A DNA stretch of 64,000 nucleotides from an uncultured Spirochaetota bacterium (lineage in GTDB: Bacteria > Spirochaetota > Spirochaetia > SZUA-6 > Fen-1364): NCBI GenBank assembly GCA_963734545.1, contig CAVTHO010000004.1:448001-512000 (forward strand). Direction: 5' to 3'. Below the pieces are notes generated by a model. That model made no database searches and was not told where the DNA came from. It worked only from the letters and a program-made list of their open reading frames with translations. Positions 1 through 64,000 of this stretch are shown in pieces. Position 1 is the stretch's first letter. Every line of letters starts with the position of its first letter. Both the position numbers and the translations under genes were made by a program.

Positions 1-1
1 T

Positions 2-154
2 GCCACTCTGACAATCCGCGACGGTGCATCCATAAAGGCCGTCTCGAAGTACCTCGGGCACAGCTCGACGGCGATCACCATGGACATGTATGTGCACGAA
101 AGCCTGGAGAAGGCCCAGAGAGTGCGAAGATCGTACAAACTCCCCCAAGCTTGA
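2..154 (+). mobile_element. C-terminal end of a tyrosine recombinase/integrase (5' part lies outside the window)
   Basis: Manual translation of frame +2 gives ATLTIRDGASIKAVSKYLGHSSTAITMDMYVHESLEKAQRVRRSYKLPQA*. This contains the box II LGH-x3-(I)T-x2-Y-x-H motif with the catalytic Tyr. Confidence 0.85.
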
Positions 155-232
155 AGAGGCTTTTCGCCCACAGGGCCAAATGGCCCTTGATGCGCCGAAG
201 GGGCGGTACAACATCGGTGGGGGCCCGCGGAC

Positions 233-1979
233 GTGGATCGCCAGACGATCGACTGGTACGACAGGAACGCTGAAGAGGTGGCACGACGCTACGAAAGCGT
301 CCCGGGAGGTATCTCCGACTTCTTCCGTTTTGTCTTTGCGCCGGGTGACAGCGTCCTGGAGATAGGATCGGGAAGCGGAAGGGATGCCGCGCGGCTCATG
401 GAGCTGGGCGTGCACGTGCACGCGGTGGAGCCCAGCGCCGGGCTGAGGCACCGGGCGGCTGTTCTGCACCCCGAGTTGTCCGGTCGGTTGTTCGAGGGCG
501 AGCTGCCCGCTCACTTACCGCCCCAGGTTGCCGGCCCCTATGACGGAGTGGTCCTTTCTGCCGTCATCATGCACGTCCCTGATTCCGAGCTCTTCGACGC
601 GGCGCTGGTCATCCGGGAACGCCTGAAGGACGGCGGTAAGCTCCTCCTGTCCACACCCCTGGAGCGCGGCGACACTCCTGCAGGCTCTGATCGGGACGAA
701 CCGGGGCGGCTGATGATCCTGCGCCCCGGCCTCCCAGGTGCGGCTCCTCTTTGAGCGGCTGGGGTTCATCCTCAAGAGCGAGTGGACATCGGCGGATGCC
801 GCGGGGCGGTCCGACGTTCTGTGGATCACCATGCACTTTCAGTATTCCCGCGGCACAGCCCGGCCGATAGACAGGATCGAAAGCATTCTCAACGCGGACA
901 AAAAGGTCGCTACCTACAAGCTCGCGCTGATCCGCGCACTCTGCGACATGGCGCTGACGGCGCATGCGCGCGCTCGCTGGGAGCCGGACGGCAGGGTCAG
1001 CATACCGATCACGGACCTGGCCGAGCGGTGGATCCTCTTCTACTGGCCCCTTGTCGACTCACGGGTGCTCATTCCGCAGATCAACGGCGAATCCACGGGC
1101 GGGAAGCCGATCGCGTTCCGTTCCGCCCTTTCGGAGCTTGCAGGGCATTTTGCGAACCAGGGCGGGCTCAATGGGTTTGCAAGGGTGAAGGCGGATCGGC
1201 TTCTGTCCCTGGAAGAGCAGCGCCTGTACGGCCGGGTCCTCCGCATCGTGTCCAACACGATCGTGAAGGGGCCCGTCAGGTACGCCGGCGGCGCCCGGGG
1301 CGTGCAGGAGTTCGAGTTCGATCCCGCCGCCCGCCGTGTCCTGGTGGACGGCGGCGTCTGGGAAGAGCTCACCCTCATGGGCCACTGGATCCGCGACGCG
1401 GTCGTCCTGCGGTGGGCGGACATGACCTGGCGTCTTTCTGCAGGGGTGCTCCCGCGGGGAAAGATCCTGGATCGCCTGGTGCTCACTTCGGATCCAGCGC
1501 GGTTTGACGAGAGCGTGCGCCGCTTCTACGCGGGGCTGCGGCCCGGGTTGGAGTGCGTGTGGACGGGGAGGAAGCTGGTCGATGATTTCGACGTAGACCA
1601 CGCCATTCCCTTCGCGCTGTGGCAGGACAGTTCGCTGTGGAACCTTTTCCCCGCAGCCAAGACCGTCAACAACCAGAAGAGGGACAGGCTGCCGTCGCGG
1701 GAAATCGTGCGCAGGCGGAGCGCGAGGATCGTCGAGAACTGGCGGAGCCTGTCGCGGGAGTTTCCGTCGCGGTTTGTGAATGCGGCCGCGGCGCTGTCAG
1801 GCGGCGCGGTCACGGTACGGAACAAGGAAGGTAAGCGACGCGGCGGGGACATGGCCGGGGACGCGACGGCGGGCGCGATCGAGCTTGCCCCTGGGTGGGA
1901 AAAGCCGCTTCTTTCCAGCTTCGTCGAGGCCATCGAATACACGGCCGCCATGAGAGGCGCGGCCCGGTGGGAGCCATAG
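233..1979 (+). CDS. Class I SAM-dependent methyltransferase fused to an HNH endonuclease domain (one frameshift near 725-735)
   Basis: ORF 233-754 has VLEIGSGSGRDA (motif I) and YDGVVLSAVIMH. Removing one C in CGCCCCGGCC joins it to ORF 738-1979 (…MILRPASQVRLLFERLGF…). That ORF carries ATYKLAL and the HNH motif DVDHAIPF…WNLFPA…VNNQKRDRLP. Confidence 0.8.
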
Positions 1980-1987
1980 CCAAGGGC

Positions 1988-2095
1988 GAGCACGTCCTGA
2001 TGATCGACGAAATCAACCGTGCCGACGAAGCTCAGGTCACCGTCTACGGCGGATACTTCTTTATTACTGCAAGGCGAAAAGCCGCCACAGGCTGA
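1988..2095 (+). pseudogene. Short remnant resembling the McrB/AAA+ Walker B region
   Basis: Translates to EHVLMIDEINRAD, matching the McrB-family hhhhDEINR motif. No Walker A and no plausible start are present. Confidence 0.45.
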
Positions 2096-2124
2096 AATCT
2101 CTTGCGCCGGAAACAGTGGTTCAG

Positions 2125-4267
2125 CTAGGCACGTCCCGCACGTTGTGATGCGGATTCATCCAGAACCTGCCGGATGGCCAGTCCCAGCTCCTTCTTGCGA
2201 GCAGGCTTCATGCATACCCTGCGGACGCCGGCCGTCGCGGCTTCGTCCTCTTCGACGGGCGAGCTGTAGCCCGTGCAGAGGATCACCGGAAGCGCGGCGT
2301 TGAGGGCGACGGCCTTCTTCGCGAGCTCAATACCGGTTATCACGGGCATGCTCTGGTCGGTGATGAGAAGGTCAAAGGCAAACCGATCCGCTGAAAGGAG
2401 CTCGAGTGCGTGCGCGGGATCTGTCACGGCGGTTACCCTGTATCCGAGCGTGGCAAGGAGCTTTTCCATCAACACGGCGATCGAGCTCTCGTCATCGACA
2501 TAGAGAATCCGCTCGTTCCCGCCGGGAACGTCGGTTCCCGCGCCGGCTTTGTCCGCATTCTCTGCGTCGACGCGCGGGAAGTAGAGCTTCATGGAAGTGC
2601 CTTTGCCCGGAGAGCTCTCCACGACAATGTCCCCGCCATGGTCCCGCATGATCCCGTACACAACCGAAAGCCCCATACCGGTGCCTTTGCCCGCGGGCTT
2701 GGTCGTGAAGAACGGCTCGAATGCCTTGTCGACGAGGGCCTTCTCCATCCCGACGCCTGTGTCCTGGACATCGATGACGGAAAAGACGCCGGGCCCGATG
2801 GCCCCGATCCGCCCGGGGACGGCCGCTGCAAGGCGTTCCTCCGACAGGCTCACGGTAAGGACACCCTTCCCGTCCATTGCGTGGACGGCATTCGAGGCGA
2901 GATTCATGACCGCCTCGTGGATCTGCGTGGCGTTCGCGATGACGGCCCCGGACTCCGCCTGCAGGCGGGAAGAGACGGTCACAGAGGACGGAATGGTCAT
3001 CTTCAGGAAGCCGAGGACCTCGTGCACGATGGTGCTGAGCCGGACGATGGACTTTTCCACCGGCCCTCCGCGGCTGAAAGTCAGGATCCGTGACACAAGG
3101 TGCTTCGCGCGCTCGCCCGCTTGAAGGATCTGCATAAGGCTTTGAGCAGCCTGGCCCTCCGGCGGGACGTCCTGAAGGGCAATCTCGGTGTGGCCGATAA
3201 TGACGCTCAGCATATTGTTGAAGTCGTGCGCGATTCCCCCCGCCAATTGCCCGATGGCCTGCATCTTCTGGTTCTGCCGCAGGCTTTCCTCCAGGTTCCG
3301 CCTCTGCTCCGCGTCTCTCTTGGCCTGTGTGACGTCCCTGAGGACCCCGTCAATGCCCAACCGCCGGCTGTCCGAATCCACGGTCCATCGGGCATTCGTC
3401 CACACGGTGGCCACCGCCCCGTCCTTCCTGATCACGTCCAGCTCGAAATTCTTCACGAGCCCCTGGCGTTCGAGAGTCTCCATGAGGACCGCGTGCCGTG
3501 AGGGGTCGCGGTAGAAGTCCGCAAACGGCCGGCCCACCATCTCATCGGGCTTGTATCCAAGCATCTGCTCGGAGGACGGGGAGACGATTGCCAGTTTCCC
3601 CTGCAGGTCCGTGCGGTAGCTGATATCCATCATGTTCTGGAAGAGCCCGCGGTAGCGCGATTCGGATTCACGAAGCGCCCGCGCCGCCTCGCGGCGGCGT
3701 TCCTCGTTCGCCATGAGGAGACTTCCCAGGAATACCCCGACGGAGATCGCCGATCCGTAGGGCAGCGTCATGGATTTCACCAGCCGCCAGCCTGCCTCCA
3801 GACTGCCGATGGGCAGGAAACCCGGGAGCAGGAATATCGTGGCGGCGATGGAAGAAAGCGCCAGCTTCCATGGCGACTCTATCCCCGGGCGAAGGGCTCG
3901 CAGCGTCGTCCCGGGCAATGACCGCCAGCCCCAGGCCCAGGATCCCGCCGTAGACCCCGATGCCGCCCAGAAAAGCCCGGTAGCCGGCTCCGATTGCCGC
4001 CGCAATCACGGCCGACAGCGGTCCTCCGAAAAAGCCGGCAAGGATGACGATGGCGTTCCGCTGGTCGACCTGGACCCCGGGGGCGACGGGAATTCTGACA
4101 TGCATGCAGATATAGACGAAGAGTCCGAATACGGTCCCCAGGATGACTTGCCGCCTGAAGCGGCTGCGTTTCTCCAGCGATTCGTTGAGGATTCCGTACA
4201 CGGCGACCATGATGATGAAGACGGCGAGGTTGCTGAAAAGACCGAAAAAGACGGAGGTGCCACCCAT
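2125..4267 (-). CDS. Hybrid sensor histidine kinase: LytS/5TM-type membrane domain, PAS, HisKA, HATPase and REC (frameshift near 3915)
   Basis: The N-terminal part has VQVDQRNAIVILAGFFGGP (5TM-5TMR_LYT-like). The C-terminal part has a PAS domain, H-box GGIAHDFNN, FEPFFTTK..GKGTGMGL and receiver motifs LYVDDE and LITDQSMP. Confidence 0.88.
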
Positions 4268-4454
4268 GAGGGAAAAATCCGTACGCGAGATTGCCAGAAG
4301 GCCGTCCACCCGCGTGAGGAAATCGACAAAGCCCTTCATAGGCTCGCCTCCGACGTCCTAGAGGGATTCTGAGTGCCGCTCCCAGTATGATACATGCCTG
4401 GATAGTAGCGCAAGTAGCCCCGCATCGAACTGAAATCCTATGCCTGACATGGAG

Positions 4455-4519
4455 ATATGCACATGTATATACACATATACACTTGATATCGTGAGCACTT
4501 CAGGATACACTTCTCACGA
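4455..4519. promoter_or_regulatory. Probable autoregulatory operator region of the Phd-VapC operon
   Basis: Perfect palindrome TGTATATACA (4464-4473), three ATATRCAC direct repeats and an inverted repeat TCGTGAG-N17-CTCACGA lie just upstream of the antitoxin start. Confidence 0.5.
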
Positions 4520-4527
4520 GGTGATGA

Positions 4528-4800
4528 ATGCGTACCGTGAACGCTTTGGAAGTTCGTAACAGGCTCGGCGCGCTCCTCGATGACCTGGAGCGGACCGGAG
4601 AGCCGGTGATCGTGAGCAAGGGGCGCCGGCCTCGCGCGGTGCTCATCAGCATAGAGGATTTCCAGAAGCGCTTTGTCGACCGCCAGACGGAGGAGCAGCG
4701 CCGGGCGCTCCTGGACCGGGTGAGGGCCGCGCGGGCTGCGGGCGTCGGCGGCGCGGACAGCCTCACGGTCCTTCGGGGCCTGCGAGGCGAGCTGAGATGA
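4528..4800 (+). CDS. Phd/YefM family antitoxin
   Basis: MRTVNALEVRNRLGALLD…GEPVIVSKGRRPRAVLISIEDF is a typical Phd N-terminus. It has an ATGA overlap with the PIN gene. Confidence 0.9.
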   Translation: MRTVNALEVRNRLGALLDDLERTGEPVIVSKGRRPRAVLISIEDFQKRFVDRQTEEQRRALLDRVRAARAAGVGGADSLTVLRGLRGELR

Positions 4801-5222
4801 AGTTCGTCATCGACGCATCCGTCGCTGCGCGGTGGTATATCCTGGAAGAATCGGACGCAAGAGCGGAGGAGGTCTTGCAGCGGGTGGTCAGGGAGCCGGA
4901 GTTGTTTGCCGTCCCTGAGCTTTTCTTCTTCGAGGTGCTGGCAGTCCTCGGGAGGATGCACCCCAATCCGCTTGAGACCTACCAGGATGCGTTCCTTCCT
5001 GTCGTGGAGGGCGGGGTTTTCCGCCACCCCATGACGTCTGCTCTTGCCGCGCACTCGTGGCGCTTCCTGGCCAGGGGACTCACCGGGTACGACGCATGCT
5101 ATGCAGGGCTGGCTGCCGAGCTCGGTGCACGGTGGATCACCTTCGACCGCCGCGCTCATCAGCTCATTGCATCAGAGAAGGTCTCCGTCGATCTGTCAGA
5201 GGGCTTGCCGGCGGATTGGTGA
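4797..5222 (+). CDS. vapC: PIN-domain (VapC family) toxin
   Basis: MKFVIDASVA…E…YDACYAGLA…ITFDRR carries the PIN acidic residues. Confidence 0.9.
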   Translation: MKFVIDASVAARWYILEESDARAEEVLQRVVREPELFAVPELFFFEVLAVLGRMHPNPLETYQDAFLPVVEGGVFRHPMTSALAAHSWRFLARGLTGYDACYAGLAAELGARWITFDRRAHQLIASEKVSVDLSEGLPADW

Positions 5223-5226
5223 GCAC

Positions 5227-6381
5227 GTGATTACGAGCCACGCAGGCGCAGATCCCTATAACGCAATCATCACCCGGGCCGACCCGCCTGCGGAGCCGCC
5301 AACCGCGGCCGCTGCCGGGGCAGCGGCTGCAGGGCCCCTGGCGGGAAGGACGCTGCTCGTCAAAGACCTGATCGATACGGCGGGGATCCGAACAACGTAC
5401 GGCTCGCGCCTCTATGCAGACCACGTGCCCAGCCGAAACGCCACCGTGGTGGAGCGGGCCATCCGTGCGGGCGCCGTTGTCGTGGGCAAGGCGAACCTGC
5501 CGGAGTTTGCGTGGAGCGTCCTGGGCAGGAACCCGTGGTATGGAACAGTTCACAATCCGGCAAAGCCCGGAAAGACGACAGGTGGTTCGAGCGCAGGGAA
5601 CGCGGCGGCCCTGGCTGCCGGGCTGGTCGATCTGGGGATCGGAACCGATACCGGTTGCTCCATCCGGCTCCCCTCCGCGGCATGCGGCACGGTGGGACTG
5701 AAGCCGCGATGGGGGAGGATTCCTGTTGATGGCATCTTCCCCCTGGCTCCATTGCTCGACACCGTGGGGCCAATGGCGCGCTCGGTCGCTGACGTGGCCC
5801 TGCTGTGGTCGGTGCTGGCGGAGCGGCCGGTTCCCGCGCCGAGGCTCCGCGGGTTGGTGGTCGGACTCCTGCGGCAGCCGCCGGGGCTCGGCGATGGCCG
5901 ACCAACCGAGACGAGCGACCTTGCCGAGGAATGGGTGGCTGACATCCAGCGGCTGGGCGCTCGCGTGGTCGAAGCGAGAGTGCCGGACGCGACTGCCAAT
6001 ACGTTTCCACAGTTCCTCCATGAGGCAAAGCAGAGCCACGCACTGACTTTCCCTTCCCGTGCGGGCGACTACACTGAGGTGGCGCGGAGGAAGCTCGAAG
6101 CCGCCCAGAAAGTGGATCCGGATGAGGTTGCCCTGGCGTATCGGGCAATCGAGGAATGGCGGCGCTACAAGCCTGAAGTGGACCTTTTCATCAGCCCTTG
6201 CTTTGCAATTGAGCTGCCGCCGGAGGACGCGGAAGAGGCGGATATCCGGCTGCCTCTCTCCTCGTTCATGCGGTGGGTCAACCTGACCGGCTGGGCAGGC
6301 CTCGCCGTCGGGAACCTCCAGCTCGTGGCCCCTGATGACGAAACGGTGATAGCGGCCGGGCTCGCGCTCGAAAGAGGCTAG
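5227..6381 (+). CDS. Amidase signature family protein
   Basis: Motifs VKDLID, GGSSAG and GTDTGCSIRLPS give the Lys-Ser-Ser triad. The GTG start at 5227 is inferred. Confidence 0.88.
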   Translation: MITSHAGADPYNAIITRADPPAEPPTAAAAGAAAAGPLAGRTLLVKDLIDTAGIRTTYGSRLYADHVPSRNATVVERAIRAGAVVVGKANLPEFAWSVLGRNPWYGTVHNPAKPGKTTGGSSAGNAAALAAGLVDLGIGTDTGCSIRLPSAACGTVGLKPRWGRIPVDGIFPLAPLLDTVGPMARSVADVALLWSVLAERPVPAPRLRGLVVGLLRQPPGLGDGRPTETSDLAEEWVADIQRLGARVVEARVPDATANTFPQFLHEAKQSHALTFPSRAGDYTEVARRKLEAAQKVDPDEVALAYRAIEEWRRYKPEVDLFISPCFAIELPPEDAEEADIRLPLSSFMRWVNLTGWAGLAVGNLQLVAPDDETVIAAGLALERG

Positions 6382-6534
6382 GCCCGGCTCACAGCGTCCG
6401 CAGCGAAATGGACGATGAAATCAATGGCCTCTGTTGCCGTTGCCGACTCAAGCGGCAAGACGACGCGCTCGTTATTCTATGCATGAACCGCTATTTGAAT
6501 GAGTTGACTGGACTATGGAGGACTCATTAACCTT

Positions 6535-6738
6535 ATGATGATGGAGTACAGGGTCGTCCTGGTCGAATCGGAAGAGGGTTTCTCGGTCAGTTGTCCGGCA
6601 CTTCGAGGATGTCATTCTCAAGGCGCAACCCTTGATGAGGCACTGGAAAACATCAAATCGGCAATCCGTGAATGGTCGGACGCGGAATCAGAAGAAAAGT
6701 CGAAACTCCCCATCATAGAGCGGATCGTCACCGTGTAG
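6535..6738 (+). CDS. hicB: HicB family antitoxin (short form)
   Basis: YRVVLVESEEGFSVSCPALRGCHSQGATLDEALENIKSAIREW is the HicB signature. Confidence 0.88.
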   Translation: MMMEYRVVLVESEEGFSVSCPALRGCHSQGATLDEALENIKSAIREWSDAESEEKSKLPIIERIVTV

Positions 6739-6742
6739 CCCC

Positions 6743-6865
6743 ATGCCGAGGATACCCGGCATCAGCGAAGACGATGCTGTCCGTGCTTTCAACGCGTACA
6801 CCATGGGCGCGATTGCCGCGGATGCAGGATTCGACCCGGAAGAGTTCAAAGATCTGCTCCGCTGA
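6743..6865 (+). pseudogene. HicA-like toxin with an in-frame internal deletion (40 aa)
   Basis: Reads MPRIPGISEDDAVRAF|NAYTMGAIAADAGFDPEEFKDLLR*. The HicA N- and C-termini are joined directly, and the central G-x-H catalytic segment is absent. Confidence 0.7.
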
Positions 6866-6904
6866 GGCCTACGGATAGATCTCACCCAAAAACCAGGGCG
6901 GCAG

Positions 6905-7105
6905 CTATTCTATCGTGTTGACTCTGACTTCGTTCGATTGGATCCACTGAAGTGATTGGTTATCGTCCTCGAGCAGGACATAGGTCTTGTAGAATTCTGC
7001 GTTCTCGAAGCGAACTGCGAGGACCTGGTAGATTCTGTCCAGCGCGAAGGTCCGCTCCATGTGGGGACCCTGGATGACCTTGACTGAGAAATTGTGAAAG
7101 TACAT
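6905..7105 (-). CDS. Small hypothetical protein (66 aa)
   Basis: Clean ORF with an AGGAGG RBS upstream of the ATG, lying downstream of clpP. Confidence 0.65.
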   Translation of the reverse strand: MYFHNFSVKVIQGPHMERTFALDRIYQVLAVRFENAEFYKTYVLLEDDNQSLQWIQSNEVRVNTIE

Positions 7106-7164
7106 CTCTCGTGCCTCCTTGCGTTCGCAGCTCTCATCCTATGCGATAAGCGGGCAGCTATCGA

Positions 7165-7803
7165 TCAGGTAGCTGATAAGCGTGCGGGTAAGGCATTCGA
7201 CTCCGGCGAGGACGGCTTCAGGATCTTGTCGATGAGACCGTACTCGACGGCATCCTCGGCAGACATGTAGTAGTCTCTCTCGAGGTCCTTCTCCACGGTT
7301 TCGGGGGACTTGCCTGTGTGTTGAGCGAAGTACGACACGATGAGCTTTTTGATCCGGATGATCTCCCGGGCCTGGATGCTGATATCCGCTGCCTGGCCGG
7401 ACGTCCCGCCCCAGGGCTGATGGATGAGGATGCGCGAGGAGGGCAGGGCCATCCTCTTGCCCTTGGCGCCGCAGGCGAGAAGCAGGGCCGCCGAGTAGGC
7501 AGCCCCCCCGAGACAGATGGTGTGCACGTCCGGCTTGATGTACTGGATCGTGTCATAGATGGCGAGACCCGCCGTCACCGCGCCACCCGGAGAGTCGATG
7601 TAGAGGTGGATGTCCCTCTCGGGGTCCTGGCTCTCGAGGAACAGGAGCTGGGCCACCACGAGATCTGCGTTCAGGTCGTAGATCTCTCCATCGACGAAGA
7701 CGATCCTGTCTTTGAGGAGCCGGGAGAATATGTCGTAGGCCCGCTCTCCGAGGCCGGTCTGCTCGATGACCATGGGAACGAGATCGAGGTCCTTCTCATC
7801 CAT
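7165..7803 (-). CDS. clpP: ClpP-family protease subunit with an atypical nucleophile motif
   Basis: Has [40 protein letters not shown] and ERDYYMSA. The expected GQAASMG reads GGAAYSA. Confidence 0.92.
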
Positions 7804-7842
7804 GAAGCCGATGCCTCACCTTCTGCGCATGGCGCGCTCTGA

Positions 7843-8217
7843 TCACCTGGGATAATCGAGAGGCCATCCGGGCGGCAGCTTATAGTCAGTTCTGACCTCT
7901 TCCCAGAGCTGCTCGTTTTGCTCGTTCTCCTCTTCCCCCTCAGCCTTCGCATCTTCTTTCATGATCTCGCTGATTTCGGAACGCTCCATGTCCTCGTGCT
8001 CCTGCACTTTTTCTTCCTGCTCATCGGCGTCATAGTCTATCCATAGCTCTTCCAGCGAGGCATGAAGGTCGATCATTCCTCGATCCAGGTCTGAGAGCCG
8101 CTTGGCACCTTCGGGGTTTGCCGCCTTCATTTCGATAAGGAAGTCTATCGCCGCCTTCAGTGTGGCATGAACGTGCCTTAAGACTTCATCCGCATCTTCT
8201 TGACTATACTCTGCCAT
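7843..8217 (-). CDS. Hypothetical acidic protein
   Basis: 124-aa ORF with an RBS-like GAGGGGGAAG upstream and an E/D-rich C-terminal half. Confidence 0.65.
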   Translation of the reverse strand: MAEYSQEDADEVLRHVHATLKAAIDFLIEMKAANPEGAKRLSDLDRGMIDLHASLEELWIDYDADEQEEKVQEHEDMERSEISEIMKEDAKAEGEEENEQNEQLWEEVRTDYKLPPGWPLDYPR

Positions 8218-8298
8218 TTGCTTCCCCCTCGGCGTATGCGCCGCGCCAGGTCGAAGTTCCTGTTTATTGTATCATGGAACAATAGGCCGCCCCTCCCC

Positions 8299-9912
8299 TC
8301 ACGCGGTCCTGGACAGGTACTCTCCGTAGCCGCCCTCGTACACCCGGAGAGAGCCATGATCGATCTCGAAGACCCGGTTGGAAAGATGCCGCAGGAAATA
8401 CCGGTCGTGGCTGACGATCATCAGCGTGCCGTCAAACGTGGTCAGGGCATCGAGCAGGACTTCACGGCTGGCGATGTCCAGGTGATTGGTCGGCTCGTCC
8501 AGCACGAGGAAGTTGACCGGCAGGGCCAGGATGCAGGCAAGCATCACCCGGCTCTTCTCTCCGCCTGAGAGCACGCCCACCCGCTTGTCCACGTCATCGC
8601 CTGAAAACTGGAAGGCGCCCAGGATGTTCTTGATTGTACCTTCGCCTGCTTTGGGTATGCGTTCCTCGACCTCCTGGAAAATCGTGCGGCTGGGGATGAG
8701 CACATCGCTGGAGTATTGGCTGAAATATCCGATCCTGACCCCGGCCCCGAGCGTGCAGCTCCCGCCTGAGGCCTCTGTCTGACCCGTGACGATCTTCAGG
8801 AGCGTGGACTTGCCCGCGCCGTTGATGCCTGTCAGGGCAACCTTGTCCAGCCGCTTCACCACACCGGTGAGGCCGTGGAACACCGGGAGCAGGGAGCCGT
8901 CGGGAAGGGGCCACGTCTTGGACAGATCGTCCATGCGGACCACTATATCCCCGCTTCGGGCAACTGGCGCGAATCGGACCTTCATCTCTTTGGGATCCGG
9001 CGGAATGACGATCCGCTCGATCTTCTCGATGGTCTTCACCCGGGACTGGACCTGGGCCGCATGTGAGGCCTGGGCCCGGAACCGGTTGATGAACTCCTCT
9101 TCCTTGGCAAGCATCGCTGCCTGGCGCTTCTGGGAGGCAATCAACTGCTCCCGACGGACAGCCCGCTCCTTCACGTAGAAGTCGTAATCGCCCGAATAGG
9201 TGGTGATGGCGCCGGACGCCACCTCCACCGTGCGGCTGCAGACCCGGGTCATGAACTCCCTGTCGTGGCTGGTCATGACAAGGTCACCTCGATATAACGC
9301 GAGCCACTCCTCCAGCCAGACGATGGATTCGAGGTCCAGGTGATTGGTGGGCTCGTCCATGAGGAGGACGTCAGGATCCAGGAGGAGGATGCGCGCAAGG
9401 GCGATACGCATCTTCCAGCCGCCGGAGAAGCTCTCCACCGGCAGGTGGAAACGTTCCTTGCCGATGCCCAGCCCGGTGAGGATGGCTTCTGCCCGGTTCT
9501 CCAGCTCGTAGCCGTTCCCGCGCTGGAACTCCATCTGGAGCTCGCCGTACCTGTTCATGTCCGAGTCGGCAAGCGCGGGGCCGGCAGCGTCCGACATCCG
9601 GTGCTCGAGCGCCGCCATCTCACGGCCCACCTCGTAGACGCGTCCCGCTCCCGCCAGCACCTCTTCCCGCGCGCTGCGGCCGGACATCTCGCCCACTTCC
9701 TGGGAGAAGTAGCCCACCACTGTGCCGGGGTCCATGGATACCGTGCCGCCGTCAGGCTTCTCGAGGCCGCAGATCACCTTGAAGAGAGTAGTCTTGCCCG
9801 CGCCGTTGGGTCCCACCAGGCCGACCTTGTCTCCCGGGCGCAGGAGGAAGTCCTCGTTGTTGAAGATGACGCGTTCGCCGAACGCGAGGTGGATGTGGGA
9901 AAGGTTGACCAT
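8299..9912 (-). CDS. ABC-F family ATP-binding protein (ribosome-associated)
   Basis: Two ABC domains (GPNGAGKT/FSGGW/DEPTNHLD and GINGAGKS/LSGGEK/DEPTNHLD), an inter-domain linker and no TM segments. Confidence 0.93.
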   Translation of the reverse strand: MVNLSHIHLAFGERVIFNNEDFLLRPGDKVGLVGPNGAGKTTLFKVICGLEKPDGGTVSMDPGTVVGYFSQEVGEMSGRSAREEVLAGAGRVYEVGREMAALEHRMSDAAGPALADSDMNRYGELQMEFQRGNGYELENRAEAILTGLGIGKERFHLPVESFSGGWKMRIALARILLLDPDVLLMDEPTNHLDLESIVWLEEWLALYRGDLVMTSHDREFMTRVCSRTVEVASGAITTYSGDYDFYVKERAVRREQLIASQKRQAAMLAKEEEFINRFRAQASHAAQVQSRVKTIEKIERIVIPPDPKEMKVRFAPVARSGDIVVRMDDLSKTWPLPDGSLLPVFHGLTGVVKRLDKVALTGINGAGKSTLLKIVTGQTEASGGSCTLGAGVRIGYFSQYSSDVLIPSRTIFQEVEERIPKAGEGTIKNILGAFQFSGDDVDKRVGVLSGGEKSRVMLACILALPVNFLVLDEPTNHLDIASREVLLDALTTFDGTLMIVSHDRYFLRHLSNRVFEIDHGSLRVYEGGYGEYLSRTA

Positions 9913-9933
9913 GCATCAGAGCGCGGCAGGCTT

Positions 9934-10380
9934 TCAGCTCTGGTAGGTCAGCTCTATCTGCCTGAGGATCCGATACTCTCCGCCTCTTTGCTGGAAGTAG
10001 AATATCGCTATCTGACTGAATTGCTTCAGCACGTACTGGTAGACGACGATGTCACCTGAGGCGGGAATGAAGCGAAGCGGCTCAGGGTAATTCATGTCGA
10101 TTTTCGACAAGTCCATCGTATCGGACCATTCCTGCTGCCGCTGCCGCATTGCCTCGACTCCGGTCACGATCGATGGCTGGCCCTGGTTGTCATATAGCTG
10201 ATCGGTTATCTCCGGCCAGTAGCACTTTATGTACTCGTCCACGAACTCATTGGAGATTGCCCAGCGCCACTTCGCCATGAGCGCATCGATCTCCTTTTGC
10301 GCGGGGCTCGGCGCCGCAAAAGCTCCGATGGAACCACCCACGATTGCCAGGACGCAGATGAGCACGAACATTCTCTTCAT
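9934..10380 (-). CDS. Secreted hypothetical protein, possibly NTF2/SnoaL-like
   Basis: Signal-peptide-like MKRMFVLICVLAIVGGSIGAFA, followed by a pattern resembling NTF2-fold proteins. Confidence 0.6.
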   Translation of the reverse strand: MKRMFVLICVLAIVGGSIGAFAAPSPAQKEIDALMAKWRWAISNEFVDEYIKCYWPEITDQLYDNQGQPSIVTGVEAMRQRQQEWSDTMDLSKIDMNYPEPLRFIPASGDIVVYQYVLKQFSQIAIFYFQQRGGEYRILRQIELTYQS

Positions 10381-10493
10381 GGAGCGCACCTCCGGATGGC
10401 TCATCATAGCATGGATTTCACCCCCACGCTCGATCGCCTTGAGAAGTTTGTCGAATAATAGTGGACGAAGCGGCCGATGCCCGGGCGCGCCGG

Positions 10494-10808
10494 TCAAAGA
10501 ACGCCGGCGTGCTCCTTGCGGTCCTTCACGAAGAAGAACCACAGTGCGGCCATTTCGATCCCGGCCTCGCCTTCTACGACGTTCTGGATGTCCTTGATGC
10601 TGATGATCTTCTTGCCCTTGTCGTCCTTGACGTCCTTGCCGTCGAATTCCGCCACCTTCTTGCCGTGGTTGTCCCGAATGTTCCTGGCCTGAATTTCCCC
10701 GAACACGGCACCGTTCATGGACCGAATGTTGTTCCGGTCGACTTCCGCGAGCTTCTGGCCCGAGCTCTTCTTTATGAACCGCTTTCCATCAAACGTATAG
10801 TCAGCCAT
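10494..10808 (-). CDS. Small protein made of four beta-hairpin-like repeats
   Basis: GGAGG RBS. Repeats are FDGKRFIKKSSGQKLAE / VDRNNIRSMNGAVFGE / IQARNIRDNHGKKVAE / FDGKDVKDDKGKKIIS. Confidence 0.7.
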   Translation of the reverse strand: MADYTFDGKRFIKKSSGQKLAEVDRNNIRSMNGAVFGEIQARNIRDNHGKKVAEFDGKDVKDDKGKKIISIKDIQNVVEGEAGIEMAALWFFFVKDRKEHAGVL

Positions 10809-10821
10809 TTGTTCCTCCGTT

Positions 10822-12933
10822 TCAAATGTATCCCTGCGCGTCGAGCTCGACAATCGTATAGACTCCGATATTCTTCAGGGTCAGCCTGTCTTTCCGAAGT
10901 GAGACCGAGATTCCGGAATTCTCCGGGAAACTGTGGATCCGGGCGCCTTTCTGCTCGAACGCGAGGTCGAATGAGGCATCCGTGGGATCGATTCTGTGCG
11001 TGCCTGCGTTGTAGTTGTAGTTCACGATGTGCAGGAGGAACCTGCCCGTGTCCCTGTGCACGGCAATACCGAACTTTTCCGAATCTTTCGCGCTGACCAC
11101 TCCCTTGTTTTTCGCCAGCTCGGCAACAAGAAGCCGCATGTCGTGGGCCGCGTAGTTCCCGCAGGACGAGAGAGCTTGAGCGCGCCGCGCCAGGGTGACC
11201 ACGCTGCCGCCGGCCTCTGCGAATGCCTGGACCGCCTTTGCGCTCTGGTCATCCATCATGAACGCATCCGGAACAATCACCTTCTTGTACGGGGAAAGTC
11301 GAGCGGGGGTAAGAGGCTCGTCGGGACTATTGAACAGGACGTTGTACAGGACATGATGATTGCTCAGGCTCTGCACGAGCTCGAAAAAGTTGTGGAACCT
11401 GCCGTCCGCGGCAAACGCGCCCTGCCAGCCCAGCTCCTCCCCTTCAGCAAAATCGACCGGAACCTTCTTCTGGTCATCCGGTTCCGTCAGCAGGTTCTCA
11501 TACGCGGAAAGCGCATCATAGACCACGGCGATATCCGCGCAGGGATTTCGAGGGAAGAGGCTTTCCCGCTCGCTGAGCCAGGAACCGAGCTTCTTCAGCA
11601 CTCTCAGGTCCGGCCAGAAAGCGTCCTTGACCTGGTTCTGAAGCCAGGAACCGTATGGAAACGAGACGTGGAAGCCGTGCGCCAGCGGCTCCAGTGCGAA
11701 CACGATGAACCTGTCATTGATATTGTTCTTGATGTCTTCCAGCATGTCCCTGACATACTGGTTTGGATCTTCGACAAAACAGGATTCTTTTCCATTCAGC
11801 CAGCCAAAGGCGAACTTGTACCAGCCGTCCTGCCGAAGCTCGATGTTCGTCTTCTCTCCTGCAAGGATGTCAAGGTGCTTCTTGCATGCCCACGAATAGG
11901 GATAGCACTGGAAGAGGTTCGCCGTGACCCTCATGGCCTTTCCCCTGGTGCGGGTGGAATACTCGCGCATGTGGCGGGAGAGCTCTCGGACAACCCATTC
12001 AATGCTGGCCATCTGCATGTCGGTGAAATGCCTGAAAAGCGGTACCTTCCACCTGTCATTCCCGTTGGAGGCCACGAGGTCCTTGTCCCGGTATCCCTTG
12101 CCAAGCAGGTACCGTCCGTAGTCGAAGACCGCAATGTCCCCCGCGTCCGGAGGCAGCGGGACAGCATGAGCGGTGATGTACGCCCTGAACTTGTGCATGC
12201 ATTCGCCGCAGAAGCATCCGGCGTTCTGCAGCAGGTGTTTCTGCGTATCATACTCGTCTATGTGCAGTCCGCCCGCGCCGGCGTCACACATCATTTCAAT
12301 GTCGCGCTTCATGTAGCGGAGGTACGACTCCTTGTGGGAGCATGGAGAGTAGCACTTGTGGTCATGGCCCGGAGCCATCAGCCACGCGGAAAGGATATTC
12401 CTCTTTTCAAGGGAGACAGCCTTGAACTCTTCAAGAAAATCCCCGACCTTGTTTCCCTTGTAATCCAGCAGTCCGTCGGGAAAATACTTTTCAATCGGGG
12501 AAAATATCTTCGGGTACGCGTTGGTGGAGAGCTCCCGCATGCCCACATATTTCTTGTTGCGGGAGGCGCCCCTCATGATGTTGAGGGAAAGGAGCTCGGA
12601 CTCGTCGTCGCTGAGCTCGGCTCCGAACTCCCAGAGCTGCGCCTTCCAGAGCACGGAGAAAACCTCTATCCCTCTTTTTGCGCACTCCTGGCAGAACTCC
12701 CTGTCATTGACGAAGCCGTACAACCGCAGCCGCGGGGGTATGACATCGTTCGCCTCGCGATCCAGGTACGGCAGGCCGATTGCCCCGCTGCCCAGGCATG
12801 ACCAGATCAGGGTGTTGGCCTTGATCTCCTCGATGTCCTCGATCATGTGCATGTTCTTCATTGGAAGGCTGGGATGGTAGTTCCACATGTCCCGGAACCA
12901 GCCCATGAAGTACAGACCTCGCAGCATTTTCAT
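10822..12933 (-). CDS. Putative glycoside-hydrolase-like protein (TIM barrel plus GH42-type trimerisation-like domain)
   Basis: 703-aa ORF with GLHIDEYD, a CFCGECMHKFR Cys motif, ADIAVVYD and a YKKVIVPD…FAEAGGSVV class-I GATase-like segment. Confidence 0.6.
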   Translation of the reverse strand: MKMLRGLYFMGWFRDMWNYHPSLPMKNMHMIEDIEEIKANTLIWSCLGSGAIGLPYLDREANDVIPPRLRLYGFVNDREFCQECAKRGIEVFSVLWKAQLWEFGAELSDDESELLSLNIMRGASRNKKYVGMRELSTNAYPKIFSPIEKYFPDGLLDYKGNKVGDFLEEFKAVSLEKRNILSAWLMAPGHDHKCYSPCSHKESYLRYMKRDIEMMCDAGAGGLHIDEYDTQKHLLQNAGCFCGECMHKFRAYITAHAVPLPPDAGDIAVFDYGRYLLGKGYRDKDLVASNGNDRWKVPLFRHFTDMQMASIEWVVRELSRHMREYSTRTRGKAMRVTANLFQCYPYSWACKKHLDILAGEKTNIELRQDGWYKFAFGWLNGKESCFVEDPNQYVRDMLEDIKNNINDRFIVFALEPLAHGFHVSFPYGSWLQNQVKDAFWPDLRVLKKLGSWLSERESLFPRNPCADIAVVYDALSAYENLLTEPDDQKKVPVDFAEGEELGWQGAFAADGRFHNFFELVQSLSNHHVLYNVLFNSPDEPLTPARLSPYKKVIVPDAFMMDDQSAKAVQAFAEAGGSVVTLARRAQALSSCGNYAAHDMRLLVAELAKNKGVVSAKDSEKFGIAVHRDTGRFLLHIVNYNYNAGTHRIDPTDASFDLAFEQKGARIHSFPENSGISVSLRKDRLTLKNIGVYTIVELDAQGYI

Positions 12934-12963
12934 TCCTCCCCTGCCATCGGCGGCCCTGGGCCG

Positions 12964-14277
12964 CTACTTGTGCCTTGCCAGCAGCCACTCATAGAACCCG
13001 GGATCGCTGTAGGTGTCTGTCCAGACATCGTGGCCGTGGTCGGGCCAGTACTTCCAGGTCACGTCGATGCCCGCTTCCTTCATGGCGATCACCGTCTTCT
13101 TCACCGCATCCGGCGGGATGATGGGGTCCATGCCGCCGTTCACGTAGTAGAAAGGCACCGCGGCCGCGGCGCTGTACGGCCGGGTGAGGACCTCGAACCC
13201 CTCCGAGCGAAGCGCGGCCGCATGGCGGATGTCCGCGAAGCTCAGGGGCGCCGCGGCGGCCACCAGCTCGGGATAGCTCAGCACGAACCTGATGGTGGCC
13301 TCTCCGCCCATGCTGAGCCCGGTGACAAGGACGCGGCTGCGGTCAACGCGGTATCGCGAGAACAGCTCCTCCAGGACGCCGCGCATGTACGCAGTGGGGA
13401 AGGATCGGTACTCCCGCGTGTCGCGAAGGCCGGGCGCGGCGATGATGCAGGGAAGGCTGTGCCCCTGCCGGATGTACATGAAAGGGCTGGCCTTGGCCAG
13501 GAGCTCGATGTCGGTGCCGCGGTCCCCTGTCCCGCAGAGAAAGAAGATGAGCGGCCATTCCTTCGGTGACGATGGATCGTACCCGGAAGGCAGGTACTCG
13601 AGGTATCCGGCGCCGAAGCGCGCCAGGTCCTTGTTTTCGAAAGCCCGCGCGTGGATTCCCCTCTCGGCCAGCCATGCCGGGTAGTCCCTGCAGACGGTGA
13701 ACGTGCGGTCACGCGTCAGCCTGACGTCCCATTCAGCCTGGAAGCCCTGGGACGCCTTGAACACGGCCCGACCCATGAGCCCGCCGGACGCCGGGTCGAA
13801 ACGGAAGGTGAGATCAGCGTGGGCGCCGGGCCATGTCGCCTTCCAGTACAGGACGGGCCCGGGCTGCAGATCGACCTTGAAATGGACCTTCTTCATGTCC
13901 CTGGGCTTCTGGAGGTTGGTGCCTGCCCAGAGGAGGGCCGTTCCCTGGCCGTCGGAAATGTCCTGCACAAAAAGGACCACCTTTATGTCCTTCGGAACAG
14001 GGTATCCGTAGTCATACCCTTCCCACCTGCCCATGAACGGCTGAAAGGCGGCCGGCACCGCGGAAGATGCCGCGGTTTTCAGGCTGCCGAAGATGAGCGA
14101 TTCATTGTCGCTTCCATTGAAAGAGGAATGCAGGTCCTGGAAACCGCGCCCCGCCAGGTCTTCCCAGGAGGTGCCGTCGAAGTCAGGCGTCCGCCCGGCG
14201 GCGCTCGGGGTCGACGGCGCTGCCGCGCATGCGGCCAGCAGCAGGCAGGCAAGAACAGGCACCATCATTCTTTTCAT
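12964..14277 (-). CDS. Lipoprotein with a C-terminal alpha/beta-hydrolase (esterase/peptidase) domain
   Basis: Lipobox LLAAC, plus YLPSGY…WPLIFFL, nucleophile GLSMGG, D in GGMDP and H in GHDVW. Confidence 0.8.
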   Translation of the reverse strand: MKRMMVPVLACLLLAACAAAPSTPSAAGRTPDFDGTSWEDLAGRGFQDLHSSFNGSDNESLIFGSLKTAASSAVPAAFQPFMGRWEGYDYGYPVPKDIKVVLFVQDISDGQGTALLWAGTNLQKPRDMKKVHFKVDLQPGPVLYWKATWPGAHADLTFRFDPASGGLMGRAVFKASQGFQAEWDVRLTRDRTFTVCRDYPAWLAERGIHARAFENKDLARFGAGYLEYLPSGYDPSSPKEWPLIFFLCGTGDRGTDIELLAKASPFMYIRQGHSLPCIIAAPGLRDTREYRSFPTAYMRGVLEELFSRYRVDRSRVLVTGLSMGGEATIRFVLSYPELVAAAAPLSFADIRHAAALRSEGFEVLTRPYSAAAAVPFYYVNGGMDPIIPPDAVKKTVIAMKEAGIDVTWKYWPDHGHDVWTDTYSDPGFYEWLLARHK

Positions 14278-14396
14278 GATCCTGAAGGATAGCCGTTTTC
14301 AGGCAGCTTGGCGAAGGGGGCGCCGTGCGGTTTAGCCCCGGAAAAGTGACGCGTTTTTACAATCCCCCGCCCAGGTCCCGGAAGTACATTGGGAGC

Positions 14397-14825
14397 ATGA
14401 AAACCGCATTCACGGCCACGGCCAGGATCACCATAAAGGCGAAAGCCGAAAAGGTCTGGGATGCCCTTACCAATCCCAGGATTATCAAGGAGTACCTGTT
14501 CGGAACCGAGGCAAAGTCCGACTGGAAGGTCGGCAGCCCCATCACGTACAGCGGCGTCTGGGAGGGGAAGCGCTACGAGGACAAGGGCACGATACTCGAG
14601 CTCGTGCCGAACAGGCGTCTTTCCGCCACGTACTGGAGCTCGTTCTCATCCCTTCCGGACCTGCCGGAGAACTACAGCACGGTCACCTACGAGCTTTCGG
14701 AAGCCAGGGGAGAGACGACCCTCACCATCGCCCAGGACAACAACCCGACCAGGGAATCGGCAGACCACTCGCAAGGCAACTGGGAGAAGGTCCTCCAGAC
14801 GATGAAGGCGCTGCTGGAAAAATAG
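14397..14825 (+). CDS. SRPBCC/AHSA1 domain protein
   Basis: ITIKAKAEKVWDALTNP…SDWKVGSPI…GTILELVP…W. Confidence 0.88.
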   Translation: MKTAFTATARITIKAKAEKVWDALTNPRIIKEYLFGTEAKSDWKVGSPITYSGVWEGKRYEDKGTILELVPNRRLSATYWSSFSSLPDLPENYSTVTYELSEARGETTLTIAQDNNPTRESADHSQGNWEKVLQTMKALLEK

Positions 14826-14850
14826 GCAGCCCCCGAAAGCTCCGGGCCGA

Positions 14851-15165
14851 TCAGCCTCCCGCGATCAGCTCGAACACGGGCGGGAAAGTGAGCAAAACTC
14901 CCGCTGCCAGGAATATGGCAGAGACGATCACGATCGGCCTGAGCTTGACCTGCCGATCCTTCCAGAGAAGGCCGAGAATAAGCCAGCTCACCAGCCACGC
15001 CGCAACCCCGAGGGTTGTTTTCCCCGAAAGGGCGCCCACGGGCTTCACCCACACGAGCATTGCGCTCACCGCTGCAATTGCCTCGGCCAGCGCCACTACG
15101 ATTCCCGTCACCGCCAGTCCGATTCCGGCCGCCAGGATTGCCGCGGCAGAAGGTCCGTTCTTCAT
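14851..15165 (-). CDS. Small membrane protein (about 3 TM)
   Basis: MKNGPSAAAILAAGIG…GALSGKTT…LTFPP, with hydrophobic helices and a GAGGAGGG RBS. Confidence 0.75.
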   Translation of the reverse strand: MKNGPSAAAILAAGIGLAVTGIVVALAEAIAAVSAMLVWVKPVGALSGKTTLGVAAWLVSWLILGLLWKDRQVKLRPIVIVSAIFLAAGVLLTFPPVFELIAGG

Positions 15166-15178
15166 CTTTCCACCCTCC

Positions 15179-15712
15179 TCAGACAACCGCTGCTTCTTTG
15201 GTGATGATGGCGCCAAGCACCCCGACGATCCCCGCGAGCACAAAGGCGATGCACACGATGACAAAGACCATCCACCGTATCTTCTTCTCTGCCGCAAGCC
15301 GCTCGCCGTATCGGAAGATGAGATAGAGAGCCAGCGTGGCAATGATGGGAACGAGCCATCCCAGGTGCTCCTTCCACTCCATGCCGAAGCTGTGCCAGCC
15401 GCTCAACGCGGGATTGCCAAGAAGCTGGGAGCGCGGGAAGCCGCTCAGGTCGGTCGTTCCCGCGGGCGGCGCCGCCCGGTACCAGGGGTAGACGACGTAG
15501 GTGCCGATGATGACCGCCAGCCACGAAAGTCCGGCAATTGCGGTTCCCGAAATCTTCAACAGGATGACGTTCCTGCGAAGACCCTGCGCGGTAAGAAGCT
15601 GCGGCTGCAAGGTGAGAAGAAGCGCCAGCGCGGCGGTGAAGAAAAGGATGAAGCCAAAACCAAAGGCCATCCCGTGCAGCGCGGTCCATAGTTCCCTGAG
15701 AGTGAATGCCAC
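15179..15712 (-). CDS. Membrane protein (about 4 TM) with HGM and WKEH motifs
   Basis: GTG start after GGAAGGGGG. Sequence LHGMAFG…VYPWYRA…GMEWKEHLGW. Co-oriented with the preceding small membrane gene. Confidence 0.75.
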   Translation of the reverse strand: MAFTLRELWTALHGMAFGFGFILFFTAALALLLTLQPQLLTAQGLRRNVILLKISGTAIAGLSWLAVIIGTYVVYPWYRAAPPAGTTDLSGFPRSQLLGNPALSGWHSFGMEWKEHLGWLVPIIATLALYLIFRYGERLAAEKKIRWMVFVIVCIAFVLAGIVGVLGAIITKEAAVV

Positions 15713-15940
15713 CGTTCGACCCCCTTCCAGGAGGACTGCTCCTCCGAAGTCCTGTATCAACGCAGGCAAACGCCTGTTCGCCGTCAGACGAAAAGTACTG
15801 AAAATCCAGCCGGGGGAGGCAACGATAATTCTGATATATCTCCCGCTGCAAGCTGCACACCCGGCCTGCGATCTGGCGCCCTCCCCACTGCCCGGGCTAT
15901 ACTCCTGTCGAAGAATCGCTCCGGCCCCAGGGGGGTGCAT

Positions 15941-18145
15941 ATGAAAACGTCTTCGCTCATCGCGATCTCCACCTTCGCCGCATGCCTTGTCCTTTCTCAA
16001 TGCGCTCACACGGCCACGGCCCCAGCTCCCGAAGCCGAGGCCGAGGCTGACCACGGACCCCATGAGCTCAAGTGGGTCCAGGTGCCGCTTCGCACGGCAG
16101 AGCAGAAGGCCAGGGGCTATGCAGGCGGCGAGACAGGCCAGATGGGATATTGCGCGGCGATAAGCGAGGAAGATCCGAACTACCTCGCGATCGCGATAGA
16201 CACCGCGGCGGTGTATATCTCCCGCAACGGCGCCCGTTCCTGGGAGCTGAAGCGGCGCGGCATCATGTCCAACGGAGTGCAGTCGGTCGCGTTCGATCCC
16301 ATGAACCACAATGTACTTTGGGCGGCAGGCTTGAAATCAGCCACGGGCGTTGCCGAACCGTCTGATCCGGCTGCTGACGGGATATATCTCACGCGTGATT
16401 GCGGGGAAAGCTGGCAATTGATCCGCAACGCGATTTTCGTCCGACGGCAGGCCCAGAACGAATACTTCGCGTTCGATACGGAAAGCTTCGACGGCACGCA
16501 ATGCCGCACGCTGTATGCCGCAACGCACAGCGAAGGGCTGCTCAAGACGACGGACGCGGGTGCGCACTGGAAAGTGCTGGGCTTCCAGGACCAGTTGATC
16601 AATGCGGTCGTCCTGCATCCGGTGAACCACCGGCTCCTGTTCGTCGCAGCGGACACAGGCCTGTATCGAAGCGATGACGCGGGAGAGTCGTTCCGAAGGA
16701 TCGGAGGCGGACTGCCGGCAGGTGCGGCCATCCTGGGATTCGCGGCCAACTCGAAAGACCAGGACATCCTTCACGTGGCCCTCGGAGCGGATGGCATATG
16801 GCGCTCCAGGGATGGCGGGAAAAGCTTCACGCGCACCATGGACGGCATACCGGAATGGGCCATACGCGAGAAGTGGCCGTGGCTGCGCCTCTGCATAAGT
16901 CCCGCGGATCCCCGGCGGCTCTACGCGGACGCGCGCATGGGCGGCGCGTTCCCATACTGGTCGGACGATGGCGGCTCGAGGTGGAACGCGCCGGTGAAAC
17001 GGGAACCTGCCTTCTTCGACGTGAATCCCGCGGACCCGGTCCACTGGGACCCCGAAGGATTCGTGGCGCATCCTCGTGAGCCCAAGGTGGCGTTTCACAT
17101 AACCCCGATCCGGAAAACCACGGACGGCGGCAGGACATGGCTGTATGCGAGCGATGGGGTGAGCGGCTTCCGGCGCAACTTCCGGACCACCGTTGCTTTC
17201 CATCCGACAAATCCGCAGGAATTGGTGTTGTTCCACGGGGACTGGGGAAGCGCGCATACGACAGACGGAGGGGATACTTTCGTCCTCTGCCCGCCGCCGA
17301 GACAGTCCGAGCTTGGCTCCTTCAACATGCCTGTCGGCGCGTATGAGCCGGTTCCCGGCTCGCGCAAGATCATAAGCGCCATCGGCGGCAGCTCCCAGGA
17401 GAGCGGCATACAGCGAATCTGTGTCACCACGGACAATTGCAGGAGCTGGAAGATCCAGAAGGGCACGGAGGGCGACTACAGGTTTCTCGCATTCCACCCG
17501 CAGCAGCCGAAAATCGTGTACGCGGGCCGGGCGAATGACAGCCTGCGGAGCAGGGACGGCGGCGCCACGTGGACCAGGCTGCCGTATCCGATCCGGACGA
17601 TGTGCGCCGGCAATGGGGATATCGTGTACGCTCCCCGGGAGACCGCCACTAAAGGGCAATGGGAGGTTCTCCGCTCGGAAGACCAGGGAGAAACCTGGCT
17701 GCCTCTGCCGGGCAGGGTCCATACGTGGGATTTCCGCGAGATGGACGTGGATCCGAGAGACCCGGATCGGCTCTACGCGGCGAGCAGCTTCGGCGTTTCG
17801 GTGTTCGACGGCAGGGGATGGAGCATGCGGAACGAAAGACACGGCCTTGAAAAGAACTTCTTCGGAGACCTCAGCTTCATACCCATCGCGGTAGACCCGA
17901 CGAGGCCGGAGGTGATCTACGCCGGCCAGAACGAGAGCTGGCGCGGTATTTCGGCCGGCATATTCCGCTCGACCGACTCTGGACAGTCCTGGGAGAATGT
18001 CAGCCTCAACCTCGGACCGGAGCTCACCGTCTGGGCAATCAGCGTAAGCCCGCACGACGGAACAGTATGGCTCGCAACAGACTACGGAAACTGGAAGCTT
18101 CCGCCGGGACCCTACAAGAGCCCCGGCAGTATCGACCCCAGGTAG
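15941..18145 (+). CDS. Exported BNR/Asp-box repeat beta-propeller protein (VPS10/GH74-like)
   Basis: Signal or lipoprotein N-terminus and many S/T-x-D-x-G-x-S/T-W/F Asp-boxes (SRNGARSW, TRDCGESW, SDDAGESF, SRDGGKSF, TTDGGRTW, STDSGQSW). Confidence 0.85.
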   Translation: MKTSSLIAISTFAACLVLSQCAHTATAPAPEAEAEADHGPHELKWVQVPLRTAEQKARGYAGGETGQMGYCAAISEEDPNYLAIAIDTAAVYISRNGARSWELKRRGIMSNGVQSVAFDPMNHNVLWAAGLKSATGVAEPSDPAADGIYLTRDCGESWQLIRNAIFVRRQAQNEYFAFDTESFDGTQCRTLYAATHSEGLLKTTDAGAHWKVLGFQDQLINAVVLHPVNHRLLFVAADTGLYRSDDAGESFRRIGGGLPAGAAILGFAANSKDQDILHVALGADGIWRSRDGGKSFTRTMDGIPEWAIREKWPWLRLCISPADPRRLYADARMGGAFPYWSDDGGSRWNAPVKREPAFFDVNPADPVHWDPEGFVAHPREPKVAFHITPIRKTTDGGRTWLYASDGVSGFRRNFRTTVAFHPTNPQELVLFHGDWGSAHTTDGGDTFVLCPPPRQSELGSFNMPVGAYEPVPGSRKIISAIGGSSQESGIQRICVTTDNCRSWKIQKGTEGDYRFLAFHPQQPKIVYAGRANDSLRSRDGGATWTRLPYPIRTMCAGNGDIVYAPRETATKGQWEVLRSEDQGETWLPLPGRVHTWDFREMDVDPRDPDRLYAASSFGVSVFDGRGWSMRNERHGLEKNFFGDLSFIPIAVDPTRPEVIYAGQNESWRGISAGIFRSTDSGQSWENVSLNLGPELTVWAISVSPHDGTVWLATDYGNWKLPPGPYKSPGSIDPR

Positions 18146-18789
18146 TCCAGGAACGGCTTCATGATCTTGAACATGGCTGCGCTTGACTGCACCACCGAGG
18201 GTGACAGCAGCTCCTTGTCCATCACCGTGTGCATCACCGTGATCTGCTTCAGCCGGAGGAGCTCGAGCTCCGGATGGTCGGCGGCGTAGCCCCGGGGCGC
18301 CTTGGCCAGTTTTTCTCCCGCCAGTCCGCCAAAGGCGGCAACAAAGTCCTTCTTGCCGATAAGCTTCTTCACAGTGGAGGCGTCCTTGTCCACTGCGCTC
18401 CGCCACCTGGCAAGCTGTTCCGTGGACGCATCGTGGCACCCTCCGGCCAGCATGGAGTGATTGCCGGGCGCGACATGGACATAGTAGGGGTATCCTTTCG
18501 ACTTCCGGCCTCCCGGGCCGATGGATGCTCCCATGTTCGTCTTGTACGGGCTCTTGTCTTTGGCGAACCGCACGTCGCGGTATATGCGGAACATGCAGTC
18601 TTTGGGCGCTACTCCTGCCAGGTCATCGAAGGCCGAGATCTCGATGATGAGGGCTGCCACGAAATCTTCGAATCGACCCAGGGCATTTTCATAGTCGGAT
18701 CTGTGCGCCTCGAACCACGCCCTGTTGTTGTTCTTTTCAAGCTGCCTGAGAAACGCAAGAACAGGAGCCAGATCCACGGCGTTCTTCAT
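18112..18789 (-). CDS. DUF2461 family protein
   Basis: FLRQLEKNNNRAWFEAHRSDY and FRIYRDVRFAKDKSPYKT signature. Confidence 0.88.
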   Translation of the reverse strand: MKNAVDLAPVLAFLRQLEKNNNRAWFEAHRSDYENALGRFEDFVAALIIEISAFDDLAGVAPKDCMFRIYRDVRFAKDKSPYKTNMGASIGPGGRKSKGYPYYVHVAPGNHSMLAGGCHDASTEQLARWRSAVDKDASTVKKLIGKKDFVAAFGGLAGEKLAKAPRGYAADHPELELLRLKQITVMHTVMDKELLSPSVVQSSAAMFKIMKPFLDYLGSILPGLL

Positions 18790-18860
18790 GTCCACCCCCT
18801 TTCAAATAGTATGGCGCCCTCCCCCACGGGTCGGCTATACTATCGTAAAAGGGGCTTGGC

Positions 18861-21449
18861 ATGGAAAAACTGAAGGTCTCCAACGGCATTTTCTGGGTCG
18901 AGGTGCCGGAAGCTGATCTCCGAATCCTCTGCGGATGCCCGGCGGACAGCGTCAAGCACCTGATGAAGCGCGGCCTCATTGCGGAGCGGCAGAAGGCGGG
19001 GGTCAGCTACGAGACCGGACCCAACGCCATCCTGCTGTGCGACTCGCCCATCCAGAATGGCTGTTTCACCAATCTCTCCGAGTTCCCCGTCCTGCAGATG
19101 CTCTACCGGCAGGGCATGATCATCCCCGGGCACCCGAACAATACCGGCCGGAAGCCGATGCTCATCGGCCTCGAAGACCAGGTGCGCTCGCAGGCGCAGT
19201 ATATCTTCCGCGGCAACTACGGGCTGGCGTCGGAAGAAGAGATCACGGCGTGCGGCGTGCCCGCCGAAACCGCGCGTGAGATGATGCGTATGAAGCGCTG
19301 GTTCGCATTCGGCAGGATCCGGGAAACCGAAGAGCTGTTGTCCATGAAGATCGTGGACAAGGACGCCATCGAGCTTGCGCCCGGCGTGTTTGTGCACAGG
19401 AGAGGAATAAACCGCTGGGAGTTCCTGGCCGGCGCCGAATCCCTGGAGGTGGATCTCAACCTGGGCCCCGGTGAGGAATACGAGGCGCCCTTCAACCTCG
19501 GTTCCCACACGCTGCGCCGTGAGTACTTCTCCGTGATCCACATCGGGGAAGGAGACGGATGGGACCCTTCCAAGCCCTGCATGGGGAGCATCCTCTGCAT
19601 CCAGGGCCGGCTGTACCTCATAGACGCGGGCCCGAACATCCTCCACACGCTGCGGGCCCTGGGCATCGGCGTCAATGAGATCGAGGGGATCTTTCACACG
19701 CACTGCCACGACGATCACTTTGCCGGGCTCACCTCCCTGGTGCGCTCGGATCGGCGGCTGCGCTACTTCGCGGCGCCGTACGTGCGGGCGAGCGTGGAGA
19801 AGAAGCTGGCTGCGCTCATGGGCATCGATCAGCGGCGGTTCGCGCGCCTGTTCGACGTGCACGACCTCGTGCCGGGAGAATGGAACGCGGTGGAGGGTCT
19901 GGACGTGCGCCCCGTGTTCGCCCCTCACCCGGTGGAGAACACGGTCCTCTTCTTCCGCGCGCTGGATGAGAAGGGAGTGAAGACCTACACCCACCTTGCG
20001 GACCTGACCTCTCTCGAGGTGCTGGATCAGATGGTGACGAATGATCCGGCGAAAGACGGGATATCCCCGGAAACCCGGGACCTCTTCAAGCGGGAGATGC
20101 TGGAGCCGCTGGATTTGAAGAAGGTGGATGCCGGGGGAGGCCGCATCCACGGAAAGCCGGAGGACTTCTCCACCGACTCCTCGAGAAAGATCATCATGAG
20201 CCACTCGGCTGTCCCGCTCACGGAGGCGCAGAAGGAAATCGGCTCGAGCGCGGCGTTCGGGCAGAGCGACGTGCTGATTCCCGTCCAGCATCAGACCTAC
20301 ATCCTGCGCTCCGCCCACCGCTACCTCAAGACGTACTTCCCCGAGGTCTCCCGGCACGAGCTGGAGATGCTGCTCAACTGCAGCATCGCGGCATTCAACG
20401 CCGGCTCCATCATGATCAGGAAGGGCGAGCGAAACACCGACATCTTCCTGATCCTGAGCGGAACGGCGGAGGTGATCGACAGGGAGGCGGGCTTTCACAG
20501 CCGGCAGGCTGCCGGGGCCCTTGCCGGAGAGCTCTCCGCGCTGTCGAACGAGGCCTCCCACCGGACCTTCCGCGCGGAGAGTGACCTCGCTGCCCTGCGC
20601 ATCCCCTGCGAGACGTACCGGCATTTCATCCGTAGAAACGGCATCGAGGAGTCCGTGCTCAAGGTCCGGGAGAATCGCCAGCTCCTCTTCAATACGCGGC
20701 TGTTCGGCGACATGGTCTCATTTACCGCTCAGCGTGAGATCGCGCGGGTCATGGAGAGACGGCAGATGGCCATGGGAACGTTTGCGCCGCATGACTCGAA
20801 GCTGAGCCTGTTCATTCTGGCGGACGGGGAAATCTCGCTCCTGTCGGACGAGACTCCCATCGAGGTCATCTTTCCCGGAGACTGCTGGGGTGAGATATCT
20901 GTCGTGGAGGGACTCCCGACAGTATGCCGGGCGCTGGCGTTGCGGGATTCGGTATACTACGCCATTCCCGCTGAATCACTGCAGGAGTTCCCCAGCGTCT
21001 ACCTCAAGCTCCTCGAGGTCTTTGACCGGCGCCTGAAGATCATCCGGACGAAGTTCCATTTCGAGTGGCAGGACTTTTACGCCGTGGGCGTTGCGGGCAT
21101 CGATGATGAGCACAAGGAGCTCTTCGGACTTGCGAGTGAGCTGTCGCGAATCTCGACCGCGGAGGGAGCGGGGGCCCGCCGCGAATTGTGGGTGGCGTTT
21201 CTCGAGCGGGTGCGCTCACACTTCAAGAATGAAGAGTCCCTGCTCGAAGCCCGCGGGTATCCCCGGCTGCCGGCCCAGCAGGCGGATCACCGGTTCCTCC
21301 TGTCCGAGCTGGAGGACGTCGTGAAAACGGGCAAGTCCGGTGACGCCCTGCTGAAGGACTGGCTGATCCGCCACACGCTGATCGAGGACCGGCTTTTCCA
21401 GGACTTTTTCGCGGAACGAAGGGTGGGCAAGAAAGCCCGTCGCAGCTGA
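18861..21449 (+). CDS. Fusion of MBL-fold metallo-hydrolase, cNMP-binding domain(s) and bacteriohemerythrin
   Basis: HTHCHDDH MBL motif. cNMP-like IRKGE…FLILSG…GELSAL. C-terminal W..FYAVGVAGIDDEHKELF…HFKNEE…GYP…H…WLIRH…ED. Confidence 0.85.
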   Translation: MEKLKVSNGIFWVEVPEADLRILCGCPADSVKHLMKRGLIAERQKAGVSYETGPNAILLCDSPIQNGCFTNLSEFPVLQMLYRQGMIIPGHPNNTGRKPMLIGLEDQVRSQAQYIFRGNYGLASEEEITACGVPAETAREMMRMKRWFAFGRIRETEELLSMKIVDKDAIELAPGVFVHRRGINRWEFLAGAESLEVDLNLGPGEEYEAPFNLGSHTLRREYFSVIHIGEGDGWDPSKPCMGSILCIQGRLYLIDAGPNILHTLRALGIGVNEIEGIFHTHCHDDHFAGLTSLVRSDRRLRYFAAPYVRASVEKKLAALMGIDQRRFARLFDVHDLVPGEWNAVEGLDVRPVFAPHPVENTVLFFRALDEKGVKTYTHLADLTSLEVLDQMVTNDPAKDGISPETRDLFKREMLEPLDLKKVDAGGGRIHGKPEDFSTDSSRKIIMSHSAVPLTEAQKEIGSSAAFGQSDVLIPVQHQTYILRSAHRYLKTYFPEVSRHELEMLLNCSIAAFNAGSIMIRKGERNTDIFLILSGTAEVIDREAGFHSRQAAGALAGELSALSNEASHRTFRAESDLAALRIPCETYRHFIRRNGIEESVLKVRENRQLLFNTRLFGDMVSFTAQREIARVMERRQMAMGTFAPHDSKLSLFILADGEISLLSDETPIEVIFPGDCWGEISVVEGLPTVCRALALRDSVYYAIPAESLQEFPSVYLKLLEVFDRRLKIIRTKFHFEWQDFYAVGVAGIDDEHKELFGLASELSRISTAEGAGARRELWVAFLERVRSHFKNEESLLEARGYPRLPAQQADHRFLLSELEDVVKTGKSGDALLKDWLIRHTLIEDRLFQDFFAERRVGKKARRS

Positions 21450-21450
21450 C

Positions 21451-21948
21451 CTACGCCTCCTTCCTGCTCCCGAACTCTATCTTTCCCTTCTGCGCGAGCC
21501 GGGTCAGGAAATAGATCGTGCTTTCCTTTGAAAGCTTGAAGTGCGCGGCTGCCTTGTCCACGTCCACCCCGCCTGATTCTTTCGTGAACTGGAGCATCTC
21601 TTCCTCGATCTGCCCGGCCCATTCGTCGAAAAGGCCGCGCACCTCGGGCGTGGCGAACCGCGCGGTCTGCGCGCCTTCGGTCATTGCGCCCATCATCTTT
21701 CTGCACATGTCCCAGGGCATTTCGCTGTCTGATTCCCCGGCTTTTCCGCCGCCCATCATCATGCGCATCATCCCCATTGGGCCCCCTTCGCCCATCATCT
21801 TGTGCATCATGCCCTCCATCATGCTGCTCTTTTCCTCGGCGGAGAGACCTTCCATGAACTTCTCCATCATGGCTTCCATCGCCTTCTGCTTTTCCTCCGC
21901 GGACATCTTGTCCATCATGCCGTCCATCATCCGTTCTTTGATTCCCAT
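21451..21948 (-). CDS. Methionine-rich hypothetical protein with a C-terminal wHTH-like segment
   Basis: Runs such as MMEGMMHKMMGEGGPMGMMRMMMGG, then FATPEVRGLFDEW. AGGAGG RBS. Confidence 0.8.
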   Translation of the reverse strand: MGIKERMMDGMMDKMSAEEKQKAMEAMMEKFMEGLSAEEKSSMMEGMMHKMMGEGGPMGMMRMMMGGGKAGESDSEMPWDMCRKMMGAMTEGAQTARFATPEVRGLFDEWAGQIEEEMLQFTKESGGVDVDKAAAHFKLSKESTIYFLTRLAQKGKIEFGSRKEA

Positions 21949-22226
21949 GGGATCCTCCTGAAACTGTTTAGTGACGCGGTGATCTTGCTGTCGGTGAGCC
22001 GGTAGAGCACAAAGGGCCCCTGTCTCGTTGTCTGCACGATCGAGACCTGCTTCAGGACCTTCAGGTGGTGGGACACGAGGGGTTGTGAGAGCTTGAGGGC
22101 CTTCACGACCTCGTTCACCGACCGCTCTTCCTTCTCCAGAAAGAAGATGATCCGAAGTCGGTTCACGTCCGCCAGGGTCTGAAAAAGCGCGCTCAGGGTT
22201 TCCAGCTCATTCATATAAATAGCCAT
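21927..22226 (-). CDS. ArsR/SmtB family transcriptional regulator
   Basis: FQTLADVNRLRII…LSQPLVSHHLKVLK…RQGPFVLYRL. Confidence 0.9.
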   Translation of the reverse strand: MAIYMNELETLSALFQTLADVNRLRIIFFLEKEERSVNEVVKALKLSQPLVSHHLKVLKQVSIVQTTRQGPFVLYRLTDSKITASLNSFRRIPWESKNG

Positions 22227-22228
22227 AG

Positions 22229-22275
22229 ATATAAATGCTCGTTGATATAATAGGGTCAGAAAGCGGATCTGTCAA
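22229..22275 (-). promoter_or_regulatory. Sigma70 promoter of the ArsR operon with an overlapping SmtB/ArsR-type operator
   Basis: Minus-strand TTGACA (22275-22270), 17-nt spacer, TATTAT (22252-22247). Imperfect palindrome ATATAAA-N6-TTGATAT at 22229-22248. Confidence 0.65.
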
Positions 22276-22300
22276 GTCTTTTTTTCAAGCCCTGGCTTGT

Positions 22301-22348
22301 TTGACAGGCGGAAGCTTTCGTGTTAGCACTTCTGCAGGTGAGTGCTTT
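22301..22348 (+). promoter_or_regulatory. Putative promoter of the methyltransferase-GH3-kinase operon with an inverted repeat
   Basis: TTGACA (22301-22306), 17-nt spacer containing an extended TG, then TAGCAC. The inverted repeat AGCACT-N10-AGTGCT overlaps the -10 and the GTG start. Confidence 0.5.
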
Positions 22349-23054
22349 TCAGAAAGTGTACTTCGATCTGGTCTACAATCCGCTCTATGACGCCACCACG
22401 GCGAGGCTCAGCCGCTACAAGGCCCTTCAGCAGAAATGCCTCCAGGCGCTGGATCTGGAGGACGCCGGCAGCCTCCTGTGCGTGGGCCTCGGGACAGGCA
22501 ACGAGCTGGTGGCTGCCCTGCGGGCTGCCGCGCAGGTCAGGGTTTCGGGGATCGATCTTTCACCCTCGGCCCTGGCATCGAGCAGGCGGAAGCTGCGCCT
22601 TGCGGGCAGAACGGCAGACCTGCAGATCATGGACGCCTCCGCCATGCGCCACCCCGACGGCAGCTTCGATCGCGTGCTGTGCGTGCACGTCCTGGACTTC
22701 GTGGACAACCCGGGCCGGGCGGTTCGGGAGATCGTGCGCGTCCTGGCCCCGGGCGGCCGGTTCGTGATAACATTTCCTTCCCGGTTGGAGGGGCCCGCCC
22801 TTGGAGCGGCACTTGCGCGGGACGAGGTCCGCACCGCACTGCGCTCCGGCCGTCATCCCCTGGCCGTAGTGACGGATCTGCTGTTCAAGTTCATAATGGC
22901 CATTGTGTACGTGCCGCTGCTGGCGCGCAGCGGGCATCGCGTTTTTTCCGCGCAGCAGGTGCGCGCCCTTTTCGAGAAGCTGCCGGTGCGCGCGCTGGCA
23001 GTCGAGGAAGAGCGTGCGTACCAGGACTTCATTGTGACAGGAGAAAAGTCGTAA
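22338..23054 (+). CDS. Class I SAM-dependent methyltransferase
   Basis: LLCVGLGTGNE, GIDLS, DGSFDRVLC and RVLAPGGRF motifs. The stop overlaps the GH3 start (TAATG). Confidence 0.88.
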   Translation: MSAFQKVYFDLVYNPLYDATTARLSRYKALQQKCLQALDLEDAGSLLCVGLGTGNELVAALRAAAQVRVSGIDLSPSALASSRRKLRLAGRTADLQIMDASAMRHPDGSFDRVLCVHVLDFVDNPGRAVREIVRVLAPGGRFVITFPSRLEGPALGAALARDEVRTALRSGRHPLAVVTDLLFKFIMAIVYVPLLARSGHRVFSAQQVRALFEKLPVRALAVEEERAYQDFIVTGEKS

Positions 23055-24665
23055 TGCTGCCCGAGGACGCCTATTTCAAGACCCTTGACAGCCCGGAGCT
23101 GTGGAAACGCTACTGCGGTTTCCTGGACCTGACCGTCGAGGACTTCATGCAGATCCAGCGCTCGCTGCTCGCGGAAGAGCTGTCCCTGGTGGCGGACAGC
23201 ATCCTCGGCAGGAAGATCCTCGGGGCCAGGCCGCCGCTCTCCATCGAGGAGTTCCGCCAGTCCGTGCCCTTCACGACCTACAGTGACTACGAGCCGTACC
23301 TGAGCGAGAAGCGCGAGGATGCGCTCGCCGCCAGACCCGCCGCATGGTGTCATTCCTCGGGCCGCAGCGGAAAGTTCAAATGGGTCCCCCACAGCGAGCT
23401 GTTCATGGAGAAGGCCACCCGCAACTGCATGGCGGCCCTCATCCTGTCCGCCGCGTCCCGCCGCGGCGAGATCGCGCTCGCGCCCGGCGTCCGGATCCTC
23501 ACCGTGCTTCCCCTCGCGCCCTACACATCGGGCACCATCTTCGAGCACGTGAGAAAGCGGTTCACCTTCCAGCCCCTGCCGCCGCCGGAATCCGTGGAGT
23601 CACTCTCCTTTCCCGAGCAGGTCAGCCGCGCCTTCCAGATGGCGCTCAGGGACGGGTTCGATTTTGCCGGTGCCATCGCCAGCGTGCTCGTGCGGATGGG
23701 GGCGCAGATGGCGGGCCATGCCGCAAGGACCTCGAAGCTGTCCCCGGCCGCGTTCCATCCCAAGGTGCTTTTCCGACTGCTGCGCGGCCTTGTCAGAAGC
23801 CGGCTCCAGAACCGGCCCGTGTATCCACGGGACCTGTGGAGCTCCCAGGGGGATCCTGGCCGGGGGCGTGGATACCAGCATCTACTGCGACGACATCGAG
23901 AAGTACTGGGGCGTCACCCCCTTTGACATGTATGTGAGCACCGAGACCCTGTTCGTCGCAATGCAGAGCTGGGCCAAAGCGCACATGACCTTCCTGCCGG
24001 ATTCGGTCTTCCTGGAGTTCGTTCCCCACACCGGCAGGGAAGGAGCGGAGCCGAGGCGGGACAGCGCCCTGCTGCTGGACCAGCTCGAACCGGGCGGCCT
24101 CTACGAGGTGATCGTCACGCAGTTCCACGGCATGCCCCTCCTGCGCTACCGCATCGGGGACGTGATCAGGGTGGTGAGCATCGGCGATGAAAAGACGGGA
24201 ATAAAGCTGCCCCAGGTCGAGGTCCGGCGGAAAGTCGGGGAGGCGATCAACCTCGGGAGCCTGTGCAACCTGGACGAGCGGGCGCTGTGGAGCGCCATCG
24301 CGGCCTCGGGCATTCCCTATGCCGAGTGGACGGCCCTGAAGGAGTACGATCATCATCAGACGTTTCTCCGGCTGATCATCGAGCTGAAGGCGCCCTGCAC
24401 CGCGAAAGAGGTCAGCCGGCTCGTGCACGATGAGCTGAAGAAGGTGGACCTGGACTACGAGGACGTCGAAAGGTTTCTCGGGCTCAACCCGGTCCGCACG
24501 ACCATCATCTCCGCGGGGAGCTTTGCGCGCTATGTCGAGGCGAGGATCCGCGAAGGTGCCGTGCTCTCCCACCTGAAGCCCGCGCACGTGAACCCATCGT
24601 CCGAGATGCTCAAACTGCTGCTCGGTGTGGGCTCGATAGTGGATGAGGAGAGACTGCGACAATGA
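23054..24665 (+). CDS. GH3 family acyl-adenylate-forming (acyl acid-amido synthetase-like) protein (frameshift near 23845)
   Basis: Shows EEFRQSVPFTTYSDYEPY, motif I HSSGRSGKFKWVP, motif II YVSTE, FLEFVP and motif III LLRYRIGDVI. The halves lie in ORFs 22436-23926 and 23664-24665. Confidence 0.85.
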
Positions 24666-27482
24666 GCAACGCCGGTTTCGTTCTCAGCCCGCTGATCGCG
24701 GCGGCCATGACCTGCATCCTTATCATCCTGGTTTTTCCCGCGATCTACCGCGACAGGAGCCGCCAGGTCTTCCTTCTCGTTCTGCTCAGCCTCGAGCTGT
24801 GGGCGCTCTGCACATTCGCAATGCGCTTCAGCCGGACCACGGACGCGGTCCTGATCTGGGACCGCCTGATATCCGCCTGCGTCATGGGCCTGTACGCGAC
24901 CTTCTTCCACTTCTGCCACCTCTACCTGGGCCGCAAGAGCCGCTGGCCGATGTACATCCTGTACGCGGGGACGCTCACGGCAATGGCGATCGGGCTGTTC
25001 ACGGACCTCGTGGTCAGGGGTGTCACGCGGCTCGATATCGGGTACGCCCCCCAGGTCGGTCCTGCGGCCTACGCGATGTTCGCTCCCATGCAGGTGCTCA
25101 TCATCGCAAACATGATCCGGCTCCTGCACGCGCGGCGCCGAGAAGCCTCGCTGTTCATCCGCAGGCGCCTGCTGGCCCTTGCCCTCGCCGGGCTGCTCCC
25201 GTTCTTCGGGGCCGTCGCGGACGGCTTCACGGATCTCCCTCCCATGGGGATCTGGGCCAATCTCGCTTTCTGCACGATCTGTACCGTCGTCATTCTGCGC
25301 TACCGCCTGTTCGACATCCGCGCGCTCGCCCGCACGGGCCTGGTCCGCCTCCTCATCGGCTCGATGATCGCGGTGCCCTACATCGGCGCGATCCTCGTTG
25401 CGAACGCCCTGCTGCGTGACCGCGAGAGCCTGCTCTGGATCTACGTTGTTTCCATCCTTGCCTACGCGCTGGTCATGTGGCCGGCCTACGAATGGGCGCG
25501 GCGAAGCCTGGACCGGCTCTTCAACAGCGAAAAGTATGACCACCTGCAGGCGGATGCGTGACCTTGCCCGCGGCGCGGACGCCTTCAGCGGGTCCCACGA
25601 GACCTCCAGCAGGCTGACTGCCCTCATGCAGCGGGCGCTGAACGCCACCTCTGTCTCGCTTCTGCAGCCGCTCTCGGACGGCCAGGGAATGTATCTCGTC
25701 GCGAGCAATGGTTCGCCGTGCAGCGCAAAGGGCGCGATCCTCGGCGCGGCGAGCCCCCTCGTCGACTGGTTCCACAAGCACCAGACCACGCTCTCCATGC
25801 GGACCCTGACCGTGGAGCCATTGCTGCAGAACATCCCCCAGGCGGAAAAGGCGGCGCTGGACGAGCTTCGGACCACGCTGCTGGCGCCGCTCCTGACGGC
25901 GCACGGCGCTCTTACGGGCATCCTCGTGCTCGGCCCGAAGGCATCCCGACGGCAGTACAACCTGGACGACATCCAGCTTCTGGAGAACCTCGGCGGTGAG
26001 GCGGCCATGGCGCTGGAGAACGCCGGGCTGTACCGCGACACGGTGCGGGCGCGGGAGACCCTGGAAGCGTGGCTGAACAACCTGCCCGGACGTGGTGGCA
26101 ATCGTGGACCGGGACGACGTCATCCGGTTCCTGAACAGGGAGGGTATCGGACCGGCTGGGCGTTCGGCCCGGGCAGCGCTCGTTCCTGCGCGCGGGGCCC
26201 TCCGGAGGAGAACGGCGCTCCGCGGCGTTTCACGGAGACTATCCGGGGAAGGGAGTACGAGATCGCCTCCGCGCCGCTCGTCGAGCCCGGAGGGCAGCTT
26301 TCCTCGGTGTTCGTGATGCGCGACATCACGGAGCGCAAGCAGGAGCAGGCGGAGAGGGAGCAGCTGGAGGCCCGCGCGCGGCTGGCCAGCCACCTGGCGT
26401 CGATCGGCGAGATGGCGTCGGGGATCGCGCACGAGATCAACAACCCGCTGACCGCGGTGATCGGCTACAGCCAGCTCCTCAACGAAGAAGCGCTGCCGGA
26501 GGAGGCGCGTGAGGCGGTGCGCCAGGTCCGGCAGGGCGCCACCCGGGTGGCCGGCATCGTGCAGAGGCTCCTCACCTTCGCCCGGCAGAGAAAGCCGCAG
26601 CGCGCCGCAGTGGACATGAACGAGGTCATCCGCTCCACACTCGCGCTGCGCGAATATGCCATGCGGACGGGCAACATCTACGTCACGACCCGTCTGGACC
26701 CGTCGCTCCCCCGCACCGTGGCGGACGGCCAGCAGATGCAGCAGGTGCTGCTCAACCTGATCGTCAACGCGGAATGGGCCATGAGCAGCGCCCACGGCAA
26801 GGGCGTGCTTCGGATCGTGAGCGAGAAGCACGGGGAGAACATTCACGTCCTCGTGCAGGATGACGGCCCCGGGGTCCCCCGGGAGATCCAGGACCGCATC
26901 TTCGACCCCTTCTTCACCACCCGGGAGATCGGCCAGGGCACCGGCCTGGGTCTCAGCATCTGCCACGGGATCGTGAGCGAGCACAGCGGCAGGATCTGGG
27001 TGGTGAGCGATGGGGCGCAGGGGAGCGAGTTTCACCTGACCATCCCCATCGTGGCCCCTGATTCTCCGCCCGTGGAGGCCGCCGCGATGCGGCAGGAGCC
27101 CGCCGGATCGCACACGCGCATGCTCGTGGTGGATGACGAGCCGTCGATTCGCGAGCTGCTGAAGGCGATTCTCGAGCCCATGGGCCACCGGGTGGACGAC
27201 GCCGCCGACGGCCGTTCCGCCATCGAGCGCGTGAAGGCGAACCGCTACGGCGTTATCCTGCTCGACGTCCGCATGCCCGACATGAGCGGGCTGGAAGTGT
27301 TCCAGCAATTGAAAGAGATCGCCGGCTCGATCACCTCGCGGGTGGTGTTCATGACCGGAGACCTGATGGCGGAGGAGACTCGCGCGCTGCTGGAGGAGAC
27401 AGGAGCGCCCGCGCTTGCCAAGCCCTTTGAATCGAAGGATCTCATGCTGGCCGTGGAAAGGGTTTTGAAGGCGACGCGCTGA
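24662..27482 (+). CDS. Hybrid sensor histidine kinase: N-terminal 7TM (HisKA_7TM-like), GAF, PAS, HisKA, HATPase and REC (frameshifts near 25550 and 26085-26200)
   Basis: Multi-TM N-terminus ending ILRYRLFDI, then GAF (LLAPL…GILVLGPK…DDIQLL), SGIAHEINNPL, FDPFFTT..GQGTGLGL and VVDDE/LLDVRMP. ATGA overlap with GH3. Confidence 0.88.
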
Positions 27483-27545
27483 CCGCCTGCCGGCTTGTTT
27501 GCGACCGCCATTTCTTTTCGTCAAAACAATTCGTATATTGTCGCT

Positions 27546-28505
27546 ATGTACAGTAGACTTTCCCTGTTGCGCGGTGCCCGTCCGGCCGCGGAGAACCAGG
27601 TGGGCTGGACCCCGGTGCAAGGCATCGGCAACACGCCGCTCCTGCGCCTGGACCGGATATCGCGCAACCTCCCCCCCCAGGTGCAGCTCCTTGGCAAGGC
27701 AGAGTGGATGAATCCCGGCGGATCGGTCAAGGACAGGCCGGCGGCCAGCATGATCCTGGACGGGGAGCGCCGCGGCGTGCTCCGACCGGGACTTACAATC
27801 ATCGATGCAACGTCCGGGAACACCGGGGTTGCCTACGCAATGATCGGCGCCTCCCGGGGCTATCGGGTAAAGCTCTGCGCCCCGTCGAACACGGAGGAGG
27901 GAATCCTCGGCGCACTTCGCGCATACGGCGCGGAGCTGATCCTCACCGACCCTGCCCAGGCGATGGATGGCGCCAGTCGAGAGGTTGCCCGCATCATGGC
28001 AGCGTCACCGGAGAGCTACTTTTTCCCCGACCAGATGAACAACGATGCGAACTGGAAGGCCCACTACGAGGGCACCGCGAAGGAGATCTGGGAGCAGACC
28101 GGCGGCCGGGTGACGCACTTCGTGGCAGGCGTGGGCACCGGCGGCACCCTGGTCGGCACGGGCAGGAGGCTGCGGGAGCTGAACCCGGATGTCCGCATAG
28201 CGTGCGTCCAGCCGGCATCTCCCCTGCACGGGCTCGAGGGACTGCGCCACCTGCCGACAACGATCGTCCCGCGCATCTACGACCCCACGCTTTCCGATGA
28301 GACAGTGGCCGTGGAGACCGAAGCGGCGCAGGCAATGGTCGTGCGGCTGGCCCGGGAGGAAGGGATTCTCGTGGGAGTGTCCGCGGGGGCCGCGGTAGTG
28401 GCAGCGCTCGCGGTGGCTTCCCGGCTGGAACGCGGTGTCGTGGTGACGGTGCTGCCGGAAGGCGGCCGCAGGTTCATCAACGAGAGTTTCTGGGAGGGAG
28501 CATGA
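27546..28505 (+). CDS. PLP-dependent cysteine synthase family protein (CysM/CysO-dependent type likely)
   Basis: IGNTPL, NPGGSVKDR (PLP Lys), DATSGNTG and GVGTGGT. Confidence 0.9.
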   Translation: MYSRLSLLRGARPAAENQVGWTPVQGIGNTPLLRLDRISRNLPPQVQLLGKAEWMNPGGSVKDRPAASMILDGERRGVLRPGLTIIDATSGNTGVAYAMIGASRGYRVKLCAPSNTEEGILGALRAYGAELILTDPAQAMDGASREVARIMAASPESYFFPDQMNNDANWKAHYEGTAKEIWEQTGGRVTHFVAGVGTGGTLVGTGRRLRELNPDVRIACVQPASPLHGLEGLRHLPTTIVPRIYDPTLSDETVAVETEAAQAMVVRLAREEGILVGVSAGAAVVAALAVASRLERGVVVTVLPEGGRRFINESFWEGA

Positions 28506-28930
28506 GAGTCATTGTCCCCGCGGAAATCCTGGAGCAGATGCGACGGCATGGCGAGGAGACCTACCCGCACGAATGCTGCGGCTTCATGCTGGGAAGCGCG
28601 GAAGACGGGGTGCAGCGGATCGTGGAGGTCCGCAGCCAGGCCAACGAGCGCACCGAGTCGAAAGAGAACCGGTTTCTGATCACGCCCGAGCAGTTCAAGG
28701 CCGCGGAAACGGCAGCCCGCAAGGCCCGACTTCAACTGGTGGGCATCTATCATTCACATCCCGACAGCCCTGCCCGTCCCTCCGAGTACGACCGGGATCA
28801 CGCATGGCCGTGGTTCAGCTACATCATCGTCTCGGTGAAGAAGGGCAAGGCAGATGAGGCACACGCATGGCAGCTCAAGGACGACCGATCGGGGTTCGAG
28901 GCTTTGAAGCTTGAGAAAGGAGATTCATGA
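28502..28930 (+). CDS. JAMM/MPN+ (M67, Mec-like) metalloprotease
   Basis: YPHECCG and YHSHPDSPARPSEYD give the E…HxH-x7-S-x2-D motif. Confidence 0.92.
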   Translation: MRVIVPAEILEQMRRHGEETYPHECCGFMLGSAEDGVQRIVEVRSQANERTESKENRFLITPEQFKAAETAARKARLQLVGIYHSHPDSPARPSEYDRDHAWPWFSYIIVSVKKGKADEAHAWQLKDDRSGFEALKLEKGDS

Positions 28931-30372
28931 TGACAAAGGTACGTGTGGAGATCCCCACCGCGCTGCGCGCATTCGCCGGCAATCAGGACGCGGTGGAGGT
29001 GGCGGGAGAAACGGTGGGAGAGCTCCTGCAGGGACTGGCCAGCGCCTACCCGCAGATGAAGAAGCACGTTTTCGACGATCAGGGCAAGCTGCGCAACTTC
29101 GTCAATGTCTACGTCAACGACGACGACATCAAGCACCTGGACAAGGAGCAGACGCGCGTGGGCGCGAAGGACGTGATCAGCATCATCCCGTCCGTGGCCG
29201 GCGGGTCGGATCACGGCGGCAACGGAGCGCTCACCCAGCAGCAGGTCCAGCGCTACAGCCGGCACCTCATCATGCCGGAAGTCGCCATGGAAGGGCAGCA
29301 GAAGCTGCGCCACGCGCGTGTGCTCGTGGTCGGCGCAGGGGGGCTCGGCTCGCCGGTGCTCTCCTACCTGGCGGCAGCGGGAGTGGGAACGCTCGGGATC
29401 GTGGATTTCGACACGGTTGATTTCACCAACCTGCAGCGACAGATCATCTATTCGACGGGGGACGTGGGCAGGCCCAAGCTCGAGGCAGCGGCGGACAGGA
29501 TCCGCGCCATGAACCCGGATGTCCGGGTGGTGATGCACGAGGATCGCCTGACTTCTGAGAATGCGCTTTCGATACTGAAGAACTACGATGTGGTGGTTGA
29601 CGGAACCGACAACTACCCTACCCGCTACCTTGTCAACGATGCCTGCGTGATGCTCGGGATCCCCAATGTCTATGGCAGCATCTTCCGGTTCGACGGCCAG
29701 GCCTCGGTATTCTGTCAGAAGGACGGTCCCTGCTACCGATGCGTCTATCCTTCCCCTCCGCCCCCCGGGCTGGTTCCAAGCTGCGCGGAGGGAGGCGTTC
29801 TCGGAGTTCTCCCCGGCATCATTGGAACGATCCAGGCCACCGAGGCGGTCAAGATCATTTTGGGCAAGGGCACCACGCTTGCGGGGCGTCTCCTTGTCCT
29901 GGACGCCATGAAGATGCACTTCCGCGAGCTGAAGCTGAGGAAAGACCCCGCCTGCCCCGTCTGCGGCGAGCATCCCACCATCAAGGAGCTCATCGACTAC
30001 GAGCAGTTCTGCGGCATCCGCGGTGAGGAGATGGAGGCCAAGGACCTGGGCAAAGAGTGGGAGATAAGCCCCCTGGCGCTGCAGGAGAAGATCCGGGCGG
30101 GAGATGATCTGGTCATCCTCGATGTCCGCAACCCCGAGGAGGCGCAGATCTCGCGGATCCAGGGCAGCATCCTCATTCCCCTCGGCGAGCTGCCCGAGCG
30201 CGTGGCGGAGCTGAACACGGCGGACCAGATGGTAGTGCACTGCAGAATGGGCGGACGCAGCGCCAAGGCCGTGGAGTTCCTCCGCTCGGTGGGATTCAAG
30301 AAGGTGAAGAACCTCGTAGGCGGCATCAACGCCTGGGCAGAGGAAGTGGACAAGACGATGGCGAAGTACTAG
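28927..30372 (+). CDS. moeB: Ubiquitin-like sulfur carrier (MoaD/CysO) fused to MoeB/MoeZ adenylyltransferase and rhodanese
   Basis: The N-terminal Ubl IPTALR…NVYVNDDDI…IIPSVAGG continues in frame into RYSRH, GAGGLG, NLQRQ, CYRC, SCAEGGVLG, CPVC and rhodanese HCRMGGRS. Confidence 0.92.
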   Translation: MMTKVRVEIPTALRAFAGNQDAVEVAGETVGELLQGLASAYPQMKKHVFDDQGKLRNFVNVYVNDDDIKHLDKEQTRVGAKDVISIIPSVAGGSDHGGNGALTQQQVQRYSRHLIMPEVAMEGQQKLRHARVLVVGAGGLGSPVLSYLAAAGVGTLGIVDFDTVDFTNLQRQIIYSTGDVGRPKLEAAADRIRAMNPDVRVVMHEDRLTSENALSILKNYDVVVDGTDNYPTRYLVNDACVMLGIPNVYGSIFRFDGQASVFCQKDGPCYRCVYPSPPPPGLVPSCAEGGVLGVLPGIIGTIQATEAVKIILGKGTTLAGRLLVLDAMKMHFRELKLRKDPACPVCGEHPTIKELIDYEQFCGIRGEEMEAKDLGKEWEISPLALQEKIRAGDDLVILDVRNPEEAQISRIQGSILIPLGELPERVAELNTADQMVVHCRMGGRSAKAVEFLRSVGFKKVKNLVGGINAWAEEVDKTMAKY

Positions 30373-30376
30373 TTCG

Positions 30377-31439
30377 CTAGCAGCCGAGAATCTCGAGGCA
30401 GCGATCGTACGCGAACACGCGGTTCCGCCGGCCGCCGGTGAGCTCGCTGGCTATTCCCAGGTTCATCAGCCTGTCAACGCAATTTGCCGCTGCAGGGAAC
30501 GGGATGCCAGCCCTCCTGCAGACCTCTCCGAGCGTCGTGATCGGCCGCTCGCACAGAGCTTTGTATACGTGCAAGGTGCTCGAGCCCGGGCGCAGGCGCG
30601 CAATGTCGGTATTGAACAAAGTGGCGAGCTGTTGTGCCAGGCCGACCGCGTGTGACGCCGTGTCTTCCACGCCTTCCAGGAAAAAGTCCAGCCAGGATTC
30701 CCAGTCTCCCTCAGCCCGCACAAGGTCGAGCAGCCGGCGGTACTGCGGCAGACCGGTCTCTGAAGTAGAGGCTCAGGCAGAGAAAGGGATGGGTCATGAG
30801 GGGCACCAGCATGCGGCTGACCCTGCCGTTACCGTCGAAGAATGGGCGAATCATTTCGAGTTGGACATGCGCCAGCCCGGCTTTAATAAGCGGCGAACAA
30901 GGGCCCTGGATAAACAGCTCGAGGGCGGCCATGCAGTTTTCCACCTGCGCCGGAGGTGGCGGAACGTAATGCGCGGCGCTCGGACGCGTACCGCCTACCC
31001 AGTTTTGCGTGGCGCGGAACACACCAGGAGGCACCCTCCAGCGAGTGCGCGCCAGGAGCACCTGATGCATGTCACGGATCAGCCTGTTGCAGAGCGGAAA
31101 TCCTTTGCGCAAGCCGGCCAGGCCATGCTCAAGCGCAGCAACATAGTCGGATGCGCGAGCGTCCGAACCTCCCTTCAGCTCGAAGAGCAGCAGGTCCATA
31201 AACGAGCACTGGCTGCCATTTATACGCGAGGAGAGCACTGCCTCCCGGCGGATGAATGCGTAGCGAGGGAGCCTGATGCTATCCAGGCGGCAGAGGGAGA
31301 GCATCGCCCTTTCCAGAAGGCGCTGGCGCGAGCTTGAGATTTCAATGGGCGGATCCGGCGGAAGCTCGGCAGGGACGAACGGTCGAATCAGCTCGCTGAA
31401 GCTGGAGACGTGATATTTCCCGGACACACCTCGCCGCAC
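30377..31439 (-). pseudogene. Degenerate Fic family protein
   Basis: Has FVPAELPPDPP, EAVLSSRING, FRATQNWVGG and a C-terminal TGGRRNRVFAY. The Fic motif reads RPFFDGNGR (His replaced by Arg). There is a frameshift near 30740 and segments look shortened. Confidence 0.75.
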
Positions 31440-31506
31440 TGAGAATAATCTCTCCCATATTAAGGGTTGGAACACCTAACCATTAATATGGACGAGCAAA
31501 ATCCCA

Positions 31507-31656
31507 GGGCGCTTGTGGGCTCGAGGGCGTGGGCCCGGGGGAGTGGACTCGGGGCGCTTGTGGGCTCGAGGGCGTGGGCCCGGGGGAGTGGACTCGGGGC
31601 GCTTGCGGGCTCGAGGGCGTGGGCCCGGGGCGCTTGCGGGCTCGAGGGCGTGGGCC
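31507..31656. repeat. Tandem repeat: four copies of GGGCGCTTGYGGGCTCGAGGGCGTGGGCC
   Basis: Copies start at 31507, 31552, 31597 and 31628 (periods 45, 45, 31). The first two linkers are identical. Confidence 0.92.
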
Positions 31657-31665
31657 AGAGGCTAC

Positions 31666-32535
31666 TCAGCTGACGAAATTGTCCAGAACGTGCTTGAAAC
31701 CTTCAGAGATTTCGGTCATGGGAGGCCGCAGCTCGGCTGACTTGATGAGCCCCTGCTTTGCAAGGATGTATTTGACAGGAGCAGGACTCGGCTCCTTGAA
31801 GAGCAGCGGAATCATCTTCGTGAGAATGTTCCACTCCGACAAGGCAGTCCGGAGATCGTTCCTTTGAATGGAATCCCACACGTGGATGAACCGATCCGTC
31901 TGCAGGTGTGCCGAGGCCATGATTCCCCCGTTTCCCCCGCCGACAGCATTGAAGTAGAAGAGGATGTCCTCACCCGTCAGGACGGAGAAGCCGGGATCCC
32001 GCTCCCTCAGGAGCTCGATGGATTGCGGCACGTTCCCGCTGGAATCCTTGATGCCGACGATGTTCGGAATTCTCGACAGTCTCAGGGTGGTATCGTTCTC
32101 GACATTGCGGCCGGTCCGATGAGGGATGTTGTAGATGAGGACCTGTTTGTCGGTGGCCCCTGCAACCCGGGCATAGTGCTCGTAAATGCCTTCCTGAGAA
32201 GGAAGATTGTAGGAAGGCGAGGTCACGAGGTAGCCGGAGATGCTGAAGCGATTCAGATTCACTATCAGGCGGACCGCCCTCTGCGTACTGTTGCTGCTCA
32301 CTCCGACGTAGACAGGCACCTTGCCTTTGACGACATCGACGGTGGCCTCGACAATCTGGTTGTACTCGTTCTCTTCTATAGTGGGAGACTCACCTGTCGT
32401 TCCCAGCGGGATGAGCCCGTGGACACCCTTGGCCAGGTAGTGGACCACCAGCTGCCTGTACGCTGCAATATCCACCCTGCCGTCGATGAAAGGAGTGACC
32501 AGGGGAATCAGAACACCGTTTACTCTGCCTGCCAC
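31666..32535 (-). CDS. dapA: 4-hydroxy-tetrahydrodipicolinate synthase
   Basis: LVTPF, LGTTGESPT, IYNIPHRTG, GIKDSSG and PAPVK. GTG start after GAAGGAGG. Confidence 0.88.
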   Translation of the reverse strand: MAGRVNGVLIPLVTPFIDGRVDIAAYRQLVVHYLAKGVHGLIPLGTTGESPTIEENEYNQIVEATVDVVKGKVPVYVGVSSNSTQRAVRLIVNLNRFSISGYLVTSPSYNLPSQEGIYEHYARVAGATDKQVLIYNIPHRTGRNVENDTTLRLSRIPNIVGIKDSSGNVPQSIELLRERDPGFSVLTGEDILFYFNAVGGGNGGIMASAHLQTDRFIHVWDSIQRNDLRTALSEWNILTKMIPLLFKEPSPAPVKYILAKQGLIKSAELRPPMTEISEGFKHVLDNFVS

Positions 32536-34182
32536 TGCAATGCCTCCTTCAGTGACTCGAGCACGGGCGTGATGTCTTTCTCGCATCCCACAGCTATGCG
32601 AACGAGAAACCGGGGGAGCCCGATCTCGGCGAGCTGTTCGTCCGTATCGTCATAATGGGTGAGCAGGGTGTAGGGACAGAGAAGCGTCAAATCCGATCCC
32701 AGGCTTGGTGCCTTGATGATGCCGGGAAGCGGAGAATCATAGAACCCGCGGAGGCCTTCCAGGCTGTTTCGGGTCAGCACAAAGCTGATGACACTGCCCG
32801 GGTCCGCGCAGCAGGCGTCGGGCAGTGGAGTAGCTGCGGTGCGACGGGAGGCCGTTGAAAAAGACGCGCTGGACGCCCGGGTGCTCCGCCAGGAAGGAAG
32901 CCACCCTGGCTGCGTTCTCATTGAATCGGCGCATCCGCTCGGCCAGGCTGCCCAGGTTCCTCTCCAGCGCTTCGGCTTCCAGGGGAGACATCCTGTCGTT
33001 CAGCAGGTCCTGATTGTCGGCAAGGACCCGAGCCCGCTCGGCATCACGCACGATCACCGCTCCTCCGGCATGGTCGTTGCGGCCGTTGAGGTACTTTGTC
33101 GTGCTGTGAATCACGTAGTCCGCGCCGAGCTCGAAGGGACGACAGTTCTCGGGCGTGGCGAAGGTGTTGTCGACCACGAGGGGAATCCCGCGCGCCCTCG
33201 CGATCCGGGAGAGAACTTCCAGATCGGGTACGTCGCTCAAAGGGTTGGTGATGGTTTCCGTGAGGATCGCCGCAGTCTGATTCCCCGCGAGATCGTCGAG
33301 CCTCTCGAGCTCATCCACGCCGAGAAACACGTTGCGCCCGAGACGGAGGCTCACGAACGTGTCGTTGTAGAGATGGCCTACCGCAACGATCTGCGATCTG
33401 CCTGGTCGGCGAAGAACGTCGAGAACCCGGGTGATTGCGCTCATTCCGGAAGAATAGAGAAACGCCTGCTTTCCGCCCTCCAGCCGGCAGAGCGCCTCTG
33501 CCACGCGTCGGGAAGCCCCAGGGTCGCTCCGGTCGCCCCTGCCGCTCAGGAGGCAATCCGCCGACCTGCTCGAGAGGATGGGACCGCGTCGCTTCATCTG
33601 CTCGGCGAGCCGGTCCATGGTGCGGTCCGCATTCCCCAGCACGGCACCCGCCTGCACCGTTTCCTGTCCGGCGCCGAGCCCCACGACAAAGAATCGCGCG
33701 CCGGTCGCTTCAGCGGGCGGCTCCGGCAGCCGGCCGTGCCCGGACCTCACGACGGCGATAACTGCATCGTCCCGACCAAGATCCGGCGGTATCTCGTCTG
33801 CCCGCGCAATGACTTGAACAGCAACTCCCTCCCGGTCGCACGCGGGAAGAAAAGTATTGTCGGTGAAAGGCGGTGCCGTGTCCTTTCCATTCAGGAGAAT
33901 GATCCTGCTCTTTATGCCCGGTTTGTGGAGACAGAGAACAAGCTCGAGGAGCGCGATCTCGAATGATTCCGCCAGTTTGCAATGCCGGCAGTGGAAGCTG
34001 CTTTTCAGCGCCTCTTCGAGCTGCCGCAGCCGGGGATGGGAGACGAACCTGTAGTATCCGTGGTCGAACTCCGCCGTGCCTTCCTTGAACGCGATGACGT
34101 CGGCCAGAGTCGGCAGGGTCCCTGTGATCGAATATTCACCGCCGACGGCCTCGCCCGGCTTGCAGTCCTTGAGATCAGCCAT
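32520..34182 (-). CDS. Cys/Met metabolism PLP enzyme (cystathionine gamma-synthase-like) with an N-terminal extension (frameshift near 32790)
   Basis: SSGMSAI, ETITNP, VVDNTFATP and HSTTKYLNG (PLP Lys). The C-terminus APSLG…LVRIAVGCE lies in ORF 32520-32921. Confidence 0.82.
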
Positions 34183-34218
34183 GGCGAAGGATACCGGGCG
34201 CGCCGTCAGCGTGTCAAA

Positions 34219-34875
34219 CTATGGCTGCGGCACGATGCGCAGGTACGGCCGCGGCGCCTTCCATCCCTGCGGATACGTTTTCCTTGCCTCCTCGTCCGAG
34301 ACGGAGCCCGCAATTATCACATCGTCCCCCGCCTTCCAGTTGACCGGCGTGGCAACCTTGTGCTTCGCGGTCAGCTGCAGGGAGTCGATCACGCGCAGGA
34401 CTTCATCGAAGTTCCGACCGGTCGTCATGGGATAGACGATCATCAGCTTGATTTTCTTGTCGGGGCCTATGACGAACACGTTGCGAACGGTCTGGTTGTC
34501 CGCGGCGGTGCGTCCCTCGCAGCTCCCGTCAAGGTCGGCGGGAAGCATGCCGAACGCCTTGGAGACTTCCAGCCTGGTGTCCCCTATCATGGGAAAGTTC
34601 GGCGCAAAGCCCTGCGTGTCCTTGATGTCCTTTGACCATTTGGCGTGACTTTCGACAGGATCGACGCTCAGCCCGATGATCTTGGTATGCCTCTTGTCGA
34701 ATTCGGGCTTGAGCTTCGCCATGTAGCCAAGCTCCGTCGTACACACGGGAGTGAAATCCTTGGGGTGCGAGAAAAGCACAGCCCAGGAATCGCCAATCCA
34801 TTCGTGGAATCGAATGCGGCCGTCCGTTGTTTCCGCCTCGAAATCAGGGACGATGCTGCCTATCTGAAGAGCCAT
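34219..34875 (-). CDS. 1-Cys peroxiredoxin (Prx6)
   Basis: FSHPKDFTPVCTTELG, YPMTTGRNFDE and ATPVNW. Confidence 0.95.
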   Translation of the reverse strand: MALQIGSIVPDFEAETTDGRIRFHEWIGDSWAVLFSHPKDFTPVCTTELGYMAKLKPEFDKRHTKIIGLSVDPVESHAKWSKDIKDTQGFAPNFPMIGDTRLEVSKAFGMLPADLDGSCEGRTAADNQTVRNVFVIGPDKKIKLMIVYPMTTGRNFDEVLRVIDSLQLTAKHKVATPVNWKAGDDVIIAGSVSDEEARKTYPQGWKAPRPYLRIVPQP

Positions 34876-34904
34876 TGCTCACCTCCATCAAAATGTTATG
34901 TAAA

Positions 34905-34926
34905 CATACTGAGTATATTGAGTATG
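34905..34926. promoter_or_regulatory. Palindromic operator-like site upstream of prx
   Basis: CATACTGAGTATATTGAGTATG (CATACT…AGTATG) in the AT-rich divergent intergenic region. Confidence 0.5.
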
Positions 34927-35008
34927 AGGCAAGCAAAAGAGTGGCAGGCAATTTCTTGACACGACATATCTCGATCCTCTATCAAAGTGAGAGGGGGGAG
35001 GGGCTTGA

Positions 35009-35995
35009 GTGAATATCGGCATCAAGCAGCTCGCCGACATCGCCGGCGTTTCCATAGGCACGGTGGATCGCGCCCTGCACAACAGGTCGGGGATCGATCC
35101 TGCCACAAAGGACAGGATACTTTCGGTCGCGCGTGAGCTGCACTATCGCCCTCACTATCTGGCGCGCAGTCTCGCGAACGGCGCATCCATGACGATCGGC
35201 GTCGTGGTGTACGATCTCAAGAACTTCTTCTTCTCCGAGCTGGTCGAGGTGATCGAGGCAAAAGCGAAGGCCAGGAACTACTACGTGTATCTCATGCTCA
35301 GTCACAAGGACCAGGAGCAGGAGATCCAGTCCCTCGATCATCTCCGGGGGCTGAACGTCGACGGGATCATCATGGTCCCCATCAATTGGGGCTCGGATTT
35401 CGACAGGTACCTGCGGGGCCTGGACTGCCCGATCGTCACCATCTCCAACAGGATTTCCAGGAATTGGCCGTGGGTGGGCATCAACGACTACGAGGCCATG
35501 GGAGATGCCGTCCGCTACCTCGCCGCCAAGGGATACACGCGCATCGTCTACGTGAGCCCCAATGTCGCGGGCGCGTGCGCCAGGAACCTCAGCAGCGCCG
35601 ACCAGAGACTGCTCGGCTACGAGAACGCGCTGCGCGACAACCCCTCACTCAGCGGCCCGACGCTCGTCGACAGCGACGAGGTGAATCGAATCCTGGAGCT
35701 CATGGGGGACATCCGCGCGCAGAAAACGTGCGTGCTCTGCAGCGCGGATATCCAGGCGCTGGACGTCCTCAACGTGCTCAAGAAAAACGGAATCCGAATT
35801 CCCCGGGACGTCGGTCTCATGGGATGCGACAATATCGACGTCCTGGACTACATTGCGCCCCGGCTCACCACCATCGCATTTTCCATCAAGGACATCGGGT
35901 CAAGGGCTTTCGACTGCATGATGGGCCAGATCGACGGCAGCCCCGCGGAGAGCGTGGTCCTCACGCACACCATCGTGGATGGAGAGTCCACCTGA
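35009..35995 (+). CDS. LacI family transcriptional regulator
   Basis: IKQLADIAGVSIGTVDRALH HTH and a periplasmic-binding-like C-terminus (PRLTTI). Confidence 0.93.
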   Translation: MNIGIKQLADIAGVSIGTVDRALHNRSGIDPATKDRILSVARELHYRPHYLARSLANGASMTIGVVVYDLKNFFFSELVEVIEAKAKARNYYVYLMLSHKDQEQEIQSLDHLRGLNVDGIIMVPINWGSDFDRYLRGLDCPIVTISNRISRNWPWVGINDYEAMGDAVRYLAAKGYTRIVYVSPNVAGACARNLSSADQRLLGYENALRDNPSLSGPTLVDSDEVNRILELMGDIRAQKTCVLCSADIQALDVLNVLKKNGIRIPRDVGLMGCDNIDVLDYIAPRLTTIAFSIKDIGSRAFDCMMGQIDGSPAESVVLTHTIVDGEST

Positions 35996-37030
35996 TCACG
36001 AGACCTGGATCTGTACCTTGACGCTCCCCGGGTCCGGCTTCGCCGCATACACGAAGGCCTCGATGCTCTTCTCGAATGGAAATGTCTCGGTGGCCAGCGG
36101 AAGCAGCTTCACCTTGCCCGAGGCCATCAGGCTCAGCGCGCGGGGGTACACGTGCGCGTACCGGAAGATCGTGCTCATGCTGATCTCCTTGGACTGCGCT
36201 TTGACGATGTCATAGGTGATGGGCGCAACCGGCATGCCGATGTAGACGAGCCGTCCTCCCGGTCTCAGCATGTCCAGGCATTGGGACGCGACATTCGGGT
36301 TTCCGCTCGCCTCGAAGACCACGTCCGCGCCCCAGCCCCCGGTGAGGCTCATCACGACGTCCACGGGGTTTTCTTTCGAGGCATCCACCGTGCGGACCGG
36401 ACCGAGGGCCGCGGCCCTCTCGAGCTTTGGTTTCGATACGTCGGTGACCACGAGCAGACCGCATCCCCCGCCCATGGCGGCAAGAACGGTCATCAGGCCG
36501 ATGGTGCCGGATCCGACGACCACGGCGATATCGCCGGGCCGGATCTCCGCCTTCGAAGCCGCGTGCATGCCGACCGCAAGAGGCTCCACCATGGCCCCCT
36601 CCGCGAAACCGACGTTCTCCGGCAGCTTGAAGGTGAAGTCCGCCGGGTGCACCACGCTGGTGCGCAGCACGCCGTGGATGGGGGGTGTTGCCCAGAAGCG
36701 CACGGCGGGATCCAGATTGTACATGCCCAGCCGGGAGGCGCGGCTCCCCGGATCGGGGATTCCCGGCTCCATGCACACCCTGTCCCCGGGGCGCAGCCCG
36801 GTCACTTCGACCCCCACCTCCTCGATCACACCGCTGGCCTCGTGCCCGAGGATCATCGGCTCCTTCACCACGTAGGGCCCGATTCGACCGTGCGTGTAGT
36901 AGTGCACGTCGCTCCCGCAGACACCGACGGTCCGCACGGCGATCCTGACATCGCGGGGGGTCATTTCCTCGTGAATCTCGATCTCCCGCAGGGAGAGCTG
37001 ATTCACTTTCTCCAGTACGAGCGCCTTCAT
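35996..37030 (-). CDS. Zn-dependent polyol dehydrogenase (xylitol/sorbitol dehydrogenase-like)
   Basis: [23 protein letters not shown] and GSGTIG. Confidence 0.9.
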
Positions 37031-37089
37031 ATGTTCCTCCTGTGAAACCGAGCAGGAACCAGATCGTGACCGGCAGGATGAGCATTACT

Positions 37090-37107
37090 CTCGTTAACGT
37101 ACACGAG
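37090..37107. promoter_or_regulatory. LacI-type operator upstream of the polyol dehydrogenase
   Basis: CTCGTTAACGTACACGAG has CTCGT/ACGAG arms and a central CG. A minus-strand TTGACA lies near 37134. Confidence 0.55.
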
Positions 37108-37151
37108 GATCTTGAAACTGGGAGGAAATGTCAAGCAGTTTTCGAGGTCCC

Positions 37152-38948
37152 TCAGGGCTGTCTGGAGTCCACCTTCTCCCGGTAGAAAGCCTGGAGGGTA
37201 TAAAACGCCTTCTTTCTGGTCTTCTTGTCTTCCGCGATGAGCCCTTTTCGATTGAATCCGCCCTGGTAGCGGTTCTGCCGCCGCGGACACGTGAAGTCAT
37301 AGAGGATCCAGGGGGTCAGCCCCCTGACGTACGTCAGCTTCCGGATGGTGCGTATCTGGATCTCATAGACATGTTCCATGTACTCCTCGGTGAACTTCTC
37401 GGAAACGGTGCCGTGATGCCCCGCCCGGGCATCCGCGCCGAACTCCGAGATGATCACCGGCTTGTCCGGGCTGGAGTTCCTGAACAGGACTTCCAGCTCC
37501 TCGATGTTCGGCTTGTACCATCCGTAGTATTCATTCAATCCAATGACGTCCAGGTACTCGCTGAGCCGGTCCTCGATTCGTATCTTTTCATGATTGACCA
37601 GGCAGGCTGCGGTCACGAGCCGGGAGGGGTCCACCGCCTTGGCCTTCAGCGCGAGGTTCTTCATGAACCGCAGCCGATCGTCCGTGTCGGCGTTCTCGTT
37701 GCCGACCGCCCAGATGATCACGCTGGCCCTGTTGAAATCCCGGTTGATCAGCTCGCTGAGCTGGTTTTCCGCGTCCGCGTAGGTGGACGGGTTCTGGAAT
37801 TCGATGGCCCAGTACACCGGGATCTCCTCCCACAGAAGGAACCCCAGCACGTCCGCCATCTTTGCCACCAGCTCGTGGTGCGGGTAGTGGGCAAGACGAA
37901 GGAAGTTGCAGCCCAGGTCCCTGGCATCTCGGAACCTGCGGCCGATGTCCTCACCGTCGCTGTACTTCCCCTTCAAGGCGTCGTCTTCGTGGACACTGAT
38001 GCCGCGCAGGAACAGCGGCTTGCCGTTCAGGAGAATGTCCGTGCCCTGGACCCGGATCTGGCGGAACCCCACCCGGTCGGCCACCTCGTCCTCGCCGCAC
38101 CGCACGCGCACGTCGTAGCACCGGGGGTTCTCCGGGGACCAGAGCTCGGGGGCAGCGTGCAGGGTCTCCCGGCAGATGCCGTCATGCACGGCGAGCTCCT
38201 TCCCGATCTGGAGCTCGGGGATGTCCACGGTGAGTGTGCCGCGCCAGCCGGGATCACTGAGCCGGACTTCCAGCGCGATATTCTTGAACGTGTCGTCCGG
38301 GACAAGGTGGATCTTGAAGTCCTTGATGAAAAGCGCCGGCACCCTGATGAGCTCGATGTCCCGGTAGAGCCCGCCCCAGTTGAACCAGTCGGTGTTCCTC
38401 ATGGGCACCCGGTCCGAGGTCCGTGTGTTGTTCACGCAGACCTGGATGGTGTTCTCCGGCTTGAGCTTCCCCGTGAACTCGCAGAAAAACGGCGTGGACC
38501 CGCCGTAGTGGTTTCCCAGGAACTCCGAGTTCAGGTACACCTTGGTGTCGTAGTTGGCGCCCCCGATCCTCAGGAAAACCCGCTCGCTGCTGTCCACGGG
38601 ATTGTAGAGGAACGTCCGCGCGTACCAGACGCAGCCCTCGAACCAGAAATACTCGGGCTTGATCCGGTTCCAGCAGCCGGGCACCCAGGACAGCTCGCCC
38701 TGCTCAACCTGGTAGTCATACGGGACCTGCTCGCCCTGCGCGTTGCGGCCCTTGGGCACATGCCAGTTGTCCCGCAGGCCCACGTCGTACTGGTCCAGCA
38801 CCGTGTGCCACAGGCCGTTGAGCTGTTCCCGTTTCCTTCCCTCCACGAAAATCATGCTCTCCGCATTCAAGGTGCGCGTATCGAACTGGGCGTAGTAGCG
38901 TTCGTTGTGGATTGACGCCTCGAAGTTGCCTTTCGGTCGGACCTGCAT
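37152..38948 (-). CDS. Glycoside hydrolase family 2 (beta-glucuronidase-like)
   Basis: DWFNWGGLYR, RLAHYPH, WAVGNE (acid/base), ISEFGA (nucleophile) and NRKGL. Confidence 0.92.
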   Translation of the reverse strand: MQVRPKGNFEASIHNERYYAQFDTRTLNAESMIFVEGRKREQLNGLWHTVLDQYDVGLRDNWHVPKGRNAQGEQVPYDYQVEQGELSWVPGCWNRIKPEYFWFEGCVWYARTFLYNPVDSSERVFLRIGGANYDTKVYLNSEFLGNHYGGSTPFFCEFTGKLKPENTIQVCVNNTRTSDRVPMRNTDWFNWGGLYRDIELIRVPALFIKDFKIHLVPDDTFKNIALEVRLSDPGWRGTLTVDIPELQIGKELAVHDGICRETLHAAPELWSPENPRCYDVRVRCGEDEVADRVGFRQIRVQGTDILLNGKPLFLRGISVHEDDALKGKYSDGEDIGRRFRDARDLGCNFLRLAHYPHHELVAKMADVLGFLLWEEIPVYWAIEFQNPSTYADAENQLSELINRDFNRASVIIWAVGNENADTDDRLRFMKNLALKAKAVDPSRLVTAACLVNHEKIRIEDRLSEYLDVIGLNEYYGWYKPNIEELEVLFRNSSPDKPVIISEFGADARAGHHGTVSEKFTEEYMEHVYEIQIRTIRKLTYVRGLTPWILYDFTCPRRQNRYQGGFNRKGLIAEDKKTRKKAFYTLQAFYREKVDSRQP

Positions 38949-38949
38949 G

Positions 38950-40821
38950 TCAATCTCCTTGGTTCTTCCTGAGGATGCTGCTGAAACGGTCTTTCAGCTC
39001 TTCCACGATTCTGGTGAAGTCCGGCGGCTCCTGCCAGAGTTTTTCTCCACGGCCGGGCTCGGGGTGGGCCAGGGCGGCGCCGCACAGCACGTGCCTGCCC
39101 GCGGGATACTCGCCGAGCAGAGAGGGAATGAACGTGCGCTCATGCATGATGTTCGCATTCGGGTTTGCCACCACGACCCGGCCCTTTCTCGGCCGGCCGA
39201 TGTTGCGGAGGCCGCTGAAGCCCAGCGGCGTCTTCCACCAGGACTCGTCCTGCACCGGCTCCTGCAGCCGGCCCGGCAGGGGGTAGGAAGAGTCATCGTA
39301 GGGAAGCGCAAATCCGCCTTCCACCGTGGAGAACGCCGAGGCGGATATCACCTGGTGCAGCCTGACGGACCAGGCGCCGGCAAGCCCCAGGCACGTGGTG
39401 ATGAGCATCCCCGGGAACGGCTTCCAGGCGGAGCAGAGACATTCACCCGAGACGGCGTGATCGAAGGTTTCCATCCGATAGCGGTAAAAACGATCACCCA
39501 GGCTGATCAGGAGCATGTTGTCATGCCCGAGCTTGTCCACCCCGAAGGTGTCGGTGGCAACGTTGAAGCCGAAGTAGGCCGAGTACGCGAACTTGGCGTA
39601 CTTCTCCGCCAGATGGTTGTGCTCGTTCGATTCTCCCGGCGTCCACTGGCCGGCGCTCAGGGCGTACAGGTGGCCGGCCTCTGCCGTGTCTGACAGGACG
39701 AGCCCTGTCTGGGGCTGCACGTGCGTCTTGTCCTGCTTGTCGAGCGGCTCTTCCCTGGCGCTCCAGAACGGATGGTCCGGAGGCGCGGCCAGGGCGATGA
39801 AGGCCTTCAGCGCCCACAACGGCGAGTTGGGGGAGTTGTAGCGTTCCGCCATGTGCAGGTTTGGATATCGATACCCGATTGTCTGGAGACCGGTTTCCGA
39901 GAAGAAGGGCTGGCGGAACCACCAGCGAAGATGGCGCAGGTACACGCCCTTGATCCTGCCCCAGGGAACGGCCTCGCAGTCGGCAAAGGCCAGCGCGGCC
40001 CAGAAGGCCGCTTCCGCGTACCGGTAAGTAAGGCTCCTGCCGTATGGCAGCGCGGCGCCGTCTTCCGCGAACCAGTAGAGGTAGTCCGCGGCAAAAGCGG
40101 CTGCGCGCTCCCGATATGCCGCGCGCTGTTCCTCCGCGATGAGGTCCGGGTAGCAGGTGACGAGAATCAGGCTGTAGTAGTGAAATGCCCAGGGAATGTA
40201 GTAGTCCCTGGCACGCCGCGCCTCCGGGTAACCGTCGTTGTACCAGCCTCCATCGAGATAGTACTTCTCCACCACCTGCAGGGATTGGCGCAGCTGCGCC
40301 TCATCGTACTCCGGCGCTCCGATCTTCCGGAAAGCGCAGTTGACGAGGATGCGGAAAAAGATCCAGTTGCAGTCCGGTATCTTCTGCCGGTTGATGGAGG
40401 CCAGCCACCGGGCGAAGTTTCGCTTCACCGACGGGGACAATGGGTCCCAGATCAGCTCCGGAATCAGTCCGAGCGCGTACCCGAACACGGCCATCTCGAC
40501 AAGGAGCTGATCGTAGTCCCCCGGCCGGCCCCAGAACTCCGCGTGCTCCGGATCCGTGCCGTGGGACAGGCCGCGCAGGACCCCGTCCCAGCGCTCGTAG
40601 GAGTGCCCGCCGGCAGCCAGCGGCACCAGTCCCCAGAGCAGCCGGGCAAAGCCTTCGAGGAAGGTCGCGTTGCGGCTGAAGCTGGCCCCGGGAGGCCCCG
40701 GATCGATGCGGGCATCCCCCGGGCTGATCAATGGCTGGTAGGGTTTGACCAGGTCCAGCAGCGCGCGGGTGCAGTCCGCACGGTCGATCAAAGGATTGTC
40801 GTAGACCGGCCTGTAGATCAT
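38950..40821 (-). CDS. DUF2264 family protein (probable glycan-processing enzyme)
   Basis: LEGFARLLWG, DQLLVEMA, NWIFF, GWYNDG, YGRSLTYR and KYAKFAYS. Confidence 0.85.
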   Translation of the reverse strand: MIYRPVYDNPLIDRADCTRALLDLVKPYQPLISPGDARIDPGPPGASFSRNATFLEGFARLLWGLVPLAAGGHSYERWDGVLRGLSHGTDPEHAEFWGRPGDYDQLLVEMAVFGYALGLIPELIWDPLSPSVKRNFARWLASINRQKIPDCNWIFFRILVNCAFRKIGAPEYDEAQLRQSLQVVEKYYLDGGWYNDGYPEARRARDYYIPWAFHYYSLILVTCYPDLIAEEQRAAYRERAAAFAADYLYWFAEDGAALPYGRSLTYRYAEAAFWAALAFADCEAVPWGRIKGVYLRHLRWWFRQPFFSETGLQTIGYRYPNLHMAERYNSPNSPLWALKAFIALAAPPDHPFWSAREEPLDKQDKTHVQPQTGLVLSDTAEAGHLYALSAGQWTPGESNEHNHLAEKYAKFAYSAYFGFNVATDTFGVDKLGHDNMLLISLGDRFYRYRMETFDHAVSGECLCSAWKPFPGMLITTCLGLAGAWSVRLHQVISASAFSTVEGGFALPYDDSSYPLPGRLQEPVQDESWWKTPLGFSGLRNIGRPRKGRVVVANPNANIMHERTFIPSLLGEYPAGRHVLCGAALAHPEPGRGEKLWQEPPDFTRIVEELKDRFSSILRKNQGD

Positions 40822-40825
40822 GGGG

Positions 40826-41665
40826 CTATCCCTTGATGCCGCTGGCGACCACGCCGCTCACGATGTACTTCTGCGCAAAGACGTAGATGGCCAGGACCGG
40901 GATGATGGCGATCAGCGAGGCGGCCATCTGGGGCCCGTAATAGACGTCGTATTCCGTCGCGAAATCCGCCAGGCCAAGGGGCAGGGTTTTCAGCGTCTGG
41001 GCGGTCAGGTAGATCAGGGGCGTGAAGAGGTCATTCCACCAGTAGCGGAACGAGAGAATGCCCAGCGTGGCGATGACCGGCTTGGACAGCGGCAGCATGA
41101 TTTTCATGAAGATGTGAAAATGATTCACCCCCGAGATCTTCGCCGCCTCGATGTAGGAGTCCGGGATGGTCAGGAAGAACTGCCGCACCAGGAATGTGCC
41201 GAAAGCGGTGAATGAAGAGACCAGGATCAGGGCCAGGTGCGTGTCGTACAGCCCCATCAGGCGAATGATGATGAACTGCGGGATGATGTAGACCTGGAAG
41301 GGAATCATGATGGAGGAGATGTACAGCAGGAAAAGGAAGTCCCGGCCTTTCCATCTCAGCTTGCTGAACGCGTATCCCGCCGTGGTCGCCGTGACCACCT
41401 GGACCGCGGTGATGAGCAGGGTCACCTTCAGGGAATTGATGATGTACAGGGGAAACCTGCCCTGCAGGGCAGCGAAGTTCTTGAGCACGGGCAGCCGCGG
41501 GATGAAGGTCATCGGGTAGGTGAAGATTTCACTCTCGGTCTTGAAGGAGGAAGAGATGATGACCAGCAGCGGATACAGAACCACGAGGCAGGCGACCCCG
41601 AGAATCAGGTAGCTCAGGCTCCGCTCGATGGTCCGCCTGAGGGACGGGTGATCAGACAACGTCAT
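40826..41665 (-). CDS. Carbohydrate ABC transporter permease (CUT1)
   Basis: EAA motif EAAKISG, WNDLFTP and multiple TM segments. Confidence 0.92.
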   Translation of the reverse strand: MTLSDHPSLRRTIERSLSYLILGVACLVVLYPLLVIISSSFKTESEIFTYPMTFIPRLPVLKNFAALQGRFPLYIINSLKVTLLITAVQVVTATTAGYAFSKLRWKGRDFLFLLYISSIMIPFQVYIIPQFIIIRLMGLYDTHLALILVSSFTAFGTFLVRQFFLTIPDSYIEAAKISGVNHFHIFMKIMLPLSKPVIATLGILSFRYWWNDLFTPLIYLTAQTLKTLPLGLADFATEYDVYYGPQMAASLIAIIPVLAIYVFAQKYIVSGVVASGIKG

Positions 41666-42554
41666 AGCTCACCCACTTCATCTGCATGCGGTATTGAACG
41701 ACCGTCACCGCCAGGACCAGGAGGAAGAGCATGACCGACTCGGCGCCTCCGTAGCCTATCTGCCAGAAGAGAAACCCGTTCTTGTAGATGTCGAACGCCA
41801 GGACCGATGTGGCGCCCGCGGGCCCCCCGCCGTACTGCCCCCCGGTCATGATGTAGATGTGGTCGAACGCCTTGAAGGCATTGATGATGGCGATGATGAC
41901 GCTGAAGAAAATGACGGGCGTGAGACCGGGCAGCGTGACGTGGACAAGCGTGGCGAGCCCGGAAGCGCCGTCCATGTCGGCGGCCTCGTACAGGGTTTCG
42001 CTGATGGATTGAAGGCCGCTCAGGAAGATGATCATGTAGTAGCCGAAGGACTGCCAGACGAAGACCACGATGATGGTAAGGAGCGCGGTGGACTTTTCCG
42101 ACAGCCAGGGAACCGGCGGCAGGGACAGGGATTTCAGGAAGTTGTTGATCGGCCCCTGCGTGGGATGGAACATGATGAGGAAGGAAAGACAGACGGCGAT
42201 GCTGGACAGGACGACGGGCAGGAAGATGACGGAGCGGAAGAGGGTCCTTCCCTTGATGCGTTGATTCAACAGCAGCGCGAAAAAAAACCCGAACAGGAGC
42301 TGGAGCAGCACGGAGACGGCAACAAAGACGAATGTCACCGAGACGGACTGCCAGAACTTCTGGTCCGTCAGGATCAGCCGGTAGTTGTGCAGCCCGATCA
42401 GCCTGATGTTCCGAAACGAGCCGGAGTAATTGGTGAAGGAGATCAGGAAAGAGGAGACGATCGGCACGATCAGGAAGACGATGAATCCGACCAGGCTGGG
42501 CAGCACGAACAGCCAGGCGATCCTCGAATCGTCCATCAGGGAGTTCTTTTTCAA
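41652..42554 (-). CDS. Carbohydrate ABC transporter permease (CUT1)
   Basis: LYEAADMDGA and multiple TM segments. TTG start at 42554 after AGGAGAG (alternative ATG at 42536). Confidence 0.9.
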   Translation of the reverse strand: MKKNSLMDDSRIAWLFVLPSLVGFIVFLIVPIVSSFLISFTNYSGSFRNIRLIGLHNYRLILTDQKFWQSVSVTFVFVAVSVLLQLLFGFFFALLLNQRIKGRTLFRSVIFLPVVLSSIAVCLSFLIMFHPTQGPINNFLKSLSLPPVPWLSEKSTALLTIIVVFVWQSFGYYMIIFLSGLQSISETLYEAADMDGASGLATLVHVTLPGLTPVIFFSVIIAIINAFKAFDHIYIMTGGQYGGGPAGATSVLAFDIYKNGFLFWQIGYGGAESVMLFLLVLAVTVVQYRMQMKWVSYDVV

Positions 42555-42571
42555 GCGCTGGTTCTCTCCTG

Positions 42572-42600
42572 GGAAAGGGAGGGCCCGGCCCTCCCCTTCC
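42572..42600 (-). other. Intercistronic stem-loop after the solute-binding protein gene
   Basis: GGAAAGGGAGGGCC / GGCCCTCCCCTTCC inverted repeat, typical of mRNA-stabilising hairpins in ABC operons. Confidence 0.6.
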
Positions 42601-42610
42601 TCGGCCGCTG

Positions 42611-43909
42611 CTACTGGATCTGCTCCGCCACTTTCTGCAGGCGCTGTTCCAGCACTCCCTGCAGATCCTGGTCGCTCATCGGGGCGGCCAGGTATTCCTC
42701 CATGATACCGGCAAGCTCGCTTTCCACCTTGGAGCCGTACTTGTTGTAGAACTGCGTGTTGACCTTCCGCGGCTCGGAGAAGTACATGAGCGCGTTCTGA
42801 TCCGGCAGGATGGACGCGAACTCTTTCTTGACGTCCTCCGTGATGTACGCCGGCAGCAGGCCTGCCTTGGCCACGATCCGGGCGCCTTCCGGCCCGCCCA
42901 TCCAGGCAATGAACTTGAACATGGGGTCTTTCTGCTTGGAGTTGGCGTGCACGTGACTGAAAGTCGCATTGCCGAACGTGCGATACGTGGATTCGTCGCA
43001 GGGCATGCGGGTCAGGGACCAGTCGTTCCAGGTGAAGCCCTGCAGGAGGTTCTCGTCCCTCCCTTTGATCATGAAGCCCGGGAACCATTCCCCGATGACC
43101 AGCATGCCGACCTGCCCGGCATAGAACGGCTTGGAATAGTGGGTCTTGGTGATCTTGGTCTCGGTCAATGGCATGATGAGCTGGTCTTTTTCAAGGGTCT
43201 TGCGGTACTTGTAGCTGTTGATGAGGCTCTGGTTGATGTCCACCTTCCCGTCCGCATTGATGAACTGCATGCCATTCTGCAGGGCGGGCATGACATTGTT
43301 GGAACCCCAGGTGTAGAGGAACCCGCCGTACACGTCGGGCACCTTTGCCTTGATCTGACGGGCCACTTCGATGAACTTGGGCCAGGTCCATTGTCCGCTC
43401 TTCACGTAGGTCTCCGGGGTCGGCACACCGGCCTTCTCGAATATCTTCTTGTTGTAATAGGTGAAATAGGAGGCGCCGCGGAACGGAATGGCGACGATTT
43501 CCTTCCCGATGCTGACGCCGCTGACGTAGCCGGCAATGGCATTCAGATCGAAATTGTACTTCTTGCAGAGCTCCGTGAGCGGAGCAATATAGCCGTTGGC
43601 ATAGTGTGAGAAATAATCCGTGGAGCGCTTCTGCATGTACCCGTCCATCGCCGCCCCGCCGGCGAGCAGCGTGGAGATCTTCGCTTCATACTCGCCCGAA
43701 GGGATGAACTTCGCGTCCACGAACACTTCTTTCTGGGACGCGTTGTAGGCGTCGATGATCGGCGGATACGCCGGATCGTCCCAGAGATAGAAAACGACGC
43801 TCGTGGGACCGGCCGCAGCCTTGGGTTCGCCGGCGCCGCCCGCGAAGACCAGGACGCCGCTGAGCGCCAGCATGACCAGGACGCACAATGAGACTCTGGA
43901 TTTCTTCAT
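42611..43909 (-). CDS. Sugar ABC transporter solute-binding protein (SBP family 1)
   Basis: Spirochaete-style signal peptide …VLVFAGGAGE, plus YYNKKIFEKAG and WTW motifs. Confidence 0.9.
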   Translation of the reverse strand: MKKSRVSLCVLVMLALSGVLVFAGGAGEPKAAAGPTSVVFYLWDDPAYPPIIDAYNASQKEVFVDAKFIPSGEYEAKISTLLAGGAAMDGYMQKRSTDYFSHYANGYIAPLTELCKKYNFDLNAIAGYVSGVSIGKEIVAIPFRGASYFTYYNKKIFEKAGVPTPETYVKSGQWTWPKFIEVARQIKAKVPDVYGGFLYTWGSNNVMPALQNGMQFINADGKVDINQSLINSYKYRKTLEKDQLIMPLTETKITKTHYSKPFYAGQVGMLVIGEWFPGFMIKGRDENLLQGFTWNDWSLTRMPCDESTYRTFGNATFSHVHANSKQKDPMFKFIAWMGGPEGARIVAKAGLLPAYITEDVKKEFASILPDQNALMYFSEPRKVNTQFYNKYGSKVESELAGIMEEYLAAPMSDQDLQGVLEQRLQKVAEQIQ

Positions 43910-44007
43910 GACCTACCTCCGTCGCGTGGATTATAGGAGGCGCTGAAAAACGCTGTCAATTTTGAATACTGAAGGAAACTTCGATTTTGATAACAAAGGC
44001 CCGGATT

Positions 44008-46201
44008 TCAGCGGCTGCCGAGCTGTTGCAGCCGGTATTGATTGGGCGTGAGGCCGGTATTCTTCTTGAAGAGGGTAAAGAAGTAGCTGTAATTGCCGAA
44101 CCCGGCTGTCTGATAGATTTTTTTCACCGGCAGCCGCGTATGCGCGAGCTGATCTTCGCAATACTTCAGCCGGAGCTCGTTGATGGTCTCGGAAAGGGAG
44201 CCCCCGAACGTGTTCTTGTAGACGAAACGGACGTAATATGCCGTGACGCCCATGACATCGGCGATACTGTCCGTGCACAGCGTGACGTCCTGGAAGTGCT
44301 GCGCGATATAGTCCTGGGTCCTGCGGGCCAGCTCTTCCAGCCGGCGGCCCTGCTTCTTCTGGCAGATTTCCGCGATCGTCGAATAGGTTTCCATCAGCCG
44401 GCCCTTCAGGTCCTCCAGCGTCTCCGACGACCTGACCATCTGGAGGAGTCCCCTCAGCGTGACAGCGGATCCTTTCAGGCTGCGGTCCAGCTTCTCCAGC
44501 TGCTTCGAGGTCTGATACACGATGGACTGCACCATGAAGCTGTAGTCCTCGGAGCCGTGTGCCTTCACGCCGGCGAGGAGCTCTTCCACGATCTGTTCCA
44601 CCCGGGTCATCCTGCCCAGGGCCAGCTCCTGGAAGAGCACCTGGATGCGCTCTTCCGGAAACACGTACTCGCCCTCGCTCTCCTGGTCGATATCCCGCGC
44701 CTGGATTATCGAGTTGCCGCCGAACCGGAAACGGAGCTGTGTCGCGGCCAGGCAGGCGTTGTACATCTCGTGAAGAGAATCACGACGGGGAAAGACGTCA
44801 CTCAGCCCGATGGTGAATGTGACAGCGTGCTCCTTCATGAGGATCTGCTGGACGCCGCGCAGGGCGGCTTCCAGTTCGGCCACGGTACTCCGTGGCATTT
44901 GGTCTGCCGGGGAGTGCCCCTGCGCGATGAGGCACACGTGGTCCCGCTGCACCTGCAACACGGTGCTCGGCACCGGGCAGGAGACGCGAGAGGTGCTCTT
45001 TCAACGCAAGGAAGAACCGGGAGATGTCATCTGATTGCAGCTTCTCGACGAGCCGCTCGTAGTTGTCCAGCCGCAGGACCGCGACCAGGAACGGACCCTC
45101 CTTCAGCTCCTCTTCCAGGTACTCCCGGTAGCTCTCCGGTGATTCGGGGTCCAGCTCGCCCAGGACCAGCCCGCGGATCACCTCCTGCTTCACCAGCACC
45201 TGGCTTTTTTCCAGCCGCGAGATCGGCGAATAGATTTTCCACGAGCCGATGTAGGACAGGCAGACGGAGAGAAGCATGAGCAGGACGAACACCACGGCCG
45301 CGACGATCAGGAAGTCCGTCAGGTTGCGGAAGATTTCCTCGTAGCCGATCGTGTTGATGAAGCGCCAGCCCCAGGCCGGGTGGGTCGTATAGGAGACCAG
45401 GTAGCGCCTGCCCTCGAACGAATCGGTGAAGACTCCCTCATCCTTCCCGGCGGGCAGCCTGTCGTAGACGGTCCCGAACCGGCTCGGATCCGGATGCGCC
45501 AGCACCCTTCCGTCCCGGTCCACGATGATCAGCCGGCTGGTGGAGCCGGGCGGGGCGGGAAAGAAATTGTCGATGATCTTCTTCACGCTGATATTGACGA
45601 TCAGCGCCCCCTGCATGGACGGGCCCGCATCCGGCATGTCTCCCACCACGATGGAGAGGACGTCGAGCGTATCCTCGGTGGCGGAGTCCGGCCGCCAGAC
45701 GCTGTCGCGTATGCGGTACGTCATCTTTCGGGGGATGTAGCGATACACGCCGTAGCGGCGGATATCCTGCAGCATCCCGGGAAGAGTGTAGTCGCTGCAC
45801 GAGAGCCCTTCGTAACCGTTGACCGTGGAAAAAAACTGCCGGCTCTGGCTGTTGTAGACATAGATGGAATCCACCAGGTAGTAGGCGGAGAGCACGTCCA
45901 GGAGCCGGTCGATCCCGGCCGAGATCTCGGTTCGCTTCAGCGTGCGGGAGTTGATCAGGGTGCTGATTGCCGGCTCGCTCCTGATCTGCCGGAAGGAAGG
46001 GATGAGCCATTCGTGCAGGGCGTTGAATATGGACTCGGTCTGGGCCAGCAGGCTCATTGACTGGTTGTGGATTTCCCTGGTCACGATGTTCCTGAAGGAA
46101 AAATACAGGATGCAGAGGGTCAGCAGGAGAATTCCCAGCGAAAGGAAGATTCCATAGCTGAATATCCTGATGAATGTGCTTTTTGCCGGGCCGGAACGCA
46201 T
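44008..46201 (-). CDS. Membrane-anchored AraC regulator with an extracytoplasmic Cache-like domain (frameshifted near 44950-45030)
   Basis: TM, Cache (IVDRDGRVLAHPD) and TM in ORF 44798-46201. AraC HTH (GFGNYSYFFTLFKKNTGLTPNQYR) in ORF 44008-44973. Confidence 0.82.
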
Positions 46202-46298
46202 GGGGTGGCCCGTATTCTAACACGGGCGCCGCATAATCATCAATTTGGGTGTCACAACCGCTGATTCGGCGCGTCTAATGTTATAATAGGGGGAAAAT

Positions 46299-47075
46299 AT
46301 GAAAGTCATGGAAACGGCTGTCGACAGGATCATGGAAATGGCGCGGGCCGGGGATGTTCCTGTGGTCGGCACCGGGCCGTGCGTGGGCATGGAGGACGAA
46401 CCGCCGGGATACCGTCCATCGGACCTCCTGCCCGGCGCGCAAAGCATGATCTGCTTCGGGATCCCCGCGCCTCACGGCGTCTATCAGGCCACTCCCCGCA
46501 CGGCGGAGATGGTATGGCGGTCCCAAAGCCTGCTGTACCGTCGACTGGACACGCTCTCCCTGGCATTTGCACAGGTCATGGAAGAATTGGGCGCCCGCGC
46601 CGTGCCCGTATTCGGCTGCAGTCCCATGGCCGTCGATGCCCGGGGCCGTGTGGTCGGTTACGTGAATCAGCTTCGCATGGGCGCGCTGACCGGGATCGGG
46701 ACCATCGGGCGCAACGGCCTCCTGCTTCATCGGCGGTACGGCGCGCGGCTCATGCTCGGGGCAGTGCTGACGACGCTCGACCTGCCCGAAGCAAGAATCC
46801 CCGATGAAGAACAACCGGATTGCCCTCCGAACTGCCGGATCTGCATCGATGCCTGTCCCGTGCGGGCGATCCTGGGCAGAACGAGACGGGTGAACATCAT
46901 GCGCTGCCTGGCCTGTACCGCCCGGACACCCTTCATGTCCAGGCTGCAGTTCGCATTCCTCTCCAAGGTCCGGCCCACGGCCGCCGCGCGCCTTTTGAAC
47001 CTTCGCGCCTTCGACGAACACACGATGCACGTCTGTTCGCGCTGCGTCGTCGACTGCCCCTATGGAGAGGAATAG
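46299..47075 (+). CDS. QueG/reductive-dehalogenase-like 4Fe-4S protein
   Basis: PSDLLPGAQSMI, GIGTIGRNGLL…YGARLMLGAVLT, CPPNCRICIDACP and CSRCVVDCPYG. Confidence 0.8.
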   Translation: MKVMETAVDRIMEMARAGDVPVVGTGPCVGMEDEPPGYRPSDLLPGAQSMICFGIPAPHGVYQATPRTAEMVWRSQSLLYRRLDTLSLAFAQVMEELGARAVPVFGCSPMAVDARGRVVGYVNQLRMGALTGIGTIGRNGLLLHRRYGARLMLGAVLTTLDLPEARIPDEEQPDCPPNCRICIDACPVRAILGRTRRVNIMRCLACTARTPFMSRLQFAFLSKVRPTAAARLLNLRAFDEHTMHVCSRCVVDCPYGEE

Positions 47076-47076
47076 A

Positions 47077-47961
47077 ATGGAGGACATGTTCCGGGCGGCC
47101 TACACGGGAGACCGGGATGACGGCACACTGGTGGCCGGTGCCCAGTGCGGAGACAAGGCCGCGCTCGAGGCACTGATCGGCAGGCACCAGGAGTGGATCT
47201 ACAACATCGCCCTGCGCATGGTGGGCAATCCCGACGACGCGGCTGATGTCACGCAGGAAATACTCGTCAAGCTCATGACCCGGCTCTCGAGTTTCGAGAA
47301 ACGGAGCAGCTTCAGGACCTGGGTGTATCGCATCGTGGTGAACCATGTGCTGACCATGCGGCGGCGCGTGTGGGAACGGCTGTTCTACTCTTTCGAGCGT
47401 CACGGCGCTCTCATCGAGAGCCTTCAAGATGCCGGCGCGGGATACGCGCCGCCCGACCCGGCAGAGGAGAAGCTGCTGCGGGACGAGACCAGGACCGGCT
47501 GCCTGACAGCGATGCTGTTATGCCTGGACAGGAGCGAGCGCATTGCGCTCATCCTGGGAACCCTCTTCGGAGTGAGCTCGACGCTGGGCGGGGACCTGAT
47601 GGAAATCACCCCGGAGAACTACCGGCAGATCGTCTCGCGTGCCAGGAAGCGGCTCGCCAATTTCATGAATGAAAAATGCGGCCTGATGAACGAAGCAAAC
47701 ACCTGCCGCTGCGCAAAGACGATCCCGGCCGCGGCAAAGGCGGGGTTGGTGAACCCGAAGAGGCTGAGATTCGACCTTCCCTGGCTTCACCGTGTCCAGG
47801 ACCTGGTTGCGGAGAAGGCGCCGCTCGTCGATGCCGCGCTGGAGATGAGGCTGCAGAACCTCCTTCGCGAACAGCCCCTGTACACGGCCCCGGACTTCAA
47901 ACGGCTGATCGGCGTCATCCTTCGACGCAGAGACGTGGAAGAGATCATCAATTTCAATTAG
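47077..47961 (+). CDS. ECF sigma factor with a Cys-containing C-terminal extension
   Basis: Region 2 AADVTQEIL…SSFRTWVYRIVVN, region 4 VSRARKRL, and extension CGLMNEANTCRC. Confidence 0.88.
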   Translation: MEDMFRAAYTGDRDDGTLVAGAQCGDKAALEALIGRHQEWIYNIALRMVGNPDDAADVTQEILVKLMTRLSSFEKRSSFRTWVYRIVVNHVLTMRRRVWERLFYSFERHGALIESLQDAGAGYAPPDPAEEKLLRDETRTGCLTAMLLCLDRSERIALILGTLFGVSSTLGGDLMEITPENYRQIVSRARKRLANFMNEKCGLMNEANTCRCAKTIPAAAKAGLVNPKRLRFDLPWLHRVQDLVAEKAPLVDAALEMRLQNLLREQPLYTAPDFKRLIGVILRRRDVEEIINFN

Positions 47962-47973
47962 GAGGCGGCTCCC

Positions 47974-48456
47974 GTGCGTGGAATAATGCTCATCGTTCTC
48001 GCATCTGCACTTCTGGTCCTGGGCTGCGCTTCGAACATGACACCCTCGGAGGCAGGCAGCGCGGACGCGGCGCGCAAGGTGCTCATTGCCGGAGACAGCA
48101 GCGCGTTCAAGCAGCAGGTCGTGGCCAGGCTCATCGACGACCTCGGGACCGGCGATTGGTATTTCCGGATCGTCGGCCTGGACCGCTTGGAGGAGCAGGA
48201 GACGGGGCAATTCGGGGCAGTCCTCCTGGTTGCCGCTTTCAAGGCAGGGCATCTGGACAAACGGGTGACCCGCTACCTGGGCAAAGATCCCTCGAATCCG
48301 AAGGTAGTCGTGTTCTTCACCCGCGGAACGGATGACCCGATGCCGGAGCGGGCAAGGCCCGACATCAAGGTTGACGCGGTCAGCTCCGCTTCCCGCGCTG
48401 ACCGGGTGGAAAGCCGGGCAGCGGAGCTGGCCGCTCTCATCAGGCAGAGATTCTGA
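47974..48456 (+). CDS. Lipoprotein with a flavodoxin-like pattern
   Basis: Lipobox VLGC, KVLIAGDSSAFK…VDAVSSAS and a GGAGG RBS. Confidence 0.7.
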   Translation: MRGIMLIVLASALLVLGCASNMTPSEAGSADAARKVLIAGDSSAFKQQVVARLIDDLGTGDWYFRIVGLDRLEEQETGQFGAVLLVAAFKAGHLDKRVTRYLGKDPSNPKVVVFFTRGTDDPMPERARPDIKVDAVSSASRADRVESRAAELAALIRQRF

Positions 48457-49510
48457 AGTCTCCCCGGTATTCGCGCACGGCATTCACCATGGCCAGGTAG
48501 CCTGCCGCGGGCACGTAGTCGGGAATCGAGTTTCCCGAGCCGACTGCCAGACCTTCCTGGGCCGCGCACGCGTGGAGAACCTCCAGCGTGTAGCGCCTGA
48601 TCTCCGACTCGGGCAGCGTGCAGAGCGCGTTCATGTCCACACCGCCGAAAAGGCCGATCCCTTTTCCGTAGCGCTCCACCCACACCGGGAAAGGAGCGAT
48701 CTGGTCCTCGTTGGAATGCTTGGCGTCAATGCGCGCGCCTCCGATGATGTCTTCCATGACGTCGAAGATGTTCCCGCAGCAATGCAGGAGGAACGGCGCG
48801 CCGGCGGCGTGCACAAGGTCGACGACGCGGCGATACTGGGGGATGACGAGCGCGCGGATGTCCTGCGGAACGAGCAGCGTGGAAGACTTGAAGCCGAGAT
48901 CGTCTCCGAAACGGCACACGGCGAACAGGTCACCGAACTCGGCAAGAAACCGGCGCCAGATGGAGACCATGAGGTCCCCGACCGCCTGAAACAGATCGGC
49001 GTACAACGGAGGGTCGTCCACCCGAAGCATGCAGAGCGCGGCATAACCGGTGAAATCCTGCACGATCTCGAATACCCCGTTGCCGATGCCCCCGATCCCC
49101 TTCATCCCTGACGGCATGACCTCCCGCAGAGCGCGAAAATCGTCCAGGAACAGCTTCCAGAACGCGCGCTCGACCGTGGAGAAGTCGAAGGCATCGAAAT
49201 CAGCGCGGTCGCGGATGATGCCGGGCACGTGGCCGGAGAGGGCCTCACCGCGCTGGACCACTTCCGTGATGCAGGCCTCGAAGGTAACCGTGTCATACCC
49301 GGTATCCCGAAAGAAATCGCAGTAGCGCGTGAAGTACTCGACCTTGTCACGGTAGGCGCCTCCCTGCAGCGCGGCGAACTCCCTTCCCGTTATCTCCTCC
49401 ATCTTCGAGACGGCGATATTGTGCTCGTAGATCGGCAGGCGCGCCGGCCGCTGATTGCGCGCGGCGGCAAGGACATGATGGAAATCAGGTGAGAAGCCCG
49501 GCCGCGGCAT
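48440..49510 (-). CDS. Uroporphyrinogen decarboxylase (URO-D/CIMS-like) family protein
   Basis: FGDDLGFK, LLHCCGN, GLFGGVD and GSGNSIPDYVP. Confidence 0.85.
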   Translation of the reverse strand: MPRPGFSPDFHHVLAAARNQRPARLPIYEHNIAVSKMEEITGREFAALQGGAYRDKVEYFTRYCDFFRDTGYDTVTFEACITEVVQRGEALSGHVPGIIRDRADFDAFDFSTVERAFWKLFLDDFRALREVMPSGMKGIGGIGNGVFEIVQDFTGYAALCMLRVDDPPLYADLFQAVGDLMVSIWRRFLAEFGDLFAVCRFGDDLGFKSSTLLVPQDIRALVIPQYRRVVDLVHAAGAPFLLHCCGNIFDVMEDIIGGARIDAKHSNEDQIAPFPVWVERYGKGIGLFGGVDMNALCTLPESEIRRYTLEVLHACAAQEGLAVGSGNSIPDYVPAAGYLAMVNAVREYRGDFRISA

Positions 49511-49528
49511 TCGTCATTCTCCCTCCCG

Positions 49529-50488
49529 CTACTTCTGCAGAAGGTGCAGGGCAAATCCTCCGACCTCCTTGTCCAGGTAGACTGCGATCGTCTTGCCTTC
49601 CTTCTCCTTGGCTGTCTCCGGCTTGATCCCCACCCCGTGACGGGCCAGGTGAGCCACCGCGCGGGGAATGCTCAACGTCGAGACGGCGATGTGCCCGTGT
49701 GCCCCGAGATACGGACTTTTCAGGAGCTCGAAGCCCGTGCCGGCAAACGTGGAGCTGGTGCCATCCTTGACGGCAAAGAAGAAGAGACGCGCCAGAAGCT
49801 CGGCATCCGCCATTGCCTTTGCGGCATCAGTCTGGTTGATGCCGATGTGTGCAAGCTCGAAGCCCAGGGAAATCTGCACGGCCTCGCGCGCCAGTCGGGT
49901 GATCTCATCGAACTTGCCGGCCGAGATGGCCGCTTCCTTTGCGATCCACGTCCCACCCACGGCATGCACGCGATTGAAGGAGAGGTATTCCTTGAGGTTC
50001 GACGCTTCGATCCCGCCCGTGGGAATGAACTGCACGCCGGCATAGGGAGCAGACATGGCCTTGAGATAGTCCAGCCCACCGGACGCGCCGGCAGGAAAAA
50101 ACTTCAGGACCTCGAGTCCCCGTTCCAGTCCCTTCTCCACGTCAGTGGGAGAGTTCACACCAGGAGTCACGGGCACTCCCTTGGAGATGCAGTAGTCGAC
50201 GACCTTCGGATTGAATCCCGGCGTGACGATGAACCGCGCTCCCGCGGCAACCGCGGCATCCACCTGCGCCGTTGTCAGCACCGTGCCCGCGCCCACCAGG
50301 AGCTCGGGACACTCGCGGCTGAGCTCCGCGATTGCCTGCTCGGCGGCGGCGGTCCGGAAAGTGATCTCGGCAACGGGAAGATCTCCCGCAAGAAGGGCCT
50401 TTCCCAGATTCACCGCGTCCGACGCCTTTTCGATCTTCACGACGGGAACGACGCCCACCACCCCCAGCCTCTTCACGACATCATGCAT
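49529..50488 (-). CDS. eda: KDPG/KHG aldolase with a C-terminal VOC-like extension
   Basis: EITFRT, GAGTV, KFFPA and PTGGI, plus the extension GFELAHIGIN…HGHIA…GGFALHL. Confidence 0.9.
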   Translation of the reverse strand: MHDVVKRLGVVGVVPVVKIEKASDAVNLGKALLAGDLPVAEITFRTAAAEQAIAELSRECPELLVGAGTVLTTAQVDAAVAAGARFIVTPGFNPKVVDYCISKGVPVTPGVNSPTDVEKGLERGLEVLKFFPAGASGGLDYLKAMSAPYAGVQFIPTGGIEASNLKEYLSFNRVHAVGGTWIAKEAAISAGKFDEITRLAREAVQISLGFELAHIGINQTDAAKAMADAELLARLFFFAVKDGTSSTFAGTGFELLKSPYLGAHGHIAVSTLSIPRAVAHLARHGVGIKPETAKEKEGKTIAVYLDKEVGGFALHLLQK

Positions 50489-50524
50489 ACGGGACCTCCT
50501 GACAGTGATGACACAGGGGAGACT

Positions 50525-51512
50525 TCACTTGACGATGGGGGTCTTGGTCCGGTCGAAGGTCAGCGTGACGCCGATGATGACCATGACGCCCAGAATGGCC
50601 TGCTGGAGATACTGATCTATGCCGACGACGGTCATCCCGTTGTCCAGCATGCTCATGAACAATGCGCCGAACACGGTGTTGATGACGCCTCCCGTGCCGC
50701 CGGTGAGCGCGGTGCCGCCCACGACGACTGCCGCGATGGAGTTCAACACGTACGCGGTCCCGACCACCGGGTCGCCGCCGTAGCGGATGGAAGAGATCGT
50801 GATGCCCACGAGCGCGGCGCCCAGCCCGGACAGCATGAATGCGATGTTGCGCGTCTTCACGATGTTGATGCCCGACATCCACGACATCTTGATGTTGCTG
50901 CCGATGTAGAAGATGTTGCGGCCGGTGCTGGTGAAACGAAGGATAACGTAGAAGAGTATCAGCACCGCGAGTCCGATGTACGAGGACGTTGCTCACCTTG
51001 AAAGCCGACCCGTTGACGATGTCGACCACGCCGTAAAGATCGGGCGAAAGGTTCACCGGTCGGGGCGACACGAGGTACGCAAGGCTCGTGAGAATGCCGC
51101 CGGTTCCCAGGGTCGCGATGAATGACGGGATCTTTATCCGGGTGAGGATGAGCCCATTGATGTATCCGGCCAGCACTCCCGCCAGAATGCACACCGGATA
51201 CGCGAGGTATCCTATCGGCTTTATCAGGAGGATGAAGGCGACGGAGATGAATGAGACCAGCCCGCCGACGGAAAGGTCGATTCCGCCGACGAGGATCGTG
51301 CACATCTGGCCCAGGGCGACCATCAGGAGGATCGCGGAGAAGCTGATGATGGTGTTGAGGTTGTAGGGAGTCAGGAAGTTCGGATTTCCCAGATAGAAGA
51401 GGAGCCCCACGACAACCAGGAGCGCGACGGTGATGTACACCGGGGGAATCTGCCTCCTGTGCGTCAGTCGCTTTCGCGCTTCCTGCTGGTCCCCGTTCTT
51501 CACTACCACCAC
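50525..51512 (-). CDS. Monosaccharide ABC transporter permease (RbsC-like; frameshift near 50975)
   Basis: GGIDLSVG, IPSFIATLG and IAAVVVGGTALTGG. Confidence 0.85.
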
Positions 51513-53071
51513 TGCGGCTCTCCTTCTAGTACGATCAGGCTGATGATGTCCTGCGGGTTCGGCTTCTGCTTCGGTGAGCTGTCGATCTCCTTCACCAGCC
51601 GGCCGTCCTTCATGATGAGCATCCGGTTGGCCAGCCCGATGTCCTCCTCGAGGGTGTCGCACATGATGAGCATTCCTATCCCTTCCTTCGCCAGCTTCCG
51701 CATGAGCTTGTAGATCTCGTCCTTGGCCCCGACATCGACCCCGCGCGTGGGATGATCGAGGATCAGCAGGCGCACACGGGAGCTGAGCCACTTGGAAATG
51801 ACCGTCTTCTGCTGGTTGCCGCCGCTGAGATTGGCGCACAGCGTGCCAATCGACGGCGTCTTGATCTGGCATTCGGCAATCCAGTGGCTGCGCGTTCTTC
51901 CTCTCGCGCGCCGGGCTCAGGAAGCCTCGCCGTTTTCAGGCGATTGAGAACGAGGAGGTTCACGTTCTCCGCCACGTTCATCATGAGGGCGAGGCCTTCG
52001 CTGCGGCGATCAATCGGGATGTGACCGATCCCCGCCCTGACGGCGCCGCTGGGAGACCCGCTGGGAAGCTTGCTCCCGTCCAGGAAGATGCTGCCGGTGT
52101 CGGCCCTTTCCAGACCCGCGAGGCATTTGCAGACCGCTTCCTTCCCCGAGCCGACCAGCCCGATCAGGCTGACGATCTCCCCCTCCCCCACGGTGAAGCT
52201 GAGCGGCTGAAAGAACCCCGCCTTGCTCAGGTTTTCCACTCTCAGGATCTCTTTTTCCGCCTGCGTCCGCTGCTCATCCTCGTGGAAGCGGTCCACCGAG
52301 AAGGAATGACCCACCATCAGCTGCTCGATTTTCAGGAGGCGCGACTCGGAAGCGGGCATTTCCGTGACATTCTTCCCGTCCTTCAGGACGACGATCCGGT
52401 CGCAGTTCTCGAGGACCTCCTGGATGCGGTGAGAGATGAAAACGATCGACGCCCGATTCTTGAGCTCCTGCAGGATCGAGAACAGCGTTTCCCGCTCGCT
52501 GTCGGCCAGCACCGTGGTCGGCTCGTCCAGGATCAGGACACGGGATTCTCGTGTCCGTACAGCTCCGAAAGCCACAGCAGGCGCGCGATCTCGACCATCT
52601 GCCGCTCCGCCGGGCTGATCTCCGCAACCGGCAGGTCCACGTCGATGTGGAGCTTCATCTGGGCCAGGCAGCTCCCGGGCGGCCGCGCGCATGGACCGCA
52701 GGGACAGGATGCCGAGCCGTGCGGAAGCCTGCCTCATGGCAAAGGAAAAGGTTCTCCGTGACGGAAAGGTTGGGAACCAGGGAACCTTCCTGAAAGACCA
52801 TGCCGATTCCGTTCCTGATTGCATCGGAAGGGTTCTTCAGGGTGATCGGCTCGCCGTGAAGCTTGATGGTCCCCCCATCCGGTTGGATGAGCCCGATCAT
52901 GATCTTCATCAGCACCGATTTCCCCGCGCCGTTTTCACCCACCAGCCCGACCAGCTCGTTGCGCCGGATCGTCAGGTCCACCCTGTCCAGCGCCACGACC
53001 CCGGGAAACTCTTTCGTAATCTGGCGTAGCTCCAGCACAGCTTCCTGGGTGCGGTTGCTCGTGTCATTCAT
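51503..53071 (-). CDS. Monosaccharide ABC transporter ATP-binding protein (RbsA-like; several frameshifts)
   Basis: KEFPGVVALD, GENGAGKS, ILDEPT, LSGGNQQK and LDHPTRGVDVGAK are spread over adjacent frames. Confidence 0.85.
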
Positions 53072-53085
53072 ATTCCCGCCTTGTC

Positions 53086-54121
53086 CTACTTGATGAAGCC
53101 GAGCTTCTTCCTGTCCAGGGTGAGAGCGACGGCGCCGATCAGAACGAGGCCATTCACCGCCTGCTGCGCGTACGGGTTCACGTGCATCAGGACCATACCG
53201 TCATTCAGCGCCGTGACGATCAGGGCGCCGAGAGCGGCGTTCTTTGCCCCCCCGAGCCCGCCGGTCAGGGCGACGCCGCCGACGGCGACCGCGGTGATGG
53301 TGGGAAACAGAAGGCCGTTTCCCATCCGCGATGTGGCGACGCCCAGCCGGCAGGCAAGAAGGAGCGATCCGAGCCCGTAGATGATCCCCGCGATCGTGAA
53401 GACGATGATCTTGATCCTGTCGACCTTGACGCCCCCCTGCTGGGCAAGGGCCTCATCGCCGCCGATGGCGTACAGGTACCGCCCGAATTGCGTGCGGTTC
53501 TGTATGAACTGCATGATGATGGCAAGAACAACCGCGAGAATCGCGATCTGCGGGATGCCGAAGACCATCCCGTTGATGGCGCTTGAATATCCTCTCGTCG
53601 AGAATGCTGATATTGACCGCCCTGTTGATGTAGACCGCCATCCCATAGAGCACCCAGCTCATCCCGAGAGTGGCGATGAAAGACGGGATTCTCAAGCCCG
53701 GTGTTCAGCAGGCCGCTGATCACTCCCGCCACTCCCCCGATGCCCATGGAAATGGGGATGATCCACAGCCCCACGTCGTTTGCGTTGTACTGGTTCTTCA
53801 TGAGCAGCCCGACGAAAATCGCAACCAGCGAGGCCACGCCCTGCACGGAAAGATCGATCCCTCCGAGCACGACGGTCAGGTGCAGCCCGATGGCCAGAAT
53901 CGCGGGAATTGCCGCAAGGCTGAGAATGGTCTGAATATTGGCCGCAGGAGAGATATTTGCCCTTCGTCCCGATGGCGAACACGGCCGACGAGGATCACCA
54001 GGGTGAGGATCTGGGCAACCGTGCCGGTGCGTCGAAGCCACCTGCCCGCGGCCGCCAGGGGAGCGGGGAACCGTTTCCCCATCGAGGCCAGGCGGCCTCC
54101 CTTGCTACTCACTTCTGTCAT
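53086..54121 (-). CDS. Monosaccharide ABC transporter permease (several frameshifts)
   Basis: GGIDLSVQG, IPSFIATLG, FGRYLYAIGG and AVAVGGVALTGG. Confidence 0.83.
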
Positions 54122-54184
54122 GAGTCGTCAGCCCTCCTTCGGCGAGTGTAGATAAGCCAGAACCATGGCGGCAAGGGAGAAAAT

Positions 54185-54218
54185 CCTCCGCACGGCGGCC
54201 AAAGCCCTCGTGCGGAGG
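54185..54218 (-). terminator. Stem-loop after the sugar-binding protein gene (partial terminator or stabiliser)
   Basis: CCTCCGCACG…CGTGCGGAGG inverted repeat followed by ATTTT on the minus strand. Confidence 0.55.
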
Positions 54219-54238
54219 TTCATCCATTCACCCTAGAG

Positions 54239-55282
54239 TTAGGGCGCTTCTCCCGCCCACTTCGCGAAGAAGTCCGACAGATCGTACGTGGGCATCTTCT
54301 TGATGTACTCGTTCACGAACTTGTCGACGTTTTCGCGGTTCACCTTGACCCCGGGGATCAACCAGCTGCGGTACTTCGCGGGGAGCTTGGCCACATCGAG
54401 CTTTCCCTGCTTCGCCGCCAGGCACATGGTCAGGCCGAGCTGGGCCTGGTAGCGGGAGTCCTGGAACTCCGTCGAGATCATGTATCCCGCCTTGATCGCA
54501 TCGAAGGCCTCGGGGTTGCCGTCAGTGCCGGTCACCAGCACCTTGCCCGCGAGCCCGGCTTCCTTCAGGGCCTGGATGGCGCCCATGCCCATGTTGTCGT
54601 TCGCGCACCACACGCCGTCGACGTCCGGGTACGCGGCAAGCAGCGCCTTGGTGGCGTTGTAGGCCTTTGTCGTGTCCCACTCCGCGCCTTCCCACTGCAG
54701 GAGAGTCACGCCGGGGTACTCCTTCAAGGCTTTCTGCAGACCCTGGAACCGTCCGATGGCCGCATTGTTGGCCAGCATGCCCTGGATGGCGACGATCTTG
54801 CCCTTGTTCGGGGTCTTGAAGGTCTTGAACAGCTCCTTGGCATTGTAATAGCCCTGGCCGACAGCGTCGAAGGCAATGTGCGACACCCAGTACTTATAGT
54901 TCGTCACTTTCACGTCGGGCGGCTTGTTCCACCAGTTGATCCAGTACGCGCCTGCAGACTCGAGCATCTTGGCGATCGGGACAACGTCGGGCGCTTCGTT
55001 GGGGTCGACGCTCACGACGATGTTGCCGCCCGTCTTCGCTATTTCCGCCCTCAGGTCCGCGAATTGCTTCTGACTGTTTCCTTCGCTGGACAGGACATCG
55101 ACGGGCAGTCCCAGCTTCTTTCCCAGTTCCCGTGCCCCCACCGCGTAGTTCGCGTGATACGGGTTGTCCAGTCCCCTGATCATCACGACCAGCGTGGTCT
55201 TCTCTGGGCGCTGACGGAGAGGGTCATGGTCAGCAGCAGGACCAGCGCCATCAGACAGACTACCAGCCACTTTCTGCTTCAT
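54239..55282 (-). CDS. Monosaccharide ABC transporter periplasmic binding protein (RbsB-like)
   Basis: LDNPYH, WCANDNMGMGA and VTGTDG. The signal peptide is scrambled by compensating indels. Confidence 0.88.
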   Translation of the reverse strand: MKQKVAGSLSDGAGPAADHDPLRQRPEKTTLVVMIRGLDNPYHANYAVGARELGKKLGLPVDVLSSEGNSQKQFADLRAEIAKTGGNIVVSVDPNEAPDVVPIAKMLESAGAYWINWWNKPPDVKVTNYKYWVSHIAFDAVGQGYYNAKELFKTFKTPNKGKIVAIQGMLANNAAIGRFQGLQKALKEYPGVTLLQWEGAEWDTTKAYNATKALLAAYPDVDGVWCANDNMGMGAIQALKEAGLAGKVLVTGTDGNPEAFDAIKAGYMISTEFQDSRYQAQLGLTMCLAAKQGKLDVAKLPAKYRSWLIPGVKVNRENVDKFVNEYIKKMPTYDLSDFFAKWAGEAP

Positions 55283-55401
55283 TCTCATTACCTCCTTGAA
55301 ATTGATTGGAACTCCATGTCCTCAAGCACATGCGCCTGGTTCCTGCCACACTCCTTCTCTTGCCCGCCACCTCCTTTCCTCTGCGCAGCCGGGATCGCCT
55401 C

Positions 55402-56164
55402 CTACTCAGCCGTCAGGCCGCCGTCCAGCACCAGGATGGAGCCGGTCATGAACTCGGAATCATCCGATGCCATGTAAAGCGCCGCCTTGGCGACATCGTC
55501 GGCCGTGCCGACGTGCGGCAGCGGCTGCCAGTGGCGTTTTTCCTCCGTTGGGTTCCCGCCCGGCTTGTAGTGCGCAACCACGGTGTCTCCCTGGGCCGTG
55601 TCGGTCATGCCGGGGCACAGGCAGTTGACCCGCACGTTGAAGGGCGCGAAGTCCAGGGCCATGCTCCGCGAGAGGTTGACGATGCCGCCCTTGGAAGCCG
55701 CGTAGGCGGAGGCGTCCGCGCGCGCCGACCAGGCCCGCGACCGACGACACGTTGATGACCACTCCCCGCTTTCGTTCCATCATGCCGGGCAGAAAATGCC
55801 GGGAGACCAGAAAGATGCCCTTCAGGTTCGTGTCAAGGACGCTGTCCCAGGTTTCCTCATCCAGGTCGATGACCCGGCCCGGCCTCCAGATGCCGGCATT
55901 GTTCACGAGGATGTCGACACCGGGTAGTCCTTGAGGATCCGCGCCGCGGCCTTGCGACCTGATCCGACCTTGGATACGTCCGCGACGTAGAATCTGCAGT
56001 CCCCGCCGTCCTTGCGGATGCTCCTGCACGTCTCCTCGCCGCGGGCGCCGTCCCTTCCGATCAAAGCCACCCGCGCGCCTTCACGGGCAAAGAGACGCCC
56101 GATGGCGGCACCGATGCCGATAGCCGCCTCCCGTTATCACTGCTACCTTGCCCTCGAGCTTCAT
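55402..56164 (-). CDS. SDR family oxidoreductase (frameshifted)
   Basis: MKLEGKVAVITGG, ILVNNAG, NVSSVAG, YAASKGG, RVNCLCPG and LVLDGG across frames. Confidence 0.85.
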
Positions 56165-56959
56165 GCCCTGCCCTCCTCGTCCCGCAAGCTCCGAGTGGTT
56201 TCGCGGCACTTCTCCGTAAAAAGACCGACGTCCACCGAATAGCACAGGTACTTCACGCCCGCCGCGCGCCATTTCCTGGCCGCCGGGATCGTGTCGACGA
56301 AAGTGCCCACGACCACGTTGTGCGTCAGGCACTCATCTGACGATGGTTTTCATGGCTTCCGTCACGCGGGGATTGTCGACATCACCCGGGACACCAAGCG
56401 ACTGGGAGAGGTCATACGGCCCGACAAAGATGATGTCCACGCCCGGAACCGAGAGGATTTCCCGTATGTTCCTGACGGCCTCCACGCCTTCCAGCTGCAG
56501 GACGATGACGTCGTGTTCGCCGGGCAAAGTACGTCGTAGCGGTCGAGCGAAGAATAGCCGGCGGCGCGGACGAATCGGCACACCCCTCTCATGCCCAGGG
56601 GAGCGAAACGCGCCGCGTGCACCACGCCCTCCGCGTCCTCCTTGCTGCCGATGCTCGGGGCCTGAATCCCTCCGGCGCCCACGTCCAGCACCTCTGAAAT
56701 AAGGGACGGGGTATTGTGCTTGACGCGCACGATCGGGAAGAGACCCGTTACCTCGGCGGCCCTGATGAGGTTCTGGAGGGACTGCACGCGTGTTCGGCCC
56801 GTGTTCCAGGTCCAGGACGACGAAGTCGAAGCCCGCGTGACCCATGATCTCGATGAAGGCGGGATCCTGGGACTTCGAGAACGTCCCCACGACCATCCCC
56901 TGAGACAGCGCCTTTCGGAAGCGCTGGATGGAGCTTGCCCGGGCGGAACTGGAAACCAT
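56161..56959 (-). CDS. HpcH/HpaI (GarL-like) aldolase family protein (frameshifted)
   Basis: GFDFVVLDLEHG, LDVGAGG, RFAPLGMRG and FVGPYDLSQSLG. Confidence 0.85.
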
Positions 56960-56993
56960 CCCTCATCCTTTCAGACTGAATAAAACTACTCGA

Positions 56994-57069
56994 ATTGAAA
57001 TTATGTTTCATCCGGAGCGTATCATCGGGCGCGGACCCCTGTCAAGCTTTTTTTAAAATACAGTTTCAA
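56994..57069. promoter_or_regulatory. Two KdgR-type operators flanking the sigma70 promoter of the aldolase-SDR-ABC operon
   Basis: TGAAA-TTATG-TTTCA (56996-57010) and TAAAA-TACAG-TTTCA (57054-57068). Minus-strand TTGACA (57045-57040) and TGA-TACGCT (57021-57016) lie between them. Confidence 0.7.
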
Positions 57070-57146
57070 AAATCTCTCTGGACGACCGCTCCGCGCCATG
57101 GTACTATCGTCCATTGCCCCGGAATGTGATCCAGGAAGGACGGCGC

Positions 57147-58001
57147 ATGAATAAACCGGCTCCTGCAAAGGCAGTCGTCAAGACGATGAGGATACTCGAG
57201 TACCTCTCTCACGAGAGGAGCGTCGGCATCATCGAGCTCACCCGGCGGGTCTCCGCCCACGCGAACGGCGAGCAGATGAACAAGAGTACCGTGTACAGGT
57301 TTCTCTCCTCCCTCAAGGAGCTCGGTTTTGTCCGGCAGGATCCCGAGACCGAGCGCTACAGCCTCACACTCAAGCTCTTCGAGATCGGCATGTGCGTCCT
57401 CGACCGGCTGGATATCTGGCGGGAAGCGGATCCGGTGCTGAAAGAGATCGCCCTGGTCACGGGGGAGACAGTCCACCTGGCGACCCTGGACGACACAAGC
57501 CTCGTGTACCTGGGAAAAATCGACTCCTTGAAAACCCTTCGCGTCTCCATGATGTCGCGCGTCGGCCAGACCGCGCCGACACACTGCACCGGCGTGGGGA
57601 AGACGCTCCTTGCCCATCTTTCTCCGTCACGGCTGGACGAAATCCTCGCGAAGGAGAAGCTTCTTCGCTACACGCCCCGGACCCTCACGCGCAGGGCTGA
57701 CCTGGACAGGGAGCTCGCCTCCATCCGGGAGCAGGGGTACGCGATCGACAACGAGGAGCATGAGGCAGGCGTGCGCTGTGTCGCCGCCCCGGTGCGGGAC
57801 AACAAGGGAACAGTGTGCGCCGCGGTGAGCGTTTCAGTTCCGACCGTAAGGCTCCCGGACAAGGAGATCCCGCGCTACAGGGACATCATTGTTCAGGCGG
57901 CCGGGGAGATCTCGAAAAGGATCGGCTATCGCGCTCCGCGCGACGGCGGCGCGCGGCTGCCCGAGAGACAGCCCGGCGCCGGTCGGCGCGCGCGCCGCTA
58001 G
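57147..58001 (+). CDS. IclR family regulator (KdgR-like)
   Basis: MNKSTVYRFLSSLKELGFVRQDPETERYSLTLKLFEIG, HCTGVGK and GYAIDNEEHEAGVRCVAAP. Confidence 0.92.
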   Translation: MNKPAPAKAVVKTMRILEYLSHERSVGIIELTRRVSAHANGEQMNKSTVYRFLSSLKELGFVRQDPETERYSLTLKLFEIGMCVLDRLDIWREADPVLKEIALVTGETVHLATLDDTSLVYLGKIDSLKTLRVSMMSRVGQTAPTHCTGVGKTLLAHLSPSRLDEILAKEKLLRYTPRTLTRRADLDRELASIREQGYAIDNEEHEAGVRCVAAPVRDNKGTVCAAVSVSVPTVRLPDKEIPRYRDIIVQAAGEISKRIGYRAPRDGGARLPERQPGAGRRARR

Positions 58002-58907
58002 GCGAGATCAGGGACGCCGCTATCGAGGCCGCGAGAAGCGCGGCAATGACTCCCAACGACACTCCGATCGGCACTTCGAGCACTCCCGAGAAAAGCATCT
58101 TGGCTCCGACAAAGAGAAGCACCGCGGCAAGGCCCAGATTCAGGTAGCGGAACCTGTTCATGACCCCCGCAAGCAGGAAGTACAGCGAGCGAAGGCCCAG
58201 GATCGCAAAGATGTTCGATGTGAAAACGATGAAAGGGTCCCGGCTGACCGCGAAGACAGCGGGTATGGAGTCTACGGCGAATACGACATCCGTGACCTCA
58301 ACGGTCACGAGGGCCAGGAACAATGGCGTGATCATCCACCGGCCCGCGCGGCGGATGAAAGAACCGGGGCCCTGGTGGTCTGCCGCCAGGGGGAGCACGC
58401 GGGACGCAAGACGCGTCACGGGGTTTCGTTCCGGATGCGCCTCTGCGTCGCGGCGCACCAGAAGCCGGCACCGGTCACGACAAGGATCCCGCCAAAGACG
58501 TAGATGGCCCAGTGGAACGCTTCCAGAAAGGCCCCGCCCGCCAGGATGAACACACCGCGCAGGAGCAGGGCGCCGATGATGCCCCAGAAGAGAACGCGAT
58601 GCTGGAGACTGTCCGGCACTGCGAAAGACGAGAAGATGACGATGAAGACGAACAGGTTGTCGACTGAAAGGGCCTTCTCGATCACGTACCCGGCGAGGAA
58701 CTCCAGCCCTTTCTCCGCGCCGAACCACACGGTGATCCCTGCATAGAACAGAACCGCGAGACCGATCCAGACGCCGGACCAGAGAAGAGCCTCTCGAAAT
58801 CGAATGGCGTGCGTCCTCTTATGGAAGACTCCCAGGTCGAGGGCGAGCATCGCAAAGACAAACAACAGGAACCCGGCCCAGAGGGCCGGGTTCCCTATGG
58901 ACTGCAT
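57886..58907 (-). CDS. TerC/Alx family membrane protein (frameshift near 58470)
   Basis: ALDLGVFH, GYVIEKALSVDNLFVF, QHRVLFWG, DVVFAVDSIPA and SNIFAILGLRSLYF. Confidence 0.9.
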
Positions 58908-58968
58908 GTGCACCGTCTCCGCCCTCTACGCGAGGGACTGGCCGGCGCTGCCGGGCCCTCGGAGCACC

Positions 58969-59307
58969 TCAGAGAGAGCGCCGGCAGACGCCCGGCGACT
59001 CATGTCCCTTGACCGTTCGCGCATCCGCGTGACCGCGGTCACGGCGGCATCGACCGGCCTTGCGCACCGCGCCCAATGGATCCCGGTCCGTTTCCAGGAT
59101 GAACAGCCTCCCGCGCGGGCGCAGCCTGACATCGACGAAGGCGGAAATATCTTCTCCGCCCCGGGGACCGTTCTGGTCCACAATCCGCACCGTCACCCGG
59201 AGAATTCGGTGAGCGAGCTGACCGAAGCCCCCTCGCAGCATCGACTCCACCTCCCCGCGCGCTCTTCCGTCGAGCTCGAGGTTGACCGTCCTGATCAGGA
59301 TTTTCAT
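58969..59307 (-). CDS. HPF/RaiA-fold small protein
   Basis: MKILIRTVNLEL…ILRVTVRIVDQNGPRGGED…VRL resembles the HPF/RaiA-like proteins found beside nhaR. GGAGG RBS. Confidence 0.65.
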   Translation of the reverse strand: MKILIRTVNLELDGRARGEVESMLRGGFGQLAHRILRVTVRIVDQNGPRGGEDISAFVDVRLRPRGRLFILETDRDPLGAVRKAGRCRRDRGHADARTVKGHESPGVCRRSL

Positions 59308-59387
59308 CACACACCTCCGCCGTCACCGGCAGAGAAAGGATAGCCTCGAATCAAAGGTTAGACAAATAGATAATCTTCCATCAATTA

Positions 59388-59402
59388 TGCGCTTAAATCG
59401 AA
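59388..59402. promoter_or_regulatory. LysR box upstream of the HPF-TerC operon
   Basis: TGCG-CTTAAAT-CGAA is an imperfect copy of the TTCG-N7-CGAA site upstream of nhaR. Confidence 0.55.
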
Positions 59403-59406
59403 ATAA

Positions 59407-60337
59407 TCAGCCCCCCGTCTTTCTCCCCCGGGCCCTGCCTCGGTCAATGATATCCCGCGCCGCATCGCAGACGGCCGCCACCGCGGGGTGCTTGATCTGC
59501 CGCTCGACGCTCACGGCGTAGAGCTGCTCGCGCACCCCCGGGATCACGCCGACGGGAACCACGTCGTACTGGCGGGCCACTTCCGCCGCGATCGGCGAAG
59601 GAGCGGGGAAGAGACCGGCCCCCCTCTGCCCGAAGGCCATGAGGAGCGCGCTGTCCTCGAATTCGCCGATGATATCCGGCCTGATCGAGGCGTCATCCAT
59701 CCACTTGTCCAGGGAACGACGCAGCATGGTGTTCTCCGTCGGCAGAAGCAGCGGCGCTCCCTCCAGGGACTTCGGGAAAGCCTTCCGGTACCGGGACGCC
59801 ATCTCGGGCACTCCGAAGAAAGTGATGCCATACTCCCCCAGCAGGTGGCTGAAAGCCTTCACTTTCACGTGCGGAGCAACCGGTGCAGTCGGAAAGAATC
59901 ACGTCGAGATTGTGCAGGGCAAGCTCGGCCACGAGCCGGTCCGGCTTGTCCTCCCTGCACACCAGGCGCACCGGCTGCCCCATCGAGAGGGCCCGCTCGA
60001 GCACCCGCTGCGCAATCAGCTTCGGCACCACGTCCGCCACTCCGACCGAGAGCCGCAGCGGCCTGCCCACGGGCCTGTCCTTCAGCGTGTCCTGGAGCTC
60101 GCGCCCGAGGCCGAAGATCTCCTCGGCGTAGCGGAGAACGACACGTCCGCTCTCCGTGAGCACGAGACGGCGCCCCTCCCGCGCAAAGAGGGGGTGACCC
60201 AGAACGTCCTCGAGCTCGTGGATCTGCTTGCTCACCGTGGAAGGAGCCAGGCCGAGCTGGGCGCACGCGCGGGCGAGCCCTCCCTCGCGCGCCACGTGCC
60301 AGAAGTACAGAAGGTGGTGGTAGTTCAGCCATTCCAT
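59407..60337 (-). CDS. nhaR: NhaR-type LysR transcriptional activator (frameshift near 59885)
   Basis: MEWLNYHHLLYFW, YAEEIFGLGREL, GVADVVPK, GEFEDSALLMAFG and ERQIKHPAV. Confidence 0.88.
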
Positions 60338-60350
60338 GGGGCTACTATAT

Positions 60351-60365
60351 TTCGTTTCAAGCGAA
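60351..60365. promoter_or_regulatory. LysR autoregulatory box upstream of nhaR
   Basis: Palindromic TTCG-TTTCAAG-CGAA (T-N11-A core) just upstream of the ATG. Confidence 0.65.
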
Positions 60366-60462
60366 GATTCAAGAAGAAGTGATCTGTTTGTCGAACCTTA
60401 CTGCCGAGGTCTCGAAGCCGATCGTGCCCCCGAGTGCGTTGGGGGAAATCCCTGGACGGCTT

Positions 60463-61863
60463 TTACCCGACCCTCCGGATAGAGCGCATCAACCGGTTTA
60501 TCTCATCCAGCGGGGGGATGAATTTACGGAAGACTATTGTAAACCGATAGCCCCGGGTCGATCTTGCCGGGATCTCCACACCCAGGCAGTCAGCAACAGG
60601 ACCGGGCAGATCAGGGAACAGGGCGCTCTTCGCAGGCACAAAGGTATAGCTGTGTCCGTCGTACTTCAGGTACGCCATCCTTGATGGGACAGAGACGAAA
60701 TAGATGAGGAATGTGGATCGTCCCCCTCCCACGACGGCGGAAGAGCCGGGCCGCAGGTAGTGCACATTGCGAAAGCCGATGTGCCGGTTCTGCATGGTCA
60801 CGACCATTTCCACGAGGGGATGCCCCTCGCGCGCTGACAGGTGCAGGTCGCCGGCCAGCGCAGGGCGCAGACCTCGACGGAGGATCCGGATGCCAAGGAG
60901 CACAAGGACAATGACCGCCGCTGCGAGGAGCGCCAGGATCAGGATCAGCCAACCCGAGCGCCCGAAAAAGAAAGCTTTTCCCGGCAGGCCGCCTTGCTCA
61001 GGGGCTGATGCAGTCGGCTGCTCAGACTGCTCCGCGGCTGCCGGGCCCGGAGGACCGGCCTGGGGTCCAGCCTCCGCTCCAGGTCCCAGCTGCTCGTTGC
61101 CTTGCGCCTGGGCTTCTGCTTGAGGGGCGCCCGTGCTTCCTAGGCTGGCAGCGCCGGCAGCCACCGAGGTGCTTGCCTGTCCGGGGCGGGCAGATGCAGG
61201 GCCGGGGGCAGCCGTGGCGGTCTTGGGGCCGGCCATCGCAGGACCCGGAGCTGCCCGGCCGAGCGGGATCACCAGCCGCGTCCTGCCCGGCCAATCCTTG
61301 TAGCTGAGAGCCAATCCCGCGTTGTCGGCAGTCAGGTTGGACATTACCTGCGTGGTGTATTTGAGCGACAGTGCCGCGATGTTTTTCCGGTAGGCTGCGT
61401 TGTAGTTCGTCACGAGCACAGCCAGCCTGCCCGCCTGGGCAGGGCTATAGCTGAAGGCAGCCTCGAGGTACCCCGCCACGATTCTCTGCACGTTTCTTAT
61501 GTCGTTGACGTGCGCATCCGGCCGGAAGACGATGATGTCCGCGCTGAGCAGGTTCAGCTGGGCCGGGTCGAAAGCCCGGACCACGTCGTACTTCCCGAAG
61601 TAGCTGCCCCGGCTGCCATTGGCAACCAGAGCGCGCGCCATGACCGCCCCTATCGCCTTGATCTGAGGGACAGACTCCACTATCGGCGCCCGTCCCGTAA
61701 AACTCTCAAAGACGAATACGCGGCCTGCCGTCGTGTCGAGCTCGCCCCGGGCGAGCTCCTGCGGCCAGCCCGGTGCCGCAGCTAGGCTCAGCAGGAGCGC
61801 GATGAACGGTATGACCCCTCTGATCGCCACGACCTTTGCGAAGCGGCACGTTGTAGGCCTCAT
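60463..61863 (-). CDS. Membrane protein with an N-terminal P83/100-like domain, Ala/Pro-rich linker, TM helix and cytoplasmic domain
   Basis: ADII…HVNDIRNVQRIVAGYLEAAFSYS…YNAAYR…AGLALSYKDWPGRTRLVIPL resembles the spirochaete P83/100 N-terminus. TM is WLILILALLAAAVIVLVLLGI. The start is uncertain. Confidence 0.72.
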   Translation of the reverse strand: MRPTTCRFAKVVAIRGVIPFIALLLSLAAAPGWPQELARGELDTTAGRVFVFESFTGRAPIVESVPQIKAIGAVMARALVANGSRGSYFGKYDVVRAFDPAQLNLLSADIIVFRPDAHVNDIRNVQRIVAGYLEAAFSYSPAQAGRLAVLVTNYNAAYRKNIAALSLKYTTQVMSNLTADNAGLALSYKDWPGRTRLVIPLGRAAPGPAMAGPKTATAAPGPASARPGQASTSVAAGAASLGSTGAPQAEAQAQGNEQLGPGAEAGPQAGPPGPAAAEQSEQPTASAPEQGGLPGKAFFFGRSGWLILILALLAAAVIVLVLLGIRILRRGLRPALAGDLHLSAREGHPLVEMVVTMQNRHIGFRNVHYLRPGSSAVVGGGRSTFLIYFVSVPSRMAYLKYDGHSYTFVPAKSALFPDLPGPVADCLGVEIPARSTRGYRFTIVFRKFIPPLDEINRLMRSIRRVG

Positions 61864-61960
61864 CAACAAGGGAGCCCTCCTTTGGTAAGGCCATCGCCTT
61901 TCCGACGGCACTGCGGACCGCGTGGAGTCTATTTGCAGGAATCTGACCGGTCGCCGAACG

Positions 61961-62398
61961 TCAACGCTCGCACATCTCCTTGAGCCTCTGAAGGGCCTTG
62001 GGCCAGACCTCCTTGAACATCTTCTCGAAACCGTCGTTGGAGTCAATTTCCACGACCACCTCTGTTGTGCCATCGGCTTCATGAAAGGAGTAGTTCTCAT
62101 ATGCCGGCGCCCAGGCCGTTGCTTCCGGGCTGTTGGTATCATCTACACCGCCCTTCACGAATCCGAGATGCCTGATCGACACGAACTCGTACTCTCTGTT
62201 CTCAGCGATTTCCGCGGTCATCCCTTCGCCGCCGGGGGACAGAAACCTGATCTTCGCGCCCTCGGTCCAGGATCCCTCATAGTAGGATCCCGGAGTGAAA
62301 GCCTCCGTCCATTCTCGATATGTCTCGGGCTCGAGCATTGTCTGCCACACATTCTTCCTGGGCGATTTGATGGAGATGGCGAAGCGAAGTTTCCTCAC
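61961..62398 (-). CDS. SRPBCC domain protein
   Basis: VWQTML…YREWTEAF…GSWTEGAKIRFL…WPKALQRLKEMCE. Confidence 0.88.
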   Translation of the reverse strand: MRKLRFAISIKSPRKNVWQTMLEPETYREWTEAFTPGSYYEGSWTEGAKIRFLSPGGEGMTAEIAENREYEFVSIRHLGFVKGGVDDTNSPEATAWAPAYENYSFHEADGTTEVVVEIDSNDGFEKMFKEVWPKALQRLKEMCER

Positions 62399-62590
62399 CG
62401 CAGCCTCCTCGCGTCGACTTCATCTTGAATATACCGCGGACCCCGCGTAAAGCCCATTCGGCGATGCGGCCGTTGATTCAGGCGCCAGGACCGGCGGCGG
62501 GATGCCGAGCCGGCGAGCGGCCACGATGATCCCCGTCCCACGGATTTGACCTTCCCTCCCGTCGTGAGTATTCATTCTCATGGAATCGGA

Positions 62591-63241
62591 ATGAAGATCG
62601 AAATCTGGTCTGACATTGTCTGTCCATGGTGCTACATCGGCAAGAGGCGATTCGAGGCCGCGCTCGCCGGCTTCGCGCATCACGATTCCGTGCAGGTGGT
62701 CTGGCGCAGCTTCGAGCTGGACCCTGACGCGCCGCAGAGCCTGGGCATGCCGCTCAACGAGATGCTCGCGAAAAAGTACGGCATGTCCCTCGCGGAAGCG
62801 AGCTCCGCCAATGAACGAGTCACCACGATTGCCGCGGCAGAGGGTCTTGCCTATCGACTCGACATCGCAAAGACGGGGAACAGCTTCGCGGCGCATCGAC
62901 TCGTTCACCTGGCCGGCACACGGGGGATCGCCGAAGCGCTGCAGGAACGGCTCATGAAGGCGTACTTCAGCGACGGCCTCGCAATCAGCGACCCCGAGGT
63001 CCTGATCCGGCTCGCCGCCGAGGCCGGCATGGATGCCGGGGAGGCTCGCACGGCGCTGGAGGGTGGCGCGTTTGCCGACGAGGTGCGCAGCGATGAAGAG
63101 CGGGCTGCGCAGTTCGGCATCAACGGTGTGCCCTTCTTCGCCATCGAGGAGCAGTGGGGAATCTCCGGTGCGCAGCCGGTGGAGGTCTTCAAGAACGCAT
63201 TGAGCGAGTCGTGGGAAGAGCTGGCGCGCCTGGCGGGCTGA
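62591..63241 (+). CDS. DsbA/FrnE family oxidoreductase
   Basis: MKIEIWSDIVCPWCYIGKRR, FELDP, GVPFF and SGAQP. Confidence 0.93.
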   Translation: MKIEIWSDIVCPWCYIGKRRFEAALAGFAHHDSVQVVWRSFELDPDAPQSLGMPLNEMLAKKYGMSLAEASSANERVTTIAAAEGLAYRLDIAKTGNSFAAHRLVHLAGTRGIAEALQERLMKAYFSDGLAISDPEVLIRLAAEAGMDAGEARTALEGGAFADEVRSDEERAAQFGINGVPFFAIEEQWGISGAQPVEVFKNALSESWEELARLAG

Positions 63242-63283
63242 TCGATCGAGAGCGGAGCCCGTTGACAGGCAAATCCATTCCTT

Positions 63284-63451
63284 GGCGCGGGCATCAGCGT
63301 GGAAAGCGGCATCCCGCCCTTTCGCGGCCCAATGCGGCGCACGAGATGCTGGCCGCCTGGGAAGCGCGGGCGGCTGCAGGTGCTGATCACCCAGAACATC
63401 GACAACCTGCACCACACGGCGGGCAGCAGGAATATCGTCGAGTTGAGTGGC
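63284..63451 (+). pseudogene. Sirtuin (Sir2/CobB) remnant
   Basis: Consecutive fragments GAGISVESGIPPFRG | PNAAHEMLAAWE | LITQNIDNLHHTAGSRNIVELSG lie in shifting frames. There is an internal deletion, ELHG reads ELSG, and the C-terminal half is missing. Confidence 0.8.
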
Positions 63452-64000
63452 TCTTTGTCCATAGCATAGTCCGATCGTGCCGGAATTACGCGCTCAATTC
63501 TGTGCCGCGAGCTCAGGACTATGCCCGCGTCGGCTTCAGCGGGCGACCGGAAGGCCAAACGCCGTGCCTGCTGTCGCGGCTGCACGATCCTGCACAATCC
63601 AAAGTCGCTGTGAGGAAAGAGGATCACGTCCCCCTCCTCGAGGCGCGCATGCCGAGCCTGGCGTCAGGTCGAGAAACATGGATCACCGCATTGCCCAAGG
63701 ATCCTGTTGGGCCGGGAGCCGCGCCGCCAGTCCCCGCACCGCTGAACGCGATCCGATCCGATTCCTCAGTCCAATGCGTGTCGAATATATTCGACTCCGT
63801 TTGAGACGCCTTCTGAACGATAACTATAGAGGGGACGACAGTCGTCGCAACGCAATGCGTCCTCATAAGCGCAAGCGGTCAACGACCGTCGCGCACAAAC
63901 GGCAGGAGGAACGAAGTCATCCTGAACTGCGAAACACACAGCCGCGTCCTGGTCGGGTTTCACGCAATCACCCTCGTGTCGATCTTTCTCCTGTTGGCGG

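Follow-up and report, generated by a model that had tools for sequence, protein, structure and literature searches.

A GH3 ligase gene paired with a HisKA_7TM sensor gene suggests an undescribed signal-making and signal-sensing cassette in uncultured anaerobes

What might a bacterial membrane sensor read when its gene directly follows one for an amide-forming ligase? The sensor domain HisKA_7TM is widespread in bacteria and archaea; the papers we found that name it list it just as a sensor domain and give no signal for it. Bacterial GH3 enzymes number in the thousands, and the only one for which we know of a proven reaction is OlsH. Here we analyse a window (the whole stretch of DNA studied, 64,000 nucleotides) from an uncultured spirochaete in which a GH3 gene lies directly before the gene of one HisKA_7TM sensor subtype, an arrangement that recurs in dozens of other uncultured anaerobes and of which we found no description in the literature. 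The pair points to an undescribed cassette in which one part produces the small molecule that the other detects. A pairing that is near-obligate and subfamily-specific supplies a concrete ligand hypothesis for one HisKA_7TM sensor subtype, and it also suggests what one clade of GH3 enzymes may do in the cell.

Gene layout and broken reading frames

The ORF list and the sequence place three genes on the + strand in the order methyltransferase, GH3 ligase and hybrid sensor kinase. The first (22338..23054) encodes a class I SAM methyltransferase by Pfam (Methyltransf_11, 76.4 bits on the 22320-23051 open frame), probably of PmtA/OlsG-like type. Its open frame runs from 22320, yet orthologues align only from 22338 (tblastn of the G002 orthologue), and the GTG at 22338 is the likelier start. 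The second (23054..24665) encodes a GH3-family acyl-acid amido synthetase that belongs to a divergent subfamily ('WKRYCGF'), and the third (24662..27482) the hybrid sensor histidine kinase, both assigned by Pfam domains. Stop and start codons overlap at both junctions: in a TAATG at 23052-23056 the methyltransferase ends (TAA) and GH3 begins (ATG), and in an ATGA at 24662-24665 the kinase begins (ATG) and GH3 ends (TGA). The overlap of the three genes in the original prediction is borne out, whereas the single promoter that it placed before them is not: a consensus scan found no + strand promoter upstream of the methyltransferase, and the sole strong match (11/12) faces the opposite way, toward a divergent ArsR gene.

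The GH3 and kinase genes do not read through in single frames. GH3 occupies two frames owing to one extra base at 23843-23850, the break falling between PRDLWS and GILAGG in alignment with intact orthologues, and tblastn with alignment to orthologues places four extra bases in the kinase, the first at about 25550-25553 and the others between 26085 and 26201. All five are a G within a G-run, four of them before an A, and orthologues lack them; related short-read contigs are one base shorter at 25552, at 26085 or 26089, at 26147, and at 26194 or 26201. A sixth frameshift, in an unrelated gene, has a similar sequence context. The frameshifts in the window are probably consensus errors of the assembly.

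Alternatively, the frameshifts could be real mutations in a GH3-sensor cluster that is decaying into pseudogenes in this genome, which we consider unlikely but deserving of weight. Four of the five frameshifts tallied over 14 compared genes (about 20 kb) fall within the 4.4 kb that GH3 and the kinase occupy. Moreover, the contigs without the extra bases match the window at just about 90-95% and so come from relatives, not from this strain; no contig at least 99% alike was seen to span any of the breaks. Against decay, each of the five events is an extra G in a G-run, and a further frameshift of similar context lies in an unrelated gene. In-frame stops and other lesions are absent, and both GH3 pieces are 91-92% identical to the intact 536-residue orthologue P0005. 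A sister bin from the same kind of assembly (L016) also has scattered frameshifts, including in ThiS-ThiF.

GH3 is linked near-obligately to one sensor subtype

Seven relatives retain the order methyltransferase-GH3-kinase, at identities that fall to about 55%. For a wider survey, 80 loci were chosen by GH3 homology alone, all from metagenome bins and, where they are kin, not independent of one another; of the 70 downstream genes called, 59 score above the HisKA_7TM cut-off, and four others, all large, miss Pfam but cluster with the GH3-linked sensors in the tree. The reciprocal survey gave 15 strong hits to the sensor subtype in 41 relatives: 13 directly adjoin a GH3 gene, and one more is a tandem second copy inside a GH3 cluster. 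One sensor of the subtype (G006) has no GH3 within 5 kb. Within the phylum, such a sensor accompanies GH3 at 5/5 loci of the 'WKRYCGF' subfamily versus 0/20 canonical GH3 loci (within about 5 kb). The genome under study has about six HisKA_7TM loci and a single GH3 gene, which adjoins the window's sensor.

Of 58 downstream sensors, 51 are kinases (HisKA, HisKA_2 or HisKA_3, some with a receiver and some lacking one), while HD_5 occurs in three and STAS in one. Because outputs vary in this way (four kinase types, HD-GYP-like and STAS), GH3 is tied to the input side of the sensor. The linkage is thus near-obligate in both directions, specific to one GH3 subfamily and independent of sensor output, and the association of GH3 and kinase, whose lack of conservation the original prediction named as refuting, holds across phyla.

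The co-phylogeny for which the original prediction proposed a test is also found. The GH3 and sensor trees have 25 of 53 bipartitions in common (shuffled mean 0.19, maximum 2), a congruence expected of any two tightly linked genes, and their Pearson correlation of 0.82 was reached by none of 999 Mantel permutations. Two genomes carry a pair of cassettes, and in both of them every GH3 goes with the matching sensor clade. We found no GH3-sensor fusion, the absence of which is weak evidence.

Enzymes, sensor and candidate signal

Across its two frames the GH3 gene scores above the Pfam cut-off (23.6 bits each) for the GH3 N-terminal (43.2 bits), GH3_M (50.7 bits) and GH3_C (27.3 bits) domains. 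All three adenylation motifs noted in the original prediction are present in the window: the blocks SSGRSGK, YVSTE and YRIGD, which we take to be nucleotide-binding motifs 1-3 of adenylation, lie on invariant or near-invariant columns among 56 relatives, in which conservation is complete or at least 90% at S102/G103, T296/E297 and Y365/G368/D369. A model of a 79%-identical orthologue (pLDDT 90.1) has the two-domain fold of GH3 or ANL enzymes and finds plant enzymes as its top Foldseek matches (GH3.6, GH3.5, OsGH3-8, GH3.15 and JAR1; E 4e-21 to 1e-19), with PaaK-type ligases ranking below them, and a GH3 profile run against PDB sequences matched plant GH3 proteins alone (10 hits). The view that bacterial GH3 proteins have no assigned pathway has been overtaken by the report that OlsH, a GH3 protein of Singulisphaera acidiphila, makes N-acyl-ornithine (PMC12493201, 2025).

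For the methyltransferase, the best solved relative is the phosphatidylethanolamine N-methyltransferase 8ys9 (E 1.4e-15 with a single-sequence query). A 29-sequence profile run against the PDB again ranks 8ys9 first (4.5e-23; next 1.1e-16), in a match that takes in the N-terminal PxYD block, and the NCBIfam PmtA equivalog gives 40 bits against a 390-bit cut-off. By sequence, the protein looks like the amine N-methyltransferases of phospholipids and ornithine lipids (PmtA/OlsG type) rather than a carboxyl methylase, which speaks against the carboxylate-methylating role first envisaged for it; OlsG itself is described as related to phospholipid N-methyltransferases (PMC12971839). A methyltransferase gene precedes GH3 at only 33 of the 71 loci with called upstream genes. 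It is an accessory of one clade, outside the universal core. Given the conserved linkage, the proposed layout of synthase, modifier and receptor stays the leading reading.

The sensor begins with a membrane module (24692..25558), in which HisKA_7TM (PF16927, 44.3 bits over residues 11-219, cut-off 28.6; to 25318) is followed by two further helices predicted from an orthologue model. Behind it lie a GAF domain (25596..26021; GAF_3, GAF_2 and GAF, residues 67-208 of the 25398-27479 frame), a kinase core (26406..27050; HisKA 58.4 bits, HATPase_c 82.1 bits) and a C-terminal receiver (27123..27455; Response_reg 84.6 bits). The PAS domain goes unscored in the window because its stretch is out of frame. 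An intact orthologue shows it (PAS_4, 27.2 versus 23.1 bits) in the layout 7TM 11-219, GAF 312-453, PAS_4 from 471, HisKA 581-642, HATPase_c 687-795 and REC 820-930, so that the 7TM-GAF-PAS-HK-REC architecture originally read from the sequence is confirmed.

The 300 N-terminal residues of an orthologous sensor are modelled as nine helices (pLDDT 88), with no large extracellular domain. Model residues 1-224 superpose on the transmembrane bundles of GPCRs with VIA-align Z scores from 18.3 to 14.3 (the latter at rank 50), the top match being 8oyx_B (Z 18.3, r.m.s.d. 3.0 over 203 residues) and the GABA-B receptor reaching Z 17.7; Foldseek returned nothing for the bundle model at E ≤0.001. As modelled, the bundle shares the GPCR-like seven-helix arrangement, which is no proof of common descent.

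We give about an even chance to the reading in which the sensor reads an N-acyl-amino-acid-like amide produced by GH3, either alone or together with the methyltransferase. The ligase would adenylate a carboxylic acid and couple it with an amine or an amino acid; on the precedent of OlsH, this acid would most likely be fatty or otherwise lipophilic, which would give such an amide. In the window's clade, the PmtA/OlsG-like methyltransferase would then N-methylate the head group. The adjacent nine-helix sensor would read the product, or the balance of precursor and product, in the membrane-embedded GPCR-like bundle or in the GAF domain behind it, and would then set the activity of its own kinase and receiver. 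Substrates, methylation site, ligand binding and action within or between cells are all points that we infer; no exporter was found in the cassette, which leaves a cell-to-cell signal without support.

The same genes could instead form a loop of envelope homeostasis resembling DesK-DesR-Des, in which the sensor responds to the membrane's composition or physical condition, GH3 and methyltransferase are the regulated output that makes a (possibly N-methylated) membrane-remodelling aminolipid, and the product feeds back only indirectly. We regard this as improbable. It draws on the making of membrane ornithine lipids by OlsH and OlsG, as described in PMC12493201, on the resemblance of the methyltransferase to lipid head-group N-methylases, on the sensor's lack of a large extracellular domain and on the presence, at 17 of 55 loci, of a DNA-binding response regulator after the kinase (15 OmpR-type and 2 LuxR-type). 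However, the 71 upstream genes, the 55 second-downstream genes and the neighbours of the window's own genes include no alpha/beta-hydrolase or O-acyltransferase of OlsI or OlsA type, so a bilayer-forming two-chain lipid is without support. The linkage, moreover, holds even where the output is HD-GYP-like or STAS, and thus non-transcriptional, and strict adjacency to one sensor subtype with a stop-start overlap exceeds what membership of a regulon needs.

A conversion or quenching role, which seems to us quite improbable, would invoke an external or metabolic carboxylic acid as the sensor's ligand rather than a self-made signal; conjugation by GH3 would then activate it, as JAR1 does in forming JA-Ile, or remove it for adaptation, as auxin-conjugating GH3s do. 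Plant GH3 enzymes act exactly so (PMC12493201), and neither the cassette nor its upstream and second-downstream genes include a dedicated acid-biosynthesis gene. This account uses the same linkage evidence as the amide-signal reading, from which sequence cannot tell it apart, but no uptake system is encoded nearby among those genes.

More tentatively than the amide-signal reading itself, we propose a mobile cassette of anaerobic Chloroflexota, Spirochaetota and a few other phyla, in which a GH3-made lipid amide, N-methylated in one clade, may be read directly by a GPCR-fold receptor with kinase, HD-GYP or STAS output, and which may constitute an undescribed signalling class. If this is true, the orphan HisKA_7TM sensor family would gain a first class of ligand, the making by GH3 of a hormone conjugate bound by a receptor would have a prokaryotic counterpart, and GH3-type conjugation would be a signalling device outside plants, in uncultured wetland and sediment anaerobes.

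Comparison with known systems

In the quorum-sensing operons agrBDCA and comQXPA, signal-making genes lie immediately before those of a polytopic membrane histidine kinase and its regulator, and the signals are ribosomal peptides. No precursor peptide gene is evident in the window's cassette. Compared by description, phcBSRQ of Ralstonia has a similar order of methyltransferase, membrane sensor kinase and response regulator, and its signal is derived from a fatty acid: PhcB makes methyl 3-hydroxymyristate, which the PhcS kinase senses (PMC8578825, PMC11960443). The phcBSRQ methyltransferase is, however, described as a fatty-acid O-methylase, whereas that of the window resembles amine N-methylases, and the window's system has an extra GH3 as universal partner and an optional methyltransferase.

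The ornithine-lipid pathway OlsH-OlsG-OlsI was compared on family and layout. OlsH is encoded beside the N-methyltransferase OlsG in S. acidiphila (PMC12493201), so that there, as in the window, the gene of a GH3-like amide synthetase (ATP-dependent in OlsH, putatively so in the window) adjoins that of a class I SAM methyltransferase that looks related to phospholipid N-methyltransferases. The third gene differs, being in the one case the alpha/beta-hydrolase O-acyltransferase OlsI and in the other a membrane sensor kinase. The lists of OlsH homologues given in PMC12971839 (at least 30% identity, 70% coverage) name neither Spirochaetota nor Chloroflexota.

Plant GH3 enzymes such as JAR1 (GH3.11) share with the window's protein the fold, the Pfam domains and the conserved nucleotide-binding blocks, at about 15-19% identity in structural alignments. 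The partner of JAR1 is a soluble F-box co-receptor, whereas that of the window's GH3 is a membrane histidine kinase of the same operon. The JAR1 conjugate is the true ligand of its receptor, and the same logic is what we propose for the window.

Organization and reading frames of the cassette

Inspection of the ORF list and the sequence bore out the predicted three overlapping genes on one strand: the methyltransferase (22338–23054, + strand) overlaps the GH3 ligase (23054–24665, + strand) by TAATG at 23052–23056, and the ligase overlaps the hybrid sensor kinase (24662–27482, + strand) by ATGA at 24662–24665. The GTG at 22338 is the likelier methyltransferase start, because orthologue alignments begin there. 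Pfam assigns Methyltransf_11 to the first gene, N-terminal, central and C-terminal GH3 domains to the second, and HisKA_7TM, GAF, HisKA, HATPase_c and receiver domains to the third. The 7TM, GAF, histidine kinase and receiver parts of the predicted kinase architecture are thus present; the PAS domain is unscored in the window and passes in the intact orthologue of a related genome (G002). None of the three proteins obtained an equivalog-level NCBIfam name, the methyltransferase falling below every equivalog cut-off. The single promoter of the original prediction was not confirmed: the promoter scan returned no + strand promoter upstream of the methyltransferase, and its sole strong sigma-70-like match points to a divergent ArsR gene.

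This gene belongs to a divergent pair (21451–22226, − strand) lying between an upstream signalling gene and the methyltransferase, and encoding an ArsR/SmtB-type regulator (top NCBIfam match TsoR, below cut-off) and a methionine-rich protein of 165 aa that matches no Pfam family. The pair looks inserted in the window, because the upstream gene lies within 6 bp of the methyltransferase in two related genomes (G002 and G014), with no pair between; its G+C is also lower (0.56–0.60). An 862-aa protein (18861–21449, + strand) has a metallo-beta-lactamase fold together with two cyclic-nucleotide-binding domains and, at its C-terminus, a hemerythrin; its gene is directly 5′ of the cassette in two relatives, where it may be part of the operon. 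Immediately 3′ of the kinase is a sulfur-carrier cysteine synthesis cluster (27495–30372, + strand; CysM-like PLP enzyme, JAB/MPN peptidase and ThiS–ThiF–rhodanese fusion), which is kept in G002 and G014.

The window derives from a metagenome bin (contig C4; 5.1 Mb, 10 contigs, 89% complete, 4.9% contaminated), in which the ligase and kinase genes are split. The GH3 gene has one break between PRDLWS and GILAGG, in a five-G run at 23843–23850. The kinase gene has one break at about 25550–25553 and three more single-base insertions at 26085–26201, which leave about 40 PAS-region codons out of frame before the frame is regained. Every one of these frameshifts is a single additional G within a G-run. 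Contigs assembled from short reads of four wetland metagenome runs have one base fewer at 23843, 25552, 26085 or 26089, 26147, and 26194 or 26201. Among the contigs listed, the one spanning the GH3 break is only about 94% alike to the window and none is at least 99% alike across any break; they are thus sequences of relatives, not of the window strain. An intact 536-aa GH3 orthologue (P0005) shares 91–92% identity with both window pieces.

That the frameshifts cluster in GH3 and kinase is compatible with decay of this copy of the cassette, a matter separate from its function. Along about 20 kb compared with a G002 contig, 3 of 14 genes are split, the third being an unrelated 552-aa gene (32523–34182, − strand) with a frameshift relative to its G002 orthologue near 32794–32801, in a G/C-run context similar to that of the GH3 and kinase breaks. 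This shared context is a hint that consensus errors of the assembly are tied to a motif. We consider systematic consensus error the probable origin of the window frameshifts, and decay rather doubtful.

Linkage of GH3 to a membrane sensor module

Conservation of the GH3–kinase linkage, on which the original prediction depended, was borne out by a wide scan, a reciprocal test and a control. The wide scan covered one genome per species, used an 8-row GH3 alignment alone as query and gave 162 confirmed stretches, of which the best 80 were taken on. All 80 are metagenome-assembled genome records, and kin among them are not independent: 63 are from Chloroflexota (44 of them Dehalococcoidia), 9 from Spirochaetota, 4 from Clostridia and a few from deltaproteobacterial bins. 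With simple, greedy gene calls, a GH3 gene was called at 77 of these loci, and 59 of 70 next-downstream genes scored above the HisKA_7TM cut-off. The 11 misses comprise one miscall, three minus-strand genes, two contig-end pieces (one with a weak match) and five large + strand genes, four of which cluster with GH3-linked sensors in the tree. At one of the loci with a minus-strand downstream gene (L088), the sensor is upstream of GH3 instead.

For the reciprocal test, 41 related genomes were searched with a sensor-module profile (HisKA_7TM and two further helices; 24692–25558 in the window). Of 15 strong matches, 13 directly adjoin a GH3 gene, one is a tandem second sensor within a GH3 cluster and one has no GH3 within 5 kb. 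The tandem arrangement (L021, G023:C1:2110000-2124000) has two subtype sensors in a row after one GH3 (229 and 215 bits), a receptor duplication behind a single ligase. The solitary sensor (L113, G006:C3:294000-306000, 2707–6435; 140 bits to the profile) has a coupled upstream 199-aa protein without Pfam family and a divergent receiver–HD_5 gene, and may be paired with another partner enzyme.

As a control, 25 GH3 loci of the same phylum were scanned. Such a sensor occurs within about 5 kb at all five loci of the divergent 'WKRYCGF' subfamily, to which the window GH3 belongs, and at 0 of the 20 canonical loci, those whose Pfam GH3 match has an E of at most 1e-38. A phylum-wide HisKA_7TM search listed its best 150 matches, with 646 further. 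Within its own genome, the window GH3 is the only one, against about six HisKA_7TM loci. The control and the reciprocal test together reject chance adjacency. GH3–sensor adjacency is near-obligate. Among same-order relatives, more distant GH3 paralogues (33–39% identity) likewise have a sensor downstream, and the full methyltransferase–GH3–kinase order is kept in 7 of 41 genomes, at 55–90% identity. No GH3 homologue of 938–2675 aa, as a GH3–sensor fusion would give, was found, which is weak evidence.

What accompanies the pair varies among the best 80 of the 162 stretches. The upstream gene carries Methyltransf_11 at 33 of 71 loci, nearly all in the window's GH3 clade; elsewhere it is an unrelated gene or an HTH_17–receiver regulator (4 loci). 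The second downstream gene is a response regulator in 20 of 55 cases (15 OmpR-type, 2 LuxR-type, 2 receiver-only and 1 receiver–HD), and no alpha/beta-hydrolase or acyltransferase adjoins GH3 among these 71 upstream and 55 second-downstream genes. The C-terminal part of the sensor is kinase-type in 51 of 58 (HisKA, with HisKA_3 at 5 and HisKA_2 at 2; 16 hybrids), HD_5 in 3, STAS in 1 and undetermined in 3. Since outputs differ between loci, it is the membrane input module that partners GH3, irrespective of output. At four Chloroflexota loci (L094, L095, L104 and L102), the output fused to the GH3-linked membrane module is HD-GYP-like (HD_5) or STAS in place of a kinase.

The proposed co-phylogeny of ligase and kinase also held, the two trees being closely congruent over 56 pairs. 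They have 25 of 53 bipartitions in common (shuffled mean 0.19, maximum 2), and the GH3–sensor distance correlation of 0.82 was reached by 0 of 999 permutations. Two genomes carry a pair of cassettes, and there each GH3 goes with the sensor of the corresponding clade. The five other HisKA_7TM domains of the window's genome fall outside all 57 GH3-linked ones. Because linked genes are expected to be congruent, this agreement shows just that the genes are inherited together as a unit. The spirochaete cassette is nested inside a Dehalococcoidia clade in both unrooted trees (support 99–100), which fits whole-cassette transfer between phyla, in a direction that such trees do not give.

Predicted function and known systems

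The model of the GH3 orthologue (pLDDT 90.1) is nearest to plant GH3 structures and then to PaaK-type ligases; its profile matches only plant GH3 among PDB sequences. The methyltransferase profile has phosphatidylethanolamine N-methyltransferase (8ys9) as its top match (4.5e-23; next 1.1e-16) and also matches phosphoethanolamine N-methyltransferases. Carboxyl O-methylation of a hormone-like acid is accordingly rejected as the favoured role and kept as a less likely one, the best-matched solved relatives being amine N-methylases. The sensor was modelled (pLDDT 88.1) as nine helices, seven with a hairpin and two additional. Its residues 1–224 superpose on GPCR transmembrane bundles (Z 18.3 to 14.3), and Foldseek returned nothing from the PDB at an E of 0.001 or better; the modelled likeness is one of common arrangement, with no claim of homology.

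An even chance, in our judgement, attaches to a scheme in which GH3 would make a lipophilic amide, the methyltransferase would N-methylate its head group in the window's clade, and the nine-helix/GAF input module of the sensor would read the product. It is unlikely that the sensor instead reads membrane state, with GH3 and methyltransferase as its output, and distinctly improbable that the role of GH3 is to convert or quench an acid signal of external origin.

We found no published account of GH3 linked to a histidine kinase, a two-component system or such a neighbourhood in the literature searched. The available portions of two papers name HisKA_7TM as a sensor domain only, with no ligand (PMC5847659, PMC6944256). 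A methyltransferase is coupled to a kinase in the Phc system, where PhcB yields a fatty-acid methyl ester sensed by PhcS (PMC8578825, PMC11960443). [quoted passage not shown] OlsH itself, a GH3-like enzyme listed in that review under UniProt accession L0DAW6, was shown to form N-acyl-ornithine from free fatty acid with ATP and Mg2+ (2025, PMC12493201), and from this published description it would be a parallel to the window GH3.
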